Shown here one piece after another: positions 1 to 64,000 of a stretch of 64,000 nucleotides of DNA. Location: contig CANQHF010000003.1 in NCBI GenBank assembly GCA_947623685.1, forward strand, positions 7,321 through 71,320, read 5' to 3'. Below the pieces are notes generated by a model. That model was not told the DNA's origin. It did no database searches and worked only from the letters and a program-made list of their open reading frames with translations. Origin of the DNA: an uncultured Bacilli bacterium. Its GTDB lineage: Bacteria > Bacillota_I > Bacilli_A > RF39 > UBA660. A program made the position numbers and the translations under genes. How positions within the stretch are numbered: position 1 is the first letter of the stretch; each line of letters starts with the position of its first letter.

Positions 1-6
1 GATAAT

Positions 7-717
7 ATGAATAAAATTAAAAAGCTTTTTAAAAATATATATGTAATCATTTTTATTTTTGTAATTATATTTAGCGTAATATTTTTAACAATATTAGATA
101 AAAAAGCTATGCCAGTTATTATGAATTATGCAAACGTTCAAACCAAAAGACTAGGTATCGAGGTGTTAAGAAATTCAGGAATAAAAGACATAAACGAAAA
201 TTTAAAAGATGCAGAATTATTTAAGATTACGAAAAATAACAATGGTGAAATAGAAAGTGTTGATTTTAATACTGCTAAAATTAATGAGACTTTGGTTATA
301 GTATCAAAAAATATGAGGAAAAGATTATTAGAAATAGAATCTGGAAAAAACTTGCCAGAAGAACTATATCAAAATAAAAATGATAAATTAAAAAAAGGAA
401 TAACTTATGAAGTTCCTATTGGGGTTGTTTTTGGCAATTCGTTTTTTTCAAGTTTTGGTCCTAAAATACCAGTTAAGATAAAATATTCTGGAAACGTTGG
501 ATTAGATGTTAAAACAAGGGTTAGCAAGTATGGATTAAATAGCGCTTTAATAGAAGTTTATATTTATGTTGAAGTAACCCAAAGAACGATTTTACCATTT
601 CAATCAAAAGATGTTAAATTAACATCAGAAATACCAGTGGTAATGAAGGTCATAAAAGGATCTATTCCTTATTATTTGTCTGGAATTAATAATTCTTATG
701 ATTTGCCATTAGAATGA
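7..717 (+). CDS. yunB: sporulation protein YunB-like, N-terminal membrane anchor
   Basis: 236-aa ORF with one N-terminal hydrophobic helix. Overall resemblance to the YunB family is by recall. It sits among other sporulation genes. Confidence 0.5.
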   Translation: MNKIKKLFKNIYVIIFIFVIIFSVIFLTILDKKAMPVIMNYANVQTKRLGIEVLRNSGIKDINENLKDAELFKITKNNNGEIESVDFNTAKINETLVIVSKNMRKRLLEIESGKNLPEELYQNKNDKLKKGITYEVPIGVVFGNSFFSSFGPKIPVKIKYSGNVGLDVKTRVSKYGLNSALIEVYIYVEVTQRTILPFQSKDVKLTSEIPVVMKVIKGSIPYYLSGINNSYDLPLE

Positions 718-752
718 TAATTATGATATACTTATATAGTATGGAGGATACG

Positions 753-1028
753 ATGCAGAACGTAGTTTTAGAAGAAAATACTTATGAAATCATCAAAGAT
801 TATAAAAATGGTTATAATAAAGATGAACTTATTAATAAGTATACCGATTATTTTAAGGATTATGATTATATAGTTGGAGATTGGGCTTATGGTAAGTTAA
901 GATTAAAAGGTTTTTATGAAAAAAATAATAAAAAATGTAAAGAAATTAACAATATAGATAATTTAGATAAGTATTTAAAGGAAAATTGTGCTTTTGATTG
1001 TGCATATTTTGTTGCAAAAAGAAAATAA
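753..1028 (+). CDS. YutD-like (DUF1027) protein
   Basis: Motif DYIVGDWAYGKLRLKGF is typical of the YutD family. Start moved to ATG 753, behind GGAGG at 743-747; the track ORF starts further upstream. Confidence 0.5.
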   Translation: MQNVVLEENTYEIIKDYKNGYNKDELINKYTDYFKDYDYIVGDWAYGKLRLKGFYEKNNKKCKEINNIDNLDKYLKENCAFDCAYFVAKRK

Positions 1029-1070
1029 GTATGTTAAAATAAGTTATATAGGATAAAAGAGGTGTATATT

Positions 1071-1442
1071 ATGGTAACGGCTAGTAATATAGGAAGCGGT
1101 AAAAAAGTAAACGTAGGACAAAGTTTTGCAAGCGGTATGTCAGCTTTACATACTACGCAAAAAGAAAAGTTTGTTATTGTTGATGAAAGTGGTACTAAAA
1201 AAGATGCAGAACGTTTATCTTTGTTTAAACTAAAAGATAATGAAAAAACTTACATCGTATATACTTTTAACGAAGTGGACGAAAATGATATGATCAAGTT
1301 ATACGTTGCTATATTAAATGATAAAGACGGAGTTTATTCATTAGAAAACATAACTGATAATGATGAGTGGACAAAGGTAAAAGACGCAATGAGAAAGATT
1401 GCCAAAGATGGTCAACAAATCCTAAATGGTAAGGAAGACTAG
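1071..1442 (+). CDS. small acidic protein, DUF1292/UPF0473-like
   Basis: ORF with RBS AAGAGGTG before ATG 1071. The acidic pattern (VDESG...YIVYTF...DGVYSLENI...EW) loosely resembles DUF1292. Confidence 0.3.
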   Translation: MVTASNIGSGKKVNVGQSFASGMSALHTTQKEKFVIVDESGTKKDAERLSLFKLKDNEKTYIVYTFNEVDENDMIKLYVAILNDKDGVYSLENITDNDEWTKVKDAMRKIAKDGQQILNGKED

Positions 1443-1461
1443 TAGTTAGGAGGATTTTGCT

Positions 1462-2298
1462 ATGAGCGATAAAAAGAAAAAAATTGAGGATGGACAAAAC
1501 TTTGAAGTGGTAGATGGAATAACCATAATAAATGATGTTTCGGTAGCTGAAAAAGATGAAACGTTAGATAAAAAAGAAGTAAAAACAGAAGAGGCTGCTA
1601 AAGAAGAAAGTAATGATTTAGCAAGTGAAATAAAACCAGATGTTGAAATACCAAAGGCTTTAACTGATGAAAATAATAAAGCACTAGAAGTTCAAGCTGA
1701 AGAAGAATCATCTCCACAAATAGATTTATCTAGTATTTTACCAACTGAACCAACGGCTAATCCTTCAGAATCTCAAGATTTAGCTATTAATGCACCAATT
1801 GATCCTAATCCTGTTATAGATCCTTCTTTAGGTAATAATTTTTCAAATCCTATGACTGGTTCAGTAGCAACTTCATATAATGAAATTCCTAACCCTTCTT
1901 TATACACGGCAAACGCTACTGATTATAATCCATTATTTGGAAGAGAAAATTCAGGATTTACTGCGGCACCTGATAATAGAGTTTTCAAGGTACCAAGTGA
2001 TGTAGATTCATCAATTGAAAAATTTATGGGTGATGTAAAAAAATCTTATGACGAAAACATTGCTAATCCTACTAAAACTTTAGTTGAATTTGTTAATGCT
2101 TTTGTAAAATGGGGAAATCAAGTTACTGCTAAAGGACTTAATAGAGAACTTTTTGATGAGTATGATAAATTAATGGAAGATTTAAATAATACAAAATCTT
2201 ATGATGGATTAAGTACATCTAACAGTTATAGCAATGCTTCTTTAAACAACTATAATGATGATTATAAAAATGATGGCGGAATGGGAATGGCTGCATAA
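1462..2298 (+). CDS. hypothetical acidic, low-complexity protein
   Basis: 278-aa ORF with RBS AGGAGG upstream. N-terminal half is E/K/P/S-rich. No recognisable domain. Confidence 0.4.
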   Translation: MSDKKKKIEDGQNFEVVDGITIINDVSVAEKDETLDKKEVKTEEAAKEESNDLASEIKPDVEIPKALTDENNKALEVQAEEESSPQIDLSSILPTEPTANPSESQDLAINAPIDPNPVIDPSLGNNFSNPMTGSVATSYNEIPNPSLYTANATDYNPLFGRENSGFTAAPDNRVFKVPSDVDSSIEKFMGDVKKSYDENIANPTKTLVEFVNAFVKWGNQVTAKGLNRELFDEYDKLMEDLNNTKSYDGLSTSNSYSNASLNNYNDDYKNDGGMGMAA

Positions 2299-2399
2299 TA
2301 AATTTTAAATAATTTGTTAATAATAAAGATATATGATAAGTATATCTTTTTTTCTTTTTTAAATTTTTAAAATTAACAAAAATTACCATGAAAAAAATT

Positions 2400-2428
2400 G
2401 TATGAAATGGTAGAATTTTCACATTCTA
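2400..2428 (+). promoter_or_regulatory. candidate forespore (sigmaG/sigmaF-type) promoter of the SASP gene
   Basis: GTATG (2400-2404), 17-nt spacer, CATTCTA (2422-2428). This approximates the GnATA-N17-18-CATnnTA forespore consensus, about 25 nt upstream of the SASP start. Confidence 0.3.
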
Positions 2429-2452
2429 TTAGTGTACAGGAGGTGAAAACAC

Positions 2453-2656
2453 ATGAAAAATAGTAACAAAATAGTTGCTCCACAAGCTAAACAAGCTATA
2501 GAACAAATGAAATACGAAATCGCTAACGAATTTGGTGTTAATTTAGGTGCTGATGCTACTGCTAGAGCTAATGGTTCAGTTGGTGGTGAAATCACAAAAC
2601 GTTTAGTAAAAATGGGTGAATCACAATTAGGTGGATCTTACAACGTTCAAAAGTAA
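2453..2656 (+). CDS. alpha/beta-type small acid-soluble spore protein
   Basis: 67 aa with [10 protein letters not shown] and GGEITKRLV blocks, diagnostic of alpha/beta SASPs. Strong RBS AGGAGGTG. Confidence 0.9.
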
Positions 2657-2756
2657 TTAATATAAATATATATAAATAAAGGTAGCTATTTTTTGCTACC
2701 TTTTTGTTTTAATTATATTTATTTTGTTGTATAATTATTAGCAGGAGAGTGATTAT

Positions 2757-3935
2757 ATGAAAATATTATCTGTTAATGCTGGATCTTCATCGCTTAAGTT
2801 TCAAGCTTATGAAATGCCAGATGAAAAGGTTTTGATATCTGGTGTTATGGAAAGAATAGGAATGGAAAAAAGTTTTTACACGATTAAAATTAATGGTGAT
2901 AAAATAAAAAAAGAATTGGACATTGCTAATCATAAAGAAGCTTTTAAAATTTTGGTAGAAGAATTAAAAGTGAATAACATCATTACATCATTAGATGATA
3001 TAAAAGCAGTTGGACATCGTGTTGTTCAAGGTGGTGATTACTTTGATAAATCAGTTGTAATAACTGATGATGTATTATCGAAAATAGATGAGTTATCATC
3101 TTTAGCGCCACTTCATAATCCTGCTTCAATAACTGGTATTAAAGCAGCTAAAGAAGTTTTTAAAAATGCTGTTGAAGTAGCTGTTTTTGATACGGCGTTT
3201 CATCAGACAATGCCAAAGGAAAATTATTTATATGCACTACCAATGTCTTGGTATGATGACTTAAAGGTAAGAAGATATGGTATGCATGGAACATCACATA
3301 AGTTTGTATCTCAAAGAATGAATGAAATATTAGGAAGAACTGATACTAAATTAATAATTTGTCACATAGGAAATGGAGCTTCGATTAGTGCCGTGTTAAA
3401 TGGCAAATGCATTAATACAAGTATGGGACTTACCCCTAATGCTGGTCTTATTATGGGAACAAGATGTGGTGATATAGACGCAAGTATTATTCCTTACGTT
3501 ATGGAAAAAACTGGTATGAGTGCTAAAGAAATAGATAACGTGTTAAATAAAGAAAGTGGGCTTCTTGCAATAAGTAGAAAGTCAAGTGATTCCCGCGACA
3601 TTGAAGATGGTATTAAAAATGGTGATGAAAACTGTATATTGGCACAAAAAATGTACGTTAGAAGAATAGTTGATTACATTGCAAAATACTATGTTGAAAT
3701 GAATGGGTGTGATGCGATTTGTTTTACCGCTGGTATTGGAGAAAAATCAATTGATACAAGACGTGATGTTATAAAAGCTCTTGGTGTTCTTGGTATTTAT
3801 TTAGATGAAAAAGCAAATAACGTAAAATCAGAAGAACGTTTAATTTCAGCAAGTAATTCTAAAGTACCATGTTGGATTATTCCAACTGACGAAGAATTGA
3901 TGATTGCAAAAGACACTTTTGAGTTAGTTCAGTAA
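2757..3935 (+). CDS. ackA: acetate kinase
   Basis: N-terminal ILSVNAGSSSLKF, plus GHRVVQGG and HIGNGASI motifs; 392 aa. Confidence 0.95.
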   Translation: MKILSVNAGSSSLKFQAYEMPDEKVLISGVMERIGMEKSFYTIKINGDKIKKELDIANHKEAFKILVEELKVNNIITSLDDIKAVGHRVVQGGDYFDKSVVITDDVLSKIDELSSLAPLHNPASITGIKAAKEVFKNAVEVAVFDTAFHQTMPKENYLYALPMSWYDDLKVRRYGMHGTSHKFVSQRMNEILGRTDTKLIICHIGNGASISAVLNGKCINTSMGLTPNAGLIMGTRCGDIDASIIPYVMEKTGMSAKEIDNVLNKESGLLAISRKSSDSRDIEDGIKNGDENCILAQKMYVRRIVDYIAKYYVEMNGCDAICFTAGIGEKSIDTRRDVIKALGVLGIYLDEKANNVKSEERLISASNSKVPCWIIPTDEELMIAKDTFELVQ

Positions 3936-3940
3936 GGTTT

Positions 3941-4900
3941 ATGATGAAACAAAAAATACTAGAATTAATAAAAAAATATAAAAAAATAATAATAGCAAGA
4001 CACATAGGTGCTGATCCAGATGCTTTAGGTTCTACTTTCGCACTAAAAGAAATAATACTAGAAAATTTTAAAGATAAACAAGTTTATGTTGCTGGTACTT
4101 CCGTTTCAAGATTTAAGTTTTTTGGAACTCATGATAAAATAACTGATGATATGTATGAAGATGCTTTATTAATCGCACTTGATATACCTGATATAAAAAG
4201 ATTGGACGGTGTAGATTATTATCGCTTTAAAGAATCTATTAAAATAGACCATCATCCTGAAATTGATAAATACTCTGATGTACAAATAATAGATATAGAT
4301 GCATCAAGTACGTGTGAACTTATTGCAAAATTTTGTTATGATTGTAACTTAAAAATGCCAAAGCATGCTGCTGAAAACTTATTTATGGGGATAATAGCAG
4401 ATACTAATAGATTTTTATTTGGAGCTAATAAACCAGAAACTTATAAGGTTATATTGCAATTAGTTGAAAAACAACATGTTAAACCTAATGAATTATATGA
4501 AATCTTGTATAAAAGACCAATTTCTGAAGTAAGGTTAGAAGGTTTTATTTCACTTAATATGAAGTTAACTAAAAACGGATTAGGATATGTTAAAATAACT
4601 GATAAAGATTTAAAAGAATATGGAGTTGATTCAGCAAGTATTGGAAGTATAATGAATAATTATAACTTTGTTCATGGTCTTATATGCTGGGTTGTGTTTT
4701 CTGAAGATTTAAAAAATAATGTTATAAGAACGTCCGCAAGAAGTAGGGGCGTTAAGATAAATAAGTTATTTGAACAATATAATGGTGGTGGACATATATA
4801 TGCATGTGGTGCAAAATTAAAGGATTTTAACGAAGCTGATGAAATAATTGATAAATTAGATAATTTATGTAAAGAATATAATGAAGACGAATTTAAGTAG
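3941..4900 (+). CDS. nrnA: DHH/DHHA1 phosphoesterase (NrnA-like oligoribonuclease/pAp phosphatase)
   Basis: RHIGADPDALGS, DHH and a C-terminal GGGH motif; 319 aa. Confidence 0.75.
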   Translation: MMKQKILELIKKYKKIIIARHIGADPDALGSTFALKEIILENFKDKQVYVAGTSVSRFKFFGTHDKITDDMYEDALLIALDIPDIKRLDGVDYYRFKESIKIDHHPEIDKYSDVQIIDIDASSTCELIAKFCYDCNLKMPKHAAENLFMGIIADTNRFLFGANKPETYKVILQLVEKQHVKPNELYEILYKRPISEVRLEGFISLNMKLTKNGLGYVKITDKDLKEYGVDSASIGSIMNNYNFVHGLICWVVFSEDLKNNVIRTSARSRGVKINKLFEQYNGGGHIYACGAKLKDFNEADEIIDKLDNLCKEYNEDEFK

Positions 4901-4951
4901 TCTTTTTTTATTTATTAAAATATGATATTATTTAACTAATGGGGTAATATT

Positions 4952-5230
4952 ATGAAAATTAATAATGAAAATATAAATATTGATGATCTTATTAAAAATA
5001 CCTATGATGATAAGAATATGATTAAGATGCGTGGTAATGGAATTTACTTAAGTGATAATGAAATAGAAGTATTAAAAAAATATGATATTGATTATAATAA
5101 GTATCCATCATTAAGTTCTTTAATATTTGATATAGAAAAAATATTAAATGAAGAACCTGATATATATGACTTAGAAGAAATATCTAAAAGACTTGCAGAA
5201 TTTAATTATTATAATAATACAAATAAGTAA
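4952..5230 (+). CDS. hypothetical small protein
   Basis: 92-aa ORF with RBS GGGG upstream. No recognisable motif. Confidence 0.35.
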   Translation: MKINNENINIDDLIKNTYDDKNMIKMRGNGIYLSDNEIEVLKKYDIDYNKYPSLSSLIFDIEKILNEEPDIYDLEEISKRLAEFNYYNNTNK

Positions 5231-5243
5231 GGGACTCGGTAAA

Positions 5244-6185
5244 ATGGAAAAAATAAGTTTAAAAAACATATATGATGAAGACGTAGAAATAGAAATTGTA
5301 GATAATCAAAATGATGCGACATTTATAACTCATAGTGGTACTTTTCATGCGGATGAAGTAATGGCAAGTGTAATATTACTTAATAAGTTTGGTTCTATGA
5401 AGATATATAGATGTAATAAACCAACTAATTTTAATGCGTTTGTCTATGATGTTGGTTTTAAAGAATTTGATCACCATGCCATAGATTTTGATAAAACAAG
5501 GCCAAATGGAATTAAATATGCATCCTGTGGTTTAGTATGGGAAAAATTTGGTAAAGATATAATTAAAAAATTAAATATAGAATCTATAGATTCATTTTTT
5601 GAAAGTATTGATAAAAATTTAATTATGGATATTGATAGAGATGATAACGGGCAGACTCTTGGCGTAGATTTGCCAATTAAAGTGCAGAGTATTCCTAATT
5701 TAATTGCTAATTTTAATCCAACTTGGGATGATTTATCTTGTGAAACAACTAATTTTTTAAAGGCAATTTTATTTGCCAATGAAATCTTTAACAACTTAAT
5801 TAAAAATATGATTTCTAAGGAAAAAGCAAGAAAAGTGGTAGAAGAAAAGATAAATGAAAGTAAAGAAGGAATTTTAGTTCTTGATAAATATATGCCTTGG
5901 AAAGATATAGTATTATCATCATCTAACCCTAAAGCAAGTGAAATCATATATGCTGTTTTTCCATCTAAAAGAGAAGGTTATAACGTTGTTGCAACACCAG
6001 TATCACCTGGCAGTTTTGATGTAAAAAAACCATTTCCAAAAAAATGGGCAGGAAAAGAGGAGGAAGAATTACAAAAATTAAGTGGAGTAGATACAATAAC
6101 GTTTTGTCATAAAAATTTATTTATATGTGCTTGTAAAACGTTTGATGATGCCATTAAGATAGCTAAAATATCATTAAAAGATTGA
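5244..6185 (+). CDS. MYG1/UPF0160 family metal-dependent hydrolase
   Basis: THSGTFHADEV motif near the N-terminus. Start trimmed to in-frame ATG 5244, because the upstream part of the track ORF overlaps the previous gene. Confidence 0.75.
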   Translation: MEKISLKNIYDEDVEIEIVDNQNDATFITHSGTFHADEVMASVILLNKFGSMKIYRCNKPTNFNAFVYDVGFKEFDHHAIDFDKTRPNGIKYASCGLVWEKFGKDIIKKLNIESIDSFFESIDKNLIMDIDRDDNGQTLGVDLPIKVQSIPNLIANFNPTWDDLSCETTNFLKAILFANEIFNNLIKNMISKEKARKVVEEKINESKEGILVLDKYMPWKDIVLSSSNPKASEIIYAVFPSKREGYNVVATPVSPGSFDVKKPFPKKWAGKEEEELQKLSGVDTITFCHKNLFICACKTFDDAIKIAKISLKD

Positions 6186-6278
6186 TTTGCATTTTACACT
6201 TAACTTTGCTATAATATCTATCGCAATTGAAAGATTTATTTCTTTTTTGCTATAATATTAAACGTAGGTGATAAATTT

Positions 6279-6869
6279 ATGACGATAAGTGATGTAGAAC
6301 TGTCTAACGTTGCGGTAAGAAGAAGTCAGTATCCTACTGATGGAAAACCAGAGTTTTTGCTTATAGGAAGAAGTAACGTTGGCAAATCAAGTTTTACAAA
6401 CTCAATTATTGAAAGAAAAGATTTAGCTAGAACATCAAGTAAACCTGGTAAAACTGATACAATTAACTTTTATAAAGTTAACGGAGATTTTTATTTGGTT
6501 GATGTTCCTGGATATGGTTATTCAGCTGGTGGAAAAAGTAATCAAAAGAAGTTTGGTATGATGATAGAAGAATATCTATCTGAAAGAAAAGAGTTAAAAG
6601 AAGTATTTATGCTTATTGACTTTAGACACAAGCCAACTGAAGATGATTTAATAATGTATAATTTTCTAAAATTTCATGAAGTTAAGGTTATTTTAATCGC
6701 AACCAAAGTTGATAAAATAGGGGTAACTTTAAGACAAAGATATAAAAAACAAATAACTGATAACATTGATCTTGCCATTGGTGATGAACTTATATTATTT
6801 TCATCTAAAACCAAGTTAGGTAAAAAAGAAATTCAAGGAATAATTGAAAAGGAAGTTTATGCTAAATAA
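6279..6869 (+). CDS. engB: ribosome biogenesis GTPase YsxC/EngB
   Basis: GRSNVGKSS (G1), DVPGYG (G3), TKVDK (G4); 196 aa. Confidence 0.9.
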   Translation: MTISDVELSNVAVRRSQYPTDGKPEFLLIGRSNVGKSSFTNSIIERKDLARTSSKPGKTDTINFYKVNGDFYLVDVPGYGYSAGGKSNQKKFGMMIEEYLSERKELKEVFMLIDFRHKPTEDDLIMYNFLKFHEVKVILIATKVDKIGVTLRQRYKKQITDNIDLAIGDELILFSSKTKLGKKEIQGIIEKEVYAK

Positions 6870-6931
6870 TAAACTTCTTTTTATGTTAAATTTATGATAT
6901 AATTGTTTGCGAAAAAAAGAAGGTGATTTAT

Positions 6932-8245
6932 ATGAAATTACCAACGATTGCTTTAGTAGGAAGACCAAACGTAGGTAAATCAACCATATTTAATAGATTG
7001 GTGGGCAAAAAAAAGGCGATAATTGAAGATACCCCAGGAGTAACAAGGGATAGAATTTATGGAACTGCTACATATTTAGATTATAAATTTAGCGTTATTG
7101 ATACTGGCGGTATAGATATATCAGAAGATGTTTTTAACAAAGAAATAAAAATGCAAGCAGAATTAGCTATTGATGAAGCTGATGTAATCGTTTTTATCGT
7201 TGATGCAAAAGAAGGGATAACAACTAATGATTTGGTTGTAAGAGACCTTTTAAAACGCAGTAATAAAAAGGTTATTGTTGCCATAAATAAAGTTGATAAT
7301 AAAAAGGCAATGGAAAATATTTATGATTTTTATGAACTTGGATTTGATTGCTACATACCAATATCTGGTTCTCATAACACCGGTATAGACGATTTATTAA
7401 ATGAGATAACAAGCGGCTTTGATAAAACGATGGAAGAAGAATATGATGAATCAGTTGTAAAGTTTTGCGTTATTGGAAGACCAAACGTAGGTAAATCATC
7501 ACTTGTTAATGCTTTATTAAATGAACAAAGGGTAATCGTAAGTGATACTCCTGGAACAACAAGGGATACGGTTGATACTTTATTTAATTACGAAAAAAGA
7601 CCATTTGTTGTTATTGATACCGCTGGAATGAGAAAAAAGGGAAAAATTTATGAAACAATAGAAAAATATAGTTTATTAAGAAGTATGAAAGCAATCGAAA
7701 GAAGTGATGTTTGTTTAGTTGTTATAAATGCACAAGAAGGAATAATAGAGCATGATAAACACATTGCAAGTTATGCAATAAACGCGGGTAAAGCACTTGT
7801 TTTAGTTGTTAATAAGTGGGATGTTATTGATGATAAAGATCAAGCAATAAAAGAGTTTACTAAAAAAATAAGAGCAGAATTTCAGTTTTTAAGTTATGTG
7901 CCAATCGTGTTTTTATCTGCTAAAACGAAAAAAAGATTACATACCTTAATGCCAGAAGTTATAAAGGTTTATGATAATTCAAAAAGACAGATAAAAACAA
8001 GTATTTTAAATGATGTTATAGTTGATGCGGTAACACTTAAAGCACCACCATCATATAAGGGAAAAAGGCTTAAAATATATTTTGCTTGTCAAACGGGGAT
8101 TAAACCACCAAAATTTACTTTTAACGTTAATAGTACTGGTTTACTTCATTTTTCTTACGAAAGATATTTAGAAAACAAAATAAGAGAAAACTTTGATTTA
8201 GAAGGCTCACCAATCATATTACAGTTTAAAAATAAAAACGAATAA
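6932..8245 (+). CDS. der: ribosome-associated GTPase Der/EngA (double GTPase domain)
   Basis: Two GRPNVGKS P-loops, two DTxG motifs and a KH-like C-terminus. Start set to ATG 6932, behind GAAGGTGA. Confidence 0.95.
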   Translation: MKLPTIALVGRPNVGKSTIFNRLVGKKKAIIEDTPGVTRDRIYGTATYLDYKFSVIDTGGIDISEDVFNKEIKMQAELAIDEADVIVFIVDAKEGITTNDLVVRDLLKRSNKKVIVAINKVDNKKAMENIYDFYELGFDCYIPISGSHNTGIDDLLNEITSGFDKTMEEEYDESVVKFCVIGRPNVGKSSLVNALLNEQRVIVSDTPGTTRDTVDTLFNYEKRPFVVIDTAGMRKKGKIYETIEKYSLLRSMKAIERSDVCLVVINAQEGIIEHDKHIASYAINAGKALVLVVNKWDVIDDKDQAIKEFTKKIRAEFQFLSYVPIVFLSAKTKKRLHTLMPEVIKVYDNSKRQIKTSILNDVIVDAVTLKAPPSYKGKRLKIYFACQTGIKPPKFTFNVNSTGLLHFSYERYLENKIRENFDLEGSPIILQFKNKNE

Positions 8246-8296
8246 TTAATAACAAATATTTTATAAACTCATATATTATTTTAGGAGTGATAATTT

Positions 8297-8539
8297 ATGG
8301 GAATAACTGATAGTTTTCTTAACAGGGTAGAAAGAAAAACAAACGTTAGTAAACAATCTATATTAGACCTTGCTGAAAGATTAAAAGGCGGTAATTTAAA
8401 GGATGAGAAAACCATTCGCGGAGTAATTGATGAATTATCTAAATTAACTGGCAAACCGGTTTCTAAAGAGCAATCAGATAAGATAGTTAAAGCGGTAGTT
8501 GGTGATCAAATACCAAATGATTTAGAAAGCATGCTTTAA
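8297..8539 (+). CDS. stage VI sporulation protein F-like
   Basis: 80 aa. The pattern KTNVSKQSILDLA...NLKDEKTIRGVIDELSKLTGKPVSKE resembles the SpoVIF (YjcC) family by recall. Confidence 0.45.
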   Translation: MGITDSFLNRVERKTNVSKQSILDLAERLKGGNLKDEKTIRGVIDELSKLTGKPVSKEQSDKIVKAVVGDQIPNDLESML

Positions 8540-8565
8540 AAGAAGAAAATTTTCTTCTTTTTTTT
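8538..8565 (+). terminator. rho-independent terminator (copy 1 of a duplicated terminator)
   Basis: AAGAAGAAAATTTTCTTCTT hairpin followed by a T-run. Confidence 0.8.
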
Positions 8566-8626
8566 AATACTATCTAGTAGTATAATTATTATTGAAATAA
8601 ATAGTAATTTGCTTTACTAATAAGAG

Positions 8627-9922
8627 GTGGTTAATTTGAGTAATGAAAATAAAAAACAAACAAAGAAAAAAACAAGTAATAAATGTTTATATACTTGTAA
8701 AAGCATAGTGGATAAATATGAATATAAAAAGATGGCAAAATATTTTCCAAAAAGAATGTACTTACCTTTTGTACATAAAGGTACTTTTTTAAACATAATA
8801 TTTACGGCCTTAGCAGCAATACTTTCAAAAAGTTGGATTATATCATTAGTTTTCTTTTTGGTATATGAAATATTTTTATTAATATATTACAAAGTAAGAT
8901 TAGAGTTTTTCTCAGAAAAAGAGTTTATTAAAAGAAATAAGGGTAAAGAAGATGAAACTGATTTTGAAACAGAGTTTTATGAAGACTATTTTATTAGAAA
9001 AACAAACAAATCATCATTAACGATTAATTACTCTGAAATAAGTAAATGCGTTGAAAATGATACTAATTTTTATTTAGAATATCCTGAGAAAAACTTTATA
9101 ATTATTATTCAAAAAAATAGATGTGATAATGAATTAATTAATTTTATTAGAAGTAAATTTAATAATTTAGAAAATCATCTTGAAGATAATTCTAATTTTA
9201 AGAAAATGAAAAAATATCATAATCCTAATTTAATTAAAACATTTATGATTATTTTATTTATTGTTACGATTTGTAGTTTATGGGCTGCTTTATGGTCATT
9301 ATCTTTAGCAGATAAAATTAATCCTCAATATGGATCTAATTTTATTAAAAATAATTGGGTATTTTGGTTATGGCTACCTATTCCAATATTATCAATTATT
9401 CTTGGCTTTAAATACAAAAACGCTGGTTTTAAATGCACCAAAAATATCGTTGGGGGATTTATAATAACTTTCTTATTATTAATGTATGGTTCATTTTGTT
9501 TGTTTCCAACCTTTTCACAAGATTATAGTAAAATAGATGATTATAGAAATATAATAGATGCAAATCTTCCAGATAATGGAGAATTAGAAATTCAAGATTG
9601 GAAAACGCATTTTGATGATGACAAAACTAATTATACGAAAATAGATGTGTATTATGATAAAGAAGATGTTAGTAATCTAGTAAGTAGTATTGAAAATAAT
9701 AGTAATTGGATTTTAAGTAAAAAAATGAAATCAACTTTAAAAATATTAATTCCGCAGCAATTAAGGGTAGATGAAGACGCATATTTTTCTATTTATAACA
9801 AGACAAATAATGAATATAATACCATACCTAAAGCATCTGGTAATTATGAGATATATGTAATTAAATATGATAAATCTGACAAACACTTAGAAATTCACAA
9901 ATTTACGTACTTATATAAGTAA
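8627..9922 (+). CDS. multi-pass membrane protein with YcxB-like N-terminal region
   Basis: Long ORF with several hydrophobic helices. Start is uncertain (GTG 8627, TTG 8636 or ATG 8731). Confidence 0.45.
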   Translation: MVNLSNENKKQTKKKTSNKCLYTCKSIVDKYEYKKMAKYFPKRMYLPFVHKGTFLNIIFTALAAILSKSWIISLVFFLVYEIFLLIYYKVRLEFFSEKEFIKRNKGKEDETDFETEFYEDYFIRKTNKSSLTINYSEISKCVENDTNFYLEYPEKNFIIIIQKNRCDNELINFIRSKFNNLENHLEDNSNFKKMKKYHNPNLIKTFMIILFIVTICSLWAALWSLSLADKINPQYGSNFIKNNWVFWLWLPIPILSIILGFKYKNAGFKCTKNIVGGFIITFLLLMYGSFCLFPTFSQDYSKIDDYRNIIDANLPDNGELEIQDWKTHFDDDKTNYTKIDVYYDKEDVSNLVSSIENNSNWILSKKMKSTLKILIPQQLRVDEDAYFSIYNKTNNEYNTIPKASGNYEIYVIKYDKSDKHLEIHKFTYLYK

Positions 9923-10002
9923 AAATACATAAAAAATGTTTTTCGACAAAGTTTTTAAAAAAAGTTCATATAATAACAACCTAAAAGAAAGGAAAACAAT
10001 AT

Positions 10003-10897
10003 ATGAACTATTATAACGAGATAAAAGATGAACTTATAAATAATGAATTATATAAAAAAGTAAAGGATTATTCTAAAAATAAAAGTGATTTAACTACTTA
10101 TTATAACGTTGGTAGATTACTTAATGATGCTGGTAAACATTATGGTAAAAGTGTTATTAAAAATTATTCATATAGATTAAAACAAGAAGTGGGTAAAAAA
10201 TATAATGAAAGAACGTTAAGAAGAATGCGGGCAGTTTTATGAATTATTTAAAAATGAAAAATGGTCGGCAATGCCGACCGAATTGTCTTGGTCTCATTAT
10301 TCTGAACTGCTAAAACTAAAAGATTCAAATGAAATAAATTATTATATTGATTTAAGTATTAAACAAAATTTATCATATAGGGAATTAGGAAAATGTATTA
10401 AAAATAAAGAGTATGAAAGATTAGATGAAAAAACAAAACTTAAATTAATAAAACAAGAAAATAATAAAATAGAAGATTTTATTAAAGATCCGATACTTAT
10501 TAAAAATAAATATAACTATGATAGTGTATCAGAAAAACTATTACAACAACTAATATTAGAAGATATTCCATCATTTTTAAGTGAATTAGGAAGTGGATAT
10601 TCATTTATTAAAAATGAATATCCAATAAAAATAGGAAATACATATAATTACATAGACTTACTTTTATATAACATAGATTTTAATTGTTACGTGGTAATAG
10701 AGCTTAAAACTACCGAACTTAAAAAAGAACACATAGGACAAATAGAAGTATATATGAATTATATAGATAAAAACATAAAGAAAATATACCAAGAAAAAAC
10801 AATTGGTATAATAATATGTAAAAAAGATAATAAGTTTATAATTAGTTATGCATCTGATGAAAGAATTATATCTAGAAAGTATAAACTAGTTGTGTAA
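10003..10897 (+). pseudogene. YhcG/DUF1016 PDDEXK-nuclease family gene disrupted by a +1 frameshift
   Basis: ORF 10003-10242 ends ...ERTLRRMRAVL*. The next frame continues QFYELFKNEKWSAMPTELSWSHYSELL. Removing one G from the run at 10229-10231 restores RRMRQFYELF, which matches the family N-terminus. Confidence 0.7.
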
Positions 10898-10914
10898 TTT
10901 AGAAAGTGTGTTTC

Positions 10915-10941
10915 AAAAGAAGAAAATTTTCTTCTTTTTTT
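10915..10941 (+). terminator. rho-independent terminator (copy 2, identical to 8538-8565)
   Basis: Same AAAAGAAGAAAATTTTCTTCTTTTTTT string as at 8538. Confidence 0.8.
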
Positions 10942-10999
10942 CATATTAAATCTTTTTTTACATAGTATTTAATGAGATTAAAAAGAAAGTAGGGATTAT

Positions 11000-11362
11000 A
11001 TGGAAAAATACGATATTATAAAAGATATTTCACAAAGAACAGGTGGGGATATATATTTAGGGGTAGTAGGAGCAGTTAGAACAGGTAAATCTACGTTTAT
11101 TAAAAAATGTATAGAAAATTTAGTTGTACCTAACATAAAAGATGAATATGAGAAAAAAAGATGTTTAGATGAAATTCCGCAAACGGCTCAGGGTAAAACA
11201 ATAATGACAATAGAACCAAAGTTTGTCCCTTCTAATGCTGCAACAATTCAAATAGAAGATTTTACGGCAAACATAAGATTAATTGATTGTGTGGGCTACG
11301 TAATTGATGCTGCTAAAGGATATGAAGATGAAAATGGACCTAGGATGGTTAGAACTCCGTGG
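11000..11362 (+). CDS. spoIVA: spoIVA 5' segment (codons 1-121, Walker A ATPase part)
   Basis: MEKYDIIKDISQRTGGDIYLGVVGAVRTGKSTFIKK...KGYEDENGPRMVRTPW is the canonical SpoIVA N-terminus. After W (11360-11362) the frame runs into 9 unrelated codons and a stop at 11392. Confidence 0.9.
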
Positions 11363-11373
11363 GAAGTTTACCC

Positions 11374-11385
11374 AAAAGTGATACC
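11374..11385. repeat. left terminal inverted repeat AAAAGTGATACC of the intervening element
   Basis: Perfect reverse complement of 14844-14855. Confidence 0.85.
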
Positions 11386-11766
11386 CCAATAAAAATTAAA
11401 TAAAACCTTATAAAATAAGGAAAAAACAATATTTCACTTGTTAGTCAAATTTTAAAAAAACTAGAAAGTGAGATTTTTTTTATGAAAAATGATGAAAATG
11501 TATTTAAAAGTGAGTTAATTTCTTTGCTGATAAAACACAAAAAAATTGGTACATATTCTTAATTTATAAGGTAACATAATTTTACTCTTAACTATTAAAA
11601 AAGAATTTCACTTAACATTCACAAATTAATTTTTTTATTACAAATAGCAAACATTAGTGATAAAACACTTAATTATAAAAAGAAGAAAAAATTTACACAC
11701 ACTATATATATTAAGAATAACAATATTATTTGTAACTAATAATATAAATTTAATTACTCAAATATA

Positions 11767-11795
11767 TTGTCAATTGCATCATTTTGTGATATAAT
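11767..11795 (+). promoter_or_regulatory. sigmaA-type promoter of the Fic gene
   Basis: TTGTCA (11767-11772), 17-nt spacer, extended -10 TGaTATAAT (11787-11795). Confidence 0.55.
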
Positions 11796-11823
11796 GGTGC
11801 AAATGAAAGGAGATTGATGTAAT

Positions 11824-12876
11824 TTGAGAGATTTTGATTTAAAGAAAGAGTATAGTAGCATTATATCTAATAGCAATATTATTAATTTAATAAGTAAAAT
11901 TCATGAATACAAAGGCAAACAATCTTATTTATTAAATTCGAAAAAGGACACACTAGAAACTTTATTAAAAGTTGCTAAAATTCAAAGTACTTCTTCATCA
12001 AATAAAATTGAGGGTATTTATACTACCGACAAAAGAATAAACGAAATAGTAAGTCAAAAATTGGAACCAAAAAATAGAAATGAAGAAGAAATAGCGGGTT
12101 ATAGAGATGTCTTATCCTTAATCCATGAAAATTACAATTATATAGATGTTAATCAAAACACAATTTTACAATTACACAGAGATTTATATAAATATACAGG
12201 ACATAGTTATGGTGGTAAATTCAAAAATTCACAAAACTATATTGAAGAAATTAATGAATTAGGAGAAAAAAAAGTTAGATTTACCCCACTATCTCCAGTA
12301 GAAACACCAATTGCCGTTGAAAACTTATGTAAAAATTATAATGAAATAGTTAATGATGAATCTTGTGATTTGTTAGTATTAATTCCAATATTCATATTAG
12401 ACTTTGTATCAATTCATCCCTTCAATGATGGCAATGGAAGAATTAGCAGATTACTAACTTTATTATTACTATATAAAGCTGATTATATGGTTGGTAAATA
12501 TATAAGTATTGAAAAAATAATAGAAGAAACAAAAGACAGTTATTATAGTGCTTTAGAAAAAAGTTCAATTTCTTGGCATAATAGCCAAAATGATTATTCA
12601 TATTTTGTCGAGTACTATTTAGGAATAATATTAAGTGCTTATAAAGAATTCGACTCAAGAATAAACCTTGCAAGCAAGAAAAGAATAACTTCATATAATA
12701 AAATTATAAGCATATTTAAAGAAAACTTTATTCCTATAGATAAAGCTTTTATAATTAATAAATGTCCTGATATAAGTGAAACAACAATTGAAAGAATTTT
12801 AAATAAATTACTAAAAGAAAATAAAATAAATAAAATTTCTGGCGGAAGATATACAAAATATAAATGGAATAGATAG
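11824..12876 (+). CDS. Fic family protein, class II (N-terminal inhibitory helix), C-terminal winged-helix-like tail
   Basis: Complete Fic motif HPFNDGNGRISR (12415-12450). N-terminal S-NKI-EG matches the [ST]xxxE[GN] inhibitory motif (11998-12015). TTG start behind AAAGGAG. Confidence 0.85.
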   Translation: MRDFDLKKEYSSIISNSNIINLISKIHEYKGKQSYLLNSKKDTLETLLKVAKIQSTSSSNKIEGIYTTDKRINEIVSQKLEPKNRNEEEIAGYRDVLSLIHENYNYIDVNQNTILQLHRDLYKYTGHSYGGKFKNSQNYIEEINELGEKKVRFTPLSPVETPIAVENLCKNYNEIVNDESCDLLVLIPIFILDFVSIHPFNDGNGRISRLLTLLLLYKADYMVGKYISIEKIIEETKDSYYSALEKSSISWHNSQNDYSYFVEYYLGIILSAYKEFDSRINLASKKRITSYNKIISIFKENFIPIDKAFIINKCPDISETTIERILNKLLKENKINKISGGRYTKYKWNR

Positions 12877-12950
12877 GCTTCTATACTCATCTGTCCTATA
12901 TCATACAAATTCTATTATATAATTATGTGGAAATCCACATAAATATAAAA

Positions 12951-12987
12951 AAGAATAATGTCTAATTAACGTAACATTGTTCTTTTT
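12951..12987 (+). terminator. terminator after the Fic gene
   Basis: AAGAATAATGT / ACATTGTTCTT stem (one wobble) followed by a T-run. Confidence 0.5.
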
Positions 12988-13031
12988 ACTTTTTTTAGTT
13001 CATAAAATTTATGGAACTGGAGGATAAAATT

Positions 13032-13175
13032 ATGTATGAAATAGAAGAATTTTTTTCAGTAGATGGAAATGACTTAAAAGATTTATTAAAAAGTTGTATT
13101 TATAATTATTACCTAAAAAATAAAGCTAAAGTTTTATCTTCGAATAGTTTGCAAAAGGAAAAAATTATTGCATAA
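13032..13175 (+). CDS. 47-codon ORF upstream of the recombinase gene (candidate recombination directionality factor)
   Basis: MYEIEEFFSVDGNDLKDLLKSCIYNYYLKNKAKVLSSNSLQKEKIIA. GGAGG at 13018-13022 lies 9 nt before the ATG. Below the ORF-track size cutoff. Confidence 0.3.
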   Translation: MYEIEEFFSVDGNDLKDLLKSCIYNYYLKNKAKVLSSNSLQKEKIIA

Positions 13176-13218
13176 TAGATACACAAATATGAAGTATTGT
13201 CTAAGAAAGGAGTAAAAA

Positions 13219-14805
13219 ATGTACAAAAAGGGCAATAATGACAATATTAATTACAAAATTGGCTTATATATAAGATTATCTCGTGAAGATGGTGATGATT
13301 TAGAAAGTGAATCAGTAACTAATCAAAGAAGTCTATTAATGGGTTTTTTGAAAGCAAATGGATTACAAATAGTAGATGAGTATGTAGATGATGGTTATTC
13401 TGGTGGTAATTTTAATAGACCTAGTTTTCAAAGATTAATCAAAGATATAGAAGATGGTCGTATCAATATGGTGCTTACTAAGGATTTATCAAGATTAGGT
13501 AGGGATCATATTCAAACTGGTTTTTATGTTGAAAATTATTTTCCAGAAAAAGGAATTAGATATATTGCAGTAAACGATGATATAGATACTTTTTATGAAA
13601 CAAGTGGTAGTGATATGATGCCATTTAAACTTAGTATGAATGATATGTATGCAAAAGATATTTCTAAAAAAGTTCGATCTCATTTACTTCAAATGAAACA
13701 AGATGGTAAATTTTGTGGTAGTGTTCCTGCTTATGGTTATATAAGACATCCAGAAAATAAACATCAATTAATACCAGATCCTAGAACTGCACCAGTAGTA
13801 AAAAGAATTTTTGATTTATATATTAGTGGTTATGGTAGTTGTGCTATTGCTGATATATTAACTAGAGAGGAAATACCAACTCCTATTATGTTAAAGAATA
13901 AGAAAAAATCTTTAAAAAAATGTAATCATCCAGAAATTTGGAAACATTGCTCTGTTGGAAATATACTTAAAAATCCAATTTATACTGGTGTCCTTATACA
14001 ACATACTTCCCAAAATATAAATTATAAAGTTAAAAAAAGGAGGAAAGTTGCTAAAAGTGAATGGTGTATAACCGAAAATGCACATGAGCCATTAATTACT
14101 AAAGAAACTTTTGAGTTAGCACAACAAATTAAGGACAAATCAAATAATTATAGTGAAGATAGAAGAAATGTGGAATACATTTTATCAGATTTTGTATATT
14201 GTAAAGACTGTGGTGCAAGAATGAGTATTAGTTATGATAAAAAAAGAGATCGTGTAACCATGAATTGTAACAATTATAGAAAATTTAGTAAATATGATAT
14301 ATGTTTCTCTCATTATATGAATTATACTAAATTGGAAAAAACAGTTTTTAATAAAATTAGTGGATTATCAATGCAATATATGGAAGATAAGGAAGAATTT
14401 GAAAAAATAATTAAAGAAGATTATGTAGATCCAAGAAATGAACTTAATAAGAAAATAAATACTTTAACTAAAAGTATTGAAAATCTAAAATTAAAACAAG
14501 ATTCATTATATGATGATAAATTTAATGGTGTTATTAGTGCTGACACTTACCAAAGATTATATAGCCAAACTGATGAGGAAATAAATATAGCCAATAAAAA
14601 AATAAAAAAATATAGAAATGAAATAAACTCTATAAGTGATGATTCAGTAGTTTTTGCAGATTACTTAACAGTAGTAGAAAACTTTTTAGAAATGAAAAAT
14701 CCAACGAAAGAAATGCTTAATAAATTAATCGACAAAATCTATGTAACAAAAGATAAAAAATTAGAAATTCATTATAGAATTGCCAAAAGTGAAGTATTAG
14801 TTTAG
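13219..14805 (+). CDS. large serine recombinase (SpoIVCA/SprA-like)
   Basis: N-terminal resolvase domain with catalytic-serine context IGLYIRLSREDGD. Recombinase domain follows, then a zinc ribbon (CKDCGARM...CNNYRK) and a C-terminal coiled coil; 528 aa. Confidence 0.9.
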   Translation: MYKKGNNDNINYKIGLYIRLSREDGDDLESESVTNQRSLLMGFLKANGLQIVDEYVDDGYSGGNFNRPSFQRLIKDIEDGRINMVLTKDLSRLGRDHIQTGFYVENYFPEKGIRYIAVNDDIDTFYETSGSDMMPFKLSMNDMYAKDISKKVRSHLLQMKQDGKFCGSVPAYGYIRHPENKHQLIPDPRTAPVVKRIFDLYISGYGSCAIADILTREEIPTPIMLKNKKKSLKKCNHPEIWKHCSVGNILKNPIYTGVLIQHTSQNINYKVKKRRKVAKSEWCITENAHEPLITKETFELAQQIKDKSNNYSEDRRNVEYILSDFVYCKDCGARMSISYDKKRDRVTMNCNNYRKFSKYDICFSHYMNYTKLEKTVFNKISGLSMQYMEDKEEFEKIIKEDYVDPRNELNKKINTLTKSIENLKLKQDSLYDDKFNGVISADTYQRLYSQTDEEINIANKKIKKYRNEINSISDDSVVFADYLTVVENFLEMKNPTKEMLNKLIDKIYVTKDKKLEIHYRIAKSEVLV

Positions 14806-14843
14806 CCACCTTAAATGGTGTGCATATATTTTTTAGCCACTCA

Positions 14844-14855
14844 GGTATCACTTTT
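14844..14855. repeat. right terminal inverted repeat GGTATCACTTTT of the intervening element
   Basis: Perfect reverse complement of 11374-11385. Confidence 0.85.
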
Positions 14856-14869
14856 TAGGTTCACGGTGG

Positions 14870-15982
14870 TATGATGAAGAAATTCCTTTTGTTGAAGCAG
14901 CGGAAATTGGAACTGAAAAAGTAATAAGGGATCATTCAACAATAGGTATTGTTGTTACCACTGATGGTAGTTTTGGAGAAATAAAAAGGGAAGACTACGT
15001 TAACGCTGAAAATCAAGTTATAAGTGAGTTAAAAGAAATTGGAAAACCATTTATCGTTGTCTTAAATTCATCTCATCCAACACATCCAGATACCGAAAGA
15101 ATTGCACAGTCGATTAAAGATGAATACAATGTACCTGTTATTCCTGTTAGCGTAGAAGCTATGAGTGAAAAAGAAATATATAACATATTAAAAGAAGCAT
15201 TATTTGAATTTCCTGTTTTAAGTGTTAATGTAAATATTCCGGATTGGATTGCATGTTTATCTTATAAGCATCCACTTAAAAAACAATATGTTGAAAAGAT
15301 AAAAGAAAGCGTAGTAGATGTGGATAAGGTTCGTGATGTAAATACGATAATAGATCATTTTAATGGTTGTGATTACATTAGTAAGGCTTATTTATCAGAA
15401 GTTGATACCGCAAATGGAGAAATAACAATTAATTTAGAAGCACCAGATGGTTTATATAATGAGGTATTAAACGAAATAATTGGAGCCGAAATAAACTCCA
15501 AGGCAAAACTTATTAGTTTATTTACTGAATTGAACGAAACAAGAGAAGAATTCTCTCAATTTAAAGAAGCAATTAAAATGGTTAAACAAACCGGGTATGG
15601 AACGTCTTTCCCAACGATTAAAGATATGAAGCTAGATACCCCAGAAATAATAAAACAAGGTTCTCGCTATGGAGTTAAATTAAAAGCAGTTGCCCCTTCT
15701 ATACACATGATAAGAGTAGATGTTGAATCAACTTTCGAACCGATAATAGGCTCTGAAACTCAAAGTAAAGAGTTAATTGATAACTTGATGAAAGATTATG
15801 AATCTGATCCTCAAAGCGTATGGAAAAGTGAAATGTTTGGAAGGAGTTTAGATAACATTGTTCAAGAAGGTATAAGGGGTAAATTATCACTTATGCCAGA
15901 TAATATAAGACATAAATTACAAACAACATTAACAAAAGTTGTTAATAAAGGTTCTAATAATATGATAGCTATAGTTATATAG
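14870..15982 (+). CDS. spoIVA: spoIVA 3' segment (codons 122-491)
   Basis: The frame is open from 14870: YDEEIPFVEAAEIGTEKVIRDHSTIGIVVTTDG...GSRYGVKLKAVAPSIHMIRVDVES...NMIAIVI. There is no start codon or RBS of its own. Track ORF 15161-15982 is only the part after an internal Met. Confidence 0.9.
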   Translation, partial: YDEEIPFVEAAEIGTEKVIRDHSTIGIVVTTDGSFGEIKREDYVNAENQVISELKEIGKPFIVVLNSSHPTHPDTERIAQSIKDEYNVPVIPVSVEAMSEKEIYNILKEALFEFPVLSVNVNIPDWIACLSYKHPLKKQYVEKIKESVVDVDKVRDVNTIIDHFNGCDYISKAYLSEVDTANGEITINLEAPDGLYNEVLNEIIGAEINSKAKLISLFTELNETREEFSQFKEAIKMVKQTGYGTSFPTIKDMKLDTPEIIKQGSRYGVKLKAVAPSIHMIRVDVESTFEPIIGSETQSKELIDNLMKDYESDPQSVWKSEMFGRSLDNIVQEGIRGKLSLMPDNIRHKLQTTLTKVVNKGSNNMIAIVI

Positions 15983-16040
15983 CTATTTTTTTATGTATTG
16001 ACAAAATAATAAAAATAAGTATTATATACATTCGTAAAAG

Positions 16041-16631
16041 GTGATGAGAAAAGTTATGGAAAAGGAAAATTATAAAATAAAAGTAAGATTTGTGTTTGAT
16101 GGCAAGTATAGTACTATTGACATTAACAAAACGGAAAAAGATATAAAAGATAAAAATCTAAGGGTATATTTAAAATACAAAGTAAAACCATATGTTTTAA
16201 TGAATAACTACGCTTTTAATAAGTATGGAATAAAAACAAATTTCAAAAATAATTTATGTGGTGATTGTAAAAATATGTTAAGATGTCCTAAAGTAGTTGA
16301 TACTGAAAAAAGGCCATTAGAAAAATACCCTTATATAAAAAATGGTGTACAAATAATATTAATAGATAATCAAATTAATGATTTATACAATAGTTCTGTT
16401 AAAATATATAATTATTTAAAAGATAATGATGGTTTTCTTTTAGATGATTATCCAGCTTTGAAAGAAAACTTATCTAATAATGGAAGGGAAATTACGTCTT
16501 TTAGTGTATTTGAATGCAGTAAGTTTGTAGATGATAATGATAAAAAATCTATTGAAGACTTTAATTTAGATGAAACATCACCACAAAAAAGTTTAAATAA
16601 TATTAATAAGTTAATTAAAAACGTTGAGTAA
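16041..16631 (+). CDS. hypothetical protein
   Basis: 196-aa ORF containing CGDCKNMLRCP. No recognisable family. Start may be ATG 16056. Confidence 0.4.
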   Translation: MMRKVMEKENYKIKVRFVFDGKYSTIDINKTEKDIKDKNLRVYLKYKVKPYVLMNNYAFNKYGIKTNFKNNLCGDCKNMLRCPKVVDTEKRPLEKYPYIKNGVQIILIDNQINDLYNSSVKIYNYLKDNDGFLLDDYPALKENLSNNGREITSFSVFECSKFVDDNDKKSIEDFNLDETSPQKSLNNINKLIKNVE

Positions 16632-16695
16632 GTTTTCAACGTTTTTAATTTGTAAAAAAAATAATATATAGTATAATTATGTTAGGTGATTTGTT

Positions 16696-17784
16696 TTGAG
16701 AAAAAAAAGAATATTAATTTCTTCTTATAATTTAGAAATAGGTGGAATAGAAAAATCCCTTATAAATTTACTTAAAAGCTTTAATTTAAATAAATATGAC
16801 GTTACACTTATTTTAGAAGAAAAAAAGGGAATATTTTTAAGTGACGTTCCTAAAAACGTTAAAGTTAAAGAATACAAGGCAAGTAAAATAAAAAACGTTT
16901 TCATAAGAAAAACAATTAATTTAGCTAAACGTTTAATATTTATACTTTTTAATTATAAAAGATATAACGCATCCATATGTTATGCAACATATTCAGGGCC
17001 ATGTGGTTTTGTTGCTAGGGTATCATCTAATAATAAAATATTATTCGTCCATAGTAATTATTATCAGCTTTATAATAAAGATGAAAATAAAGTAAAATTA
17101 TTTTTTGATAATTTAAAAATTAATAAATATAATCATATTGTGTTTGTAAGTAATGAATCTAAAAAAGATTTATGCAAAATATATCCAAATATAGAAAATA
17201 AATCAGTTACTATTAATAACATAGTGGATAATGAAAAAATACTTAAATTATCAGAAAAAAAAGTTAATATAAAAAGAACTACTAAAAAGGTTTTCCTATT
17301 TGTTGGAAGACTAGATGAATCATCTAAAAGGCTTACTTTATTATTTGATGTTGCCAAAAAATGTAAAATTGAAAAAATAAAAGCTTTGTTTTGGATAATA
17401 GGAAATGGTCCAGATGAGAAGTTATATAAAGACTTTGTTAAAAAAGAAAATTTAGATAATGTTTTATTCTTTGGAGCACAAAAAAATCCATATCCATATA
17501 TGAGAGCGTGCAACTATTTAATATTGACATCAAAATATGAAGGATTTCCTTTAGTTTATAATGAAGCTATAATACTTAATAAGCCAATTATAACAACCAT
17601 TGATGTATCAGATGATTATATATCTATTCCAAATCGTTTTGGATTTATCGTAAATGAAAATAATATATTTGATAAAGTAAAAGAATTATCCTTAAAAAAA
17701 GAAAAAATAAAAGAAACCATAGATTATAAAAGTTTAAATGAGAAAAGAATGAAGTTAATAGAGCAAATAATGGAGCGTAAATGA
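16696..17784 (+). CDS. glycosyltransferase, GT4 (GT-B) family
   Basis: N-terminal ISSYNLEIGGIEKSL and C-terminal SKYEGFPLVYNEA (E-x7-E-like) motifs. Confidence 0.8.
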   Translation: MRKKRILISSYNLEIGGIEKSLINLLKSFNLNKYDVTLILEEKKGIFLSDVPKNVKVKEYKASKIKNVFIRKTINLAKRLIFILFNYKRYNASICYATYSGPCGFVARVSSNNKILFVHSNYYQLYNKDENKVKLFFDNLKINKYNHIVFVSNESKKDLCKIYPNIENKSVTINNIVDNEKILKLSEKKVNIKRTTKKVFLFVGRLDESSKRLTLLFDVAKKCKIEKIKALFWIIGNGPDEKLYKDFVKKENLDNVLFFGAQKNPYPYMRACNYLILTSKYEGFPLVYNEAIILNKPIITTIDVSDDYISIPNRFGFIVNENNIFDKVKELSLKKEKIKETIDYKSLNEKRMKLIEQIMERK

Positions 17785-18725
17785 TGATTAAATATAGTTT
17801 TATAGTGCCAGTATATAATACTAGTAAATATTTAGATAAATGTCTTAAGTCATTAGTTAATCAAACTTTTAATGACTTCGAAATAATTATCGTTAATGAT
17901 GGTTCTACTGATAATAGTAAAAGTATTATATCTAATTACCAAGAAAAATATAATAATATAAAAGTAATAAACCAAAAAAACGAAGGACTTTCATCCGCAA
18001 GAAATAATGGTGTTAAAAAATCAATTGGTAATTATCTACTTTTTATTGATAGTGATGATTATGTAGAAGAAGATTTGTTAAAAAAAATAGATGAAAAAAT
18101 AGATGATTCTGAAGTATTAAGATATCAAGTTATAACTGAAGATGAAGATGGTAATAACATAAAGATATTTAACGAAAAACCTTTTGATGTCTTAAATGGA
18201 TTTGATGCTTTTAAAGAATTATCTAGTTATCATTTCGTAGAACCATCTTGCTTATATGTATATAAAAAAGATTATTATTTAGATAATAATTTTAAGTTTA
18301 AAATAGGTGTTTATCATGAAGATTATGGACTTATACCATACGTTATTTATAAAGCAAGAAAAGTAAAAAGTATAAGTTACGTAGGATATCATTATGTGCA
18401 AAGAAAAGGAAGCATAATGAATAGTGATAATTATGATAAAGAAGTAAAAAAAGCTTTTGATATGTTAAATCAATATAAGACTTTAAGATTATTTTCAAAA
18501 AACATAAATAAAAAAAATAATTTAGATGATTATTATTTGAGTTACATAACAAATAGTGTAATTGTTAAAGCAAGAAATCTTAAAGGAAAAGAAAAACAAA
18601 AATACATAAATGAGTTAAAAAAAATAAATGCTTTTGATGGAGTATTAGTTAACACTAACATAAGAAAATTAAAAAAGAAATTAATGAAATTAAATTTAAA
18701 CTTATATTTAAAGGTGATTAAATGA
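17781..18725 (+). CDS. glycosyltransferase family 2
   Basis: SFIVPVYNTSKYLDKCLKSLVNQT, DGSTD and DSDD motifs. Overlaps the upstream stop by 4 nt. Confidence 0.85.
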   Translation: MMIKYSFIVPVYNTSKYLDKCLKSLVNQTFNDFEIIIVNDGSTDNSKSIISNYQEKYNNIKVINQKNEGLSSARNNGVKKSIGNYLLFIDSDDYVEEDLLKKIDEKIDDSEVLRYQVITEDEDGNNIKIFNEKPFDVLNGFDAFKELSSYHFVEPSCLYVYKKDYYLDNNFKFKIGVYHEDYGLIPYVIYKARKVKSISYVGYHYVQRKGSIMNSDNYDKEVKKAFDMLNQYKTLRLFSKNINKKNNLDDYYLSYITNSVIVKARNLKGKEKQKYINELKKINAFDGVLVNTNIRKLKKKLMKLNLNLYLKVIK

Positions 18726-19681
18726 AAAAAGTATCAGTAATAGTGCCAGTATATAATACGGAAAAATATTTAAGAAAATGTTTAAATAGTTTGGTTAATC
18801 AAACTTTAGAAGATATTGAAATAATCGTTATCGAAGATAAATCACCTGATAATTCAAATGAAATATTAGATGAATACGAACGAAAATACAAAGATAAAAT
18901 AAAAGTATTTCATAACAAAACTAATAAAGGAATAGGCTATAACAGAAATTTTGGTGTTAAAAAGGCAACTGGAGAGTATATAGCTTTTGTTGATAGTGAT
19001 GATTGGATAGATGAAACAGCATATGAGAAAATGTATAATAAGGCAGTAAAGGAAAATTTAGATTTAGTTTGTTGTGATATAAGAAAAATAAATGATTCAA
19101 AAAAAATAATTGGTTATGAAACCATTAACTATTTTAAATCTTCTAACGTTGAATATAATCCTATGCTACTTTTAGATATTAATCTAGGACCAACTAATAA
19201 ATTGTTTTCAAAAAAAATATTTGATAAAGATACTTTTTTTTCAGAAAATTTAAAATATGAAGACTTATTTGTATTACCAAAACTAATTTGCAAGTCTGAA
19301 AAAATTGGAAAAGTAGATAAAATATATTATAACTATGTAATACATAATAATAGTGAAACAACAACAATGAATGATAAAGTATTTGATGTTTTAAAAGTCT
19401 TAGAAAAGGTAAACAATGATTTTGAAACTTTAAATTACTATAGTAAAATACATCCATATATAGAATGTTTAAATATAAGAACTATATTTAGATATACTTT
19501 GCAGCAAAGATATCAGAAAGATAAAAAAGTTGCAAATGATTTTATAGATAAAGCATTTGATTATTTAAATACGGAATTTCCAAACTGGAAGAAAAATAAA
19601 ATATGGGAAAAAAGAAGTCCAATAAAAAGATTTATAGAAAAAAATAAATTATTAACTAAAATATATTGTTATTTATTTTAA
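18722..19681 (+). CDS. glycosyltransferase family 2
   Basis: SVIVPVYNTEKYLRKCLNSLVNQT, EDKSPD and DSDD motifs. ATGA overlap with the upstream gene. Confidence 0.85.
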   Translation: MKKVSVIVPVYNTEKYLRKCLNSLVNQTLEDIEIIVIEDKSPDNSNEILDEYERKYKDKIKVFHNKTNKGIGYNRNFGVKKATGEYIAFVDSDDWIDETAYEKMYNKAVKENLDLVCCDIRKINDSKKIIGYETINYFKSSNVEYNPMLLLDINLGPTNKLFSKKIFDKDTFFSENLKYEDLFVLPKLICKSEKIGKVDKIYYNYVIHNNSETTTMNDKVFDVLKVLEKVNNDFETLNYYSKIHPYIECLNIRTIFRYTLQQRYQKDKKVANDFIDKAFDYLNTEFPNWKKNKIWEKRSPIKRFIEKNKLLTKIYCYLF

Positions 19682-19693
19682 AAAAATGCTATA

Positions 19694-19732
19694 ACTCCAA
19701 AAAAATCATATTTTTATTGATTTTTTTGGAGT
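19694..19732. repeat. 15-bp perfect inverted repeat (hairpin) between GT genes and ABC exporter genes
   Basis: ACTCCAAAAAAATCA - 9 nt - TGATTTTTTTGGAGT. A second T-run hairpin follows at about 19753-19795. Confidence 0.7.
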
Positions 19733-19844
19733 TGGAGGTATAGTGTAATTATAAAAAGGACATTTACCTTTAAAAATAAATGTTCTTTTTTTATTTTATT
19801 TTATATGTTATAATTATTTATGTGAAAATTATAGAGGTGTATTA

Positions 19845-20657
19845 ATGACAAAAGTAAAGGCAATTTTAGGAAATTTTAAAAGATATTGGTTTTTAATGAC
19901 GCAATTGATAGGAAGAGATTTTAAAGTTAAGTATAAAAGAAGTGTTTTAGGTATTTTATGGAGCTTATTAAATCCTATTCTTATGATGACTGTTATGGCA
20001 GTCGTATTTTCACAAATGTTTAAGTTTAAAGTTGATGGAATAAACTACTTAGTATATTTAATGACTGGTATTATAATGTTTAACTATTTTTCTCAAGCGT
20101 CTAATATGGCTATGACTTCTGTTGTTGAAAATTTCACTTTAATAAATAAAGTATATATACCAAAGTATATTTTTCCGGTTGCTAAATGTTTATTTATTGG
20201 TATAGATTTTTTATTAACTTTAATACCATGGCTTGCAATAATAGGCTTATCTTATTTTGGACTAGGTGAATATACATGTCATTTTAATGTTTATTTTTTA
20301 ATGTTACCATATGTATTTTTATGTATGTTTTTATTTACTGTCGGAATGGGACTACTTCTTTCATGTCTTTCGGTTTTTTTAAGAGACATATGGCATATAT
20401 ATGGGATAGTTTTAACACTATGGAATTACTTAACGCCGGTATTTTATAGTATAGAAATATTACCAACTAAATTACAATTTTTAATGCATTTTAATCCACT
20501 ATATCAATTTTTAAATGCCGCCAGAACCATAGTTTTATATGGTAAATGTCCATCATTAAAAACATTAGGTATCTTAGGATTTATAGGTGTTGGAATGCTT
20601 ATTATAGGTTCTTTAGTGTTTAGAAAAAAACAAGATAAATTTATTTATTATGTTTAG
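19845..20657 (+). CDS. ABC-2 type polysaccharide/teichoic acid export permease (TagG/Wzm-like)
   Basis: Six hydrophobic helices. N-terminal LIGRDFKVKYKRSVLGILWSLLNP is typical of ABC-2 exporters. Confidence 0.85.
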   Translation: MTKVKAILGNFKRYWFLMTQLIGRDFKVKYKRSVLGILWSLLNPILMMTVMAVVFSQMFKFKVDGINYLVYLMTGIIMFNYFSQASNMAMTSVVENFTLINKVYIPKYIFPVAKCLFIGIDFLLTLIPWLAIIGLSYFGLGEYTCHFNVYFLMLPYVFLCMFLFTVGMGLLLSCLSVFLRDIWHIYGIVLTLWNYLTPVFYSIEILPTKLQFLMHFNPLYQFLNAARTIVLYGKCPSLKTLGILGFIGVGMLIIGSLVFRKKQDKFIYYV

Positions 20658-20668
20658 GAGGTAAAATT

Positions 20669-21403
20669 ATGATTAAAATAGATAACGTTTCTATGATGTT
20701 TAATCTTGGAATAGAAAAAGATTTTTCACTTAAGCAGGCGTTCATAAATATTTTTACTAAAAAAAGCAAGAGAAAAAAAGATGAATTTTGGGCATTAAAA
20801 GATGTTAATATTCACGTAGGGAAAGGAGAAGTTGTAGGATTAATTGGAAGTAATGGCGCAGGTAAATCAACCCTTTTAAAAGTAGTAAGTGGTGTTATGA
20901 AACCTACTAAAGGAAAAGTTACTGTAAATGGTGTTATATCTCCTATGATAGAGCTTGGTGCAGGTTTTGATCCTAATTTAACCGCTAGAGAAAATATTTA
21001 TTTAAATGGTGCAATATTAGGTTATTCAAAAAAATTCTTAAATGAAAAGTTTGATGAAATTGTTGAGTTTTCTGAATTAAGAGAATTTTTGGACGTACCA
21101 ATTAAAAACTTTTCTTCTGGTATGACAGCTAAATTAGCTTTTTCAATAGCAACAATTGTTAATCCAGAAATATTAATAGTTGATGAAATTTTATCGGTTG
21201 GAGATATTAAATTTCAAGAAAAAAGTAAGGCAAAAATGATGGAAATGATAAAAGGTGGGACAACTGTTTTATATGTTTCTCACTCTTTACAATCAATTAA
21301 AGATTTGTGCACTAAAGTAGTTTGGATAGAACATGGTAAAGTAATAAAAATAGGGAATACTGAAGAAGTGTGTGATGAATATTACAAGGAACAAATGAAG
21401 TAG
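20669..21403 (+). CDS. ABC exporter ATP-binding protein (TagH/Wzt-like)
   Basis: Walker A GSNGAGKST, signature FSSGM, Walker B ILIVDE. Confidence 0.9.
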   Translation: MIKIDNVSMMFNLGIEKDFSLKQAFINIFTKKSKRKKDEFWALKDVNIHVGKGEVVGLIGSNGAGKSTLLKVVSGVMKPTKGKVTVNGVISPMIELGAGFDPNLTARENIYLNGAILGYSKKFLNEKFDEIVEFSELREFLDVPIKNFSSGMTAKLAFSIATIVNPEILIVDEILSVGDIKFQEKSKAKMMEMIKGGTTVLYVSHSLQSIKDLCTKVVWIEHGKVIKIGNTEEVCDEYYKEQMK

Positions 21404-21411
21404 GAGGATAT

Positions 21412-23205
21412 ATGAAAAAATATATTCATTATTGCTGGTTTGGAGGTAAACCACTTCCTAAATTAACAAAAAAATGTATTAAAAGCTGGAAAAAATATCT
21501 TCCGGATTATGAAATAATCGAATGGAATGAAAATAATGTTGACCTAAATGAATGCCCATTTATAAAAGAAGCTTATGAAAATAAAAAGTGGGCCTTTGTG
21601 GCGGATTATGCAAGAACTAAGGCTATTTATGAAATGGGCGGAATTTATTTTGACACGGATATGTTAATAACAAAAAATATTAATTTTCTTTTAAATAATG
21701 AAACTTTTTTAGGTGTAGAAGACTCTATGATGGTTAACGCTGCTGTTTGGGGAGCATCTAAACCTAAAACTAATTTTTCTAAGAGAATGCTTGATTTTTA
21801 TAAATCACAAGAACACTTTAACGTAGATAATATATATAAAATGAGCATTCCAAGAATAATAACAAAAATATTAGATGAGTATGGTTTTGATCCATCTATA
21901 AACAATGTTCAAGTATTAAATAAAAACATATATGTATATCCAAGAGAATATTTTTATCCGCTATCTTATAATTTTAAGGATAATAAATTTACTGAAAAAA
22001 CATGTATGATTCACTATTTTGATGCAACTTGGATTCCAAAAAACGAACAAATAGAAATGAAACTCATAAGAAAATTTGGTGCTAAACCAGTTGCTTTTTC
22101 CTTAAAAATTTATAGATTTTTAAAGAGAAATATCAAACGTGCATTAAAATTATGTTTATTTCCTGTTTATTTATATATAAGGTATAAAAGAAAAATAAAT
22201 GATGAGTACTTAAAAGATTTAAATAATACGATTGAAGATATCAAAAAAGTAAATAAAGATTATTTAGTGATGCACAATCCAAAATGGCTAGGCGTTACAA
22301 GTGCAACTATTGAACTTTTTTCATCAAGGGTTAGATGTGGTGAACTTTTAAGAAAAAAAGACATTAAAAAAGTAAAAGAAGCAATTTTAAACTCTAATGT
22401 AAAACAAGTTATATTTAGTGCAATGGCTTTGGGTTGGAGTAAGCTTGCTATAGATTTAAAAAAACAAAATCCTGATATTAAAGTAAAAGTTTTTTGGCAC
22501 GGAAGTAATTCACAAGTATCAGAACCATATGGTTGGGCTCGTAACATAGAAATTATAAACTTACATAAAGATGGTATAATTGATGTTTTTGCAATCTGTA
22601 AGGAAAGTATTTTAAATTTTTATAAAAATGAAGGATATAATACGATGCTTGTTAGAAACACCGTGAGATTATCAAAAAAAATAACTGGTAAACCGCCAAA
22701 AGATGAAGTAAAAATAGGAATATATGCTGCTAAAAGTGATGATTGGAGAAAAAATTTATTCGCTCAACTTGCAGCGGCATCATTAATTCCTAACGCAATT
22801 GTTGATATGGTTCCACTAAATCCTGAAGCAAAAATTTTTGCACAGGAAATAGGTTTAAAACTCGTAGGATTAGACAAACCTATTAAAAGAAATGATTTAT
22901 TAAAACGAATGGCTAATAACACCATTAATTTATACGTTACATTTTCAGAATGTGCCCCAATGCTTCCATTAGAAAGCTTTGAAGTAGGTGTTCCATGTGT
23001 TTTTGGTAACAATCATCACTATTTTAAAAATCAAGAACTAGAAAATTATGTCATTGTAAAAAATGAAGAAGATCCTATAGAAATATCAAATCAGATAAAA
23101 AAATGTTTAGATAACAAAAACGAGGTAATGAAATTATATAAAACTTGGAAAAAAGAAAACGATGCTTTATCAAAACAAAGCGTTAATGATTTTCTTAATA
23201 TGTAA
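21412..23205 (+). CDS. two-domain glycosyltransferase: N-terminal DXD sugar-binding (Gly_transf_sug-like) domain plus C-terminal divergent GT-B-like domain
   Basis: N-terminus has KKIHYCWFGG...YFDTDM (DXD). The C-terminal half (from about 22250) is paralogous to the next gene. Confidence 0.6.
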   Translation: MKKYIHYCWFGGKPLPKLTKKCIKSWKKYLPDYEIIEWNENNVDLNECPFIKEAYENKKWAFVADYARTKAIYEMGGIYFDTDMLITKNINFLLNNETFLGVEDSMMVNAAVWGASKPKTNFSKRMLDFYKSQEHFNVDNIYKMSIPRIITKILDEYGFDPSINNVQVLNKNIYVYPREYFYPLSYNFKDNKFTEKTCMIHYFDATWIPKNEQIEMKLIRKFGAKPVAFSLKIYRFLKRNIKRALKLCLFPVYLYIRYKRKINDEYLKDLNNTIEDIKKVNKDYLVMHNPKWLGVTSATIELFSSRVRCGELLRKKDIKKVKEAILNSNVKQVIFSAMALGWSKLAIDLKKQNPDIKVKVFWHGSNSQVSEPYGWARNIEIINLHKDGIIDVFAICKESILNFYKNEGYNTMLVRNTVRLSKKITGKPPKDEVKIGIYAAKSDDWRKNLFAQLAAASLIPNAIVDMVPLNPEAKIFAQEIGLKLVGLDKPIKRNDLLKRMANNTINLYVTFSECAPMLPLESFEVGVPCVFGNNHHYFKNQELENYVIVKNEEDPIEISNQIKKCLDNKNEVMKLYKTWKKENDALSKQSVNDFLNM

Positions 23206-23215
23206 GAGGTGAATC

Positions 23216-24151
23216 ATGAATATTTTAGATATAAACAAAGTTAAAAATAAAGAATATATAGTTTTATTGCCAAAATATGATTATGATATAAAAGATAGTG
23301 TAGAATATTCCTTTGAAAATGTATTTTATCTTGATTATGAGCTTACTAAAGAACATGCTGATATATTAATTGATTTTATTAATAATAAAGCTAAAATGCT
23401 TATATTATTTGATTATGATGAATTTTATAGACAAATTTTACCATATATTAGAAGAACAAAAAAAGTAAAATGGATATACAAAAATTCAATTGCTCAAATG
23501 ACAACAGGAATGGTTAGAGCAACAATAACCAATTTAATGGAATTTTATGATAGAAATATAGTAGACGAAATAGGATGTTTAGATAAATCAACGTATGCTG
23601 TATTTAAAAATTCTGGTTATAGGGTAAAACATATATTATTAGATGCTAATCCTAAAATAAAAAAAGCAAAAAAATCAAATTCAATTGGAGTAATAGGAAA
23701 TGATTATGATCCTAATCATAATACGTATAATCAATTAAGTGCTTTAAAATTAGTTGATTATAATTACGTTAAAATGGTAAAAAGTATGCCTGCAACAGAG
23801 CATTTTATTAACTTCTTTAATATAAAAGAAAAAAAAGTAAATACTTTAAAAGAAGCTATGGAAGATAACTTCGTTAATTTGTATTGTAACTTTACTGGAA
23901 ATAATACTGAATTAATATTAAAAAGTTTAGATATGAATATTCCTTGCATTTTAGGCAACACTAATTTGTTTGATAAATTTCCAAAATTAAAAAAATACTT
24001 AGTATTAGAGAGTGATGATGATATAAACGAGATTGCATATAAAATAAATAATATCAAAGAAAATAAAGAAAATATTGTAAAAGAATATGCTAAGTTTAGA
24101 CAAAAATATTCTTTAGAATCTAAAAGTATAATTGAAAAATTTCTAAAATAA
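23216..24151 (+). CDS. hypothetical protein paralogous to the C-terminal domain of the preceding gene (divergent GT-B-like)
   Basis: Shared blocks: KVKW / IGV-IGI..D / NLYCNFT-NLYVTFS / LKSLDMNIPCILGN-LESFEVGVPCVFGN. Confidence 0.4.
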   Translation: MNILDINKVKNKEYIVLLPKYDYDIKDSVEYSFENVFYLDYELTKEHADILIDFINNKAKMLILFDYDEFYRQILPYIRRTKKVKWIYKNSIAQMTTGMVRATITNLMEFYDRNIVDEIGCLDKSTYAVFKNSGYRVKHILLDANPKIKKAKKSNSIGVIGNDYDPNHNTYNQLSALKLVDYNYVKMVKSMPATEHFINFFNIKEKKVNTLKEAMEDNFVNLYCNFTGNNTELILKSLDMNIPCILGNTNLFDKFPKLKKYLVLESDDDINEIAYKINNIKENKENIVKEYAKFRQKYSLESKSIIEKFLK

Positions 24152-24220
24152 AGGTAATAAGCCTTTATTTTTTATATGATAAAATGTTATAATTTAAATG
24201 TATAAATTTCGGAGGAAAAT

Positions 24221-25399
24221 ATGAAATATGGAGTTTTATGTGCAAAAAATGCAAGTAACATAGGAGACGATATTCAATCTTATGCTTCATCAAGATTTTT
24301 GCCATCTATTGACTATTATATTGAAAGAGAAGAAATAAGTAATTTTAAAAGTAAAAATAATGAGCCAGTTGCTGTTATTATGAATGCGTGGTGGATGTGG
24401 AAAAAATGGAATTGGCCTCCTTCAAAATGTATAATACCTAAATTAATAAGTATGCACTTTACAAGTTGGACTACCGAAAATTGGGGAAGTACTATAAAAC
24501 ATGAAATATTAGATGGTATAGGTAAAGAATATTTAAATAGTTATGGACCAGTTGGATGTAGAGACATGGATACTCTTGCTTTATTAAAAAAACATAATAT
24601 AGATGCATATTTTTCGGGTTGTTTAACTTTAACTTTACCGAAGCAAAAAAAGAAAAAGTTAAAAAAAGAATATGTTTGTGCTGTTGATGTAGATAATTGT
24701 GTAATTGATAAAATAAAATCAACTGTTAATAACAAAGTGGATGTTAAAATAATTGAGCATGATAGGATTACTGATAAAGAAAGAAATGACTGGAATAAAA
24801 GGATGAAAAACGTAGAAGATTTACTAACAACATATCAAAATGCTAAATGTGTTATAACTAGTAGACTTCATGCCGCATTACCATGTTTAGCAATGGAAGT
24901 TCCAGTTTTGTTGGTTCGCGATGGAAATGATTGGGATCGATTTAGACCATATATAGATTTATTACATTTTATGTCGCCTCAAGATTTTTGCAATGGTAAG
25001 TATGATGTTTTAAATCCATTGGAAAACAAAAAAGAATATCTAAGTATTAGATATTCCTTAATTGATTCAATTAAGGAATATCTAAGTATTAGATATTCCT
25101 TAATTGATTCAATTAAGGAATTCATTAAACAAACATCTACTATGAAAAATCAATTGAAAGATATTATAAAAACAAAATATACTGATGAAGATGTTAAAAA
25201 CTGGCAATATGATTTGATGAAAAATGCGCTTGACAAATGGTTTTATAAAAGTAGAGATATGTTAAAAGAATATAATAAAACAATAGATTATTTAAGAAAA
25301 GTAGAAAAAGAAAATAATGATATTAAAAATAGCTCTTCTTGGAAAATTACTAGACCAATTAGAACTTTAAAAGAAAAATTTCAGAAAGTAAAAAAATAA
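24221..25399 (+). CDS. polysaccharide pyruvyl transferase family protein with C-terminal coiled coil
   Basis: NIGDDIQSYA near the N-terminus and SRLHAALPCLAMEVPV near the C-terminus are typical of the PS_pyruv_trans family. Contains an in-frame 14-aa duplication. Confidence 0.6.
   Translation: MKYGVLCAKNASNIGDDIQSYASSRFLPSIDYYIEREEISNFKSKNNEPVAVIMNAWWMWKKWNWPPSKCIIPKLISMHFTSWTTENWGSTIKHEILDGIGKEYLNSYGPVGCRDMDTLALLKKHNIDAYFSGCLTLTLPKQKKKKLKKEYVCAVDVDNCVIDKIKSTVNNKVDVKIIEHDRITDKERNDWNKRMKNVEDLLTTYQNAKCVITSRLHAALPCLAMEVPVLLVRDGNDWDRFRPYIDLLHFMSPQDFCNGKYDVLNPLENKKEYLSIRYSLIDSIKEYLSIRYSLIDSIKEFIKQTSTMKNQLKDIIKTKYTDEDVKNWQYDLMKNALDKWFYKSRDMLKEYNKTIDYLRKVEKENNDIKNSSSWKITRPIRTLKEKFQKVKK
25034..25117 (+). 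repeat. perfect 42-bp tandem duplication inside the pyruvyl transferase gene
   Basis: GAATATCTAAGTATTAGATATTCCTTAATTGATTCAATTAAG occurs twice back to back (25034-25075 and 25076-25117). This gives EYLSIRYSLIDSIK x2. Confidence 0.95.
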
Positions 25400-25418
25400 A
25401 TATTTGAAGGGTGATGTT

Positions 25419-26738
25419 ATGAAAAAATTAAACATAACGTTTTGTAGTTTCCCTGATTTTTCGGGTAATGCTAAAGCTTTATACGAATATATGGTTAAAA
25501 GATATAAAAACAATATGAATTATATTTGGATTGTGTATAATGAATCATCAGTTGAACTGTTAAAATCAAATGGAATAAATGCTATTTTAATAGGAACAGA
25601 TGAGTTTAAGAAATATATTTCAAAGACAGATGTATTTTTTACAACTCAAGGAAATCTTGATGGTGATAAAATAAAAGCTAAAAATTCTATTTATATTGAA
25701 CTATGGCACGGAGTAGGGCCAAAACCAAGTGGTTTTGCACAAAAAAATCCTAGTATAGAAGATATAGAAGGTTATGGTAATATAAGTGAAGTTGTAGATT
25801 ATTTTATAGTACCTAGTGATTTTTGGAAAGTCGTTTGGGGAGCAATATTTAAAGTGGAATTTTCAAGAATAAAATCTTTAGGTATGCCTATATTTGATTA
25901 TTTTATAAATTCTAATGGGAAAGAAAATTTATCAAAGGTTTTAAAATTAGACTTAACTAATTATAAAAAAATTATAGTTTATATGCCAACCTTTAGAAAA
26001 GGTTTTAACCATAATGATATTAATAATTCGTATAATAATGTTTTTAATATAAGAAAAGGATACGATGAAACTAAATTAAATTCTTTTCTAGAAAAAAATA
26101 ATTATTTGTTATGTATAAAATTACATCCTGGAGAATTATCTAAAATTAATATTAAGGAAACAAAAAATATAAAAGTAATATCGGAAGATAATATGATAAA
26201 GCAACAAGTTTCAGTTAATGAAATAATAAATGCTTTCGATTTATTAATAACGGATTATTCTTCAATTGGCACTGAATTTTTATTTTTGAATAGACCTGTT
26301 TTATTTAATATATGTGATATAGAAGAATATAAAAAGAACAGGGGATTATTTTTTGGAAGTGATGACTTTTGGTTTCCGGGACCAAAATTCAAAAATTTTG
26401 ATGAATTAATTGAAGAAATAAAAAAACTATTGACCGATGAAAATTATTATAAAAGTGAGCGAGAAAATAAGAAAAAACTTTGGTTTGGCAATTTAATTGA
26501 TGGCGGATGTGATGAAATTTGTAATTTTCTATTCGAAAATTACAATATTAGTACTAATATTGTAAAATATAAAAGTATTATTCCAAAATTAAAAATGGAT
26601 AATGAAACGTATAAAGGTATTATAAAAGAACAAGAATCTACTATAAAGAAACTGACAGAATCAGATATTAGGTTAAAACAAATAGAACAATCTAAGTCAT
26701 GGAAAATTTTGGAAAAATTAAGGAAAATAGGAAAGTAG
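25419..26738 (+). CDS. CDP-glycerol glycerophosphotransferase (TagB/TagF) family protein
   Basis: ELWHG, YMPTFR and TDYSSIGTEFLFLNRPVLF motifs. Start set to ATG 25419, behind GAAGGGTGA. Confidence 0.8.
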   Translation: MKKLNITFCSFPDFSGNAKALYEYMVKRYKNNMNYIWIVYNESSVELLKSNGINAILIGTDEFKKYISKTDVFFTTQGNLDGDKIKAKNSIYIELWHGVGPKPSGFAQKNPSIEDIEGYGNISEVVDYFIVPSDFWKVVWGAIFKVEFSRIKSLGMPIFDYFINSNGKENLSKVLKLDLTNYKKIIVYMPTFRKGFNHNDINNSYNNVFNIRKGYDETKLNSFLEKNNYLLCIKLHPGELSKINIKETKNIKVISEDNMIKQQVSVNEIINAFDLLITDYSSIGTEFLFLNRPVLFNICDIEEYKKNRGLFFGSDDFWFPGPKFKNFDELIEEIKKLLTDENYYKSERENKKKLWFGNLIDGGCDEICNFLFENYNISTNIVKYKSIIPKLKMDNETYKGIIKEQESTIKKLTESDIRLKQIEQSKSWKILEKLRKIGK

Positions 26739-26747
26739 GTGTATACT

Positions 26748-28859
26748 ATGTTTGCTAAGAAAAACTTTAAAACAATAATTATATTATTATCTATATTAAT
26801 GTTAAACTTTTTAGAATTATTGAAATATAAATTATTAAATATAGATTTTAGTATAGTGATTTTTTTGATAAAGAATATTATAATTTTAACTTTATTTTTT
26901 ATTAATAACTTTAAACTTAAAAATTATAAATTTGAGAATAATGTTATAAATATTATATTGTTAATAGTAAGTTTTCTGTCAATGCTATTTACTTCGTTTA
27001 ATGCTATTGGTGTTTTATTGTTATACATGTTTTTATTACTTATATCATTTACTTTTTCATTTAAGTATAATTATAAATTTGAAATATCTATGGTTACCTC
27101 AACCACGTTATTAATATTATTTTTCGTTATAATTGGTGTATTAGGTATATTAAAATATTCTTACTTATTTTTAATACTTCTAACATTTTTATGTATGTAT
27201 TATATTTTTAAAAATAAAAATGCTTTAAAAGAAAAGTATGACAATATAAATAAAAAATCTGTAATAATATTTTCAATATTATTTTTAATAGCAATTTTAG
27301 GTGGTGTGGGTAGATATGTTCATAAGTGGGATGAATATTCTTATTGGGCTTATGCTGCTAAAGTTACAATTGATACTAGCTCTATAAAAGCTTTGGTCTC
27401 TTATACAGGTAGCATGAATACTTATCCACCTGTTTCCTCAATATGGCATTATTTATTTAGTTTATTTTGTGGTTATTCTGAGCCTAATTTATATATAGGA
27501 CTTACTTTACTAGATTTTATCTATGTTATGCCAATATTTATTAATTTAAAAAAGAGTAAAATTTTTAATATAATATTTTGTATAGCGGTAGTTGTATTTC
27601 CTTATTTATTTAATGGTTCTATCTCTTATGGATTGCTATATGTTGATTTGTTGTTGGGATTTATGTGTTCTAGTGCTTTAATTGTCTGGGATTATCTTAA
27701 ATCCAAAAACAAAACGTTATTACCTGTATATTTTATCCTTATAGCAATAACCTTACTTAAACCAAATGGTTTTGTGTTCTCCTGTTGTATATTATTTTTA
27801 TTCTTTTTAAAAGATCTTTTTGAGAAGAAAATCAATATAAAGATATTATGGAAGAAAATAAAAAAATATGTAATTCCTGTCCTTTTTATAATTTTAATTT
27901 ATGTTAGTTGGAGAGTAATTTCTAATATTTTACAAGATAGTAAATTAAGTTATCTATTTAAATTAATTCCAGAATCTTTAAGTACAAATTTAAATCAAAA
28001 ACTAAATGCTACGTTTATATTAAATTATTTTAATAGTTTAGTTAGATCTATAGATGAAACAATTATATATAGTTTTATAAACATTCCACTGTTTGCATTT
28101 ATTATTATCACTTTTTCTTTAATTTTTATTATTGATAAAGAAGAAAAAAAATATGATGTGTTCAAAAGTTTGATTCCGTATACCATATTTTACATAACGT
28201 TTTTTGCTCTTACAGCATTATCTTTATTTGTAATGTTTACTTATTATGAAGCTTCTAATTTGGCATCATTTTCAAGGTATTTGGCACCAATAAATATAGC
28301 ATTAGTATTGTTTATCTACTATAAATTAAGTTATGTTTTTAAAACTAATTATAAAGTTAATTTATTCTTTTTAATCATAATAATGTTAGTAGGCTTTTCA
28401 AATACAACTTATTTTATAACTGACATAAAGCCAAGAAGGGAAACACAACATATTAGTGAAAACAGGAATAATATATTTTCCATTGTAAATGATAACACAA
28501 GTAAAGATTCAAAAGTTTTTATTATAAATCAAAAAGATGATGATAGTATAATGCCTCTTTGGTATGCAAGATATTATTGTTACCCTAGAATAGTAAATGC
28601 TTCATCTAGTGCAATAACATGGAAAATAAAAGTAAAATCAAATGAGTGGGATTTAAAGGATTGGGGTTTGACTCCGAAAACATTTGATAAACATATTGTT
28701 AAGTATGATTTCGATTATGTTTTTATGTATACCGCTACAGAAGAATTATATGATGCGCTGAAAGATGATTTTTACAACGTTAATAATCCAGAAAAATATA
28801 AACTATTTAAGGTTAAGAAAATAAATAATGATGATATATTATTAATGCCAGTAAAATGA
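26748..28859 (+). CDS. large polytopic membrane protein, GT-C-like (candidate extracytoplasmic glycosyltransferase or polymerase)
   Basis: About 700 aa with many TM helices, an acidic loop motif KWDEYSYW and a C-terminal soluble domain. Confidence 0.45.
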   Translation: MFAKKNFKTIIILLSILMLNFLELLKYKLLNIDFSIVIFLIKNIIILTLFFINNFKLKNYKFENNVINIILLIVSFLSMLFTSFNAIGVLLLYMFLLLISFTFSFKYNYKFEISMVTSTTLLILFFVIIGVLGILKYSYLFLILLTFLCMYYIFKNKNALKEKYDNINKKSVIIFSILFLIAILGGVGRYVHKWDEYSYWAYAAKVTIDTSSIKALVSYTGSMNTYPPVSSIWHYLFSLFCGYSEPNLYIGLTLLDFIYVMPIFINLKKSKIFNIIFCIAVVVFPYLFNGSISYGLLYVDLLLGFMCSSALIVWDYLKSKNKTLLPVYFILIAITLLKPNGFVFSCCILFLFFLKDLFEKKINIKILWKKIKKYVIPVLFIILIYVSWRVISNILQDSKLSYLFKLIPESLSTNLNQKLNATFILNYFNSLVRSIDETIIYSFINIPLFAFIIITFSLIFIIDKEEKKYDVFKSLIPYTIFYITFFALTALSLFVMFTYYEASNLASFSRYLAPINIALVLFIYYKLSYVFKTNYKVNLFFLIIIMLVGFSNTTYFITDIKPRRETQHISENRNNIFSIVNDNTSKDSKVFIINQKDDDSIMPLWYARYYCYPRIVNASSSAITWKIKVKSNEWDLKDWGLTPKTFDKHIVKYDFDYVFMYTATEELYDALKDDFYNVNNPEKYKLFKVKKINNDDILLMPVK

Positions 28860-28863
28860 GAGG

Positions 28864-30396
28864 ATGATAAATATGAAAAATAGATTTTTAAAGATATTGC
28901 CGCTAATAATATTAATATTATCTGAAATATTTTTATACTTTCAAATGATGTTTGAAAAGCCTGAACTAACGATAAAATATAAAATTGTTTATCTAATTTT
29001 ATGCATTTTATCTAATTTAGCAGTAGTATTTATATATAAAATAATGAAAAAGGGAAAATTAAAAATAGAAAATATATTTTTAACAATAACTATATTATTT
29101 GGTGGGCTTTATCTTATATTTATACCCGCTCTTTTGGGTACTGATGAATTGCCTCATTTTTTAAGACCATACCAAATTTCAGTAGGAGATGTATTTGTAA
29201 AAAATCCTGAAAAAAACGAAACATTAATACCTGAGTTTTTGGCTAATTTTGTTGGTGAGAGTACTATGTCAAAAAGATATACTAAGGACTATATGTTTAA
29301 AAGTGTGGATTATACAAAAACAACTAATTTATGGAATGGTAATGTAACTTCAATAAGATATTCACCAATACCATATATTCCTCAAATTATAGGTTTTTTA
29401 GGAGCGCGAGTATTAAAATTAAGCCCGTTGTTTACAATATATTTTGTTAGATTGGTTAATTTTATATCATGGGTTATATTAGGTTATTTTGCTATTAAAT
29501 TATTACCAAGTAAAAAGATTTTTGCACTTATTTTATATACTTCTCCTGCGGTGCTTTCAATAGTAAGTACTTGTAGCTATGATACTTTTGCTTGGGGATT
29601 ATTTTTCTTCATAATCGCATATGTATTAAATTTAATTAGGACAAAAAGAAAGTTAAATTGGAAAGACTATTTGTTAATAACCTTAGTTTCACTTGGAATA
29701 TCAGGTTATAAAATCTTCTATGTTTTATATTTGCTTGTGCTATTTTTAATTCCTATTGAATGTTTTAACGGGAATAAAAGAAGAAAAGCTCTTTCATTAT
29801 CACTTATTTTTGCATTATCATTATTTATAGACTTTTCATGGTACGCTGCCACTTCGATAAGTAGTACCATTGGTAGTACGCTAGTAAAAGATCAAATGCT
29901 ATTTGTATTAACGCATCCTTTTAATTATTTGTTAATAATTATCAATACATATATTGATAATGTTATATATTATATAACAAATTTTGTTGCTGGTTCAGAA
30001 ATGTGTTATGGTTTGGTAAGGATTAATCAATTGTTCATATTATTATATATGTTTGTTTTAATAGTATCATATTTTGATGGTGCTGACAAAAACGATATAT
30101 CAATTTATGGGAAGTGGCTTATTATAATTGTTACTACTCTTATTTTTATATTTGTTTCAACAACCTTGTATTTAGATTGGACAAGTCAGAGAATTGGTAT
30201 TGGGGCTACGAAAATAGTAGGTGTACAATCAAGGTATTTTTTGCCATTCATAATACCAATAATTTCAATATTACCAACAACTAAAAAAAGTATAAAGGGT
30301 ATGAATAATTTGATTAAATTGTCCGTAATTCTTAATTCAATAATGCTCATAGATTGTATTAAGTCATTACTTATTGCTATTTATCCAACAGTATAA
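28864..30396 (+). CDS. DUF2142-like polytopic membrane protein (GT-C-like)
   Basis: 510 aa and multi-TM. An early loop motif GTDELPHFLRPYQIS is typical of DUF2142. Confidence 0.6.
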   Translation: MINMKNRFLKILPLIILILSEIFLYFQMMFEKPELTIKYKIVYLILCILSNLAVVFIYKIMKKGKLKIENIFLTITILFGGLYLIFIPALLGTDELPHFLRPYQISVGDVFVKNPEKNETLIPEFLANFVGESTMSKRYTKDYMFKSVDYTKTTNLWNGNVTSIRYSPIPYIPQIIGFLGARVLKLSPLFTIYFVRLVNFISWVILGYFAIKLLPSKKIFALILYTSPAVLSIVSTCSYDTFAWGLFFFIIAYVLNLIRTKRKLNWKDYLLITLVSLGISGYKIFYVLYLLVLFLIPIECFNGNKRRKALSLSLIFALSLFIDFSWYAATSISSTIGSTLVKDQMLFVLTHPFNYLLIIINTYIDNVIYYITNFVAGSEMCYGLVRINQLFILLYMFVLIVSYFDGADKNDISIYGKWLIIIVTTLIFIFVSTTLYLDWTSQRIGIGATKIVGVQSRYFLPFIIPIISILPTTKKSIKGMNNLIKLSVILNSIMLIDCIKSLLIAIYPTV

Positions 30397-30408
30397 TTAT
30401 ATTTTATT

Positions 30409-30436
30409 AAAGCTTCTTGTAAAGAAGCTTTTTTTA
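30409..30436 (+). terminator. terminator after the DUF2142 gene
   Basis: AAGCTTCTT-GTA-AAGAAGCTT hairpin followed by a T-run. Confidence 0.7.
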
Positions 30437-30460
30437 TTGTATAATTTTATTGGTGATAGT

Positions 30461-31189
30461 ATGACAAAAAAAGACAAAATATTATTTGTAATTCCAGCTT
30501 ATAATGAAGCTGAAAATATAGAAAAGGTTTTAAAAGAAATAAAAAAAGACGTTGATTATGCCGATATTTTAGTTATAAATGACTGTTCTAAAGATAATAC
30601 AAAGGAAATCGTTGAAGCAAATAACGTTAAATGTATTAGTAACATATTTAATATGAAATATGCTATGGCAGTGCAAACTGGAATTAAATATGCTGCTGAT
30701 AATGACTACGATTATGTAATACAGTTTGATGCAGACGGGCAGCACATAGCAAAAGAAGCTGAGAAATTATACCAACATGCTAAGAAAAATAATTGTGACA
30801 TTGTAATAGGCTCTAGGTATTTAAAAGATTTGGGTTATCCATGCCCTTTCTTTAGAAAGATTGGAACAAAAATGTTTTCCTTTTTGGTAAAACTATTTTG
30901 TAAAAAGAAAATTGCAGATCCGTTGTCAGGATTTCAGTGCCTTAATAAAAGGGTAATAGAAAGATATTCAAAAATGGGAGCTTACCCAGAATTTCCGGAT
31001 GCCAATCTTGTTATAGAGATGCTTCTTAGTGGATATAGCATAGAAGAAGTTCCAGTAAAAATGAGACTTAGGGAAACCGGAGAAAGTATGCATGGAGGAA
31101 TCATTAAACCTATTAAATATATGGTTAATATGTTTTATACGATTTTCTTCGTGTTAATTACGTATAAAAAAAAGAAGGTGAATAAATAA
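30461..31189 (+). CDS. GT2 polyprenyl-phosphate glycosyltransferase (GtrB/ArnC-like)
   Basis: LFVIPAYNEAENI, NDCSKDNT and QFDADGQH motifs. Start trimmed to ATG 30461, because the upstream in-frame extension covers the terminator. Confidence 0.8.
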   Translation: MTKKDKILFVIPAYNEAENIEKVLKEIKKDVDYADILVINDCSKDNTKEIVEANNVKCISNIFNMKYAMAVQTGIKYAADNDYDYVIQFDADGQHIAKEAEKLYQHAKKNNCDIVIGSRYLKDLGYPCPFFRKIGTKMFSFLVKLFCKKKIADPLSGFQCLNKRVIERYSKMGAYPEFPDANLVIEMLLSGYSIEEVPVKMRLRETGESMHGGIIKPIKYMVNMFYTIFFVLITYKKKKVNK

Positions 31190-31527
31190 TGAATAATATA
31201 TATTTTATAATTATATCGGTGTTATGTATAATTTATGTTAGTTTAGAAGTTAGAAAGAAAAAGTTTTCTATAAAAGAAAGCTTTTGGTGGATGATGGCTT
31301 TTATTTTAATGCTTTTTCTATCAATCTTTCCATACTCAATAAATTGGCTTGCTAAAGTTTTTGGAATAGCATATCCTCCTTCTTTACTTTTTGTATTTTG
31401 CATCATATTTTTAGTATTTATTAATTTTAGAAATAGTAAAAAGATAGCTGAGCAACAAGAAAAAATAATTGAGTTGGCACAGCAAGTTACTTTATTAAAA
31501 TCAAAGGTGAAAAATGAAAAAAAATAA
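31189..31527 (+). CDS. DUF2304-like small membrane protein
   Basis: 112 aa, three TM helices plus a C-terminal coiled coil. Typical partner of GtrB-like GT2 and DUF2142 genes. Confidence 0.5.
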   Translation: MNNIYFIIISVLCIIYVSLEVRKKKFSIKESFWWMMAFILMLFLSIFPYSINWLAKVFGIAYPPSLLFVFCIIFLVFINFRNSKKIAEQQEKIIELAQQVTLLKSKVKNEKK

Positions 31528-32647
31528 TGAAACCATAGCCTTTTTTAACGGATTTTATATTCCACATCTAGGAGGCGTTGAAAGATATACAAGCAAAATA
31601 GTAGAGGAACTAAAAAAGCATTATAATATTATAATCATTACTACTAATGATAATAATTATAATGATATTGAAGTAGTTGATAATGTAAAAATTTATCGTC
31701 TTCCAACGTATAAGTTGTTTAAAAATAGATATCCAATTTTAAAGAAAAACAATAAATATAAGAATATTTTAAAGAGTTTAAATAAGGAAAATATTGATTA
31801 TGTAATATGTAATACAAGGTTTTATCAAACAAGTTTGTTAGGCGCTAAAATGGCAAAAAATAAGAAATGCAGATTATATTTTATAGAGCACGCAAGCAAT
31901 CATGTTAGTATTGGTAATAGAATTCTTGATAAAATGGGAGCAGTTTATGAACATTATCTAACTAATAAAATAAAAAAATATAATCCAAAATTTTATGGTG
32001 TATCTAAAAGATGTAATGAGTGGTTAAAACACTTTAATATAAAGGCTAGTGGTGTTTTTTATAACTCAATTGATGATGAAGCTTATAATGAGTATTATCA
32101 TGATACTAATAATAAAAAAATAATAATTAGTTACATAGGTAGGATAATCCCGGAAAAGGGTATAATAAATTTATTAGAGGCTTATAAAGAAGTTAGTAAA
32201 AAATTTAAAAACTTAGAATTAGTGGTAGCAGGAGATGGACCAATTTTAGAATCTTTGAAAAAAGAATATAAATTAAAGTCAATAAGATTTTTAGGAAAAA
32301 TTGATTATGATGAAGTAATGAAGTTATGTGTCAATACTGATATTTTTGTTCATCCTTCAATGTATCCAGAAGGATTACCAACCTCTATATTAGAAGCAGG
32401 AATAATGAAGTGTGCTATAATTGCAACAGATAAAGGTGGTACCAAAGAGGTTATAATTAATGATGATTATGGGTTAATTGTTAGTGAAAATAAAGATGAC
32501 TTGGTAAATAAGTTAACTTATTTACTTAATAATCCAGATATTGTTAAATCAATGAAGAAAAATATTCATAATCGTATTATGAAAGAATTCACATGGAAAC
32601 AAACTGCAAAAAATGTTATTAAGGAGCTGAAAGAAAATGAAAGATAA
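31514..32647 (+). CDS. glycosyltransferase, GT4 family
   Basis: YPEGLPTSILEAGIMKCAIIATDKGGTKEVI (E-x7-E region). Confidence 0.85.
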   Translation: MKKNNETIAFFNGFYIPHLGGVERYTSKIVEELKKHYNIIIITTNDNNYNDIEVVDNVKIYRLPTYKLFKNRYPILKKNNKYKNILKSLNKENIDYVICNTRFYQTSLLGAKMAKNKKCRLYFIEHASNHVSIGNRILDKMGAVYEHYLTNKIKKYNPKFYGVSKRCNEWLKHFNIKASGVFYNSIDDEAYNEYYHDTNNKKIIISYIGRIIPEKGIINLLEAYKEVSKKFKNLELVVAGDGPILESLKKEYKLKSIRFLGKIDYDEVMKLCVNTDIFVHPSMYPEGLPTSILEAGIMKCAIIATDKGGTKEVIINDDYGLIVSENKDDLVNKLTYLLNNPDIVKSMKKNIHNRIMKEFTWKQTAKNVIKELKENER

Positions 32648-33710
32648 TAAAAATATAAACGTATGTATAATCGGAGGTGGAAATATATCTAATACTAGAC
32701 ATATTCCAGCACTAAAAAAATTGAAGAACGTTAATATAGTAGGTGTAATTAGTGATGTTAAGGGTAAATTAGATTCTACCTGTAAGAAAAATAATATAAA
32801 AAATGGACTTTTAGTAAATGATCCAAAAAATGATATAAATAAATTAAAAAAATGTGATTGGTTTAAAAATGTAGATGCTGTTGTTATTGGTACGCCACCA
32901 CATCAACATTATCCTCTTGCAAAAATGGCACTTTTGCTTGATAAGGATGTATTAGTTGAAAAACCTATGACGATGAACGTAAAAGAAGCAGATGAATTAA
33001 TAAATCTTGCTAAAGATAAGAAGCTTATTTTTAACGTTGTACATAATTTTAATTTTACTTCTGGAATGAAGAAAATTAATAAAATAATAGAAGAAAAAAA
33101 ATATGGTAACATTGTTTCAATAACCGAAGTTCAATTCACTAATAGAAATAGAAGATTACCAGATTGGTATAACGAACTTCCTTTAGGCTTATTTTATGAT
33201 GAAGCGGCTCATTTTATATATTTATTAAAAAGACATGGTGGAGATTTAAAAATCGAAAATGTTCATGCGATTTATAACAAGGATAAAAAGGATAAGACGC
33301 CTAGAACTTTAAACGTAGATGCAATAGCTGGCAAAGTACCGGTTCATATGTTCTTGAATTTTAACTCACCAATATGTGAATGGAATTATGTTATTTGTTT
33401 TGAAAATAGAATTATTAATTATGATTTATTTAGGGATATTGTAGTTGATTTGCCAACTGATAAGGAACATTTTAGTTCAGATATTTTAAAGAACGATGTA
33501 TCTAAGACTTTTCAATATTGGAAAGGATTTGTTAAAAATGGTTTTAAGATGATATCAGGTAATTTATTATATGGACACGAAGATATTTTGAAAAAATTTA
33601 TAGATTCAGTTATAACTAGAAAAAGTGATAAGTATATGACTGGTGATATTGGAAAAAGTACTATTGAATCAATGAATGAAATAGTAGATAAGGTTAATAA
33701 AAATGAGTAA
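32637..33710 (+). CDS. Gfo/Idh/MocA family oxidoreductase
   Basis: N-terminal Rossmann motif VCIIGGGNIS; VLVEKPM motif. Confidence 0.8.
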   Translation: MKDNKNINVCIIGGGNISNTRHIPALKKLKNVNIVGVISDVKGKLDSTCKKNNIKNGLLVNDPKNDINKLKKCDWFKNVDAVVIGTPPHQHYPLAKMALLLDKDVLVEKPMTMNVKEADELINLAKDKKLIFNVVHNFNFTSGMKKINKIIEEKKYGNIVSITEVQFTNRNRRLPDWYNELPLGLFYDEAAHFIYLLKRHGGDLKIENVHAIYNKDKKDKTPRTLNVDAIAGKVPVHMFLNFNSPICEWNYVICFENRIINYDLFRDIVVDLPTDKEHFSSDILKNDVSKTFQYWKGFVKNGFKMISGNLLYGHEDILKKFIDSVITRKSDKYMTGDIGKSTIESMNEIVDKVNKNE

Positions 33711-34059
33711 TTGGATTTATTTAGTATTATATGTATTATTATCTGTTAGTGGATCTACCATGCTGAAGTTTGGGTCTTCCGAAAGTGTTAAAACCTTATT
33801 TGTTGTTCCTTTTATAAATATGAATATTTCTCTTTTTACGTTTTTAGGGTTTGTTTTTTATGGTTTAAGTTTTTTATTCTATACGATTTTATTAAGTAAA
33901 TTTGATTTGTCTTTTATTTCTCCCTTAACTGTTGGCTTAGTTTATTTATTATTAATGGTTACCGCTTTCTTGTTTTTTAAAGAAGATATAACTTTATTTA
34001 AGTTAATTGGTTCAACGTTAATTCTTTCTGGAATAATAATGATTATTATGAAAAAGTAA
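33703..34059 (+). CDS. small 4-TM DMT/SMR-like protein (ArnE/F-like flippase subunit candidate)
   Basis: 118 aa with four hydrophobic helices. Located next to the GtrA-like gene. Confidence 0.45.
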   Translation: MSNWIYLVLYVLLSVSGSTMLKFGSSESVKTLFVVPFINMNISLFTFLGFVFYGLSFLFYTILLSKFDLSFISPLTVGLVYLLLMVTAFLFFKEDITLFKLIGSTLILSGIIMIIMKK

Positions 34060-34110
34060 TATGTTCTTAATTTTTGAAAAATTATAGTTTATATAAATTG
34101 GGAAAAGATA

Positions 34111-34536
34111 ATGAAAAAATTGTACAAAAAATATGAAGAAATAATAAATTATTTAGTAGTTGGTGCTTTAACTACGATTGTTGCGGTAGGTTCTAAGTTA
34201 TTACTATTATGGACAATTCTTGATCAAACAAATGGAGTTCAATTGCAAATTGCCGAAATAATATCATGGATTTTAGCGGTTTCTTTTGCTTATGTAACTA
34301 ATAGAATATTTGTATTTAAATCTAAGACAAAGGGAATGAAATGTTTTAGAGAGATAATTAACTTTTTTAAAGGTAGGGTAGCTACTCAGTTAGTTCAAAT
34401 GTTTATTATGTGGTTTTTTGTTACTTTGCTTGGATTAAATACAAATGCCTGGGTATTAGTTTTTACTTTAATATGCCAGTTAATTCAAATAATTTTTAAT
34501 TATTTAATAAGTAAACTTTTGGTTTTTAAAAAATAG
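34111..34536 (+). CDS. GtrA family membrane protein
   Basis: 141 aa, 4 TM, with NYLVVGALTT and NRIFVFK motifs. Confidence 0.8.
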   Translation: MKKLYKKYEEIINYLVVGALTTIVAVGSKLLLLWTILDQTNGVQLQIAEIISWILAVSFAYVTNRIFVFKSKTKGMKCFREIINFFKGRVATQLVQMFIMWFFVTLLGLNTNAWVLVFTLICQLIQIIFNYLISKLLVFKK

Positions 34537-34634
34537 TAAATAAATGATAAATATCATTGGTGACAATTGACACCAATGATATTTTTTGTTATAGTTATAG
34601 TAGCAGTAAAAATATTTATGAAAGGAGTTTTTAT

Positions 34635-35015
34635 GTGCTATCAACTCAAGATGAGACTGCGGTAAAAATTTTTTTAAAAACTAGTAAGGATTTAATAAAA
34701 AGAAAAAAAAGATATATAGTGCCTAGAACTTATGATATAAATGGGAAAAAAGTTAATTATAAACAGGCTATTATTGATATAGGAATTATTAATAAAGAAG
34801 ATATATGGAAATATATATTAGAATTAAATGAAGAAGATTGCTTTGATGTATCATTCGATAGGAATCTAAAAATGGATACAAATTCAGAAATTTTTGAATT
34901 TAAAAAAGTGATTAACGGAAAAGATGTATACATAAAATTAACATATAGGGAAACTAATCAAGGATTAATTGTGTGTTTATCTTTCCATGAGAATAGTAAA
35001 GAAAGGAGAAAATAA
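34635..35015 (+). CDS. MqsR-like type II toxin candidate
   Basis: GTG 34635 behind AAAGGAG (34621-34627). The C-terminal GKDVYIKLTYRETNQGLIVCLSFHE resembles the MqsR C-terminus (VYLKIT...LIVSFKE). The gene lies immediately upstream of an MqsA-type gene. Confidence 0.45.
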   Translation: MLSTQDETAVKIFLKTSKDLIKRKKRYIVPRTYDINGKKVNYKQAIIDIGIINKEDIWKYILELNEEDCFDVSFDRNLKMDTNSEIFEFKKVINGKDVYIKLTYRETNQGLIVCLSFHENSKERRK

Positions 35016-35019
35016 TATT

Positions 35020-35925
35020 ATGGAAAAAGCTTATTGTTATAATTGTGATAAAATGGTTATTCCTAAAAAAATAAAAAGTAAAAATAAATATAAAGTTAAT
35101 GGAGAATACGTTTTGATTGATGAGAATATTTTTAAATGTTCACGTTGTGATAATGAAATTGATGTACCAGAATATGATCAAATACAAAACGTATATGATG
35201 AGTATTTAAAGATGTATGGTTTAACTTTTGATGATTTTAAAAAAATAAGAAATTCATACAATTTATCTCAAGAATCCTTTTCTAAAATATTGGGTTGGTC
35301 CAAAAAGACAATAACAAGATATGAAAATAAAGAATCATTTCCCCAAAAAGAATATTTGGATACATATAAAAAGTTAAAGGATTCAAAAGAAGAAATGGTA
35401 AAAATAATGCTTTATAATAAAAATCGCCTTAAGGATGATTATTATGTTTTATTAAAACAAATGGGACTTTATGAACATATAAAAACTCTTAACTCCTTTT
35501 TATATATGTTAAGTAACAATAGTTTATATAGTACTAGTCTTATGAAAAATATGTTTGCCCTTGATTTTGAACATAATAAAATATTTGATAAACCTCTTAC
35601 TATTTTAAAATATGCAAAAGCGCCTTATGGACCAATAATAGATAATCATAATGAAGTAATTAATTATTTGTTAAATAATGGTTATTTTAAAGTCATAACT
35701 GAAGATGATGAAAAATTTATGTTTGAATCTAATAGTGATTATGATATTAATTTCTTTAATGAAGATGAAATAAGTATAATGAAAAAAGTAAAAGAAAAAT
35801 TGAAAGGTAAAACTCCAAAACAATTATCCGATTGGTCTCATAAGTTTAAAGGTTGGAAATCTACGAGACTTGGTCAAATAATTGATTATAAAAAGTATAA
35901 AGATGATTTTACTTTAGATATTTAA
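35020..35925 (+). CDS. MqsA-like antitoxin (Zn-ribbon + XRE HTH) fused to a DUF4065/Panacea domain
   Basis: CYNCDK...CSRCDN zinc ribbon. HTH is IRNSYNLSQESFSKILGWSKKTITRYENKESFP. The C-terminal YAKAPYGPII block is typical of DUF4065 (SocA/Panacea). ATG 35020 behind AAAGGAG. Confidence 0.7.
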   Translation: MEKAYCYNCDKMVIPKKIKSKNKYKVNGEYVLIDENIFKCSRCDNEIDVPEYDQIQNVYDEYLKMYGLTFDDFKKIRNSYNLSQESFSKILGWSKKTITRYENKESFPQKEYLDTYKKLKDSKEEMVKIMLYNKNRLKDDYYVLLKQMGLYEHIKTLNSFLYMLSNNSLYSTSLMKNMFALDFEHNKIFDKPLTILKYAKAPYGPIIDNHNEVINYLLNNGYFKVITEDDEKFMFESNSDYDINFFNEDEISIMKKVKEKLKGKTPKQLSDWSHKFKGWKSTRLGQIIDYKKYKDDFTLDI

Positions 35926-35964
35926 AAGAATAAACAATAGTTTATTTTTTTTATTAATTATTAT

Positions 35965-35994
35965 TTGACATGTTATAACACTGCGGGTTATAAT
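35965..35994 (+). promoter_or_regulatory. sigmaA-type promoter with embedded palindromes (candidate operator) for the HTH-ImmA gene
   Basis: TTGACA (35965-35970), 17/18-nt spacer, TATAAT. The spacer holds the palindrome GTTATAAC followed 7 nt later by GTTATAAT. Confidence 0.5.
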
Positions 35995-36072
35995 ATGTAT
36001 TGATAATTTAATTAAAATAAAAAGTATAGAATTTTTAAAAATAGGTAATAAACATTATGGGGAGGGATAGTT

Positions 36073-37095
36073 ATGTATGGTTTTGGAAGTATGTTGAAAG
36101 ATTATTTAGAGTATAATCTTATATCTCAAAGTGATTTTGCAAATAGACTTGGAATAACAAAAAAGCATATGAATGAAATATTGAATGGGAAAACTGATAT
36201 ATCAGAAGATTTGATGATAGCCATAAGTCTTATAACAGATATTGATATTAATTTGATTGCTTTTGTTGAAGCTAAGAAAAAACTTTATAATTATCTTAAT
36301 AAAAGATTTAAAAACGAAAACGAAATTAAAAAATACATTAATTCGTATCATATAAATGAAATGTACAAACGAAATTGGTTAATACTTAAGGATAAAGACT
36401 CTTATTTGCAAAATGCATATGACTTATTGAATTTTTTAAATGTAAAAGATTTTGATACTTTTGAAAAATATTCAAATAATAAAATATTATATAAGAAAAA
36501 GGAAGATGCTGATTTAAAAAAGGTATTTTTATGGATAACTAGATGTGATTGCTTAGTAAAAAATAAACAAATAGATAAGTATGATTCATCTAATTTAAGT
36601 AAATTATTACTTGAACTAAAAAATGAGCGAGTAAAAAAATTTAATTCTAGTAATTTAATTAAGTTGTTTAATAAGTATGGTATTTATTTAGTTGTAGAAG
36701 ATGCCTTAAATGGTTCTAAAGTAAGGGGATGTACTAAGGTTTTAGGTAATCATCCTGCTATATATATGACAACTTATTTAAAAGAAAAAGCTTCGTTTTA
36801 TTTTGCATTGTATCATGAGTTAGGACATGTAAAAAGTGATTATAATAAAGCAAAAAACAAGGTAATAATTGATGGTGATGACGATATAGAAAAAAGAGCG
36901 GATGCTTTTGCTTTAAATCAAATGATAGAAAAAGAAATTTATAAAGATATTTTAGATAATTATGATAATAAAGAAAAAATTTGTAAGGATAAAAAAATTC
37001 CTCTATGTTTTTTATATTCAAGATTAGCTAAAGAAGGGAAAATAAATTATAGTGATGAACTATGCATTAAAAATAGAGAAAGTATTACGTATTAA
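36073..37095 (+). CDS. XRE-family HTH fused to ImmA/IrrE (DUF955) zinc metallopeptidase
   Basis: N-terminal HTH (ISQSDFANRLGITKKHMNEILNGK). C-terminal HEXXH (YHELGHV). Confidence 0.8.
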   Translation: MYGFGSMLKDYLEYNLISQSDFANRLGITKKHMNEILNGKTDISEDLMIAISLITDIDINLIAFVEAKKKLYNYLNKRFKNENEIKKYINSYHINEMYKRNWLILKDKDSYLQNAYDLLNFLNVKDFDTFEKYSNNKILYKKKEDADLKKVFLWITRCDCLVKNKQIDKYDSSNLSKLLLELKNERVKKFNSSNLIKLFNKYGIYLVVEDALNGSKVRGCTKVLGNHPAIYMTTYLKEKASFYFALYHELGHVKSDYNKAKNKVIIDGDDDIEKRADAFALNQMIEKEIYKDILDNYDNKEKICKDKKIPLCFLYSRLAKEGKINYSDELCIKNRESITY

Positions 37096-37097
37096 TT

Positions 37098-37198
37098 AAA
37101 AAAACTTCAAAATTTTGAAGTTTTTTTAATTTATATACAAAATTCTTATTATTTCGACAAATATATTGAGTATAGTAGGTACCATTAATTTGAAAGGA
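37098..37198 (+). repeat. about 100-bp direct repeat, copy 1 (terminator hairpin plus downstream sequence)
   Basis: AAAAAAACTTCAAAATTTTGAAGTTTTTTT...TTATTATTTCGACAAATAT.TTGAGTATAGTA.GT.CCATTAATTTGAAAGGA. Repeated at 38754-38853 with 5 substitutions and a 1-nt A-run difference by manual alignment. Confidence 0.9.
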
Positions 37199-37282
37199 AA
37201 GATAAAAATGTTAAGAAGAAAAACACATTAGCTTAAAAATATATTTCATTTTTATTATACAGCATATATCATTTAAAGTGAT

Positions 37283-37324
37283 TTACCACATTTGATTGAC
37301 TTTTGTGGTAATTTACTTTAAAAT
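37283..37324 (+). promoter_or_regulatory. candidate abiE promoter with flanking inverted repeat (possible AbiEi operator)
   Basis: TTGACT (37296-37301), 17-nt spacer, TAAAAT (37319-37324). TTACCAC (37283-37289) and GTGGTAA (37305-37311) bracket the -35 box. Confidence 0.4.
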
Positions 37325-37344
37325 TATTTTAAGAGGTGATTTAA

Positions 37345-37887
37345 TTGATAATGTTGTATAAAGATCTTATTAAAAAATATAAAAGTGATTATAATATTAA
37401 AAAATTGATTGAAATAGGTAAAATATTTAAAATAGAAAAAGGTATTTATAGTAATCAAAAAAATGTGAATTATTTAGAAATTTTAACTAAAAAATATCCT
37501 GATGCAATATTTACAATGGATAGTGCTTTTTATTATTATGGATTAACAGATGTAATTCCACAAAAAGAGTATTTAGCATTAAGAAGAGATAAAACAAAAA
37601 TTAGTGACGAACGAGTTAAAGTTATATATTATCAAGATAAGTTTTTTGAAATCGGGAAATCCGTTTTAAAAATAAATAGTGTTAATATTAAAATCTATGA
37701 TAAAGAAAGGATGTTAATAGAATTGATAAGACGTAGAAACAAAATGGGTTTTGACTATTATAAAGAAATAATTAGAAATTATAGAGAAATAAAGGATTCT
37801 TTAAATACCAAAAAAATAGCTGAATATATTAGTAAATTTAAAATAGGAGATTATTTATATGATGTAATTATGAAAGAGGTGTTTTAA
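37345..37887 (+). CDS. AbiEi-like antitoxin (type IV TA / abortive infection)
   Basis: N-terminal IEKGIYS motif of the AbiEi_4 domain. Stop overlaps the start of the next gene (TAATG). Confidence 0.65.
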   Translation: MIMLYKDLIKKYKSDYNIKKLIEIGKIFKIEKGIYSNQKNVNYLEILTKKYPDAIFTMDSAFYYYGLTDVIPQKEYLALRRDKTKISDERVKVIYYQDKFFEIGKSVLKINSVNIKIYDKERMLIELIRRRNKMGFDYYKEIIRNYREIKDSLNTKKIAEYISKFKIGDYLYDVIMKEVF

Positions 37888-38702
37888 TGGATTTAAACAA
37901 GATTTTTAATGATTACTTGAATAATGGATATTCTAATGCTAATGCTAATTCTCGTGTTTGCCAAGACATTATATTATCAAAAATAAGTGATTCAAATTTA
38001 AGCCAAAATGTAACTGTTAAAGGCGGTGTAGTAATGATGGCTATTTCTAAAAATAAAAGAAGGGCAACACAAGATTTAGATTTCGATTTTATAAGATACT
38101 CATTGGATGATAATGCAATAAAAACTTTTATAGAAAAATTAAATGACGAAAATATAAAAATAGAAATCATAGAGCCAATTAAGAAACTTCACCATCAAGA
38201 CTATGATGGAAAAAGGGTTTTTATAAAAATATCTGATAATTTTGGAAATGTTTTTTCTACAAAACTAGATATAGGTATTCATAAAGATATGGATATAAAA
38301 CAAGATGAACTATGGTTTGATTTAGGTACATTTTCAAATGGAGTTATATTGCTTGCCAATTCTAAAGAACAAATTTGTGTAGAAAAAATAAAAACTTTAT
38401 TAAAATTCGGTATTACATCAACAAGATATAAAGATATTTTTGATATTTATTATTTATTTAAAGCCAAAAATTTTAATAATAATCGTTTTTTAGAGTATAT
38501 GGATAAATTGATATTTAAAGATAGTTTGATAAGTGAAAATAATATATATGATGTAAAAGTAAGTTTAAAATTCACTCTAAATAATCGTAAATTTAGATCT
38601 ATGATTAATATGGCTAAAAATAATTGGTTAGAAATACCTGCGGAAGATGTGATTGAATTTATTTTAAAATTTATTTCATCATTAGAACTAGTAGAAGCAT
38701 AA
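37887..38702 (+). CDS. AbiEii/AbiGii family nucleotidyltransferase toxin (DUF1814)
   Basis: VKGGVVMM...RATQDLDFDF N-terminal nucleotidyltransferase motif; 271 aa. Confidence 0.75.
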   Translation: MDLNKIFNDYLNNGYSNANANSRVCQDIILSKISDSNLSQNVTVKGGVVMMAISKNKRRATQDLDFDFIRYSLDDNAIKTFIEKLNDENIKIEIIEPIKKLHHQDYDGKRVFIKISDNFGNVFSTKLDIGIHKDMDIKQDELWFDLGTFSNGVILLANSKEQICVEKIKTLLKFGITSTRYKDIFDIYYLFKAKNFNNNRFLEYMDKLIFKDSLISENNIYDVKVSLKFTLNNRKFRSMINMAKNNWLEIPAEDVIEFILKFISSLELVEA

Positions 38703-38753
38703 TTTTATAATTAATAATGAAATTAATGATCATAAAAAACTATTAAAAATAAT

Positions 38754-38853
38754 AAAAAACTTCAAAATTTTGAAGTTTTTTTAGTTTTTATACAAAATTC
38801 TTATTATTTCGACAAATATGTTGAGTATAGTAAGTGCCATTAATTTGAAAGGA
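38754..38853 (+). repeat. about 100-bp direct repeat, copy 2
   Basis: See 37098-37198. A third partial copy lies at 39188-39243. Confidence 0.9.
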
Positions 38854-38922
38854 GGAAATTTTATGTTTTTAACTGCATAAGATTATATTTTAAATATATT
38901 TAAACAATTACGGGGGGATTAA

Positions 38923-39190
38923 ATGAATAAGGACATTATTAAATATAAAATGAATGTTAATGATAATGAAATAAGTGTTATCAGAATTAGAAAAAAGGAA
39001 TATATTTCTTTAACTGATTTGGCTAGATATACTGATGAAATATTGCCTATTTGGGTCTATGTGAAAAATTAAATAATAAAAATTTCAAAGGTATCGAATT
39101 TATGACCTTTGAATCTTTATCAGGTAAAAATAGTTTTTATATGTCTTCTGGAAAATGGATTAGAGGAATTTTTAATAATATTCGAAATTT
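38923..39190 (+). pseudogene. KilA-N domain gene remnant (unit A of a tandem duplication)
   Basis: MNKDIIKYKMNVNDNEISVIRIRKKEYISLTDLARYTDE is followed by an internal deletion/frameshift. A shifted frame reads LGLCEKLNNKNFKGIEFMTFE...SGKWI (KilA-N C-terminal blocks). Confidence 0.6.
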
Positions 39191-39243
39191 ATTATTTCAA
39201 TAAAATATGTTGGATATAGTGGGTGCCATTAATTTGAAAGGAG
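39188..39243 (+). repeat. partial third copy of the 100-bp repeat
   Basis: TTATTATTTCAATAAAATATGTTGGATATAGTGGGTGCCATTAATTTGAAAGGA. Offset from copy 2 is 389 bp. Confidence 0.8.
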
Positions 39244-39311
39244 AAAATTTTATGTTTTTAATTGCATAATATTATATTTTAAATATATTTAAAGAATTGT
39301 ATGGGAGTTAA

Positions 39312-39691
39312 ATGAATAAGGACGTTATTAAATATAAAATGAACATTAACGATAATGAAAGTGTTATCAGAATTAGAAAAAAGGAATACATTTCTTTAAC
39401 TGGTTAGGCTAGATATGCTGATGAAATGTTGCTTATTTAGGTTTATGGGAAAAATTAAATAATAAAAATTTCAAAGGTGTCGAATTCGACACGTTTGAAA
39501 ATGAAGCTGTTAGTAATAGATTTAAAGCACTTACTTATTTTATGTAATTTAGAAAATATTAATGCTGAATTAATGATGGTTTATCTCAAGAAAAAAGATT
39601 AATTAAACTTAATAGTGCTGCTATAAGACAAATGAAAATTTTAAAAGATGACAAACAAGTAAAAGAATTAGAAAATTTAAATAACGATTAA
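39312..39691 (+). pseudogene. KilA-N domain gene remnant (unit B), multiple stops and frameshifts
   Basis: Starts MNKDVIKYKMNINDNE..VIRIRKKEYISLTG* with in-frame stops. The 3' end still encodes ...RLIKLNSAAIRQMKILKDDKQVKELENLNND*. Confidence 0.6.
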
Positions 39692-39734
39692 GTAAAAATT
39701 ATATATGAAATTATAACAAGAAAGGGTGATATTA

Positions 39735-41198
39735 ATGAAGCAGAATAAATATAAATTTACCACGTTATTATTAGTACTATCAATTATGTTATTATTACCA
39801 TTTATAAAGGTTAAAGCATCATTTAATGATTCGTTTATTGATTGGACTTTAGATAGAAGTATTTTTGCGCATCAGTGGAGAAATGATTCTGATCATATAA
39901 CTAATTTAGCTATGATAACCGCAAATGGAATCACTGCTTACTGTATAGAACCAGGAATAGTTGCGGATAAAGGTTCTTATTATTCTTCTACCAATAATAT
40001 AAACGATACAAATCTTTCTTGGGCAAACATAAAAAAGATTAGTTTGATAGGTTATTATGGATATGGCTATAGCAATCATAACGTCAAAGAATATTATATG
40101 GCTTCTCAGGAGTTAATTTGGAGAGAAATGGGAGTTGATAACGTATGGTGGACCGATAGTAAATATGGTGGTAACACAATAAACATAGATTCATATAAAA
40201 ATGAAATATTGAATTTAGTAAATAACTATGAAGTAGCACCAAGTTTTAATTTCAAAAAAGAATATATAGTAGGAGATGAATTTCAAGTAAGTGATAATAA
40301 TAACGTACTACAAGAATATGAAATAGTTGCTGGTGAAAACGTTAATATAGATAAAAACAATATTAACGTTAAAGTAAAAGATGGTGATAATAATTTTACT
40401 TTAAGAAGAAAACAAAATGGTAAGCAGTCGGTATTTTATTATAAATCTGGTTATCAAACAATAGGTAGTTTTGAGTATCCCTTTGATTATGAAAAAAGTT
40501 ATAGTATAAATCATACTTATGGAAAAATAATTGTTGATAAATTAGATTTTGATACTAAAGGTAAGGTTCCATCTTCTTCATCAGCTTCCTTAGAAGGTGC
40601 GTTATACGGTTTATATGATGAAGATGATAATTTAATAGCTAGTAAGAAAACAGATAAAAACGGAATGGTTGTATTCGATCATTTGGTAAAGAAAAATTAT
40701 ACGGTAAGAGAAATAAAACCTAGTACCGGTTATACGATGGATAACAATTCATATAAGTATTTAATTGATACTGATAATTTAAATATAGTAATAAAGTCAT
40801 ATGAGAAAATAATTAAAAATAAAATCGTTATAACTAAAGTACTTGATGACGAAGATGAAAAAGTATGCGCTCCAGAAGAAGGGGTTTTATTTCATGTTTA
40901 TGATTTAAATAATAATCTTATTATGGAAAAATATACTGATAAAAACGGGAACATATTTTTAAATCTTAACTATGGTAAATACGTATTAAGACAAATTACG
41001 TCTTTACCAGGAGTTGATAAAGTAAAAGATTTATTTATCGAAGTATCAGATGATAAAATAATGCAAAGTTTTGCTTTAGTTAATCATAAAATAAAAAATA
41101 ATGTTTTACCAAATACTGGTAAGGGCATATTTAGTTATTTTATATTATTTATTTTACTAATAATAATGGGTGTTTTATATGCGAAAAAACATAATTAG
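39735..41198 (+). CDS. LPxTG-anchored surface adhesin with thioester (TQXA-like) domain and two Cna-B/SpaA-like domains
   Basis: Signal peptide. AYCIEPG (thioester Cys) and ASQELIW (Gln partner) motifs. Repeated ...LYGLYDEDDNLI / VLFHVYDLNNNLI Cna-B-like modules. C-terminal LPNTG + TM + KKHN. Confidence 0.7.
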   Translation: MKQNKYKFTTLLLVLSIMLLLPFIKVKASFNDSFIDWTLDRSIFAHQWRNDSDHITNLAMITANGITAYCIEPGIVADKGSYYSSTNNINDTNLSWANIKKISLIGYYGYGYSNHNVKEYYMASQELIWREMGVDNVWWTDSKYGGNTINIDSYKNEILNLVNNYEVAPSFNFKKEYIVGDEFQVSDNNNVLQEYEIVAGENVNIDKNNINVKVKDGDNNFTLRRKQNGKQSVFYYKSGYQTIGSFEYPFDYEKSYSINHTYGKIIVDKLDFDTKGKVPSSSSASLEGALYGLYDEDDNLIASKKTDKNGMVVFDHLVKKNYTVREIKPSTGYTMDNNSYKYLIDTDNLNIVIKSYEKIIKNKIVITKVLDDEDEKVCAPEEGVLFHVYDLNNNLIMEKYTDKNGNIFLNLNYGKYVLRQITSLPGVDKVKDLFIEVSDDKIMQSFALVNHKIKNNVLPNTGKGIFSYFILFILLIIMGVLYAKKHN

Positions 41199-41718
41199 GA
41201 TTATTTTTATTGCCATAGTTATATTAATTATAAAAGAATCTTTAACTTGGTTTTATACATCCTATAATAATAAAAAACAGGTAAAAAGTTATTATAATAA
41301 CGAAACTAGCTTTAATTATAAAAGTAATATGGTACTTAGCATTCCTAAAATAAATTTAAATGCCGTTGTTACTTTAGCAAACGATGATTTTAAAAACTTA
41401 AATAAAAGTCTTGTTTACTATAAAAATAGTAATTATAAACAAAAAATAATTATTTTTGGGCACTCTGGAATGGGGTATGCAACTTATTTTAATAGATTAA
41501 ACGAATTAGACTATGAAAGCGTGGTTTATTTGTATAAAAATAAGTATAAAATAACTTACTTTGTAGATGATATATATACTATAGATGAAACAAATATAGA
41601 CGTTTTAAATAATGATGAGAACGAAGTTATGCTTCTTATAACTTGCCATAAAAAACAAAAAAATAAACGATTAGTTGTAAAATTAAGGGTAAATAAGGTG
41701 GAAAACCTTAAAAAATAA
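41179..41718 (+). CDS. sortase family transpeptidase
   Basis: N-terminal TM; IFGHSG (His), LLITC (catalytic Cys) and a downstream Arg (RLVVKLR). Overlaps the adhesin 3' end by 20 nt. Confidence 0.75.
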   Translation: MRKNIIRIIFIAIVILIIKESLTWFYTSYNNKKQVKSYYNNETSFNYKSNMVLSIPKINLNAVVTLANDDFKNLNKSLVYYKNSNYKQKIIIFGHSGMGYATYFNRLNELDYESVVYLYKNKYKITYFVDDIYTIDETNIDVLNNDENEVMLLITCHKKQKNKRLVVKLRVNKVENLKK

Positions 41719-41828
41719 GTAAAAAATAGCATTTTTATCATTAAAATACTTGAATTATTTTTATAAAAATGTTACGCTTATATTGTAAGCAAGATAGCTT
41801 ATAAATGAACATATATGGAGGTTTTATT

Positions 41829-42104
41829 ATGTCAAAACAAGAATTAGTAGAAAAGATGGCTGCTAAAGCTGGATTAACAAAAGCTGATGCAACTCGTGCA
41901 CTAGATGCATTCATGGAAACAGTTACTGAAACTTTGAAAAAAGGAAATAAAGTTTCACTAGTTGGATTTGGTACTTTTGCTACTTCAAAAAGAGCAGCTA
42001 GAGAAGGTCATAATCCAAGAACTGGAGAAAAAGTTAAGATTGCTGCAAGAACTGCTGTTGCATTCAAAGCTGGTTCTAAGTTAAAAGACGCTGTAAACAA
42101 ATAA
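41829..42104 (+). CDS. hup: DNA-binding protein HU
   Basis: MSKQELVEKMA...GFGTF...RNPRTGE-type motifs. GGAGG at 41816-41820. Confidence 0.95.
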   Translation: MSKQELVEKMAAKAGLTKADATRALDAFMETVTETLKKGNKVSLVGFGTFATSKRAAREGHNPRTGEKVKIAARTAVAFKAGSKLKDAVNK

Positions 42105-42168
42105 TTGAAAAACCATGAAAATGGTTTTTTTCTTTGCCTTACATGATATAATTAAATAGGTGATTTAA

Positions 42169-43260
42169 TTGAAAGAAAAAGCAATGGAACTTTTAGATAT
42201 ATTTAATAAAAATGGTTATGAAGCATACGTTGTAGGTGGGTTTGTAAGGGATATAATATTAGGAAGAGAAAGTTATGATGTTGATATAACAACAAGTGCA
42301 ACCCCTAAACAAATCCAAGAAATATTTGGCAACATAAACTTACCATTTGAGTCATATGGTTCTGTTAAATTAAATTATAAAAATGCTCATTTTGAAATTA
42401 CCACTTACCGAGTTGAATTTGACTATAAGGATAAAAGAAAACCTTCTAAAATCATTTATACCGATAAATTAATTGAGGATTTAAAAAGAAGAGATTTTAC
42501 CATTAATACCTTATGTATGGATAAAAATGGAAAAATAATAGATACTTTAGGTGTTTTAGATGATATAAAAAATAAAGTAATAAAAACGGTTGGAGATGCC
42601 GATAAAAAAATAAAGGAAGATGCTTTAAGAATTCTTAGGGCGATAAGGTTTGCAACTGATCTTGATTTTGAACTTGATACAGACCTTAAATGTGCGATAA
42701 TAAGTAATAAATCATCACTAAAAGAACTTTCATATTTTAGAAAAAAGCAAGAATTAAATAGAATTTTTTCATCTAATAATTTTTATAAAGGAATTAAGTT
42801 GTTAAACGAATTAGAGTTATCCTCTTATTTGCAAATACAAATTGATAAAGTTGTTAAAACAAGTGATCCAATTGGTGTATGGGCACAAGTTAATCCATCA
42901 TCAAAATATCCTTTTACAAGTAATGAAAGAAACTATTTAGAAGCTATTTTAAGGGTTTTAAAAGACGGAAAAATATCTGATTTTGAATTATATAAAGAAG
43001 GTAATTACGTATGTTATATTGCCTGTGAAATTTTAGGAATAAAAGATGCTAACGTACATAATAGATATGATAATTTACCAATAACGAAAAGATCTGACAT
43101 CTTAATAAATGGTAAGGATATAATAGATACTCTTTTATTAGATGATAAAAAGAAAGTAAAGCAAATACTAAATGATATTGAACAAAAAATAGTATTAAAA
43201 GATTTAAAAAACGAAAGAGAAGAACTTTTAAAATACGTAATTGATACATATTCAAAATAA
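42169..43260 (+). CDS. cca: CCA tRNA nucleotidyltransferase
   Basis: VVGGFVRDIILGR...DVDITT and RRDFTINT motifs. Start is TTG 42169 or ATG 42184. Confidence 0.85.
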   Translation: MKEKAMELLDIFNKNGYEAYVVGGFVRDIILGRESYDVDITTSATPKQIQEIFGNINLPFESYGSVKLNYKNAHFEITTYRVEFDYKDKRKPSKIIYTDKLIEDLKRRDFTINTLCMDKNGKIIDTLGVLDDIKNKVIKTVGDADKKIKEDALRILRAIRFATDLDFELDTDLKCAIISNKSSLKELSYFRKKQELNRIFSSNNFYKGIKLLNELELSSYLQIQIDKVVKTSDPIGVWAQVNPSSKYPFTSNERNYLEAILRVLKDGKISDFELYKEGNYVCYIACEILGIKDANVHNRYDNLPITKRSDILINGKDIIDTLLLDDKKKVKQILNDIEQKIVLKDLKNEREELLKYVIDTYSK

Positions 43261-43290
43261 TGATATAATCATTTAAGGGAAGTGATCTAT

Positions 43291-43938
43291 ATGAATAAAA
43301 ATGATTTTTTAAAGCAACTAAATAATGAAAATCATTATACTATTTCTAAATGTTTACTTGTGTGTGCAAAAGAATTAGGTTTAGATGTTAATTCCCTTAT
43401 TTTGCTTATTTATTTATTAAATAAACCTAATAAAATGATATATGATTATAAAAAGATAATTGAGGATTTAAGATTTTCTGAAAAAGAATTGTTAGATTCA
43501 ATTTCTTTATTAAAAGATAAAAAAATATTAGCAATATTAATGGAAAAAAATGAAAATGGTATATTAGAAGAAAAAATAGACATAAGTTTATTTTATGAAA
43601 TAGTTTTTTCCAAAATAATAGAAGAAGAAAAAAATGATACCAATCAAAAAGATTTATATGACACATTTGAAAAGGAATTTGGTAGGACATTATCCCCAAT
43701 GGAATATGAAATAATAAATGATTGGATAGAAAAGAAAATAAGTAATGAGCTTATTTTAGAAGCCCTAAAAGAAGCGGTATTTAATGGTGTTAATAATTTA
43801 AGATACATTGATAAAATATTATTTGAATGGGGTAAAAAAGGGATAAAAACTCCTAAAGATGTATTATCAAAAAAAAGAAAACAAGAAGAAGAAAAACAAG
43901 AAGAAACTTATGAGTATGATTGGCTAAACGAAGACTAA
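43291..43938 (+). CDS. DnaD domain replication protein
   Basis: FEKEFGRTLSPMEYEIINDWI...RYIDKILFEW is typical of the DnaD/DnaB_2 domain. Confidence 0.7.
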   Translation: MNKNDFLKQLNNENHYTISKCLLVCAKELGLDVNSLILLIYLLNKPNKMIYDYKKIIEDLRFSEKELLDSISLLKDKKILAILMEKNENGILEEKIDISLFYEIVFSKIIEEEKNDTNQKDLYDTFEKEFGRTLSPMEYEIINDWIEKKISNELILEALKEAVFNGVNNLRYIDKILFEWGKKGIKTPKDVLSKKRKQEEEKQEETYEYDWLNED

Positions 43939-43980
43939 TAAAGTCTTTTTTATTTTACAAAAAAAGAGCTAAAAAGCTCT

Positions 43981-46722
43981 TTATGGACTTTGCGCTTCAT
44001 CAGTTGATGATGTTGTTTTTGCCTTAATGGTTATTTTTCTAGTAACAGTTTTTGTTTTTCCAGCATAAGTGATTTTATATGTTAAGGTATAGGTGCCTGG
44101 TTTACTTGTATCAATTGAACTAGGCTCTACCGTAATCGTACATTGATCCGTTACATCAACGGAATTATATAATACGATTATGCTTTTCTTTATGTCAAAT
44201 TGTTCCCCTTCGTTTAAGGTTACATCTTCTAACTTAACATCAAAATCAGTTACCACGGATACCTTATGTTCAACACCATTACTTCGGTTATTTTTATAAT
44301 TTGAGTATGCCGTGTAAATTACGTAAGTTGGATTTGAATAATTAGTTGTATGAGTATAAGTATTTGATGTTGTTGTTCCAACGTATATTTCACTTGAACC
44401 ATCTTTTTCTTTAATATATATGTCATATCCCAGTGAGCCATAGCCTTCATCATAATTTATGTTAAGCATATCTTCTGCACTTATACCATTCCAACTTAGG
44501 GTTACTTTATTACCAGATACTTTACTAGTTACGTTAGTTACACTAGGCAATATATTATTTGATTCATCAACTTCTTTTGGAGCAGTTCCTTTTCTAAAGT
44601 AACCAGTTACTTTCATAAAGTCAGGAGTGTTTGCCCCAGCTAATTTTAAAGGATCGGAGTTTTTTACAACTTGTACTGCTTCAATGCTAGATGGAACTTT
44701 AAAGGTTGCGCCATTTTTATCAAATAAATTATCTGCTAAATTACGATAAAATCTATCACGAATATTCCACGTTGCCGTAGTATTATAATGGCCTTGCTCT
44801 AAATCTTTATAACCATACCAGAAGGTTATCGTTTGAGTTGGCGTATAACCGCAAACCCATAATTCAGCAACGGCTTTACTTGAAAGCCCTTTTGCTTTTA
44901 TGGTTGCTGAATCATAGTTACTAGTTCCGGTTTTAGCTGCCGTTTGAACTCCTGATATATTTGCAGCTGTACGAGCAAGTCCATCAGTTGCTGACCAGTT
45001 AAGGGCGTAATTTATTATGTATGCCGTTGAATCATTCATTACTCTTGTTTTAGTCGCATTTGATTCAACTACTTCATCGGTTTCTTTATATACTATTTTT
45101 TTAATCGTATGTGGTTTAATATAATATCCACCATTTGAAAAGGCTTGATAAGCACCCGCCATAGTCATTGGGCTGGTTCTTGATTCTCCTTTTTTAGTTG
45201 AACCGATAAACGAACCAATGCTATGAGCTTCGTGAACTTTACCATTTTCTACTTCTGGGGTAATTCCTAAATCAGTTGCAAATTTAAGAATTTTATCATT
45301 TCCAGCTTCACTTGATACTTGTTGGAATGTTTTTAAAGCAGTAACGTTTCTTGAAAGACCAAGGGCTTGGTACATTGGAAGCATTCCGCGGTAACCACCA
45401 TCTGAGTTAGACATCCTTTTACCATTACTATAAGTATGCGGTGAATCATTTATGTAATTAACCGTTCCCCAGCCTAAATACTCAACTGCTGGACCATAAT
45501 CAAATATAGGTTTTGCGGTTGATCCTATTTGTTTATTTGTTTGGGTCGCGTAATTAAATGACATTTGTTTTTCTCTATTTCTTCCTGCTCCAACGGCGAT
45601 AACCTCGCCGGTTTCACTTGTTGTCATAACGATTCCGGCTTGAACAACGTCATTTTCCCAATTCCAAGCTTCACCTCTCATTACCTTATTAATGAAGTTT
45701 TGCTTATCTTTATTCATTGCGGTGTAAATTTTAAGAGGCGTTGTGTAAGGACTTAAATTATATTCATTTTTAAGTTCTTCGATAACCGTTTCTACATAAT
45801 CTTGATATTCTTTATAATCGTTGTTTTGCTGTTCTTTTTTTATGTATGAAGTAATTGGATTTGCTTGTGCTATTTTTCTTTCTTCTTCGGTTATGTAACC
45901 ATGTCTTTGCATTAGATAAAGAACCGTTTGTCTTCTTTTTTCAGCCCTTTCAGGATAATTATATGGATTATAATATATTGGAGATTGAAATAATCCAGCG
46001 ATGAATGATGCTTCAGCTAAATTAAGCTCACTAACTGATTTTCCAAAGTAATTTTTAGAAGCTTGTTCAACTCCATAAGCGTTATTACCTAAAAATGAAT
46101 CATTTACGTAAAATTCTATTATTTGTTTTTTGGTGTATTTTTTTTCTACTTTAAACATCGCCATATATATATCAGTAAACTTTCTTATGATACCCTTAAA
46201 GCCTTCTGTTATAACTTTTCCATTTTCTCTTGTATAGTTATTTTTTACTATCTGCATTGTTAAGGTAGACGCACCACCGGCATCACTTTTTCCTAGCACC
46301 TGACCAATACCAGCTTTTACGAATCTTAATAAATCAAATCCGTTATGTTGAAAGAACCTGGCATCTTCGGTTGCAATGATAGCATCAATTAATACTTCCG
46401 GTAACTCATCATACGTTATTTCGGTTCTGTTTTCGTTACCAAGTTTTACAATTAAATTATCATTTTGATCATATACTTCGGTCATCTGAGTGTATTTTAA
46501 ATTATTAGGATCAAATTTTGGGGCCTTAATTACTATGTACGCAAAGAAAATCATAATTAAAGCTGCAAAAAAGATAATACCTATTAATAAAACGTTTAAA
46601 ATAACTCTTTTTTTCTTGCTTGTTGTTTTTTTCTTATTAGTTGTTTTAGCTTTAATACTTGATGCTTTACTTTTTATTGTGCTTACTACTTTACTTTTTC
46701 TTTTGGTTCTTTTTTTCATCAT
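43981..46722 (-). CDS. class A penicillin-binding protein (transglycosylase/transpeptidase) with C-terminal Ig-like extension
   Basis: EDARFFQHNGFD and GGSTLTMQ transglycosylase motifs. STAKP (SxxK), SRN and KTGTS transpeptidase motifs. Confidence 0.9.
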   Translation of the reverse strand: MMKKRTKRKSKVVSTIKSKASSIKAKTTNKKKTTSKKKRVILNVLLIGIIFFAALIMIFFAYIVIKAPKFDPNNLKYTQMTEVYDQNDNLIVKLGNENRTEITYDELPEVLIDAIIATEDARFFQHNGFDLLRFVKAGIGQVLGKSDAGGASTLTMQIVKNNYTRENGKVITEGFKGIIRKFTDIYMAMFKVEKKYTKKQIIEFYVNDSFLGNNAYGVEQASKNYFGKSVSELNLAEASFIAGLFQSPIYYNPYNYPERAEKRRQTVLYLMQRHGYITEEERKIAQANPITSYIKKEQQNNDYKEYQDYVETVIEELKNEYNLSPYTTPLKIYTAMNKDKQNFINKVMRGEAWNWENDVVQAGIVMTTSETGEVIAVGAGRNREKQMSFNYATQTNKQIGSTAKPIFDYGPAVEYLGWGTVNYINDSPHTYSNGKRMSNSDGGYRGMLPMYQALGLSRNVTALKTFQQVSSEAGNDKILKFATDLGITPEVENGKVHEAHSIGSFIGSTKKGESRTSPMTMAGAYQAFSNGGYYIKPHTIKKIVYKETDEVVESNATKTRVMNDSTAYIINYALNWSATDGLARTAANISGVQTAAKTGTSNYDSATIKAKGLSSKAVAELWVCGYTPTQTITFWYGYKDLEQGHYNTTATWNIRDRFYRNLADNLFDKNGATFKVPSSIEAVQVVKNSDPLKLAGANTPDFMKVTGYFRKGTAPKEVDESNNILPSVTNVTSKVSGNKVTLSWNGISAEDMLNINYDEGYGSLGYDIYIKEKDGSSEIYVGTTTSNTYTHTTNYSNPTYVIYTAYSNYKNNRSNGVEHKVSVVTDFDVKLEDVTLNEGEQFDIKKSIIVLYNSVDVTDQCTITVEPSSIDTSKPGTYTLTYKITYAGKTKTVTRKITIKAKTTSSTDEAQSP

Positions 46723-46724
46723 AA

Positions 46725-47300
46725 TTAATTACCTCCAAAATATAATTTATCAATTATTTTTATATAGTCTAACCTAGGGCTATATTTTATTTCAATTTTA
46801 ACACCACGTTCTTTGAAAAAATCAAGCGGAATTGATTTCCTTTCGTTTTTATTTATAAATTCTTCTAAAACGTTAGTGGTTAAAAAATATGTTTCATTAA
46901 TGCTTGTAAATCTTACGATGATAAAGGATATTGCTCCTTTATTTTTAACTTTTATTAAGTGATCTATTTGATGTTTATGAATATTTGCTAAAGAAAATGA
47001 CGTTTTACTAGTAGTTTCTTTAGCTTCAAAATCAACGTATTTTCCGTTATATATACCATTATAATCAGTTGTCGAAGGAGTTTCAAAATAAGCTTCTTTT
47101 ATTTTCCCGGTTTTGTAGTCGACGTCAACTAATTTTATTGGCGTTGGTTTTTTATATATATATGCCACATCATTAATTCTATAATATTCATTAGATAAAT
47201 TTATGTCGTTTTCAAGATTCATTCCGCGATTTGCGAATCCTTTAATTACTTTATTTTTTTTACTTATGATAGATTTTGTTGATGTGTTTAGTTTAATCAT
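46725..47300 (-). CDS. recU: Holliday junction resolvase RecU
   Basis: GMNLENDIN...YIYKKPTPI...DFEAKET motifs. Conserved recU-pbp1 arrangement. Confidence 0.9.
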   Translation of the reverse strand: MIKLNTSTKSIISKKNKVIKGFANRGMNLENDINLSNEYYRINDVAYIYKKPTPIKLVDVDYKTGKIKEAYFETPSTTDYNGIYNGKYVDFEAKETTSKTSFSLANIHKHQIDHLIKVKNKGAISFIIVRFTSINETYFLTTNVLEEFINKNERKSIPLDFFKERGVKIEIKYSPRLDYIKIIDKLYFGGN

Positions 47301-47521
47301 TTAATCACCTTTTATAATTATACTACAATTGTTAATTTTTTTATATAAAAATTTGAAAATATTTGTCGAAAAAATAATTTTATAATTTAGGGTATGATAC
47401 CATAGCTATGGAGGTGTGTTTGATGAAGGATTTCTCACTTTTTTTGGTATTATTTGATGATTTAATTGATGATGTTATAAATTTGGAAGAAAAGTTAATC
47501 ATTACACATAAAATTAAATAG

Positions 47522-47800
47522 GTGATTAAATTGGAAGAAATCAAAGATTTATACGCTTTATTTCCACACGTTATATGTGTTTGGATCGTTTTAAACATTT
47601 TGGGAAACACGATTAAAATGACTTTTAAAATTCCTAGCAAATACATCGTTTGGATTTTACTTTTAGTTAGCATAATAATTAACTTTGCGTTTTTTAAAGT
47701 TAGTTTTGAAAGTTTTTTTATTGGGTTTGTAACCTTTAGTTTTTCCGTATCATCATATGATTTGGTAAAGTATTTATACCGTATTACAAAAAATAAATAA
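47522..47800 (+). CDS. small 3-TM membrane protein (holin-like?), uncertain
   Basis: 92-aa hydrophobic ORF with a GTG start and poor RBS. It competes with an implausible antisense ORF. Confidence 0.25.
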   Translation: MIKLEEIKDLYALFPHVICVWIVLNILGNTIKMTFKIPSKYIVWILLLVSIIINFAFFKVSFESFFIGFVTFSFSVSSYDLVKYLYRITKNK

Positions 47801-47878
47801 TTGTTAAGTATTATTAAACCACTTGTAAATTGACAAAACATTAAAAACTTGCGATAATGATAATTACAGAGGTGGTAA

Positions 47879-48205
47879 ATGATGTTTAATGGAAGAATTG
47901 CTTTAACTCCGCAAGATATTTTTGATAAGGATTTTAAAATTGATACTAGGGGATATAGGCTTCAAGAAGTAGATAAATACCTAGATCAAATAATAAAGGA
48001 TTACGTTGAGTTTATTAATATAATAAAAGAACTTAGAAACGAAAATAAAGATCTTGAAAGAGAAAACATGGATTTAAAGCATGAGCTTAGAAACTTAAAA
48101 GCGAACATAGACATAGTTAAAAAAAGTGAAAAAGAAATCACTAACGTAGACATACTAAGACGTTTATCACAACTGGAAAAATATATATATGATAAAGATG
48201 AATAA
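47879..48205 (+). CDS. gpsB: cell-cycle protein GpsB (DivIVA domain)
   Basis: LTPQDIFDKDFKIDTRGYRLQEVDKYLDQIIKDY followed by a coiled coil. Confidence 0.85.
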   Translation: MMFNGRIALTPQDIFDKDFKIDTRGYRLQEVDKYLDQIIKDYVEFINIIKELRNENKDLERENMDLKHELRNLKANIDIVKKSEKEITNVDILRRLSQLEKYIYDKDE

Positions 48206-48207
48206 TT

Positions 48208-48559
48208 GTTTTTACGTAAACGCTGCTAAAATTTTTAGTAGAGGAAAGTCCACGCTCACACGATTCCTGTGATCGGACGTAGTGTTCATGCAAAGGGAAT
48301 AAATAACCTTTGGTAGGTTAAACCTAACGGCGCCGAAGTAACCTATAGTCTTTTTGATATGGTTATGGTAGGCATAAAGTGCCATAGTGACGATTTTTTT
48401 AGGAAACTAAAAAAGTGGAACGGGTAAACCCCATGAGTGAGAAACCCAAATTTGGTAGGGGAACCCTTACGAAGGAAACGAACGGAGTAAGGGATGCTTT
48501 AATGCATAGATAAATGTTTACGACCAAGCAATTGGTACAGAACGTGGCTTATTAAAACC
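48208..48559 (+). ncRNA. rnpB: RNase P RNA (type B, Firmicute-type)
   Basis: GAGGAAAGTCCACGCTC, GTGCCATAGTGACG, GGTAAACCCCATGAGTGAGAAACCCAAATTTGGTAGGGGAAC and ACAGAACGTGGCTTA blocks. 5'/3' ends pair (GTTTTTACGTAAAC ... GTTTACG ... TTAAAAC). Sits directly after gpsB, as in Bacillus. Ends are approximate. Confidence 0.85.
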
Positions 48560-48584
48560 ATTATTTAAAGGGAGTTGATTAAGC

Positions 48585-49082
48585 TTGAAGGAAATAGGTG
48601 AGGAGTTAAAGGCTGCAAGGATACAGCAAGGCGTATCAATTGAAGAAGCGGCCCAAGATTTAAACTTAAGAGCTTCTCAAATTGAAAACATCGAAGAAGG
48701 TAACCTAAAGGTTTTTAAAGATGTGTTTTATTTAAAATCATTTATAAGGGGATATGCTAAATACCTTGGACTTGATGAAGAAAAAATAATTGATGATTTT
48801 AACGAGTATTTTTTTGAAGAAACTTCAAAAATACCAATAGATGAAATAGAAAAAGCAAGCAAGGAAAAGGAAAAAGAAAAAAAGGATGAACAAAAAGTTG
48901 CATCTCCTTATACAATGGAAGATAAACCTAAATCTAAGGTTATCCCAATAATTGTTTTTCTAATTATACTATTATTGGTGTTTTTAATATGTTATATAGT
49001 TGTAACGGAATATGTAATTCCAAAAGATAATAATATTAAAGATGATTTAACTTATTTACAAAATCAAGGGGTGGTTATATGA
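48585..49082 (+). CDS. RodZ-like HTH membrane protein
   Basis: N-terminal XRE-type HTH (LKAARIQQGVSIEEAAQDLNLR), acidic linker, single TM helix. Confidence 0.55.
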   Translation: MKEIGEELKAARIQQGVSIEEAAQDLNLRASQIENIEEGNLKVFKDVFYLKSFIRGYAKYLGLDEEKIIDDFNEYFFEETSKIPIDEIEKASKEKEKEKKDEQKVASPYTMEDKPKSKVIPIIVFLIILLLVFLICYIVVTEYVIPKDNNIKDDLTYLQNQGVVI

Positions 49083-49708
49083 ATTTAGCTAATAAAATAA
49101 CGATTACAAGAATTTTTTTAACAGTTATCTTAATAGTGATTTTGCTATTTCCATTTTATATGGTAAACATTTCTTTTCCTAAGGTTTTGATAGGAACCAT
49201 TATTGTTGATGTTAAATATTTTATTGCGGCAGGAATATTTGCAATAGCATCATTAACTGATGCATTAGATGGTTATATTGCAAGAAGCCGTAACATGGTA
49301 AGTGATTTTGGTAAGTTAACCGATGCAATAGCTGATAAGATGCTTGTTAATTCAACGCTTATTATTTTAGCATCCCAAGGTTTAGTAGCACCAGTTATTG
49401 CTGTTATAATAGTCTTTAGGGACGCCGTTGTTGATACGATAAAAATGCTTGCTGCAAGTAAGGGTAAAGTGGTTGCAGCAATAAAAATGGGAAAGGTTAA
49501 AACTACTTTTCTTATGCTTGGAATTATTTTAACGCTTTGCCATAATTTACCATTTGAATTATATAATCTTGATATAGCTAACTTTTTACTTGTTTTAGCA
49601 ACCGTTTTCTCGGTAATATCAGGGATTCAATACTACTTAATTAATAAAGATATAATTTTTTCAAAAGAAGAAAAATTAGAAATTGAAGAAGAAGTAAAAC
49701 AGAAATAA
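49079..49708 (+). CDS. pgsA: CDP-diacylglycerol--glycerol-3-phosphate 3-phosphatidyltransferase
   Basis: CDP-alcohol phosphatidyltransferase motif DALDGYIAR...GKLTDAIADK. Confidence 0.9.
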   Translation: MNLANKITITRIFLTVILIVILLFPFYMVNISFPKVLIGTIIVDVKYFIAAGIFAIASLTDALDGYIARSRNMVSDFGKLTDAIADKMLVNSTLIILASQGLVAPVIAVIIVFRDAVVDTIKMLAASKGKVVAAIKMGKVKTTFLMLGIILTLCHNLPFELYNLDIANFLLVLATVFSVISGIQYYLINKDIIFSKEEKLEIEEEVKQK

Positions 49709-49762
49709 CTTTTTTGCTATACAGAAAATAAGATTTTGTAGAAAAACCATAGTGTAAATGTT

Positions 49763-49776
49763 CAAACATTTGTTCG
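49763..49776. promoter_or_regulatory. candidate LexA (Cheo/SOS) box upstream of recA
   Basis: CAAACATTTGTTCG, whose reverse complement is CGAACAAATGTTTG. One mismatch to CGAAC-N4-GTTCG. About 10 nt upstream of the -35 box. Confidence 0.55.
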
Positions 49777-49785
49777 AAAAAACAC

Positions 49786-49814
49786 TTGATTTTTCTTTTT
49801 TTATGAATTATAAT
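49786..49814 (+). promoter_or_regulatory. sigmaA-type recA promoter
   Basis: TTGATT (49786-49791), 17-nt spacer, TATAAT (49809-49814). Confidence 0.5.
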
Positions 49815-49846
49815 TAAATTGTAATTTCTAATTAGGAGGATATTTA

Positions 49847-50860
49847 ATGGTAAAAAAAGTTGAAAACGATAGAACTTTAGAGCAAGTTCTTAAGGACATA
49901 GAAAAACAGTTTGGTAAGGGATCAATAATGAAATTAGGTGATGAATCTCATAATGAGATTGACGTTTCATCAACTGGTTCACTAACACTTGATATTGCTT
50001 TAGGTGTTGGTGGTTATCCTAAAGGAAGAATAATTGAAATATATGGTCCTGAATCATCTGGTAAGACTACTTTTGCACTACATGCGATAGCAGAAGTTCA
50101 AAAACAAGGTGGAAAAGCAGCTTTTATTGATGCGGAGCATGCCCTTGATCCTATTTATGCAAAAAATTTAGGAGTTGATATTAATGAATTATTATTGTCT
50201 CAACCAGACACAGGTGAGCAAGCACTAGAAATATGTGATGCATTAGTTAGAAGTGAAGCAATAAACATCGTTGTAATTGATTCGGTTGCAGCACTTGTTC
50301 CACAAGCTGAAATTGAAGGGGAGATGGGTGATTCTCACGTTGGACTTCAAGCTAGATTAATGAGTCAGGCTTTAAGAAAATTATCTGGTACAATTAGTAA
50401 AACCAACACAATAGTAATATTTATTAACCAATTAAGAGAAAAAGTAGGGGTTTTATTTGGTAATCCAGAAACCACAACTGGTGGTAGAGCACTTAAGTTT
50501 TATTCAACAATAAGATTAGACGTAAGAAGGGGAGAACAAATTAAAAACGGCGATAACGTAATAGGTAATAAAACTAATATTAAGGTTGTAAAAAACAAGG
50601 TTGCTCCACCATTTAAAACCGCAACGGTTGAAATAATGTATGGACAAGGTGTATCAAAAGAAGGCGAAATAATTGATTTAGCATCAGAAATTGGAATCAT
50701 TGACAAAAGTGGTGCTTGGTATGCATATAAAGGAGAAAAAATAGGGCAAGGTAAAGAAAATGCCAAAGCGTTTTTAATAGATAATCCAAAAATAAAAGAA
50801 GAAATAGAACAAAAGGTTCGTGAAAGCCACGGAATTATTACTAAAAAAGAAAATAAGTAG
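49847..50860 (+). CDS. recA: recombinase RecA
   Basis: GPESSGKTT Walker [10 protein letters not shown] and FINQLREK motifs. Confidence 0.98.
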
Positions 50861-50962
50861 CACTAAAAAAAGCTACTTTTTTATTTAAAAGTAAATTAAA
50901 AGAATAATAATTATTTATCTTTTTTCTTAAGCGTGTTATACTAAAAATAATGGAGGTATTAA

Positions 50963-51691
50963 ATGAAACCACAAAAAAATCCAATTCATATAGAAGCTAA
51001 AAAAAATGATATTGCCCCATTAGTATTATTACCAGGTGATCCACTTCGCGCTAAATATATTGCTGATAATTTTTTAAGTGATGTAAAACTAGTAAACACG
51101 GTGCGTAATATGAATGCATATACTGGAACTTACAAGGGTAAAAAAGTAAGTGTTGTTCCCTCTGGTATGGGAGTTCCTTCAGCTGGAATTTATGTGTTTG
51201 AATTATTGTATTATTTTGATGTAAAAAAAATAATTAGAATAGGAACTTGTGGAGCCGTATCTAAAGATTTAAAGTTGTTAGACGTTGTTTTAGCGGACTT
51301 GGTTTATAGTGAAACTGATTATGATAAACAATTTATAAATAAGGATATATCAGTTGTTTTACCATCAAAAAAATTAAATAAGATAATTGTTGATGAAGCA
51401 AAAAAACTAAATATACCAATAAAGCTAGGAACAACTAATACTACTTTAGTATTTGGCCCGTATGGTGATGAAAAAGGAATATATAAAAGAGTTCCTAAAG
51501 ATATAAATATAATCGCGGAGGAAATGGAAGGATTTGCGGTTTTGCTAACAGCTAAAAAATTTAAAAGGGATGCAGCAATTCTTTTGTCCGTTACTGATTC
51601 GCCATACATTAAAGAAGTTGTATCAAACGAAGATAGAAAAACCGCTTTAAATGATATGATAAAATTAGCTTTAGAAGCAATAATTAAATAA
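50963..51691 (+). CDS. deoD: purine nucleoside phosphorylase, DeoD type
   Basis: LLPGDPLRAKYIADNFL...TGTYKGKKVSV..SGMGVPS...IIRIGTCGA. Confidence 0.85.
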   Translation: MKPQKNPIHIEAKKNDIAPLVLLPGDPLRAKYIADNFLSDVKLVNTVRNMNAYTGTYKGKKVSVVPSGMGVPSAGIYVFELLYYFDVKKIIRIGTCGAVSKDLKLLDVVLADLVYSETDYDKQFINKDISVVLPSKKLNKIIVDEAKKLNIPIKLGTTNTTLVFGPYGDEKGIYKRVPKDINIIAEEMEGFAVLLTAKKFKRDAAILLSVTDSPYIKEVVSNEDRKTALNDMIKLALEAIIK

Positions 51692-51711
51692 AGGTTATCA
51701 ATTGATAACCT

Positions 51712-53079
51712 TTATTTAATTAAATCATTTACTAAGTTTATAAATTCATCTTTTATTTTGTTTACTTTATTTTCCGTTTTAGCTTCAAATCTTGCGGTTA
51801 TGTTAGGACCTGTGTTACTTGCCCTTACTAAAGCCCAACCATCACTAAAGGTAACTCTTACACCATCAATTGATATATATTTATATCCTTTTTTATCACA
51901 GTATTGTTTAACTTCTTCAATTACTTTAAACTTTTTATCATCTGCGCATGGTATTTTAATTTCTGGAGTATTACATAATTTTTCATAATCAAAGGTAAGC
52001 TCACTGATACTTTTGTTTTCATTACATAGTATTTCTTGTAATCTTAGCCCGGCGTAAATTCCATCATCATATCCTAAATGTCTATCATTAAAAAATACAT
52101 GACCAGAGTATTCACCACCGAAACATGCTGGATAATCATGAACATAACTTTCTATATATGCGCTTCCGTTACATACCATAATCGGGTTTCCACCATTTTT
52201 TTTAACGGAATCTTCAAGTGCCATGGAGCATTTAACATCCATTATAATGTTTTTATTATCACTTCTTTTTAATATGTCTTTTGAATAAATAGACATTAAT
52301 TTATCAGTTTCAATTATGCATCCTTTATTATCTACTATTCCAACTCTATCAGCATCACCATCGTATGCTATTCCTAAATCAGATTTAGTTTTAACAACCA
52401 TCTTACATAAATCCTTTAAATTATCAAATACGTTAGGGTCTGGGTGATGATTTGGAAAGGTAGGATCACTTTCTGAATATATGTATATAACATCACAATT
52501 AAAGTTTTTATATACATCTCTTATTATGGTAGATGCAGTTCCATTACCACAATCAATAACGACTTTTAATCTTTTTTTACTTAAGTTTATATCATTTATT
52601 AAGCTTTCTATGTATGGTTCTTTTATATCTATGTTTTTAACATTACCTTTTATTTTGCTATCAACTTTTTTATTATTTATAATTAAATCATAAAAATGAT
52701 TTAATTCATTTGTATTTAGATGTAAACAATTATTTCCAAATATTTTGAATCCATTTTCGTTTTTAGGATTATGGCTTGCGGTTACCATTATCGCGTACTC
52801 ATTATTTAATTTATGACACGCAAAATTAAGCATTGGTGTTGTAACAATTCCTAAATAAATTACGTTTATTGCACTATTTGTTAAGCCTTCTATTAGTTTT
52901 TTAACTAACTTATCGCCACCAATTCTATTATCTCGGCCTATTATGCAAGTATCAACTTTTTTTTCTTTTAAATAATATGCATATGCATAACCTATGGTTA
53001 ATGCAGTATCTTCATTTATTTGATCTTTATAAACACCTCTAATATCCCATTTTCTTAATATTGATTTATCTAACGCCAT
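51712..53079 (-). CDS. phosphomannomutase/phosphoglucomutase family protein
   Basis: Active-site TASHNP; GIAYDGDADR metal-binding loop; GEYSGH sugar-binding loop. Confidence 0.85.
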   Translation of the reverse strand: MALDKSILRKWDIRGVYKDQINEDTALTIGYAYAYYLKEKKVDTCIIGRDNRIGGDKLVKKLIEGLTNSAINVIYLGIVTTPMLNFACHKLNNEYAIMVTASHNPKNENGFKIFGNNCLHLNTNELNHFYDLIINNKKVDSKIKGNVKNIDIKEPYIESLINDINLSKKRLKVVIDCGNGTASTIIRDVYKNFNCDVIYIYSESDPTFPNHHPDPNVFDNLKDLCKMVVKTKSDLGIAYDGDADRVGIVDNKGCIIETDKLMSIYSKDILKRSDNKNIIMDVKCSMALEDSVKKNGGNPIMVCNGSAYIESYVHDYPACFGGEYSGHVFFNDRHLGYDDGIYAGLRLQEILCNENKSISELTFDYEKLCNTPEIKIPCADDKKFKVIEEVKQYCDKKGYKYISIDGVRVTFSDGWALVRASNTGPNITARFEAKTENKVNKIKDEFINLVNDLIK

Positions 53080-53264
53080 TTTTATCCTCCTTATTTTATT
53101 ATATCACGCATTATTTTATAATGTATAAGTAAATGATTATAAACGTATAAAAATATGTATATTAAAATTAAAATAGCGAATAATATATAATGACAATGTA
53201 AATACATTGTATTGACAAATTAATATTTAAAATGCTAATATAAAAATGAAAGGAAGTGATATAA

Positions 53265-53549
53265 TTGAGTAGTATTTCCAAGCAATCTAATTTGAACATA
53301 AGATTAGATAGTAATTTAAAAAAAGAAGCAGAAGCGCTTTTTAAAAGTTTGGGACTTAATATGACAAGCGCGATAAATGTTTTCTTAACTCAAAGTGTAA
53401 AAGAACAAAAAATACCTTTTGAGATAAAAGAAAAAAAGCCATCTAGGAAATTAATTAAAGCTTTAAAAGAAGCTGATAAAATAGCTAATGATCCAAACGT
53501 AAAAGCATATGATAACGTAGATGAAATGTTTAAGGATATATTAAAATGA
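53265..53549 (+). CDS. RelB/DinJ family antitoxin
   Basis: NIRLDSNLKKEAEALFKSLGLNMTSAINVFLTQ ribbon-helix-helix N-terminus. 4-nt overlap with the toxin gene. Confidence 0.8.
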   Translation: MSSISKQSNLNIRLDSNLKKEAEALFKSLGLNMTSAINVFLTQSVKEQKIPFEIKEKKPSRKLIKALKEADKIANDPNVKAYDNVDEMFKDILK

Positions 53550-53842
53550 ATTATAAAATTAAATACACCAATGTTTTTAAAAAACAAGTTAATAAGATGG
53601 CTAAACGTGGTAAAGATATTAATAAGTTAATTGATGTTATAAAAAAAATAAAAAATGGTGAAAAATTACCGATTAAATATAAAGATCATATGCTGAATGA
53701 TAATAAAAAATATAATAACTGTCACGAATGTCATATAGAACCAGACTGGCTTTTAGTTTATAAAATCTTTGATGACATAGTAGTTGTATCACTTATAGAA
53801 ACTGGTACCCATAGTGATATCTTTAAATGCATATTAATATAA
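53546..53842 (+). CDS. yafQ: YafQ family (RelE/ParE fold) toxin
   Basis: Has the KYKDHML...CHIEPDWLLVYK...ETGTHSDIF C-terminal signature. Confidence 0.8.
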   Translation: MNYKIKYTNVFKKQVNKMAKRGKDINKLIDVIKKIKNGEKLPIKYKDHMLNDNKKYNNCHECHIEPDWLLVYKIFDDIVVVSLIETGTHSDIFKCILI

Positions 53843-53858
53843 AAGGATAGGAGATAAA

Positions 53859-54236
53859 GTGATTTTTAAAGAATTTTATATATCAGGTAAAAATGATAAA
53901 AGTAATTGCGTAATAAGAAGTTTATGTAAGATTTTAAATAAAGAATATGATGATGTTTACAATGATTTATTAAAAATTGCAAAAAAATTAAATTGTGCTT
54001 CATTTAATGATGTCCCTGTATTTGAAAAATATATGGAAGATAATAATATTATTAAAATTAATTATGATGATGAAATAAAAGTTAAAGATTTAAAAATAGA
54101 TAATGGCTCTTATATTATATTTTGTTATGATAAGAAGGATTTTTATCATATGATTTCAATTATCAATAATGTTATATATGATAAAAATAATGATTGTATG
54201 GATTTATATGTTATAACGATTTATAAAAAGATTTAA
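53859..54236 (+). CDS. hypothetical 125-aa protein on a 413-bp cassette inserted behind yafQ
   Basis: GTG start behind GGAGA. The Cys (SNCVIRS) and His (FYHMISI) arrangement is faintly papain-like. No family recognised. Confidence 0.4.
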   Translation: MIFKEFYISGKNDKSNCVIRSLCKILNKEYDDVYNDLLKIAKKLNCASFNDVPVFEKYMEDNNIIKINYDDEIKVKDLKIDNGSYIIFCYDKKDFYHMISIINNVIYDKNNDCMDLYVITIYKKI

Positions 54237-54241
54237 AAGAT

Positions 54242-54267
54242 GCATATTATAGTTAATATGCTTTTTA
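54242..54267 (+). terminator. terminator GCATATTA-TAGT-TAATATGC + T-run
   Basis: 8-bp stem, 4-nt loop, T5. The same hairpin recurs at 58848-58873. Confidence 0.65.
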
Positions 54268-54281
54268 ATTGCTGCATATAA

Positions 54282-54310
54282 TTTACAAAACTAATAAATT
54301 ATGTTATATT
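54282..54310 (+). promoter_or_regulatory. sigmaA-type promoter of the leader/deaminase operon
   Basis: TTTACA (54282-54287), 17-nt spacer, extended -10 TGtTATATT (54302-54310). Confidence 0.45.
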
Positions 54311-54349
54311 ATGATCGTAAATTGTTTAAAGAAAGGAGTGTGATTAATT

Positions 54350-54415
54350 ATGAAAAATTTACAAGTTATAAATAGTGCAGAATTAATTACGACTCCTAAT
54401 TTATTAAGCTTTTAG
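54350..54415 (+). CDS. 21-aa leader peptide MKNLQVINSAELITTPNLLSF
   Basis: AAAGGAG at 54332-54338, ATG at 54350. It contains one arm of an antiterminator. Below the ORF-track cutoff. Confidence 0.45.
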   Translation: MKNLQVINSAELITTPNLLSF

Positions 54416-54440
54416 GAATATTCTTTTGTTTATAAAATTT

Positions 54441-54467
54441 AATTCTGCATTATGCAGAATTTTTTTT
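54441..54467 (+). terminator. attenuator terminator AATTCTGCA-TTA-TGCAGAATT + T-run
   Basis: 9-bp stem plus T-run, immediately before the RBS of the ASCH-deaminase gene. The left arm can instead pair with 54376-54386. Confidence 0.7.
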
Positions 54468-54488
54468 AATAAAAAGGAGATTATTAAG

Positions 54489-55244
54489 ATGATAATAAAA
54501 TTAAATATTAATGATAAAGAAGCTTTGGCAATTAAAAATAAAACTAAAAAAGTAGAAATAAGAGCAAACAAAGAAAATAGTGCGCAAGATTATAGCAAAT
54601 TAAAACAAAATGATGTTATAGAATTTACTAGCAATAATGTGGGTACATTTTATGTTAAAGTAAAAGAAATAAATCATTATAAAACACTCGAAGAATTATT
54701 TGCTTTAGAAGGAACTAAATATACAACTTCTTCTATTAATGATAAACAAGAAGCAATTAAGAACGTAAATAAACTTGATGGTTATCAAGAAGCTATTAAG
54801 AAAAACGGTGTATATGCTATTCATATAGAATATTTATATAGCGAAAATACTGTTTGGGAAGAATTATATGAAAAGGCTAAAAATATAAGAAATCCAAAAG
54901 ATATATCAGGTATGATTAGTGCTGGTGGAGTTGGAGCAGCAATACTGACTAAAAATCATAATATTTATACTGGAGTTTGTATTGATACTGCATCATCCCT
55001 TGGTATTTGCGCTGAGCGAAATGCCATTACTAATATGATAACAAATGGTGAAAATGAGATTAAAAAACTAGTGTGTATTGATTCTAAAGGTAATGTAGGA
55101 TCTCCTTGCGGGGCATGTAGGGAGTATTTAATGCAACTTTCTAAAAATAGTAAAAATATTGAAATACTAAAAGATGTTGATTCTAAAAAAATAATAAAAT
55201 TAGAAGAATTAGTACCTGATTGGTGGGGAAAAGATAGAGTTTAA
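54489..55244 (+). CDS. ASCH domain fused to a cytidine/blasticidin-S deaminase-like domain
   Basis: N-terminal ASCH-like region (KKVEIRANKEN...). C-terminal CAERNAI ... PCGACREY zinc-deaminase motifs. Start trimmed to ATG 54489, behind AAAAGGAG. Confidence 0.7.
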   Translation: MIIKLNINDKEALAIKNKTKKVEIRANKENSAQDYSKLKQNDVIEFTSNNVGTFYVKVKEINHYKTLEELFALEGTKYTTSSINDKQEAIKNVNKLDGYQEAIKKNGVYAIHIEYLYSENTVWEELYEKAKNIRNPKDISGMISAGGVGAAILTKNHNIYTGVCIDTASSLGICAERNAITNMITNGENEIKKLVCIDSKGNVGSPCGACREYLMQLSKNSKNIEILKDVDSKKIIKLEELVPDWWGKDRV

Positions 55245-57154
55245 TGAAAAATATAGAATTAGTTATTCCTAAATTAAATCAATATTCTTATGAACAAAAA
55301 TTAGAAAGTGATCCTAAAACAATGAGTTATAATGCAGGATATGATGTATCATATTTAGGGTATCATTATGATACTGGTTGTATTGATTTTCCTAAAGAAA
55401 AATGGATAGCTACATATAATAAAAGAATAAATGAAAATAAGTATTTTGCTTACATAAAAGATTGTGATGTTAATAAATATGTTGGATACGTTAATTACCA
55501 ATATAATAAAAATGATAATATATATGAATGTGGTATTTTAATTGAAAATAAATATCGTGGTAAAGGATATTCTAAAGATGCATTAAGACTATTAGTAAAA
55601 AAAGCAAATGAGCAAGGAATAAAATATCTTTATGATACTTTTGAAAAAGAAAGAAAAAATGCCTTAAAAACATTTTTGGACGTGGGCTTTGAAATATATA
55701 AGGAAACTAAATGGAAAAAATTTAATAAGAATGTAGATGGTGTAATAGTAAGAATTAAGACGGATAAAGTATTACCTAATATTAATAAAATAAATAACAT
55801 AAATGATGTTTTAACTTTTATGAATAACCATATAAGATATGGATGGATGGACATAAATGGTAAAATTCATATTGGAAATATGAAAGGTTTTAGAAGCCTT
55901 TATAGAACGTTATCAATTGATGAAATATTAAAATATGGTATAGGAACTTGCATTGAACAAGTGAATTTGATGCATTATCTATTAAATAAAATAAACATAA
56001 AAAATAAGATGTTTGCAACAAGAATATACGAACCAAATGATTTTAATAAGTTAGATGAAGAAGAACATATGCATTGTTTTGTTTTATGTTATATTGGTAA
56101 CAAAATCTATCATATAGAGCATCCTAATTGGTATAAAATGGGTATTTATGAATATAAAAGTGAAAAAGAAGCTGTTAAAAAAATTAATAGTTATTATGTA
56201 GAGCTTTCTGGTGGAACATCAAGGCCAGTAACAGAGTTTTATAAAGTAAATCCAAATATTTCATTTAAAGAATTTAATAGTTATATTAATAATTTAGATA
56301 TTACTTTTAGAAAATTACGCGATAGCAAAAAAGATTATGAAAAACTATATAATTGGTGCAAAAGAAAACATATATATGAGTGGTTCGAACAAAGAATATT
56401 ATCTTATAATGAAATAGTTTCCAAATATAAATACAAATTAAAAATGAAAAAACAAAATTTATATATTATAAGGTCAAATAACATTGATATAGGTTTAGTT
56501 CAAATATATAAATTTGAAAATGACATAAATCTAAATGAGTTAAATAAATATAAAAACATTTATGAATATGATGTGTTTATTGGAGATGAAAATTACCTAA
56601 ATAAAGGTATAGGTAAAAAAGTAGTTGAAACGATTAATGATATTATATATAAAAAATATCATGCTGATTCGATAATATTAAGACCATTTAAAAGAAATAA
56701 AAGAGCTATTAAGTGTTATAAAAAATGTGACTTTGAAATAGTAGGGGAATATGTAGGAACTGATACATTAGGCAATAAGGAAAATATAGTTATTTTATTA
56801 AATAAACTTGATAGATTAAAATTTGGGATAGATATAGATAAATTAATTAATCTTGTTTTAGATGGTAAAAAGACAGCAACCACATCTTTATATGAATATG
56901 ATAGTTTACCTACGATAGGTGATATATCAGTGCTTACTGATTCAAATGATAATAACGTGTGTATGGTAAAAACAAAAGAAGTTATTGTAACTGAATTTAA
57001 GAATATTACTTGGAATTTAGCAAAAAAAGAAGGAGAAAATAACTCTTTAGATGAATGGAGAAAGGTTCATAAAAATTACTTTAGTAAAATAGATCCTAGT
57101 TTTAATGAAAATACTAAAGTAATATTTGAAATATTTAAAGTGATATATAAATAA
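55244..57154 (+). CDS. four-domain fusion: GNAT - transglutaminase/papain-like Cys-His domain - AAC(6')-like GNAT - ASCH
   Basis: GNAT A-motifs YRGKGYSKDAL and LNKGIGKKVVE. Middle GTCIEQVNLMHYLL ... HMHCFVL ... IEHP. C-terminal LVLDGKKTATTS ASCH block. TAATG overlap with the upstream gene. Confidence 0.6.
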   Translation: MKNIELVIPKLNQYSYEQKLESDPKTMSYNAGYDVSYLGYHYDTGCIDFPKEKWIATYNKRINENKYFAYIKDCDVNKYVGYVNYQYNKNDNIYECGILIENKYRGKGYSKDALRLLVKKANEQGIKYLYDTFEKERKNALKTFLDVGFEIYKETKWKKFNKNVDGVIVRIKTDKVLPNINKINNINDVLTFMNNHIRYGWMDINGKIHIGNMKGFRSLYRTLSIDEILKYGIGTCIEQVNLMHYLLNKINIKNKMFATRIYEPNDFNKLDEEEHMHCFVLCYIGNKIYHIEHPNWYKMGIYEYKSEKEAVKKINSYYVELSGGTSRPVTEFYKVNPNISFKEFNSYINNLDITFRKLRDSKKDYEKLYNWCKRKHIYEWFEQRILSYNEIVSKYKYKLKMKKQNLYIIRSNNIDIGLVQIYKFENDINLNELNKYKNIYEYDVFIGDENYLNKGIGKKVVETINDIIYKKYHADSIILRPFKRNKRAIKCYKKCDFEIVGEYVGTDTLGNKENIVILLNKLDRLKFGIDIDKLINLVLDGKKTATTSLYEYDSLPTIGDISVLTDSNDNNVCMVKTKEVIVTEFKNITWNLAKKEGENNSLDEWRKVHKNYFSKIDPSFNENTKVIFEIFKVIYK

Positions 57155-57184
57155 AAATAGATGATATTATAAATAATAAAGGAA

Positions 57185-57718
57185 GTGATTATAATAAAAG
57201 AAATATTGTATAACTATGATAATTTAACTGAAGATGATATTGATGAAGTTGTTATTAGATGTAAAGCATTAATAATAAATAGTAAAAATGAAATTACTTT
57301 AGGATATTCTAATAAAACATATCAATTTCCCGGCGGACACTTAGAAGAAAAAGAGACATTAACTGAGTGTTTATTAAGAGAAATAGAAGAAGAAACGGGT
57401 ATAAAACTAAAAGATGCAAAAATAGAACCATTTCAAAAAATAACTTATTATAATAAAAATTATCATAAAAGTAACAAGAATAGAAAAAACGAAATCTATT
57501 ATTTCATTGTTAAGTCGGATGCAAAATTTAATATGAAATATGCTAAGTTAGATGAAGGGGAAAAAGAAGGAAATTATATTCCTATTACAGTACCAATTAA
57601 TAAAGTAAAGCAAATTTTGATAGATAGCATACCTGATAATCCAGTAAACAAAGTAATTGTTGAAGAAATGCTAGAAGCATTAAAAGAATATGATAAAATT
57701 AAAGATAGATGTAATTAA
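57185..57718 (+). CDS. NUDIX hydrolase
   Basis: Nudix box GGHLEEKETLTECLLREIEEETGI. Exact start uncertain. Confidence 0.85.
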   Translation: MIIIKEILYNYDNLTEDDIDEVVIRCKALIINSKNEITLGYSNKTYQFPGGHLEEKETLTECLLREIEEETGIKLKDAKIEPFQKITYYNKNYHKSNKNRKNEIYYFIVKSDAKFNMKYAKLDEGEKEGNYIPITVPINKVKQILIDSIPDNPVNKVIVEEMLEALKEYDKIKDRCN

Positions 57719-57736
57719 ACATAGGAGATTACAAAT

Positions 57737-58447
57737 ATGAAAAAAGTTTTAGAAACAAGTTTATGTAAGATTAATTATTCAGAAAGTTTAGAAGATTTAG
57801 TAGAAGCAACTGTTTCATTACTTAATCAAAAAATAAAAGAATTTAAATTGTTTTTTGATATTACTAATGATGAACAAATAGTTGTTAATTATTTTGATAA
57901 TGTTGAAGAATTTAGAGAGTTTATATATTCTATAAGAGGTGAAAGAGATTCGTTACCTAAATATGCTAAAGGGACTTATGATAATGAAATGATAAATGCA
58001 TGTATTAATCCTAAATATCAATTAAAAAAAGTATATAACGCTAGTCATGAATTATTTCATATTTTATATATGAAATATATATTGAATAACGATTATTCAA
58101 AAAGAATAGTTTGGTATGACGAGGGTATGGCACAATTTATGTCTGGAGAAAAAGATTTATTAAGTCAATCTAATGTTTTTAATAGCTTTTATTTAAAGGT
58201 AAAAAAGCAAACAAAAATTATACCTAAAATAAATAGTTTGGAACACGGAACTTCGTTTGTTAACGAGAATTACAATGGTTATGATTTAAGTTATTTATGC
58301 ATTAGATATTTATCAGAAATATTAAGTTCTGAACAATTTAAAAACTTAAAGTCGGATTTTTCAATGATTAATAAATTTGGTAATGATATAATACAGAAAA
58401 TGTTTAGTTATTATGATGAAAAATTACAAGTAGCTATAAAAAAATAA
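57737..58447 (+). CDS. hypothetical HEXXH protein (putative zinc metallopeptidase)
   Basis: ASHELFHILY, with a downstream DEGMAQF that could supply a third ligand Glu. Confidence 0.35.
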   Translation: MKKVLETSLCKINYSESLEDLVEATVSLLNQKIKEFKLFFDITNDEQIVVNYFDNVEEFREFIYSIRGERDSLPKYAKGTYDNEMINACINPKYQLKKVYNASHELFHILYMKYILNNDYSKRIVWYDEGMAQFMSGEKDLLSQSNVFNSFYLKVKKQTKIIPKINSLEHGTSFVNENYNGYDLSYLCIRYLSEILSSEQFKNLKSDFSMINKFGNDIIQKMFSYYDEKLQVAIKK

Positions 58448-58590
58448 AATTAAATCATCTTATTAAGTTTAATAGAAATTTTATAGGATGATTTTTGTTT
58501 TAAATTAACTTTAATAGTTAACCTTTTTATAAAAGAATACGTAAAATATGTTATAATAAATATAGAAAAGCTTAAGAAGGTGTGGTTTTA

Positions 58591-58785
58591 ATGAATAATA
58601 ACGAAATATTAAATGAGAAAATGATACAAGAAAAAATAAAAAAAGTTAACGGGGCTATGGCACAAGAGGGTATGCCATTAACTAAAGAATTAAAACAAAA
58701 ACTTTATAATTGTATAATTGGTAGAACTACAACGGAAATAGAAAGAAAAAAAATAATAGAAAAATATAGAGGTCTTTATGGATAA
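58591..58785 (+). CDS. VbhA-like small antitoxin (orphan)
   Basis: About 64 aa with a VNGAMAQEGMPLT segment resembling the VbhA inhibitory helix. The position normally S/T is Ala. The expected downstream Fic gene is reduced to ATGGATAAATAA. Confidence 0.4.
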   Translation: MNNNEILNEKMIQEKIKKVNGAMAQEGMPLTKELKQKLYNCIIGRTTTEIERKKIIEKYRGLYG

Positions 58786-58847
58786 ATAAATATTTATTGT
58801 TCAGACGAATTAAGAAAATTATTTAATATATAGTGATATCTTTAAAT

Positions 58848-58873
58848 GCATATTATAGTTAATATGCTTTTTT
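58848..58873 (+). terminator. terminator GCATATTA-TAGT-TAATATGC + T7 (second copy)
   Basis: Identical hairpin to 54242-54261, preceded by 26 nt identical to the 3' end of yafQ. Confidence 0.6.
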
Positions 58874-58897
58874 TAATTGTAAGCGCATAAAAATATA

Positions 58898-58926
58898 TTG
58901 TTATATAAACAATTGTTTGGTATAAT
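58898..58926 (+). promoter_or_regulatory. sigmaA-type promoter of the type I toxin mRNA
   Basis: TTGTTA (58898-58903), 17-nt spacer, extended -10 TGgTATAAT (58918-58926). Confidence 0.5.
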
Positions 58927-58991
58927 TATTTTAGGAACATTTAATGTGAGTGTTGCCCTCCAATCTTGAAAAAGAAGGGGGGTAGATATTA

Positions 58992-59084
58992 ATGAAAACC
59001 AAAACCTTTATCGTAAAAGTTCTGAGGCTCATTGCTATCATTTTGTTACTTTCTACCTTACTGGTGTTAGCAATAAAAAAATAG
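58992..59084 (+). CDS. 30-aa hydrophobic peptide, type I toxin candidate
   Basis: MKTKTFIVKVLRLIAIILLLSTLLVLAIKK. G6 Shine-Dalgarno at 58977-58982, 9 nt before the ATG. Not in the ORF track. Confidence 0.55.
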   Translation: MKTKTFIVKVLRLIAIILLLSTLLVLAIKK

Positions 59085-59207
59085 ACACTCAATCAGCATT
59101 GATCGAGTGTCTCTTCATTGATTGAGTGTTAAACTCAGTTTAAGAGGCGACATTCACTTGCGAATTTAAATGTTCCTCTTTTTTTATTATATGCAAGGTT
59201 TCTTGCT
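59075..59207 (-). ncRNA. candidate antisense antitoxin RNA convergent with the toxin mRNA
   Basis: The minus-strand promoter at 59214-59242 points into the toxin 3' UTR. On the minus strand the hairpin AGACACTC/GAGTGTCT (59083-59112) is followed by T7. Ends are inferred. Confidence 0.45.
59143..59185 (+). terminator. terminator of the toxin mRNA
   Basis: AGAGG(C)GACATT ... AATGTTCCTCT long hairpin followed by T7. Confidence 0.6.
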
Positions 59208-59213
59208 AAATAC

Positions 59214-59242
59214 ATATTAACATAAATGCGTGATTTTGTCAA
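59214..59242 (-). promoter_or_regulatory. near-consensus sigmaA promoter on the minus strand
   Basis: The minus strand reads TTGACA (59242-59237), 17-nt spacer, TAATAT (59219-59214). Confidence 0.55.
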
Positions 59243-59278
59243 AATTTTGCTTCTTAGACTTTAATAAACATTTTTTAA

Positions 59279-61303
<2,025 letters not shown>

Positions 61304-61417
61304 TGATTTTAAATATAATGCAAACGAAACTTGACAAAATAAAAATTTATGATAATATATACGTCGTAATTTTTATTATTGTTTGCTTGTATAGGAACAT
61401 TATATGCAAGCAAAAAA

Positions 61418-61447
61418 GGGTTTTGTTTGCATACAAAACTCTTTTTT
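61418..61447 (+). terminator. terminator-like hairpin between ligA and the acyl-AMP ligase gene
   Basis: GGGTTTTGT-TTGCAT-ACAAAACTC followed by T6. Confidence 0.6.
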
Positions 61448-61487
61448 AGTTTACTAAAAAAGATGTAAAAGAAAGGAAAGAAAAAAG

Positions 61488-63464
61488 ATGGATAATAACA
61501 AACTAGATATTAAAAAAACAAAATATAGATATCTTATGGATAATTTAAAATTATTTCCAATAAAACCAATAATGAAATATACAATACCAGTACCAAAAGA
61601 TCCAACTATAGATGAAAGTAAGCAGGAGTTTTTTGACAGGAATTATCCAGATGTCACAATAACGAACTTACATTTTAAACATATGATTGATAAAACCGCA
61701 AAAGCTTTAGTTGCTATGGGAATAAAAAAAGGAGATATTGTAACTATTTGTCAAACAAATACCCCTGAGATGTTTTATATGGATTATGCATTAAATAAGA
61801 TAGGGGCAATACCTAATTATATATATCCTAATGTAACTGCTGATGAAATGAAATATTATATAGATGAATTAGATTCAAAATATATGTTTATATTAGATGA
61901 TGCTCCAATAAGAAAAAACGTAAAACAAGCAACAGATGGAACAGGAATAAAAATAATTTCATCATCAGTTATTGAATCATTCCCACAACTATTTAAGATG
62001 GTAGCATCTAAAAAAATGCCTAAAGAAGAACCTATTAAATTGGAAAATGAAATTAAATGGGAAGAATTTATTAAAAATGGCAAAAATGCTTTAGTATTAG
62101 AAGATGATTACGTACCTAATAGTGTTTGTTCTTATGTTCACTCTAGTGGCACATCAAGTATTCCTAAAGCTATAATGATATCAAACGAAAACGCTAATTG
62201 TGTTCCTTATAATTATGAAGTAGATAAAGTTAAATGGAACGAAGGAAAACTAGGAGTTCAAACCATACCCCAATTTGTTCAATTTGGCAGTGCTACTACG
62301 CAACTTCTTTTATGTAACAATGTATGCATTGTAATAATACCTGAGATGGAACCTAAAAACTATTATGATTTAATAGAAAAATACAAACCTAGTTATAGTT
62401 TTGCTACTCCATCACATGCTAGAGAATTAGTAAAAAGACCTGTAGATATGAGTAATTCTAAAATACTAGGATTTGGTGGTGATGGTTTTGATGATATAGA
62501 AAAAAATCTAAATGAATATATAAAGATAAATGGTGGAAATTCATATGCTTATCAAGGATATGGATCAACTGAGATGAGCGCTGTGGCAGTTGTTAATACT
62601 CCTAAAACTCATAAAGTTGGTTCATTAGGAAAACCTATTGGAGATACAAAGGCAATTATAATAGATACAGATTCAGAGCCTGGGAACTATAATATAATAA
62701 ATGAACCTAATAAAATTGGAGAACTATGTCTTACAGGTTCAGGAGTAACTTTAGGTTATGCAGGAAATTCAAAAGATCAAAATGAAAAAGTTTTCGTAAA
62801 ACATTCTGATGGAAGAGTTTATGTTCATATGGGAGATTTTATAAGCAAAGATGAAGATGGATTTTTATATTATCATGGAAGAATAAAGAATGTTATAACA
62901 AGAAAATCATTTACTTTTTCACCAGATGAAATAGTAAAAGCAATAATGAAACATCCTAAAGTTAAACAATGTGTTGTTATCCCAAAGTACAGTAAAGAAG
63001 AAGGAGAAACTCCAAGTGCTCATATTGTACTGAATGATTATGAAAACAAGGAACAAACCCTAAGTGAAATAATAGATTTAGTAAATCAAAATGTTCAAGA
63101 ATTTCATAGGCCAACAGATTATAAAATTCGAGATCAGATTGTAAGAACAAGAAATAATAAAAACAATATAACAGCTTTGAAAATTGAAGATACTGCTTCA
63201 ATGTATGTTGGTGTTATAGACTCGAAAATTGAAACATTAGATGATGGTACTTATGATTATTGCTTAAATATTAGTCTTGATTCAAAATATAATTCTGACA
63301 TCGAATCTATAACTAATGAAATAGATGATTACTTAAGGGAAATATCTAATATTTTAAAATTTGAAGTCGGAAAAATAAAATACAATATAAAAGTACTTGA
63401 TGTAAACTATAGTGATTCTGATCAAAGTTTTGAAAAGAGTCAAATATTTGTAAAACATATTTAA
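61488..63464 (+). CDS. AMP-dependent synthetase/ligase (acyl-CoA synthetase-like) with about 130-aa C-terminal extension
   Basis: AMP-binding signature YVHSSGTSSIPKAI; GYGSTE; GDF..DEDGFLYYHGRIKN. Confidence 0.8.
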   Translation: MDNNKLDIKKTKYRYLMDNLKLFPIKPIMKYTIPVPKDPTIDESKQEFFDRNYPDVTITNLHFKHMIDKTAKALVAMGIKKGDIVTICQTNTPEMFYMDYALNKIGAIPNYIYPNVTADEMKYYIDELDSKYMFILDDAPIRKNVKQATDGTGIKIISSSVIESFPQLFKMVASKKMPKEEPIKLENEIKWEEFIKNGKNALVLEDDYVPNSVCSYVHSSGTSSIPKAIMISNENANCVPYNYEVDKVKWNEGKLGVQTIPQFVQFGSATTQLLLCNNVCIVIIPEMEPKNYYDLIEKYKPSYSFATPSHARELVKRPVDMSNSKILGFGGDGFDDIEKNLNEYIKINGGNSYAYQGYGSTEMSAVAVVNTPKTHKVGSLGKPIGDTKAIIIDTDSEPGNYNIINEPNKIGELCLTGSGVTLGYAGNSKDQNEKVFVKHSDGRVYVHMGDFISKDEDGFLYYHGRIKNVITRKSFTFSPDEIVKAIMKHPKVKQCVVIPKYSKEEGETPSAHIVLNDYENKEQTLSEIIDLVNQNVQEFHRPTDYKIRDQIVRTRNNKNNITALKIEDTASMYVGVIDSKIETLDDGTYDYCLNISLDSKYNSDIESITNEIDDYLREISNILKFEVGKIKYNIKVLDVNYSDSDQSFEKSQIFVKHI

Positions 63465-63530
63465 AAAAATATGTTTTTTACTTTTTTATAGGTTAATTAT
63501 GTTATACTTTTAGTATAAGGAGATGAGTTT

Positions 63531-64000
63531 GTGAATTCGACAATATTTTTTTCAATATGTAGTTTATTTTATTGTATGTTATTAATTTGTAATTTATTTT
63601 CTAAAAGTTCAAAAAAAAGTGCGGAGAAGAGTATTCTTAAAATTTTATCAATTGTAAACTTTTTTACTTTGCTTTGTGAAGTGGGTGGAATATTTTTAGG
63701 AAGTAATTATAAGAATTTTGAATTGCTAAATGATATTGTTTTAAGACTTATGCTTATTTTATATGCAGTATGGATATCGTTTTTTACCATATATGTATTA
63801 AATGTTTCAAAGCAAACAAAAAAATTCAATTTTAAGAATAATTTAGTTATTTATCTAGCAATGTTTTTAATAATTATTGCAATTATTTTGTTGCCAATAA
63901 TATATAATACGAATAAGGCAGGTGTTATTATATATTCAACAGGACCTGCAGTTCAATCAATATACTATTATGCAATGGCTTGTGAAATGGCTTGTTTGTT
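63531..64000 (+). CDS. partial multi-TM protein (N-terminal sensor-like membrane domain), runs off the window
   Basis: GTG 63531 behind AAGGAG. The frame is open to the end of the window and has several hydrophobic helices. Confidence 0.4.
   Translation, partial: MNSTIFFSICSLFYCMLLICNLFSKSSKKSAEKSILKILSIVNFFTLLCEVGGIFLGSNYKNFELLNDIVLRLMLILYAVWISFFTIYVLNVSKQTKKFNFKNNLVIYLAMFLIIIAIILLPIIYNTNKAGVIIYSTGPAVQSIYYYAMACEMACL

Follow-up and report, generated by a model that had tools for sequence, protein, structure and literature searches.

In an uncultured gut bacterium, a 3.5-kb mobile element that carries its own recombinase splits the spore-coat gene spoIVA. The window, i.e. the whole stretch of 64,000 nucleotides that was analysed, carries the following features at this locus, the promoters being predicted ones.

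10941-10968, + strand: host spoIVA promoter of sigma-E type (TCATATT, 13-nt spacer, CATAGTAT), ending 31 nt 5' of the ATG
11000-11362, + strand: spoIVA 5' part, codons 1-121, from Walker A GAVRTGKST to RTPW
11360-11385, + strand: attL, core TGG (11360-11362) plus element-side arm GAAGTTTACCCAAAAGTGATACC
11363-14869, + strand: intervening element, 3507 bp, 24.4% GC, with every gene on the spoIVA strand
11767-11795, + strand: sigma-70-type promoter of the Fic gene (TTGTCA, 17-nt spacer, TG-TATAAT; 11/12 matches)
11824-12876, + strand: Fic/DOC family cargo gene, 350 aa, motif HPFNDGNGR (Pfam PF02661, E = 1.2e-16)
12909-12956, no strand: inverted repeat with 23-nt arms, between Fic and the recombination module
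12980-13008, + strand: CATA-type promoter of the recombination module (TTCTTTT, 14-nt spacer, CATAAAAT)
13032-13175, + strand: conserved 47-aa ORF (MYEIEEFFSVDGNDLKDLLKSCIYNYY...), RBS GGAGG at 13019-13023
13219-14805, + strand: large serine recombinase (LSR), 528 aa, catalytic Ser in YIRLSRED
14844-14869, + strand: attR, element-side arm GGTATCACTTTTTAGGTTCACGG plus core TGG (14867-14869)
14870-15982, + strand: spoIVA 3' part, codons 122-491 plus stop, from YDEEIPFVEA... to NMIAIVI

The split lies between Trp121 and Tyr122, and the insert covers 3507 bp (11363-14869). As an earlier note had read directly from the letters, the ORF at 11000-11392 encodes the SpoIVA N-terminus up to ...GPRMVRTPW and then nine foreign codons (EVYPKVIPQ) before a stop at 11392, and the remainder of the protein lies on the same strand from 14870 with no start codon of its own. 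In frame with the 3' part, the closest stop upstream ends at 14836 and no start precedes the ATG at 15161, which rules out translation of this part from the junction and makes excision a requirement for function. Joining 11362 to 14870 gives 1476 nt, in frame as the note had claimed, i.e. 491 codons plus the stop. The joined protein scores 688 bits against TIGR02836 (spore_IV_A; equivalog cutoff 460 bits) over model positions 1-492, and matches the three Pfam SpoIVA domains in the correct order. The two comparisons that the note had proposed, with SpoIVA and with close relatives, agree with its reading: along its whole length the joined protein shares 94% identity with the intact 491-aa SpoIVA of close relatives, whose spoIVA loci are syntenic with the window and where CCTTGG runs unbroken into TATGATGAAGAA. 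Judged by these matches the host gene is spoIVA, which is expressed in the mother cell under sigma-E in B. subtilis and C. difficile (PMC5025042, PMC517825), and the element sits inside the reading frame of a mother-cell sporulation gene. Other host sporulation genes in the window, those for YunB and SpoVIF, are intact.

The element ends in perfect 12-nt inverted repeats, AAAAGTGATACC at 11374-11385 in attL and GGTATCACTTTT at 14844-14855 in attR. The boundaries are known only to within 3 nt, since TGG is present at both ends and the crossover could fall anywhere within it. A left-end motif, GTGATACC, lies at a constant distance in all 10 loci with the left end captured, and GGTATCAC, 26 nt 5' of the right junction, is conserved family-wide. 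In-silico excision is precise and in frame and leaves the attB junction ...ACTCCGTGGTATGATGAA..., while the attP junction of the predicted circle reads TTCACGGTGGGAAGTTTACC. The rebuilt attP is an imperfect palindrome of 48-49 bp centred on TG/GG, which is the form expected of an LSR site; a short common att core, inverted repeats and restoration of the frame are found together here.

The window comes from a metagenome-assembled genome, and near-identical element copies in co-occurring species might confuse assemblers, so that a chimeric assembly could in principle have fused an element copy to spoIVA fragments. However, the insertion recurs with both flanks in independent assemblies from other samples (L001 and L002), where the 3507 bp are 100% identical, and it is therefore not an assembly artefact. 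Junctions at the same codon were found in 40 species genomes from many projects, and the two halves join exactly in frame. We consider such a chimera hardly credible.

The element contains the Fic gene, the 47-aa ORF and the LSR gene only. Its Fic protein is 86% identical to that of an equally small element (L026) and just 22% identical to a chromosomal Fic protein encoded downstream of spoIVA in L003. The inverted repeat with 23-nt arms may act as terminator or operator. Next comes a dyad (AGAATAATGT..ACATTGTTCT, 12952-12983), which overlaps the -35 region of the recombination-module promoter and is conserved among members of the subgroup to which the window element belongs. The strict form of the -10 element, CATA[ACG]AAT, occurs 27-33 nt 5' of the small-ORF ATG in 17 of the 25 non-redundant family members, against a background of 2 in 518 upstream regions, and is kept at this fixed distance in two subgroups with otherwise unalignable upstream DNA. 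This promoter has a T-rich -35 and neither a TTGACA-like -35 nor a TGn. The host spoIVA promoter, conserved in L003-L006 where spoIVA is intact, has the same CATA form and agrees with the sigma-E consensus of B. subtilis (-35 ATA-type, -10 CATACA-T). By its motif and this consensus, the recombination-module promoter fits mother-cell (sigma-E) control, and TAnAAT could also be used, weakly, by sigma-A.

The 47-aa ORF, which the earlier note had not mentioned, lies directly 5' of the LSR gene in 39 loci and has no match in Pfam, NCBIfam or PHROG. The median dN/dS of its core is 0.29 and the third codon position varies most; it is under protein-level selection. We infer that it is a candidate recombination directionality factor (RDF). 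Its role may be another one, since TnpX, the closest characterized recombinase, presumably both excises and integrates with no RDF.

The 528-aa LSR, with which the earlier note had correctly let the 3507-bp insert end, has the four domains Resolvase, Recombinase, Zn_ribbon_recom and DUF4368 (PF00239, PF07508 and PF13408 above cutoffs) and is thus a large serine recombinase by domain content. It matches the phrog_95 integrase at 9e-102. Among solved structures the catalytic domain of TnpX comes closest (2mhc, E = 6.7e-32), with YIRLSRED aligned to ALYERLSRDD of TnpX; the LSR also aligns in full length with SprA structures (9dxh, E = 3e-17). The protein matches no curated NCBIfam equivalog, the hit to the XisF model being weak (97 bits, cutoff 375), and IMG/VR holds no close relative of it (best 44% identity in a partial alignment, 41% near full length). 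The LSR stop codon is 64 nt 5' of the right junction, a placement shared by all 34 informative relatives. Judged from dN/dS values of 0.12-0.16 for the window LSR against its relatives and 0.05-0.16 across the family, the LSR is under purifying selection.

The split locus that the earlier note had seen as a single case is real, but it is one member of what appears to be a previously undescribed element family, which at least 40 species carry at this same spoIVA codon. All 34 informative loci, i.e. those with downstream sequence present and an LSR at least 56% identical, have spoIVA codon 122 directly downstream of the related LSR. The complete spoIVA 3' part is on the contig in 33 loci. In 31 of them it forms an intact frame with 366-370 codons and no frameshift or stop, and a second element interrupts it in the other two. 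LSR genes that are 99.7-99.9% identical at the DNA level adjoin spoIVA genes only 70-94% identical, which indicates that the family is currently mobile, and LSR identity is uncorrelated with SpoIVA identity (r = 0.07, 465 pairs). The larger relatives carry Mob_Pre, MobL, type IV coupling protein, M23 peptidase and ArdC genes: the coupling protein is found in L011 and L028, the MobL relaxase also in L011, and the Mob_Pre relaxase, which the ~10-kb relatives have, in L016, L017 and L134. The ICE-like relatives encode cI-like HTH repressors and an ImmA-like peptidase domain. With relaxases and a type IV coupling protein in its larger members, the family looks conjugative or mobilizable rather than prophage-like. 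The window element itself has no relaxase or coupling protein, unlike these relatives, and no type IV secretion genes; it belongs to the smallest class of the family and is best described as a non-autonomous derivative. A prophage-like nature of the element is rejected, given the Fic gene in the window, the ICE/IME-like relatives and an LSR that comes nearest to TnpX (Tn4451); phage genes were not seen in the family, nor was an attP found in IMG/VR.

One hypothesis is plain insertional inactivation, in which the TPW codon would serve only as a reliable attB, carriers would be asporogenous or losing sporulation, and excision would occur at a low level for transfer. A horizontally spreading ICE/IME lineage with recent insertions agrees with it, and because these insertions are recent, the intact spoIVA halves need not reflect selection after insertion and are no proof of long-term function thereafter. 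Loss of sporulation is common in gut Firmicutes, and the window element has neither relaxase nor regulator. The excised allele was not found in protein and junction searches: the exact joined SpoIVA is absent from a collection of 15 billion proteins, and a degenerate attP pattern gave nothing but chance matches in metagenome and viral collections. However, the recombination module has a CATA-type promoter like that of its host gene, all 31 uninterrupted 3' halves are open, and the neighbouring sporulation genes are intact. In the same 90% protein cluster, split alleles also prevail among the members listed: SpoIVA N-fragments of 126 aa occur on over 130 contigs and the intact protein on about 59. 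Split alleles recur in dozens of samples, one such fragment being recorded in 52 blocks of the collection. The characterized LSR elements in mother-cell genes, moreover, all excise during sporulation (PMC4191935, PMC5595907, PMC5025042). We regard inactivation as unlikely, though worth keeping in mind.

An alternative hypothesis could be stochastic or growth-phase switching, in which the element would leave and re-enter spoIVA in some cells, only cells freed of it, for good or transiently, would sporulate, and the gene would act as an on/off switch of the population. TnpX-type LSRs catalyse both directions and are not known to need a cofactor, and the repressors and ImmA-like peptidase of the ICE-like relatives suggest vegetative induction circuits. 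The yin element in yabG has excised circles at every time point (PMC10747680). But the window element has no repressor module, and the sole recognizable promoter of its recombination genes is of the CATA type. After excision in the germ line the 3.5-kb circle, which does not replicate, would also be lost, whereas several samples stably contain the element. Switching of this kind seems rather improbable to us.

The CATA promoter, the purifying selection on the LSR and the common split alleles are indirect evidence for developmental excision, the favoured reading. We think it most likely that the element excises in sporulation and rebuilds spoIVA, being a minimal, cargo-only member of a spoIVA-specific family that ranges from ICE-like and IME-like elements down to mini-elements of 3-4 kb. 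In the model that we propose, the TnpX-like LSR would integrate at one site, the invariant Trp121 codon (TGG) in the TPW-Y motif of spoIVA. As long as the element is integrated, in vegetative cells, the forespore and the germ line, spoIVA would be split and give no functional protein. Once activated in the mother cell, sigma-E would transcribe the spoIVA 5' part and, from the CATA-type promoter at 12980-13008, the 47-aa ORF and the LSR gene. The LSR, probably with the 47-aa protein as RDF, would then recombine attL and attR, with the crossover at TG or GG within TGG, and release a 3507-bp circle bearing the 49-bp palindromic attP. Left behind would be ACTCCGTGGTATGATGAA within a 491-codon spoIVA, which would be read from its own sigma-E promoter and contribute to the coat basement layer, and the element would be retained in the forespore chromosome. 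What we infer in this model is when excision takes place, its restriction to the mother cell, the function of the small ORF as RDF and the dinucleotide exchanged. Similar control is known elsewhere: spoIVCA depends on sigma-E and SpoIIID (PMC517825), the RDF of the C. difficile skin element is under cell-type-specific control (PMC5025042), and SprA depends on SprB, a small RDF expressed under sporulation control (PMC4191935, PMC5499854). The ICE-like relatives must excise in vegetative donors too, so excision across the family cannot be developmental alone.

Elements of this kind are known already, with sigK, spsM, spoVFB, spoVR, gerE and yabG as hosts in the literature searched, where no spoIVA-intervening element was found; the earlier note, too, knew of none. 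Its proposal of a skin-like architecture is upheld by the mother-cell host gene, the LSR at the edge by the 3' fragment and the precise in-frame excision in silico. In contrast, the 3.5 kb that it thought unusually minimal is within the range of the skin elements (SpoIVCA or CD1231), which are reported at 2.6-48 kb from B. subtilis, C. difficile and 13 further Firmicutes (10.1101/2022.02.25.481979). Like the spoIVA element, skin is an LSR-bearing insert in a mother-cell gene with the LSR at the edge 5' of the 3' fragment; members have no other genes in common, sizes overlap, and excision restores the frame (10.1101/2022.02.25.481979; PMC517825). The host of skin is a late sigma factor, whereas SpoIVA is an early sigma-E structural ATPase; the LSR here is TnpX-like, the relatives carry conjugation or mobilization rather than phage genes, and excision is a prediction.

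Prophage-like content is typical of intervening elements, though gin shows that it is not universal, and the window element has none. The gin element, found in gerE of B. cereus ATCC 10987, likewise interrupts a sporulation gene without being a prophage, and a serine recombinase excises it (PMC5595907). It is, however, 28.6 kb long, from one B. cereus strain and in a late gene of the sigma-K period, whereas the spoIVA family covers at least 40 species with 3-kb minimal and ICE-like forms. SPbeta (spsM), vfbin (spoVFB), vrin (spoVR) and yin (yabG) also split mother-cell genes but are prophages or their remnants, unlike the spoIVA family. Tn4451/Tn4453, with the TnpX LSR and the Mob/Pre relaxase TnpZ, resemble the family in being small and LSR-driven with a C-terminal DUF4368 domain, and the likeness extends to the relaxase in the ~10-kb relatives but not in the window member. 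Tn4451 carries catP and inserts at many GA-containing sites, whereas the spoIVA family is strictly specific to one spoIVA codon, a single TGG site with a TG/GG core, and the window element has no relaxase. The fdxN element of Anabaena also has a serine recombinase (XisF) and is excised in a terminally differentiating cell, but it differs in phylum, target gene and cofactors (XisH, XisI), and the LSR here is far below the XisF cutoff.

We speculate, with little confidence, that a conjugative or mobilizable family has wired its recombination module to the sigma-E mother-cell programme, in which the doomed mother cell would allow excision free of cost and would possibly serve as the donor or release compartment. 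If true, this would explain why near-identical elements occur in species that share only 60-70% identity in SpoIVA. The spoIVA gene, split twice in some genomes, would be a preferred landing pad of independent recombinase lineages, and in uncultured gut Bacilli sporulation would at the same time be a scheduled event of gene transfer.

The gene spoIVA in the window is split by an intervening element of 3507 bp (11363-14869, 24.4% GC) lying between the codons of Trp121 and Tyr122; the split had been claimed in the earlier note. The two gene parts and the features of the insert are as follows, in window coordinates.

11000-11392: ORF with the spoIVA 5' part, ending ...GPRMVRTPW, then nine foreign codons and a stop
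Left end of the insert: left arm, GAAGTTTACCCAAAAGTGATACC
11767-11795: good sigma-70-type promoter of the Fic gene
11824-12876: Fic gene (PF02661)
12909-12956: long inverted repeat
12980-13008: promoter-like element of the recombination module, TTCTTTT, a 14-nt spacer and CATAAAAT
13032-13175: small ORF of 47 aa with a GGAGG ribosome-binding site
13219-14805: large serine recombinase (LSR) of 528 aa, with Resolvase, Recombinase, Zn_ribbon_recom and DUF4368 domains
Right end of the insert: right arm, GGTATCACTTTTTAGGTTCACGGTGG
14870-15982, same strand as the 5' part: spoIVA 3' part, YDEEIPFVEA... to NMIAIVI

Joining 11362 to 14870 gives 1476 nt, i.e. 491 codons and a stop. Against the NCBIfam equivalog TIGR02836 (stage IV sporulation protein A) the rebuilt product reaches 688 bits, above the cutoff of 460, with model positions 1-492 covered, and the three SpoIVA domains of Pfam follow one another in it in the right order. 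The earlier note had proposed comparing the joined product with SpoIVA and examining close relatives, and both comparisons upheld its reading of a split spoIVA. The joined product is 94% identical to intact 491-aa proteins over its full length, and the loci of the closest intact protein (94%) keep the synteny (DHH, MYG1, EngB, Der, SpoVIF, spoIVA, glycosyltransferases) and run uninterrupted from ...CCTTGG into TATGATGAAGAA.... Among the relatives, Candidatus Aphodocola excrementigallinarum, which belongs to the Bacilli and is uncultured, has a SpoIVA that is 91% identical. Translation of the 3' part alone is not possible, since an in-frame stop ends at 14836 and the earliest in-frame start is the ATG at 15161. 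The same 3507-bp insert with both flanks was found in independent assemblies from other samples, and the same junctions recur across the element family, which excludes that the split arose as an assembly artefact; the split is confirmed as real. Of the listed members in the 90% protein cluster to which the window's N-fragment belongs, the 126-aa N-fragments of split genes occur on over 130 contigs and the intact 491-aa SpoIVA on about 59, and one such fragment, which adjoins a Mob_Pre element, is recorded in 52 blocks of the protein collection. By these numbers, split spoIVA genes are common in such populations.

Several observations concern the neighbourhood of the gene. A YhcG/DUF1016 PDDEXK nuclease gene just upstream of spoIVA (10003-10897) appears as two ORFs of 79 and 208 aa and is probably a frameshifted pseudogene; these ORFs are absent from four relatives with intact spoIVA (L003-L006). 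The HU gene hbs (41805-42104) lies ~26 kb from spoIVA, while it directly follows spoIVA in the related locus L015, and the first part of this gap (16700-35900, ~19 kb) holds a large cluster of glycosyltransferase, ABC-transporter and polysaccharide genes. A class B RNase P RNA (48208-48556, 285 bits) is as expected for a member of Bacillota, and no tRNA genes were found within the 64-kb window.

The insert ends have the form of recombination sites. Both ends contain TGG, the codon for Trp121, and their outer 12 nt form perfect inverted repeats. When rebuilt, attP is an imperfect palindrome of 49 bp with the TG/GG of this TGG at its centre, as expected for the attP of a serine integrase. The predicted excision junctions are ...GGTTAGAACTCCGTGGTATGATGAAGAAATTCC... 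for attB and ...TTTTTAGGTTCACGGTGGGAAGTTTACCCAAAAG... for attP. The excised junction was not found in the collections searched, nor did an exact look-up of the reconstituted 491-aa SpoIVA in the protein collection return a match. A degenerate attP pattern, GGTATCAC-N15-16-TGG-N13-16-GTGATACC, gave 30 matches in the metagenome collection and 2 in the viral one, which we attribute to chance since none has an LSR or spoIVA nearby and most are GC-rich. A 49-nt near-perfect palindrome, GGTATCACGAAGGAATGACACCCTTGGTGGTGTCCCCCTTCGTGATACC, with the same outer GGTATCAC/GTGATACC motif recurs in low-GC (~30%) metagenome contigs (L104, L108, L109, L119, L123, L124, L127 and L128), with no LSR in the fetched stretches.

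The 528-aa recombinase that had been reported in the insert is present with the four domains listed. Among solved structures, that of the TnpX catalytic domain of Tn4451 (2mhc, E = 6.7e-32) comes closest to it, with the nucleophile motif kept (YIRLSRED versus YERLSRDD in TnpX), and the SPbeta integrase SprA aligns with it over the full length (E = 3e-17). It reaches no curated NCBIfam equivalog, with 121 of 900 bits for CcrB and 97 of 375 for XisF. The LSR evolves under purifying selection, with dN/dS of 0.05-0.16. The small ORF, too, shows the behaviour of a gene that codes for protein: dN/dS has a median of 0.29, the third codon position is the most variable, and the core MYE.xEF..xG.DLK(E/D)(V/L)LKSCIY.YY is found in 39 loci. 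It has no match in Pfam, NCBIfam or PHROGs. In a separate LSR clade, ~40% identical to the window LSR, an open frame directly follows the recombinase in ten species (L055, L057, L062, L063, L065, L066, L069, L075, L079 and L086; e.g. L066 1718-2539). Lacking a start codon and overlapping the stop of the LSR gene, this frame codes for LysM repeats (KCYIKIVSGDTL...) and may belong to another gene that is split close to its 5' end.

A single scan across species-representative genomes recovered, at 40 loci from 40 genomes, an LSR with 56-93% identity to that of the window. Most of the hosts are gut bacteria of rabbit, ruminant, human, chicken and mouse that are labelled as uncultured Bacilli, Tenericutes or Mollicutes. 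In each of the 34 loci whose contig continues past the LSR, the next sequence is the spoIVA 3' part, beginning exactly at Tyr/Phe122 after the TGG, and a 5' part ending ...TPW was also captured in 10 loci. GGTATCAC lies 26 nt before the right junction and GTGATACC 14-15 nt after the left junction throughout the family. In two species spoIVA is in three pieces (L015 8284-15340, CALVXD010000070.1; L017 from ~12585), where a second insert of ~7 kb besides the W121 element lies between ...APSIH and MI... with a CATAT core. Its LSR of 546 aa, directly upstream of the downstream gene fragment, is only ~26% identical and unrelated to the first, so independent lineages of recombinases seem to have targeted spoIVA repeatedly. 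This insert also encodes a small resolvase and an HTH repressor, and its left-end sequence differs between L015 and L017.

We compared all non-redundant regions upstream of the small ORF with a background of 518 upstream regions, and found a bipartite promoter element common to two subgroups that are otherwise unalignable there. Its -10, CATA[ACG]AAT, lies 27-33 nt before the small-ORF ATG in 17 of 25 regions, and five further regions have one-base variants at the same place; C-A precedes TA in all 22. The background holds the motif in 2 of 518 regions, neither at this distance. The sequence CATACAAT is identical to the sigma-E -10 consensus of B. subtilis. The host spoIVA promoters of the clade share this form, as with TCATATT-N13-CATAGTAT of the window and TTCTTTTT...CATAAGTAT of the family locus L007. 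The module promoter shows no TTGACA-like -35 at 16-18 nt spacing and no TGn, and a sigma-A reading seems less likely. A dyad, AGAATAATGT(CTAAT)...ACATTGTTCT, overlaps the -35 (12952-12983) and is conserved in L007-L012, L024 and L043; it looks like a candidate operator for a dimeric regulator.

In known systems, mother-cell control acts on the recombinase or on its RDF (recombination directionality factor): spoIVCA needs sigma-E and SpoIIID (PMC517825), the RDF of the C. difficile skin element is under cell-type-specific control (PMC5025042) and sprB is controlled likewise (PMC4191935). Because of such control, and because the CATA-type motif resembles the host spoIVA promoters, we propose, as the most probable mechanism, that in the mother cell sigma-E would drive both the LSR gene and the 47-aa ORF. 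An exchange between attL and attR at the TGG would next set the element free as a circle of 3507 bp and restore spoIVA, and the element would be retained in the forespore. We infer the timing of excision, the RDF role of the 47-aa protein and the exchanged dinucleotide. The window also encodes intact YunB and SpoVIF, which fits a host that is still sporulating.

Elements of the family measure 3.1-4.2 kb (five), ~10-11 kb (six) or over 11.6 kb (several others). Only the module (promoter, small ORF, LSR and right arm; element ~1580-3507) and a short left-end stretch are common to the members, and the cargo is of these types.

Mob_Pre relaxase with cI-like HTH repressors
MobL relaxase with type IV coupling protein, M23 peptidase and ArdC
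RHS proteins and an M26-protease-like giant protein
Fic, or an AAA_14/DUF4143 ATPase

The family showed no phage structural genes. In IMG/VR the nearest LSR has 44% identity in a partial alignment (41% near full length) and no attP was found there, and the PHROGs match is to a generic integrase family only; a prophage origin was rejected on these relatives. Together with the cargo, this indicates an ICE-like/IME-like family with non-autonomous miniatures, of which the window copy is one. Some 10-kb members (L010 1504-9726, L024, L009, L041) carry a single giant ORF of 2300-2750 aa; that of L010 contains GLUG motifs and a region resembling M26 IgA1 proteases, features that suggest an element-delivered surface protein for host interaction. 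The window element is itself a mosaic, its att arms and recombination module belonging to one subgroup (closest L007, 92% in DNA) and its Fic gene and the 160 nt inside the left end matching the other (L016 82%, L026 77%). A small hairpin, CCTTATAAAATAAGG (11406-11420), is conserved at the left end in the comparison of 11363-11535 with L016, L026 and L034. Capture of this Fic from the chromosomal Fic 3' of spoIVA in relatives was rejected, the two being only 22% identical. The repressor modules of ICE-like relatives make it possible, there especially, that excision is a stochastic switch, as is reported for yin in yabG (PMC10747680). The window element has no repressor module, and we consider such switching improbable.

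The family is mobile at present. LSR genes 99.7-99.9% identical in DNA adjoin spoIVA 3' parts that are just 70-94% identical, and LSR and SpoIVA identities are uncorrelated (r = 0.07, 465 locus pairs). This sharp drop from the element into the adjacent gene indicates recent transfer between species followed by site-specific integration. The spoIVA halves have dN/dS of 0.03-0.11; an argument from this for vertical co-divergence or long-term function was dropped, since the test is uninformative for recent arrivals whose LSR genes are 99.9% identical across hosts. Recent horizontal spread, like the lack of junction evidence in our searches, would agree with simple inactivation of spoIVA in hosts losing sporulation. 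We hold this to be unlikely, though less so than stochastic switching, because it leaves both the CATA-type promoter and the prevalence of split alleles unexplained, and none of the 31 uninterrupted spoIVA 3' halves shows decay.

The developmental excision that we propose would make the spoIVA element functionally resemble skin and its relatives. In the literature searched, intervening elements are recorded in sigK, spsM, spoVFB, spoVR, gerE and yabG (PMC4191935, PMC5595907, PMC10747680, PMC5025042, 10.1101/2022.02.25.481979). The earlier note did not recall spoIVA as a host gene, and we likewise found no such record in the accessible literature searched. Its impression that 3.5 kb is unusually small was not borne out, since skin elements of 2.6-48 kb with 2-67 proteins are reported (10.1101/2022.02.25.481979). 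What is new here is the target gene, the TnpX-like recombinase lineage, the ICE/IME nature and present mobility of the family, and the host clade.

Of the coat-morphogenetic proteins, SpoIVA alone is reported to be conserved across all endospore formers (10.1101/2022.02.25.481979). It acts early, and programmed excision would thus be extended from late regulators and enzymes to the first structural step of coat assembly. The elements are a living lineage of ICE-like, IME-like and mini-elements moving between species rather than prophage remnants, and the family offers a natural system for how a mobile element gains developmental control. The LSR, with its 49-bp attP and well-defined attB, could be a new orthogonal integrase. 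In the uncultured gut Bacilli that host these elements, often labelled Mollicutes or Tenericutes, a split spoIVA would score as a pseudogene and such hosts would wrongly be called non-sporulating.

Follow-up and report, generated by a model that had tools for sequence, protein, structure and literature searches.

The window, that is, the entire 64-kb stretch of DNA analyzed, contains on its plus strand a short leader unit followed by a gene for a 251-aa fusion of an ASCH domain with a cytidine deaminase (Pfam ASCH and dCMP_cyt_deam_1; 54476-55244, with the Shine-Dalgarno (SD) sequence GGAG at 54476-54479, the ATG at 54489 and the stop codon ending at 55244). Further downstream, in the same direction, are genes for a 636-aa fusion protein that combines a GNAT domain, a transglutaminase-like region, an AAC(6')-like GNAT domain and another ASCH domain (55244-57154), a NUDIX protein (57185-57718) and a peptidase-MA-like protein (57737-58447). 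These co-directional genes (55244-58447) probably belong to the same operon as the deaminase, with a content that differs by genome: a variable array of GNAT, ASCH, NUDIX and Ham1 genes follows the deaminase, and the ASCH-deaminase is the sole gene that invariably accompanies the leader, whereas the acetyltransferase and NUDIX genes differ from genome to genome.

The leader unit itself starts with a -35 hexamer TTTACA (54282-54287; sequence and promoter scan), a 17-nt spacer and an extended -10 element TGtTATATT (54302-54310); the predicted 5' end of the transcript falls on the conserved GUAAAUU (54317-54323), which is nearly invariant in both alignments (A1 and A2). Because 66 promoter-like matches were found in this AT-rich window vs 77.6 expected, a promoter match by itself is uninformative here. 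The geometry TT[TG]ACA-17-TATATT-6-GTAAAT recurs in 65 of the 73 distinct homologous 5' regions; among these 65, TTTACA or TTGACA is present at 17-nt spacing in 64, TATATT in 62 and the TG extension in 40, and the distance to GTAAAT is always 6 nt. Upstream, the preceding gene has a terminator-like hairpin, GCATATTA-TAGT-TAATATGC followed by five T residues (54242-54266, plus strand, read from the sequence), which sets the upstream transcription unit apart from the leader unit; it is not listed by the terminator scan because it contains just two G-C pairs. Downstream of the promoter, the SD sequence AAAGGAG (54332-54338) precedes a leader ORF of 21 codons plus TAG, MKNLQVINSAELITTPNLLSF (54350-54415), and a terminator hairpin with a T-run lies ahead of the deaminase gene. 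The promoter, AAAGGAG, ORF, terminator and the ORF segment complementary to the terminator arm were all located exactly where the initial annotation had placed them; a minor correction is that the deaminase gene begins with the ATG at 54489.

The leader unit was found in approximately 45 species-level genomes and on 70 metagenome contigs of uncultured gut Bacilli; the carrier records are titled uncultured Bacilli, Tenericutes, Mollicutes, CAG:822, CAG:914 and CAG:710, all placed in the order RF39. When the window and 80 loci were searched with a profile, each locus had a single leader copy, always directly 5' of an orthologue of the ASCH-cytidine deaminase (ASCH-CDA), and no copies were detected in front of other genes. 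A pattern scan of metagenomes agrees, the exceptions being two chance matches (L134 and L147) and one locus from which the deaminase gene has been deleted (L136).

Competing helices and a translated leader ORF

Three helices can be drawn in the leader. The strongest, P1, pairs the segment 54334-54349, which includes the leader SD and the spacer up to the start codon (minimum-free-energy and centroid folds), with AAUUAAUUACgACUCCU at 54381-54397, which covers codons 11-16 and contains the anti-SD ACUCCU (folding and alignment). The antiterminator (AT) is formed by a 5' arm within codons 9-13, gTGCAGAATTAA (54375-54386; sequence and covariation), which repeats the terminator 3' arm in direct orientation, and by a 3' arm at 54439-54450; TGCAGAATTAA at 54376-54386 is the exact reverse complement of 54439-54449. 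Positions 54441-54449 of the AT 3' arm double as the 5' arm of the terminator (T), AATTCTGCA/TTA/TGCAGAATT at 54441-54461, a 9-bp stem with a 3-nt loop. The T 3' arm (54453-54461) and the T-run together span 54453-54467, the run of eight T residues (54460-54467) opening with the last two stem bases, and the terminator scan recovers this hairpin independently. Since the P1 3' arm and the AT 5' arm share 6 nt, P1 acts as an anti-antiterminator. The estimated energies are -14.4, -10.2 and -9.1 kcal/mol for P1, AT and T, respectively. Thus, the two-helix model proposed in the initial annotation captured the competition between AT and T but was incomplete, having missed P1.

The 159-nt leader is more stable than all 200 shuffled versions (z = -3.69). 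The 9-mer TGCAGAATT occurs five times in the 64 kb vs 0.91 expected, and three of these occurrences are within 86 nt at the leader; the other two (at 210 and 5194) are unrelated, with neither an inverted repeat nor a T-run alongside. Across 66 distinct sequences, the sample used for all helix statistics, P1 is 94% paired with three pairs changed on both sides, and T is 94.6% paired with four such pairs; P1 and T together (94.2% paired, seven pairs changed on both sides) attain values that were reached by none of 500 shuffles. The same holds for the 12-bp AT helix (92.5% paired; four pairs, or seven cells, changed on both sides; 0/500 shuffles), and controls with slid partners yielded 22-44% pairing for AT and 22-51% across the helix tests. 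Individual leaders illustrate how the competing pairings are maintained: L145 carries two double compensations in AT, L031 and L054 show three-way changes that involve the AT arm and both terminator arms, and in L041, AT has been re-invented, with codons 7-10 pairing with an enlarged terminator loop. Most of the homologous leaders are closely related, so the covariation stands on few independent events. The apical part of P1 varies in sequence and by up to 18 nt in length, always in multiples of 3. In the NCNAELITL clade, P1 has a different pairing register and its strength is underestimated by helix energies taken from alignment columns, so we relied on direct folding.

Three further pairings or matches were considered. 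The conserved GUAAAUU at 54317-54323 is complementary to AAUUUAC at 54356-54362 (P0), with pairing possible in 97.6% of the cells; a search of the alignment for covariation yielded none for or against P0, both sides being nearly invariant. A hairpin around the leader stop codon (CCUAA...UUAGG) was rejected as it is not conserved outside the main clade. A cmscan search of positions 53000-59500 against Rfam 15, with E-values up to 10, returned only chance matches to eukaryotic miRNAs and snoRNAs, one of which is a minus-strand hairpin (54328-54406) that reflects P1.

The start codon of the leader ORF is invariant among the homologues (SD and ATG taken together are near-invariant), and the ORF length ranges from 18 to 24 codons. 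All 33 distinct versions used for the ORF statistics retain the open frame, with the other two frames containing on average 2.2 and 3.5 stops. Among the leaders inspected by eye, six have indels relative to the 21-codon leader of the window (-3, +3, +3, +6, +9 and +18), all multiples of 3, and synonymous changes at wobble positions are present among the versions. Comparison of the homologues thus indicates that the leader ORF is really translated and that it coexists with the three helices; similarly, the leader feature as a whole is real, as shown by its conservation in 66 distinct sequences and by compensation within the helices. Accordingly, the central proposal of the initial annotation, a translated leader with competing AT and T hairpins ahead of a deaminase operon, appears well supported by the comparative evidence.

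Codons 1-4 encode M-K-N-L. Every conserved residue of the peptide sits under an RNA helix or the P0 complementarity, and we detected no sign of selection on the peptide itself apart from RNA pairing. Inspection of the 33 distinct peptides revealed no drug-arrest motifs (R/K-x-R/K, IFVI, MRL or MVKTD-like); start-codon stallers require no peptide motif. The leader is kept in frame through the P1 3' arm, for which a pure start-codon-stall model has no need.

Ribosome position and the proposed switch

To relate ribosome position to RNA structure, we combined thermodynamic modelling with analogy to the vmlR leader. In five diverse leaders, the minimum-free-energy fold in the absence of a ribosome is P1 plus T, and masking positions -15 to +14 around the AUG turns all five to AT. 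With the P site on codons 1-4, AT is predicted in 17 of the 18 leaders scanned, the remaining one being L041, whose AT is not captured by the measure used. In most species, AT is also predicted when the P site lies within the last 3-5 codons, a late window that depends on the assumed footprint, vanishing at 26 nt, and that is also missing in L029, L031 and L035. On the codons in between (5-16 of the 21-codon leader of the window), AT is never predicted. In the consensus-type leader L008, equilibrium without a ribosome already favours AT before the T 3' arm is made (0.77), so that the default state depends on folding kinetics, beyond equilibrium prediction. The initial annotation held that translation of the leader decides which hairpin forms; the antiterminator segment at codons 9-13, however, would be blocked rather than released by ribosome occupancy, and induction is predicted for ribosomes on codons 1-4 and possibly on the final few.

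We consider it moderately likely that the leader works as a three-state transcription attenuator that depends on the ribosome (the states being anti-antiterminator, antiterminator and terminator), with a translation inhibitor as the best candidate for the trigger. A transcript would be initiated near 54317 by the sigma-70-type promoter; the SD, spacer and start codon (54334-54349) would emerge first, allowing a brief window for ribosome loading until the complementary segment 54381-54397 (codons 11-16) appears about 45 nt later. If no ribosome holds the 5' arm, P1 would form, masking the SD and engaging half of the AT arm 54375-54386; being the strongest helix and overlapping the AT arm, P1 should direct the ribosome-free RNA to P1 plus T rather than to AT. 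T (54441-54461 and the U tract) would then fold, and transcription would end 5' of the ASCH-cytidine deaminase gene. A normally translating ribosome on codons 5-16 would shield the AT arm, and P1 would re-form once it departs, so normal translation is expected to result in termination as well. By contrast, a ribosome held at the start codon or within the first four or so codons would occupy the P1 5' arm and leave 54375-54386 free to pair with 54439-54450 once the latter is made; T would be blocked and the operon transcribed. The unit might also be switched on by a ribosome that lingers at the stop codon or within the final 3-5 codons, because it would cover the G+C-rich base of P1. Among possible natural triggers, the most likely is a translation inhibitor able to arrest ribosomes during initiation or early elongation.

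A candidate RNA polymerase pause site is the U-rich block TTCTTTT (54421-54427, conserved in the main clade), which follows the leader stop codon and precedes the terminator. It fits TTNTTT, the NusG pause motif of B. subtilis (PMC9226507); this motif is present in most leaders but missing from one whole sub-clade, so a role for NusG pausing is a suggestion.

Alternative signals and known attenuators

The same three-helix switch could, although this seems unlikely, respond to nucleotide supply, as in E. coli pyrBI. At low UTP (or another NTP), the polymerase would dwell in the U-rich segment 54416-54440, and the ribosome would catch up to the last codons or the stop, cover the base of P1 and free 54375-54386 for AT, such that a shortage of uridine nucleotides would lead to synthesis of a deaminase converting cytidine to uridine. 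By score, the regulated gene encodes a cytidine deaminase (NCBIfam PRK05578, 78.2 bits vs a cutoff of 74), but the positions that match F24, N42, E44 and Y48 of B. subtilis CDA, its ribose and base contacts, are not conserved, and the module is accessory, found in variable contexts among GNAT and detoxification-type genes and not in a pyrimidine salvage operon. A U-rich block is found in every case between the end of the leader ORF and the terminator. The leader stop is 25 nt 5' of the terminator 5' arm in the window and 12-30 nt in the homologues, whereas in pyrBI the ribosome physically blocks the terminator. The second AT-permissive window, over the last 3-5 codons in most species, is what such a mechanism would exploit, although it is lost with the 26-nt footprint and in the three leaders named above. 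This scheme would also account for the ORF staying open through P1 and for a stop codon that never falls fewer than five codons after Ile13, just enough to keep the AT arm uncovered.

With respect to the product of the operon, the initial annotation envisaged an inducible module that modifies antibiotics or nucleoside toxins, with a blasticidin-S/cytidine-deaminase-like enzyme. The assignment to blasticidin-S deaminase is unsupported given that the domain scores higher against Cdd, being closer to Cdd structures than to blasticidin-S deaminase. The module as such is plausible, but the AAC(6')-like GNAT reaches 58 bits vs a cutoff of 340 for the NCBIfam AAC(6')-Ie family, and only the ASCH-deaminase is constantly linked to the leader; neither the regulated gene nor the downstream genes match an NCBIfam resistance model at cutoff. 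Stand-alone relatives of the deaminase are located in islands of Enterococcus, Treponema and Bacteroidales beside CatA-like, AAC(3)-like and ribosomal-protection-like ABC-F genes, a context of distant homologues that is only suggestive. A YqfB-type Thr amidohydrolase was rejected because the ASCH motif is K..E.R (GKER type), not GKTR. It is conceivable, if doubtful, that the leader is a single-use sensor of antibiotics directed at the peptidyl-transferase centre or at initiation, and induces an ASCH-deaminase able to inactivate nucleoside antibiotics built on cytosine; the ASCH part would strip N4-acyl groups (as in amicetin-type compounds), and the deaminase part would convert the cytosine moiety in the manner of blasticidin-S deaminase. 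If so, the unit would represent an inducible, drug-modifying type of resistance module that has gone unrecognised until now and is spread in uncultured gut Bacilli.

A leader that senses a particular aminoacyl-tRNA or tRNA modification by stalling at hungry codons, as in the trp, his and leu operons, is quite improbable. The four-segment architecture is formally trp-like, yet stalls on codons 5-16 are predicted to favour termination, and no biosynthetic gene is among those regulated; the leader contains many Asn and Leu codons, but Asn, Leu, Ile and Lys are simply common in an AT-rich genome, no conserved run of a regulatory amino-acid codon was found in the leader, and codons 6-9 as well as the C-terminal codons are free to vary. 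A link to tRNA could also be sought in ASCH domains, which have been connected to the removal of ac4C from tRNA (bioRxiv 10.64898/2026.02.27.708502). Least probable of all is an incidental ORF within a riboswitch or protein-binding leader (for example, ASCH autoregulation) in which a ligand would stabilise or melt P1: the coincidence of all conserved peptide positions with RNA pairing, and the sequestration of the SD by P1, readable as translational silencing of a non-functional ORF, would suit it, but ATG, SD and open frame are strictly preserved, stops abound in the other frames, the P1 apex varies in multiples of 3, unlike an aptamer, and no Rfam family matches even at E = 10.

The ribosome-dependent attenuator that we favour comes from a lineage without a cultured model, and the regulated gene, a base deaminase-ASCH fusion, is unusual for this mechanism in being neither an rRNA methylase nor an ABC-F protein nor an efflux pump. 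With the ribosome-binding site of the leader built into the anti-antiterminator, each transcript would be able to test a single ribosome within a brief co-transcriptional window, a compact design that might find further use in sensing translation stress. Should the inducer be a drug, the element would flag a candidate module for resistance or detoxification among gut commensals; should it be nucleotide supply, a pyrBI-like mechanism would operate in Firmicutes.

Attenuators of this type are already known, and the present example is apparently undescribed; its predicted logic agrees with that of vmlR and of further antibiotic-sensing uORF attenuators. With E. coli pyrBI, it shares a leader peptide, an intrinsic terminator after a U-rich region and a pyrimidine-metabolism gene, but the pyrBI ORF crosses the terminator and its ribosome blocks the hairpin directly, whereas here the ORF ends before the terminator and an antiterminator helix is present. 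The 1:2, 2:3, 3:4 logic is that of E. coli trp, including termination through 1:2 and 3:4 in the absence of translation (superattenuation); in contrast to trp, segment 1 is the ribosome-binding site itself rather than codons within the ORF, and there are neither regulatory codon runs nor biosynthetic genes. As in ermC, ermK, cat-86 and msrD, ribosome occupancy of a short leader would redistribute hairpins 5' of an accessory gene in Firmicutes. The erm, cat and msr leaders stall ribosomes at defined internal codons through contacts of the nascent peptide and the drug (IFVI, +x+), and many of them control translation, not termination. In the present leader, stalls at internal codons (5-16) are predicted to be non-inducing, and such motifs are absent.

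The leader logic of B. subtilis vmlR, with its uORF(MIN), anti-antiterminator SL-1, antiterminator and terminator SL-3, has been tested experimentally (PMC9226507), whereas the present leader is known from its sequence. The two show no sequence similarity; the vmlR uORF has three codons and an unpaired SD, compared with 18-24 codons and an SD within a helix here, where the ORF spans the anti-antiterminator 3' arm and the antiterminator arm, no hairpin sequesters the SD of the main gene, and a deaminase fusion is regulated in place of an ABC-F protein. What they have in common, besides occurring in Firmicutes, are three mutually exclusive structures, a uORF start inside the anti-antiterminator and a TTNTTT pause motif 5' of the terminator, and in both, as predicted for the present leader, a ribosome arrested at initiation would keep the base of the anti-antiterminator open, leading to the antiterminator and read-through.

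Competing helices in the leader

Sequence comparison and modelling together indicate that the feature is real: a ribosome-dependent transcription attenuator with an anti-antiterminator, an antiterminator (AT) and a terminator (T). Direct reading of the forward strand gives a -35 element TTTACA (54282-87) and, after 17 nt, an extended -10 element TGtTATATT (54302-10), followed by a leader Shine-Dalgarno sequence (SD) AAAGGAG (54332-38), a leader ORF of 21 codons (54350-54415), the AT 5' segment TGCAGAATTAA (54376-86), which is the exact reverse complement of 54439-49, the terminator hairpin AATTCTGCA/TTA/TGCAGAATT (54441-61), a run of eight T (54460-67), the first two of which are the final two hairpin bases, and the ATG (54489) of the gene for a 251-aa ASCH-cytidine deaminase fusion (ASCH-CDA). 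All the elements listed in the initial annotation (promoter, SD, ORF, hairpin and complementary segment) are thus in place, and the hairpin was recovered independently by a simple terminator scan. By itself the promoter match is uninformative, because the same scan found no enrichment of promoter-like hexamers in this AT-rich DNA (66 versus 77.6 expected). The window contains five copies of the 9-mer TGCAGAATT, compared to 0.91 expected, three of them inside 86 nt at the leader.

The segment 54317-54475 folds at -33.3 kcal/mol (z = -3.69 relative to shuffled sequences). In the predicted fold, a segment comprising the leader SD and spacer (54334-49) together with the UG of the AUG start codon pairs with 54381-97 (AAUUAAUUACgACUCCU, leader codons 11-16, including an anti-SD) to form a helix, P1, which shares six bases with the AT 5' arm (54375-86). 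Given this overlap and the isolated-helix energies of -14.4 (P1), -10.2 (AT) and -9.1 (T) kcal/mol, the competing structures are three rather than two, and P1 would act as the anti-antiterminator. The two-helix model of the initial annotation was therefore right on the kind of element and incomplete on the mechanism, having overlooked P1; with P1 present, the predicted default state is reversed and the inducing ribosome positions are shifted compared to that model.

The helices were tested on 66 distinct leader sequences (alignment A2). P1 and T together are 94.2% paired, with seven pairs changed on both sides (slid controls, 33-51%), and the 12-bp AT reaches 92.5% pairing, four of its pairs showing two-sided changes in a total of seven cells (slid controls, 22-44%); none of 500 shuffles matched either result, and although most of these sequences are closely related, so that independent covariation events are few, the direction of the evidence is uniform. 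For example, in the homologous locus L145, UGC in the AT 5' arm is replaced by CAU and the partner GCA by GUG; L031 and L054 show joint changes in the AT arm and both terminator arms; in L028, AT stays perfect at the expense of a G-U pair in T; and L041 has lost the usual AT arm, AUGUUUCUCAU (codons 7-10) being complementary instead to the enlarged terminator loop AUGAGAAACAU. The previously proposed competition between AT and T is accordingly backed by two-sided pair changes in both helices.

A further complementarity, P0, links the conserved 5' GUAAAUU (54317-54323) with AAUUUAC (54356-54362, leader codons 3-5). AAUUUAC is retained despite in-frame insertions to either side of it (L031, L040), and pairing is possible in 97.6% of cells across the 66 sequences, with no covariation seen. 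P0 would cross P1, as a pseudoknot or an alternative fold.

Distribution of the leader and the regulated protein

A protein-guided scan of species-representative genomes with the 251-aa protein as the query yielded approximately 49 full-length orthologues (67-98% identity), the closest of which (97-98%) come from rabbit-gut MAGs. All belong to records titled uncultured Bacilli, Tenericutes, Mollicutes or Firmicutes, Firmicutes bacterium CAG:822, Clostridium sp. CAG:914 and CAG:710, and Candidatus Faecimonas and Onthocola. A recognisable leader lies directly upstream of about 45 of these genes, and a DNA-pattern scan of metagenome contigs detected 72 loci, including 70 true leaders, nearly all from gut metagenomes and likewise upstream of an ASCH-CDA gene. 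The promoter geometry TT[TG]ACA-17-TATATT-6-GTAAAT is found in 65 of the 73 distinct 5' regions, 40 of these 65 with the TG extension. When the window and the 80 loci were searched with a profile, each locus yielded a single leader copy, with none elsewhere. Rfam contains no model for this element, and our literature search found no leader peptide linked to a cytidine-deaminase gene.

Several loci are aberrant. In L021 (2099-2160), a natural deletion between direct repeats TGCAGAATT (AT arm and terminator 3' arm) has removed the terminator and joined the leader ORF in frame (57 nt) with the start of ASCH-CDA; this locus also has a replaced promoter and leader 5' portion, and the allele is likely constitutive. 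L136 (leader ~8688-8875, minus strand) lacks the ASCH-CDA gene, and the leader, with a degenerate AT 5' arm (GCAAATTT), directly precedes the GNAT gene that normally follows ASCH-CDA. In L132 (leader ~5552-5739, minus strand), about 90 nt of G+C-rich foreign sequence replace the region from the last leader codons to the terminator; possible origins are insertion, recombination and chimeric assembly. The orthologue in L038 (1-98), where the contig ends after 93 nt, has no leader; a different terminator-like hairpin, GAATGAAAT-AAA-ATTTCATTC, followed by T7, lies directly 5' of the SD and may be another attenuator.

The only gene constantly linked to the leader is that for the 251-aa protein, in which Pfam recognizes two fused parts, an ASCH domain (octapeptide KTKKVEIR, of the K..E.R type) and a zinc deaminase. 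The initial description of the latter as blasticidin-S/cytidine-deaminase-like holds as regards cytidine deaminase: the domain exceeds the NCBIfam cytidine-deaminase cutoff (78.2 versus 74) and scores about 50 bits against tetrameric Cdd structures, compared to 25-31 bits against blasticidin-S deaminase. The zinc ligands, the catalytic Glu and the CAER and PCGACR motifs are intact (54840-55241). In the alignment to B. subtilis CDA, residues F24, N42, E44 and Y48, which contact base and ribose in the published structure, correspond to G, C, D and a gap; plain cytidine may therefore not be the substrate, and the deaminase may act on a different one. Hydrolysis of N4-acetylcytidine, free or tRNA-borne, is known for ASCH proteins of the GKTR type as well as the GKER type (PMC6972931; bioRxiv 10.64898/2026.02.27.708502), and tetrameric CDAs can convert N4-substituted cytidines (PMC9897663).

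The region 3' of the deaminase gene is a shuffled cassette array across genomes, encompassing several GNAT families, free-standing ASCH, metallophosphoesterase, P-loop kinase-like, NT5C/HAD-like, Ham1/ITPase and NUDIX proteins, along with a 125-aa protein that in the window is encoded upstream of the leader. Upstream contexts are equally variable (92 ORF families across 42 loci); the module is therefore accessory. The 125-aa protein (53859-54236), for which no family match was found, is encoded downstream of the deaminase gene in 14 other genomes, which suggests local rearrangement. Just upstream of the module, a RelB antitoxin/YafQ toxin pair (53265-53842; Pfam RelB, 5.8e-11; YafQ_toxin, 7.4e-29) is consistent with a variable, accessory region. 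The 636-aa protein (55244-57154) consists of a GNAT, a transglutaminase-like region, an AAC(6')-like GNAT and an ASCH domain; it is a gene fusion in the window's lineage, given that two or three separate genes (residues 1-353, 352-518, 519-636) correspond to it elsewhere.

Stand-alone homologues of the deaminase (52-69% identity), with which it shares the signature GVCIDTA..LG(I/M)CAERNA, reside in GNAT-rich islands of Enterococcus timonensis, Treponema, Bacteroidales-labelled and Clostridia genomes. One adjoins a CatA-like O-acetyltransferase (378 bits, cutoff 275) and an AAC(3)-like fusion, and another a ribosomal-protection-like ABC-F protein (367.5 bits, cutoff 380). These contexts, at two of the five loci examined, hint at xenobiotic or antibiotic handling; the antibiotic-resistance reading of the leader-controlled module, as an inducible unit modifying antibiotics or nucleoside toxins, is unproven. 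The islands in Treponema (L077:4714-7078), a Muribaculaceae-labelled MAG (L050:8141-9706) and E. timonensis (L051:4885-7480) are those with the CatA-like family 3 acetyltransferase, the AAC(3)-like fusion, the ABC-F protein and P-loop kinase-like genes.

Evidence for leader translation and modelled ribosome positions

The leader ATG and GGAG are invariant or nearly so among homologues, and no stop interrupts the reading frame in any of the 33 distinct leaders (18-24 codons), compared to means of 2.2 and 3.5 stops in the remaining frames across the same span. Length differences between the ATG and the conserved GCAGAATTAATC block are all multiples of three (-3 in L014, +3 in L040 and L041, +6 in L061, +9 in L034 and +18 in L031), and synonymous wobble changes (AAA/AAG, ATA/ATT, ACG/ACT/ACA, AAT/AAC) are observed. 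These sequence patterns support translation of the leader ORF. Among the distinct leaders there is no sign of selection on the peptide as such, given that the conserved residues M-K-N-L-Q ... N-A-E-L-I-T all fall within P0, AT or P1; free variation is seen at codons 6-9 and at the C-terminus.

With each leader codon in turn placed in the P site, we masked a ribosome footprint and folded the transcript, ending it where the terminator 5' arm ends. In these predictions, AT forms only with the ribosome at codons 1-2 (up to 4) or at the final 3-5 codons, and never with the ribosome on the intervening codons (5-16 in the 21-codon leader of the window) or, for the window sequence, with no ribosome. 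The full-length minimum-free-energy folds of five diverse leaders comprise P1 and T, and masking -15 to +14 around the AUG switched all five to the long-range AT in the model. In the consensus-type leader without a ribosome, AT is predicted to reach 0.77 at equilibrium before the terminator 3' arm exists, so that the default state would depend on folding order (P1 is made ~45 nt earlier) and kinetics.

The early window was stable under every footprint tried and appeared in 17 of the 18 leaders that the scan could evaluate. The trigger is most likely that the first ribosome becomes arrested at, or immediately following, initiation. The main rival is a UTP-sensitive coupling mechanism that would exploit the late window, which the model yields in most leaders and which depends on the footprint and is missing in L029, L031 and L035. 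The leader stop is always at least five codons past Ile13, a spacing that barely suffices to keep the AT arm clear of a ribosome terminating there.

Comparison with the vmlR attenuator

Arrest at initiation is the trigger in B. subtilis vmlR, the closest known system, for which the switching mechanism was shown experimentally: the uORF start lies within the anti-antiterminator hairpin SL-1; lincomycin or retapamulin arrests the initiating ribosome, the SL-1 base is blocked and the antiterminator forms, with timing set by NusG pausing at TTNTTT ahead of the terminator (PMC9226507). Retapamulin, tetracycline and thiostrepton are among the agents that hold ribosomes at start codons (PMC13410324). 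A TTCTTT motif is present at 54421-26 and in most, not all, homologues. The element described here appears, from sequence and modelling, to follow the same switching logic as vmlR. It differs in having no sequence similarity to vmlR, a long ORF that passes through the switch, an SD that itself belongs to the anti-antiterminator helix, and no second hairpin covering the SD of the main gene.

Follow-up and report, generated by a model that had tools for sequence, protein, structure and literature searches.

A conserved 345-bp module of uncultured gut Bacilli: a probable type I toxin-antitoxin system of the 3'-overlapping Firmicute kind

In the chromosome of an uncultured Bacilli bacterium, we found a block of 345 bp that is a real, strongly conserved genetic module. 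It is probably a type I toxin-antitoxin module that is encoded in the chromosome and belongs to the 3'-overlapping kind known from Firmicutes, and it would be the first locus to be recognised in a new family. One strand carries the gene of a 30-residue hydrophobic peptide and the other strand a predicted antisense RNA, which is complementary to the last codons of the toxin and to the whole 3' UTR of its mRNA. We infer the label type I toxin-antitoxin, the transcription of both RNAs and the toxicity of the peptide from the architecture of the locus and from its evolutionary pattern. In comparison with Pfam, NCBIfam, Rfam, the PDB and literature strings, the family is best read as new, and the kind of system is already known.

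RESULTS

Architecture and boundaries of the locus

The window, which is the whole stretch of 64,000 nucleotides analyzed here, has a GC content of 25.8%, and its DNA comes from a metagenome-assembled genome. The LigA protein encoded in the window is 83-86% identical to proteins of uncultured Bacilli, one of which is named Candidatus Aphodocola (Bacillota; Bacilli incertae sedis). The 345-bp block sits inside a 540-bp gap between a 64-aa open reading frame and the ligA gene (59324-61303), and no second copy of the module was found within the 64-kb window. The upstream 64-aa ORF (58591-58785) was considered as a VbhA-like antitoxin, for which Pfam and NCBIfam gave no match, and as a paralogue of the 64-aa ORF downstream of ligA, to which BLASTP detected no similarity; neither reading was kept. 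When the DNA upstream of ligA was compared with that of five relatives, recA, a YhcG-like gene or pgm was found instead, and none of the five carried the module at this site. Thus, the module occupies a variable region.

The elements of the locus are summarized in Table 1. A sequence-only reading of the DNA had listed two promoters, a Shine-Dalgarno (SD) sequence with an anti-SD segment, the ORF, two complementary arms and a terminator on the minus strand, and all of these elements are present where it had placed them. The limits it had given to the candidate (58898-59242) are those of the conserved block, which ends exactly at the two -35 boxes. From the comparison of family members, it can be seen that conservation spans the region from the -35 box on the plus strand to the -35 box on the minus strand and collapses just outside both. 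These data indicate that selection acts on the block as one unit of about 345 bp, from promoter to promoter.

Table 1. Coordinates of the elements of the module in the 64-kb window
Feature	Position	Strand	Details
Toxin-mRNA promoter	58898-58926	+	-35 TTGTTA (58898-58903), 17-nt spacer, extended -10 TGgTATAAT (58918-58926)
Predicted toxin mRNA	58933-59185	+	~253 nt; ends predicted from promoter and T-run
5' arm of the long-distance 5'-3' clamp	58933-58957	+	pairs with 59146-59177
Anti-SD/SD hairpin	58954-58984	+	CCCTCC (58956-58961) pairs with the G6 SD (58977-58982)
30-codon ORF	58992-59084	+	ATG (58992) to TAG (59084); MKTKTFIVKVLRLIAIILLLSTLLVLAIKK; one TM helix, net charge +6
Predicted intrinsic terminator of the antisense RNA	59074-59112	-	hairpin 59112-59083, then T7
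Extra 3' UTR hairpin	59113-59146	+	lineage-specific insertion that partly repeats the 3' stem arm before it; -8.7 kcal/mol
3' arm of the clamp and T-run	59146-59185	+	arm 59146-59177, then T7 (59179-59185); presumed mRNA terminator
Small stem-loop at the 5' end of the predicted antisense RNA	59193-59206	-	GCAAG-N4-CTTGC; not part of the overlap with the mRNA
Predicted antisense-RNA promoter	59214-59242	-	-35 TTGACA (59242-59237), 17 nt, extended -10 TGtTAATAT (59222-59214); predicted start A at 59207
Predicted antisense (antitoxin) RNA	59075-59207	-	~133 nt, from promoter plus terminator; ~110 nt in most members

We compared the window with chance expectation. A consensus scan with shuffled controls yielded 16 promoter-like sites where 16.2 were expected, which is no enrichment. 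Since promoter-like hexamers occur at chance density in this AT-rich DNA, it is their conservation that carries the promoter calls. At the position of the toxin promoter, a plus-strand TTGnnn-16/18-TAnnnT motif was found in 136 of 160 members, and the commonest boxes were TTGTTT and TATAAT. Terminator-like sites were more frequent (2 found vs 0.3 expected). The hairpin at 59112-59083 (-14.8 kcal/mol) scored terminator-like on the minus strand only, as had been proposed from the letters of the sequence. The predicted mRNA (58933-59190) folded with an MFE of -79.3 kcal/mol vs -50.1 ± 4.2 kcal/mol for shuffled sequences (z = -6.9; 0/200 as good), and this fold includes the 5'-3' helix and the CCUCC-SD hairpin. 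For the predicted antisense RNA, a z-score of -6.0 was calculated.

Most family members have an mRNA of 225-235 nt vs the ~253 nt predicted in the window. The extra hairpin at 59113-59146 is present in fewer than 10% of the members and is absent from two other loci of the family (L010, L011).

The peptide is conserved as a coding sequence

Among 182 unique complete modules, 157 have kept an ORF of 29-31 codons, and in 153 of them it has exactly 30 codons. Using 100 unique 30-codon sequences, we determined codon-position entropies of 0.50, 0.36 and 0.76, so that the third position is the most variable one; pN and pS amounted to 0.15 and 0.43, respectively (pN/pS 0.35). The substitutions are conservative and the consensus reads MK[TK][KR]TFI[IV]KVL[RK]LIAIILLL[SL]TLLV[LI]AIK[KI]. 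Judged by this substitution pattern, the peptide is under purifying selection. It has an uninterrupted hydrophobic core of at least 16 residues with a mean Kyte-Doolittle value of 3.2 and ends that are rich in lysine and arginine. With these properties, which were seen across 68 distinct peptide variants, it corresponds to the small (<60 aa) hydrophobic proteins with a TM helix that are encoded by type I systems.

A peptide that is short, cationic (+6) and helical may also be read as a bacteriocin-like or lytic peptide that is exported or leaderless and for which the antisense RNA would be an expression brake that protects the producer. Leaderless bacteriocins are of similar size. The hydrophobic core described above is, however, typical of a membrane anchor and not of an amphipathic secreted peptide, and no conserved transporter, immunity or modification genes adjoin the modules: in about 160 loci, no gene of these classes and no integrase or transposase gene was recurrent. 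We therefore consider a bacteriocin-like function very improbable.

The mRNA is predicted to be clamped and its Shine-Dalgarno sequence masked

In the window, AGGAACATTTAA at the 5' end of the predicted mRNA (58933-58944) is the exact complement of TTAAATGTTCCT near its 3' end (59166-59177), which gives 12 perfect base pairs. The pairing extends further (58945-58952 with 59155-59162), and a duplex energy of -30.1 kcal/mol was calculated. At the 3' arm and the T-run, the arrangement AGAGGCGACATTCACTTGC...AAATGTTCCTC-Tn is nearly invariant across the family. When cognate 5' and 3' arms were paired, the duplexes averaged -33 kcal/mol vs -11 ± 3 kcal/mol for shuffled arms. Diverged subtypes carry other arm sequences and still reach duplex energies of -28 to -38 kcal/mol; one of them pairs AGGGAATATCAGTTGTTGAGTGTCTACC at the 5' end with GGTAGACATTCAAC...AACTGAATGTTCCCT at the 3' end, and another one pairs GGGAAAAACTTAACAGTTGAGTGC with GTACTCAAC...TGTTAAGTATTTCCC.

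For the analysis of covariation, 96 homologous mRNAs were aligned (alignment A2), with a typical member (L020) providing the fold that served as structural reference. The window's own fold is unsuited for this purpose since its specific insertion mis-registers the stop hairpin. In A2, 91% of the cells contained standard pairs vs 39-53% in controls with slid partners, and 38 pairs were changed on both sides vs 24.3 ± 2.6 in shuffles, a number that none of 500 shuffles reached. In the 5' arm, most positions are fixed by our retrieval of loci via a 20-mer, and covariation there rests on one degenerate R position and on 16 diverged copies; at the R position (columns 13/357), we counted 42 GC, 32 AU and 18 GU pairs. 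The clamp has frequent G-U pairs and is therefore specific to the plus strand. Compensatory changes were also observed in the stop-codon hairpin (helices 10-11).

The anti-SD/SD hairpin has a local energy of -15.8 kcal/mol in the window. In A2 (helix 3), 93.8% of its cells are paired, and eight of its nine pairs vary almost exclusively by one-sided C-to-U wobbles; the outermost pair shows four two-sided changes. Such wobble-only variation is expected if the SD itself is fixed. Taken together, the anti-SD/SD hairpin is conserved in the alignment, and so are the 5'-3' clamp and the stop-codon hairpin, both of which show compensatory changes. Both thermodynamic prediction and covariation point to the restrained translation of type I mRNAs, which involves SD sequestration and/or a 5'-3' interaction.

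In models of 37 members, the SD had an unpaired probability of about 0.2. When the 3' UTR was masked to mimic antisense binding, the modeled unpaired probability of the SD went from 0.20 to 0.15 and that of the 5' end from 0.07 to 0.48. An antisense-driven change in SD accessibility, as SR4 brings about, is therefore not seen in these models, and they give us no ground to propose that the antitoxin controls translation.

The predicted antisense gene is kept in the family

On the minus strand, a TTGnnn-TAnnnT motif with a spacer of 16-18 nt (mostly 17) was found in 148 of 160 modules, and 140 carried the TG extension. This putative promoter lies at a fixed distance of 28-31 nt from the T-run of the mRNA and is kept in all diverged subtypes. 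Its boxes (TTGACA or TTGAAA; TATTAT or TAATAT) are nearer to the consensus than those of the toxin promoter, and this fits the usual excess of antitoxin RNA. Between the predicted antisense start and the mRNA T-run, there is a small stem-loop with a covarying stem (variants CAAG/CTTG, GAAG/CTTC and GAGA/TCTC) and with GAAA as commonest loop. In 76 of 101 members, its minus-strand form is the more stable one, and on this strand it presumably protects the 5' end of the antisense RNA. The covarying stop-codon hairpin is the predicted antisense terminator. Its U-run is complementary to the A-run that encodes the C-terminal lysines of the peptide; in the window, its T7 pairs with an A7 next to the stop codon, in which Lys-Lys is encoded. 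The predicted RNAs overlap by about 110 bp in the window (59075-59185) and by about 95 bp in typical members.

Family size, host range and copy pattern

An exhaustive phmmer search with the 30-aa peptide yielded nine matches (83-97% identity), all of which were ORFs with mis-called boundaries, and the contigs of two of these nine homologues carry the whole module. In the assemblies examined, the 30-codon gene was either missed or mis-bounded by the gene callers (at locus L001, no gene was called), and the exact 30-aa peptide is not on record as product of a called gene. When we searched for exact matches of a 20-mer from the 5' end of the mRNA (AGGAACATTTRATGTGAGTG), we found it in at least 119 GTDB species genomes and in 118 metagenome contigs. 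As the loci were retrieved via this 20-mer, which lies in the 5' arm, part of the conservation of this arm follows from the retrieval itself. Searching the fetched loci with a profile (nhmmer) revealed 52 more matches without the exact 20-mer; 16 of them are full-length diverged copies and some are only partial modules.

Almost all carriers of the 20-mer are low-GC uncultured gut Bacilli. Their record titles include uncultured Bacilli, Tenericutes, Erysipelotrichaceae and Mycoplasma sp., Firmicutes CAG:822, Clostridium sp. CAG:433, Mycoplasma sp. CAG:611 and Ca. Coprovivens, and human, rabbit, ruminant, mouse and chicken gut are among the sample sources. Some carrier contigs were binned as Muribaculaceae, Roseburia or Cyanobacteria. 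Most of those checked had a GC content of 24-31%, and they are probably mis-binned. One locus labelled Chitinophagaceae (L039; 44% GC) may be a chance match of the 20-mer.

The sequence-only reading had stated beforehand that it would fail if relatives did not conserve the ORF and the complementary segments. Here, we found both kept in hundreds of loci, where the 5'-3' helix and the SD/anti-SD hairpin are likewise conserved, as are the two promoters and the predicted terminator of the antisense RNA. The reading is thus supported.

The matches found by nhmmer are often arranged in tandem with a period of about 340 bp. One locus carries three copies (L196) and another one has four matches, the last of which is partial (L050). 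Copies inside one tandem array can differ in subtype, and the peptides fall into a 30-aa type (MK[TK][KR]TF...) and a 27-aa type (M[SN]KKDF...). Among the 182 unique complete modules, about 14% of the copies are disrupted by a frameshift, by truncation or by the lack of an ATG start, as expected of a family with decaying copies. Many 20-mer matches are located at contig ends, which is expected for a repeat that breaks assemblies. On plasmids, neither tblastn with the peptide nor blastn with the locus found a match. Phage carriage of the module was considered and lacks support, since neither the degenerate N-terminal pattern nor the 20-mer was found on viral contigs. The neighbouring genes are diverse, and the largest cluster, an AddA-like helicase, accounts for 15 of about 160 loci.

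Multiple copies and their frequent location at contig ends would also suit a non-coding repeat, a mobile DNA element or a bidirectional terminator block, in which ORF and promoters are incidental. The chance density of promoter-like sites points in the same direction, and so does the location of the modules, 28% of which have a tRNA gene within 300 nt vs 8% of random positions in the same loci. Against this stand the preserved ORF length, the pN/pS ratio with its most variable third positions and the G-U pairs, which make the clamp specific to the plus strand. In addition, both promoters keep fixed positions in diverged subtypes, and neither terminal inverted repeats nor transposase genes were seen beside the modules. 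A non-coding element of this kind is thus extremely improbable.

The family matches no curated toxin family

Pfam and NCBIfam were scanned with the window peptide and 28 family members (E up to 1, and up to 10 for the window peptide), and no match came near any cut-off. The best sub-threshold profiles were MgtR (E = 0.08) and TimP (E = 0.41). Pfam and NCBIfam are assumed to include the Fst and Ldr models. A profile match was not obtained for TxpA/BsrG, BsrE/BsrH, Fst/Ldr, Hok, Ibs, TisB, TimP or other curated toxin families. A profile search of the PDB with the peptide family and a search of the accessible literature with peptide strings gave no match, and in Rfam nothing in the locus reached the gathering score of a covariance model. 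The best Rfam candidate, rli28, reached 21 bits where 45 are required; most of its alignment fell on the promoter, and it was dismissed as noise. The peptide had been described as one that cannot be placed in a named family, and these searches bear this out.

Antisense control of a small membrane protein does not imply that the protein is toxic. The peptide may be a conserved, non-toxic small membrane protein, i.e. a micropeptide of the MgtR or AcrZ type, the level of which is merely tuned by the antisense RNA. The coding constraint and the RNA features are evidence of function and not of toxicity, and the peptide resembles MgtR weakly and below significance and matches no curated toxin family. 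However, tandem arrays, decay of about 14% of the copies, patchy presence and unrelated neighbours fit a selfish addiction-type module better, and there is no conserved partner gene. Moreover, a double translation lock combined with a stronger antisense promoter is a hallmark of toxin control (PMC6562991). For these reasons, we regard a non-toxic micropeptide as unlikely. The tandem arrays, the disrupted copies, the varied neighbours and the lack of a module at the ligA-upstream site of relatives fit the signature of a selfish module, in line with the type I toxin-antitoxin module that we prefer.

DISCUSSION

Possible mode of action

For the type I module, the following mechanistic scenario may be put forward. 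A moderate promoter would drive the synthesis of an mRNA of about 250 nt, which encodes a 30-residue cationic membrane peptide with a single helix. The first 20-25 nt of this mRNA would pair with the last 30 nt before the terminator T-run and this clamp would bury the 5' end. Directly after the 5' arm, CCUCC would pair with the GGAGG/GGGGGG Shine-Dalgarno sequence. With clamp and CCUCC-SD pairing in place, the message would be made in a stable, poorly translated form. On the opposite strand, a stronger near-consensus extended -10 promoter would direct the synthesis of an antisense RNA of about 110-130 nt, which would open with a small protective stem-loop, cover the 3' UTR, in which the 3' arm of the clamp lies, and end just past the stop codon of the toxin. 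The two RNAs would form a duplex of about 100 bp and, by analogy with the B. subtilis systems, RNase III may cut it. Duplex formation would strip the 3' arm from the clamp and open the 5' end to 5'-dependent decay, and the SD would still be masked. As in the B. subtilis systems (PMC6562991), the antitoxin would mainly promote decay. Once the antisense RNA is exhausted, the stable mRNA would permit synthesis of the peptide, and membrane damage or growth arrest may follow. Toxin synthesis requires that the SD is opened, and processing of the kind seen in hok or aapA1 may bring this about.

A more far-reaching interpretation, which we put forward tentatively and do not regard as likely, is that the modules constitute an undescribed type I lineage specific to uncultured low-GC host-associated Bacilli. 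The RNA chassis of about 345 bp would then be the duplicating unit, which forms tandem arrays, inserts preferentially beside tRNA genes and carries diverging peptide cargos (30-aa and 27-aa types). The antitoxin would act mainly by prising the clamp open for decay from the 5' end and not by blocking the ribosome-binding site.

Significance of the family

Type I systems are hard to detect by homology and are known from few phyla, mostly from cultured model species (PMC12390103, PMC8594479); the database T1TAdb was built from cultured genomes of 218 species (PMC8594479). A family of uncultured gut Bacilli, with carriers among at least 119 species-level genomes, would be new territory for them. 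Its hundreds of natural variants in several subtypes provide a covariation-supported model of a 5'-3' clamped mRNA with a predicted 3'-overlapping antitoxin. Possible uses include better annotation, an explanation of assembly breaks at repeats and a compact RNA device for regulation. The family leaves the concept of type I systems as it was and holds no conceptual surprise. It is of value to specialists of RNA regulation and of toxin-antitoxin systems and for the annotation of uncultured gut Bacilli.

Comparison with known systems

In hok/sok of enterobacterial plasmids and in aapA1/IsoA1 of Helicobacter pylori, the full-length mRNA is inert and stable via a 5'-3' interaction and SD sequestration, and AapA1 has 30 residues. 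The mRNA of the module is likewise predicted to combine a long-distance 5'-3' clamp with an SD lock. However, the antisense RNAs of hok/sok and aapA1/IsoA1 overlap the 5' or translation-initiation region and act on the 3'-processed mRNA, whereas the predicted antisense RNA of the module covers the 3' UTR; phyla and peptides also differ. With fst/RNAII (par of pAD1) and the Fst/Ldr superfamily, the module shares the Firmicute host, a short single-helix peptide and, by prediction, convergent transcription. In contrast to the module, the two RNAs of par share a bidirectional terminator and interact via 5' direct repeats.

The sequence-only reading had likened the layout to Firmicute type I modules, and it agrees with the 3'-overlapping systems of B. 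subtilis as described, the RNAs of which overlap by about 100-140 bp at their 3' ends (PMC6562991). The predicted RNAs of the module have the 3'-overlap architecture of txpA/RatA, bsrG/SR4, bsrE/SR5 and yonT/SR6. In these four systems, the RNA duplex is cut by RNase III, and for txpA/RatA and yonT/SR6 the antitoxin promotes mRNA decay (PMC6562991). Like txpA/RatA and yonT/SR6, the module has a 3'-overlapping antisense antitoxin, which is predicted here. The toxins of these two systems are about twice as long (58-59 aa) as the module peptide and have no sequence relationship to it.

The closest systems in architecture are the prophage-borne bsrG/SR4 and bsrE/SR5 of Bacillus subtilis. In their toxin mRNA, a 5'-3' helix (P1) joins the two ends, and the antitoxin contacts the 3' strand of this helix; the SD is partly or fully sequestered and the toxins are hydrophobic peptides of 30-38 residues (PMC6562991). 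The module differs from them in several respects. Its peptide and RNAs have no detectable sequence similarity to theirs, it is located on no recognisable prophage, and its copies often stand in tandem arrays and near tRNA genes. According to the models, its SD is fully masked already without the antitoxin, and its hosts are uncultured low-GC gut Bacilli. With both systems it shares the short hydrophobic peptide and, by prediction, the overlap of the RNAs at their 3' ends, the 5'-3' helix and the sequestered SD.

Genomic setting of the module

We compared the DNA upstream of ligA in the window, which adjoins the module, with the same region of five relatives (L005-L009). Here, we found no synteny with these closest relatives across 55244-58785. 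This part of the window encodes a 636-aa double-acetyltransferase/ASCH fusion, a NUDIX hydrolase, a 236-aa M9/MA-peptidase-like protein and a 64-aa ORF, whereas recA, a YhcG-like gene or a phosphoglucomutase occupies this position in the relatives. On the downstream side, an AMP-binding enzyme and other genes are conserved. The ligA-upstream region looks like a variable region or an island junction. Its 64-aa ORF gave no match in Pfam or NCBIfam and no similarity to the 64-aa ORF located downstream of ligA on the same contig. The class B RNase P RNA is consistent with the window being of Bacillota origin.

Enrichment near tRNA genes was seen across all retrieved loci: of 231 modules, 64 have a tRNA at most 300 nt away, compared with about 8% of random positions in the same loci. 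On one contig carrying the whole module, a ten-gene tRNA cluster directly adjoins it (L011:1094-2803).

Coordinates and properties of individual features
Feature	Location	Remarks
Class B bacterial RNase P RNA	window 48208-48556	285 bits
64-aa ORF	window 58591-58785	directly upstream of module; good SD and promoter
Additional hairpin in module 3' UTR	window 59113-59146	absent from >90% of family members
Example locus for the tRNA association	L010:665-738	

Structural variants and tandem copies

The additional hairpin of the window's copy looks, from the sequences TTGATCGAGTGTC and TTGATTGAGTGTT, as if it arose when the stop-codon hairpin (59083-59112) had its 3' arm partly duplicated. With such a duplicate present, 59085-59095 would have two possible partners, 59100-59110 or 59119-59129. 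A few other members (L129, L183, L184) carry similar insertions at this site.

Modules also recur in tandem, with one copy roughly every 340 bp (L050:3813-5104; L196:1878-2850; L177:27-1025; L019:1438-2789). The L050 array starts with one copy of the 30-aa type; after it come three copies of a diverged subtype, two of them full and one partial, whose peptide has 27 aa (MSKKDFLISILLTVIILLIALLFIVLK). This subtype shares the RNA scaffold of the 30-aa type but differs in the clamp sequence.

Assembly and binning of module-bearing contigs

The 20-mer from the mRNA 5' end, by which family members were retrieved, was frequently located <200 nt from a contig end (many retrieved loci, e.g. L026, L042, L051, L058, L087), and this suggests that near-identical multi-copy modules break short-read assemblies. 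Module-bearing contigs of 24-31% GC were also found in bins labelled Muribaculaceae, Roseburia or Cyanobacteria (L012, L020, L022, L030-L032, L038). These are probably mis-binned low-GC Bacilli contigs, and the module could be used to flag bins contaminated in this way.
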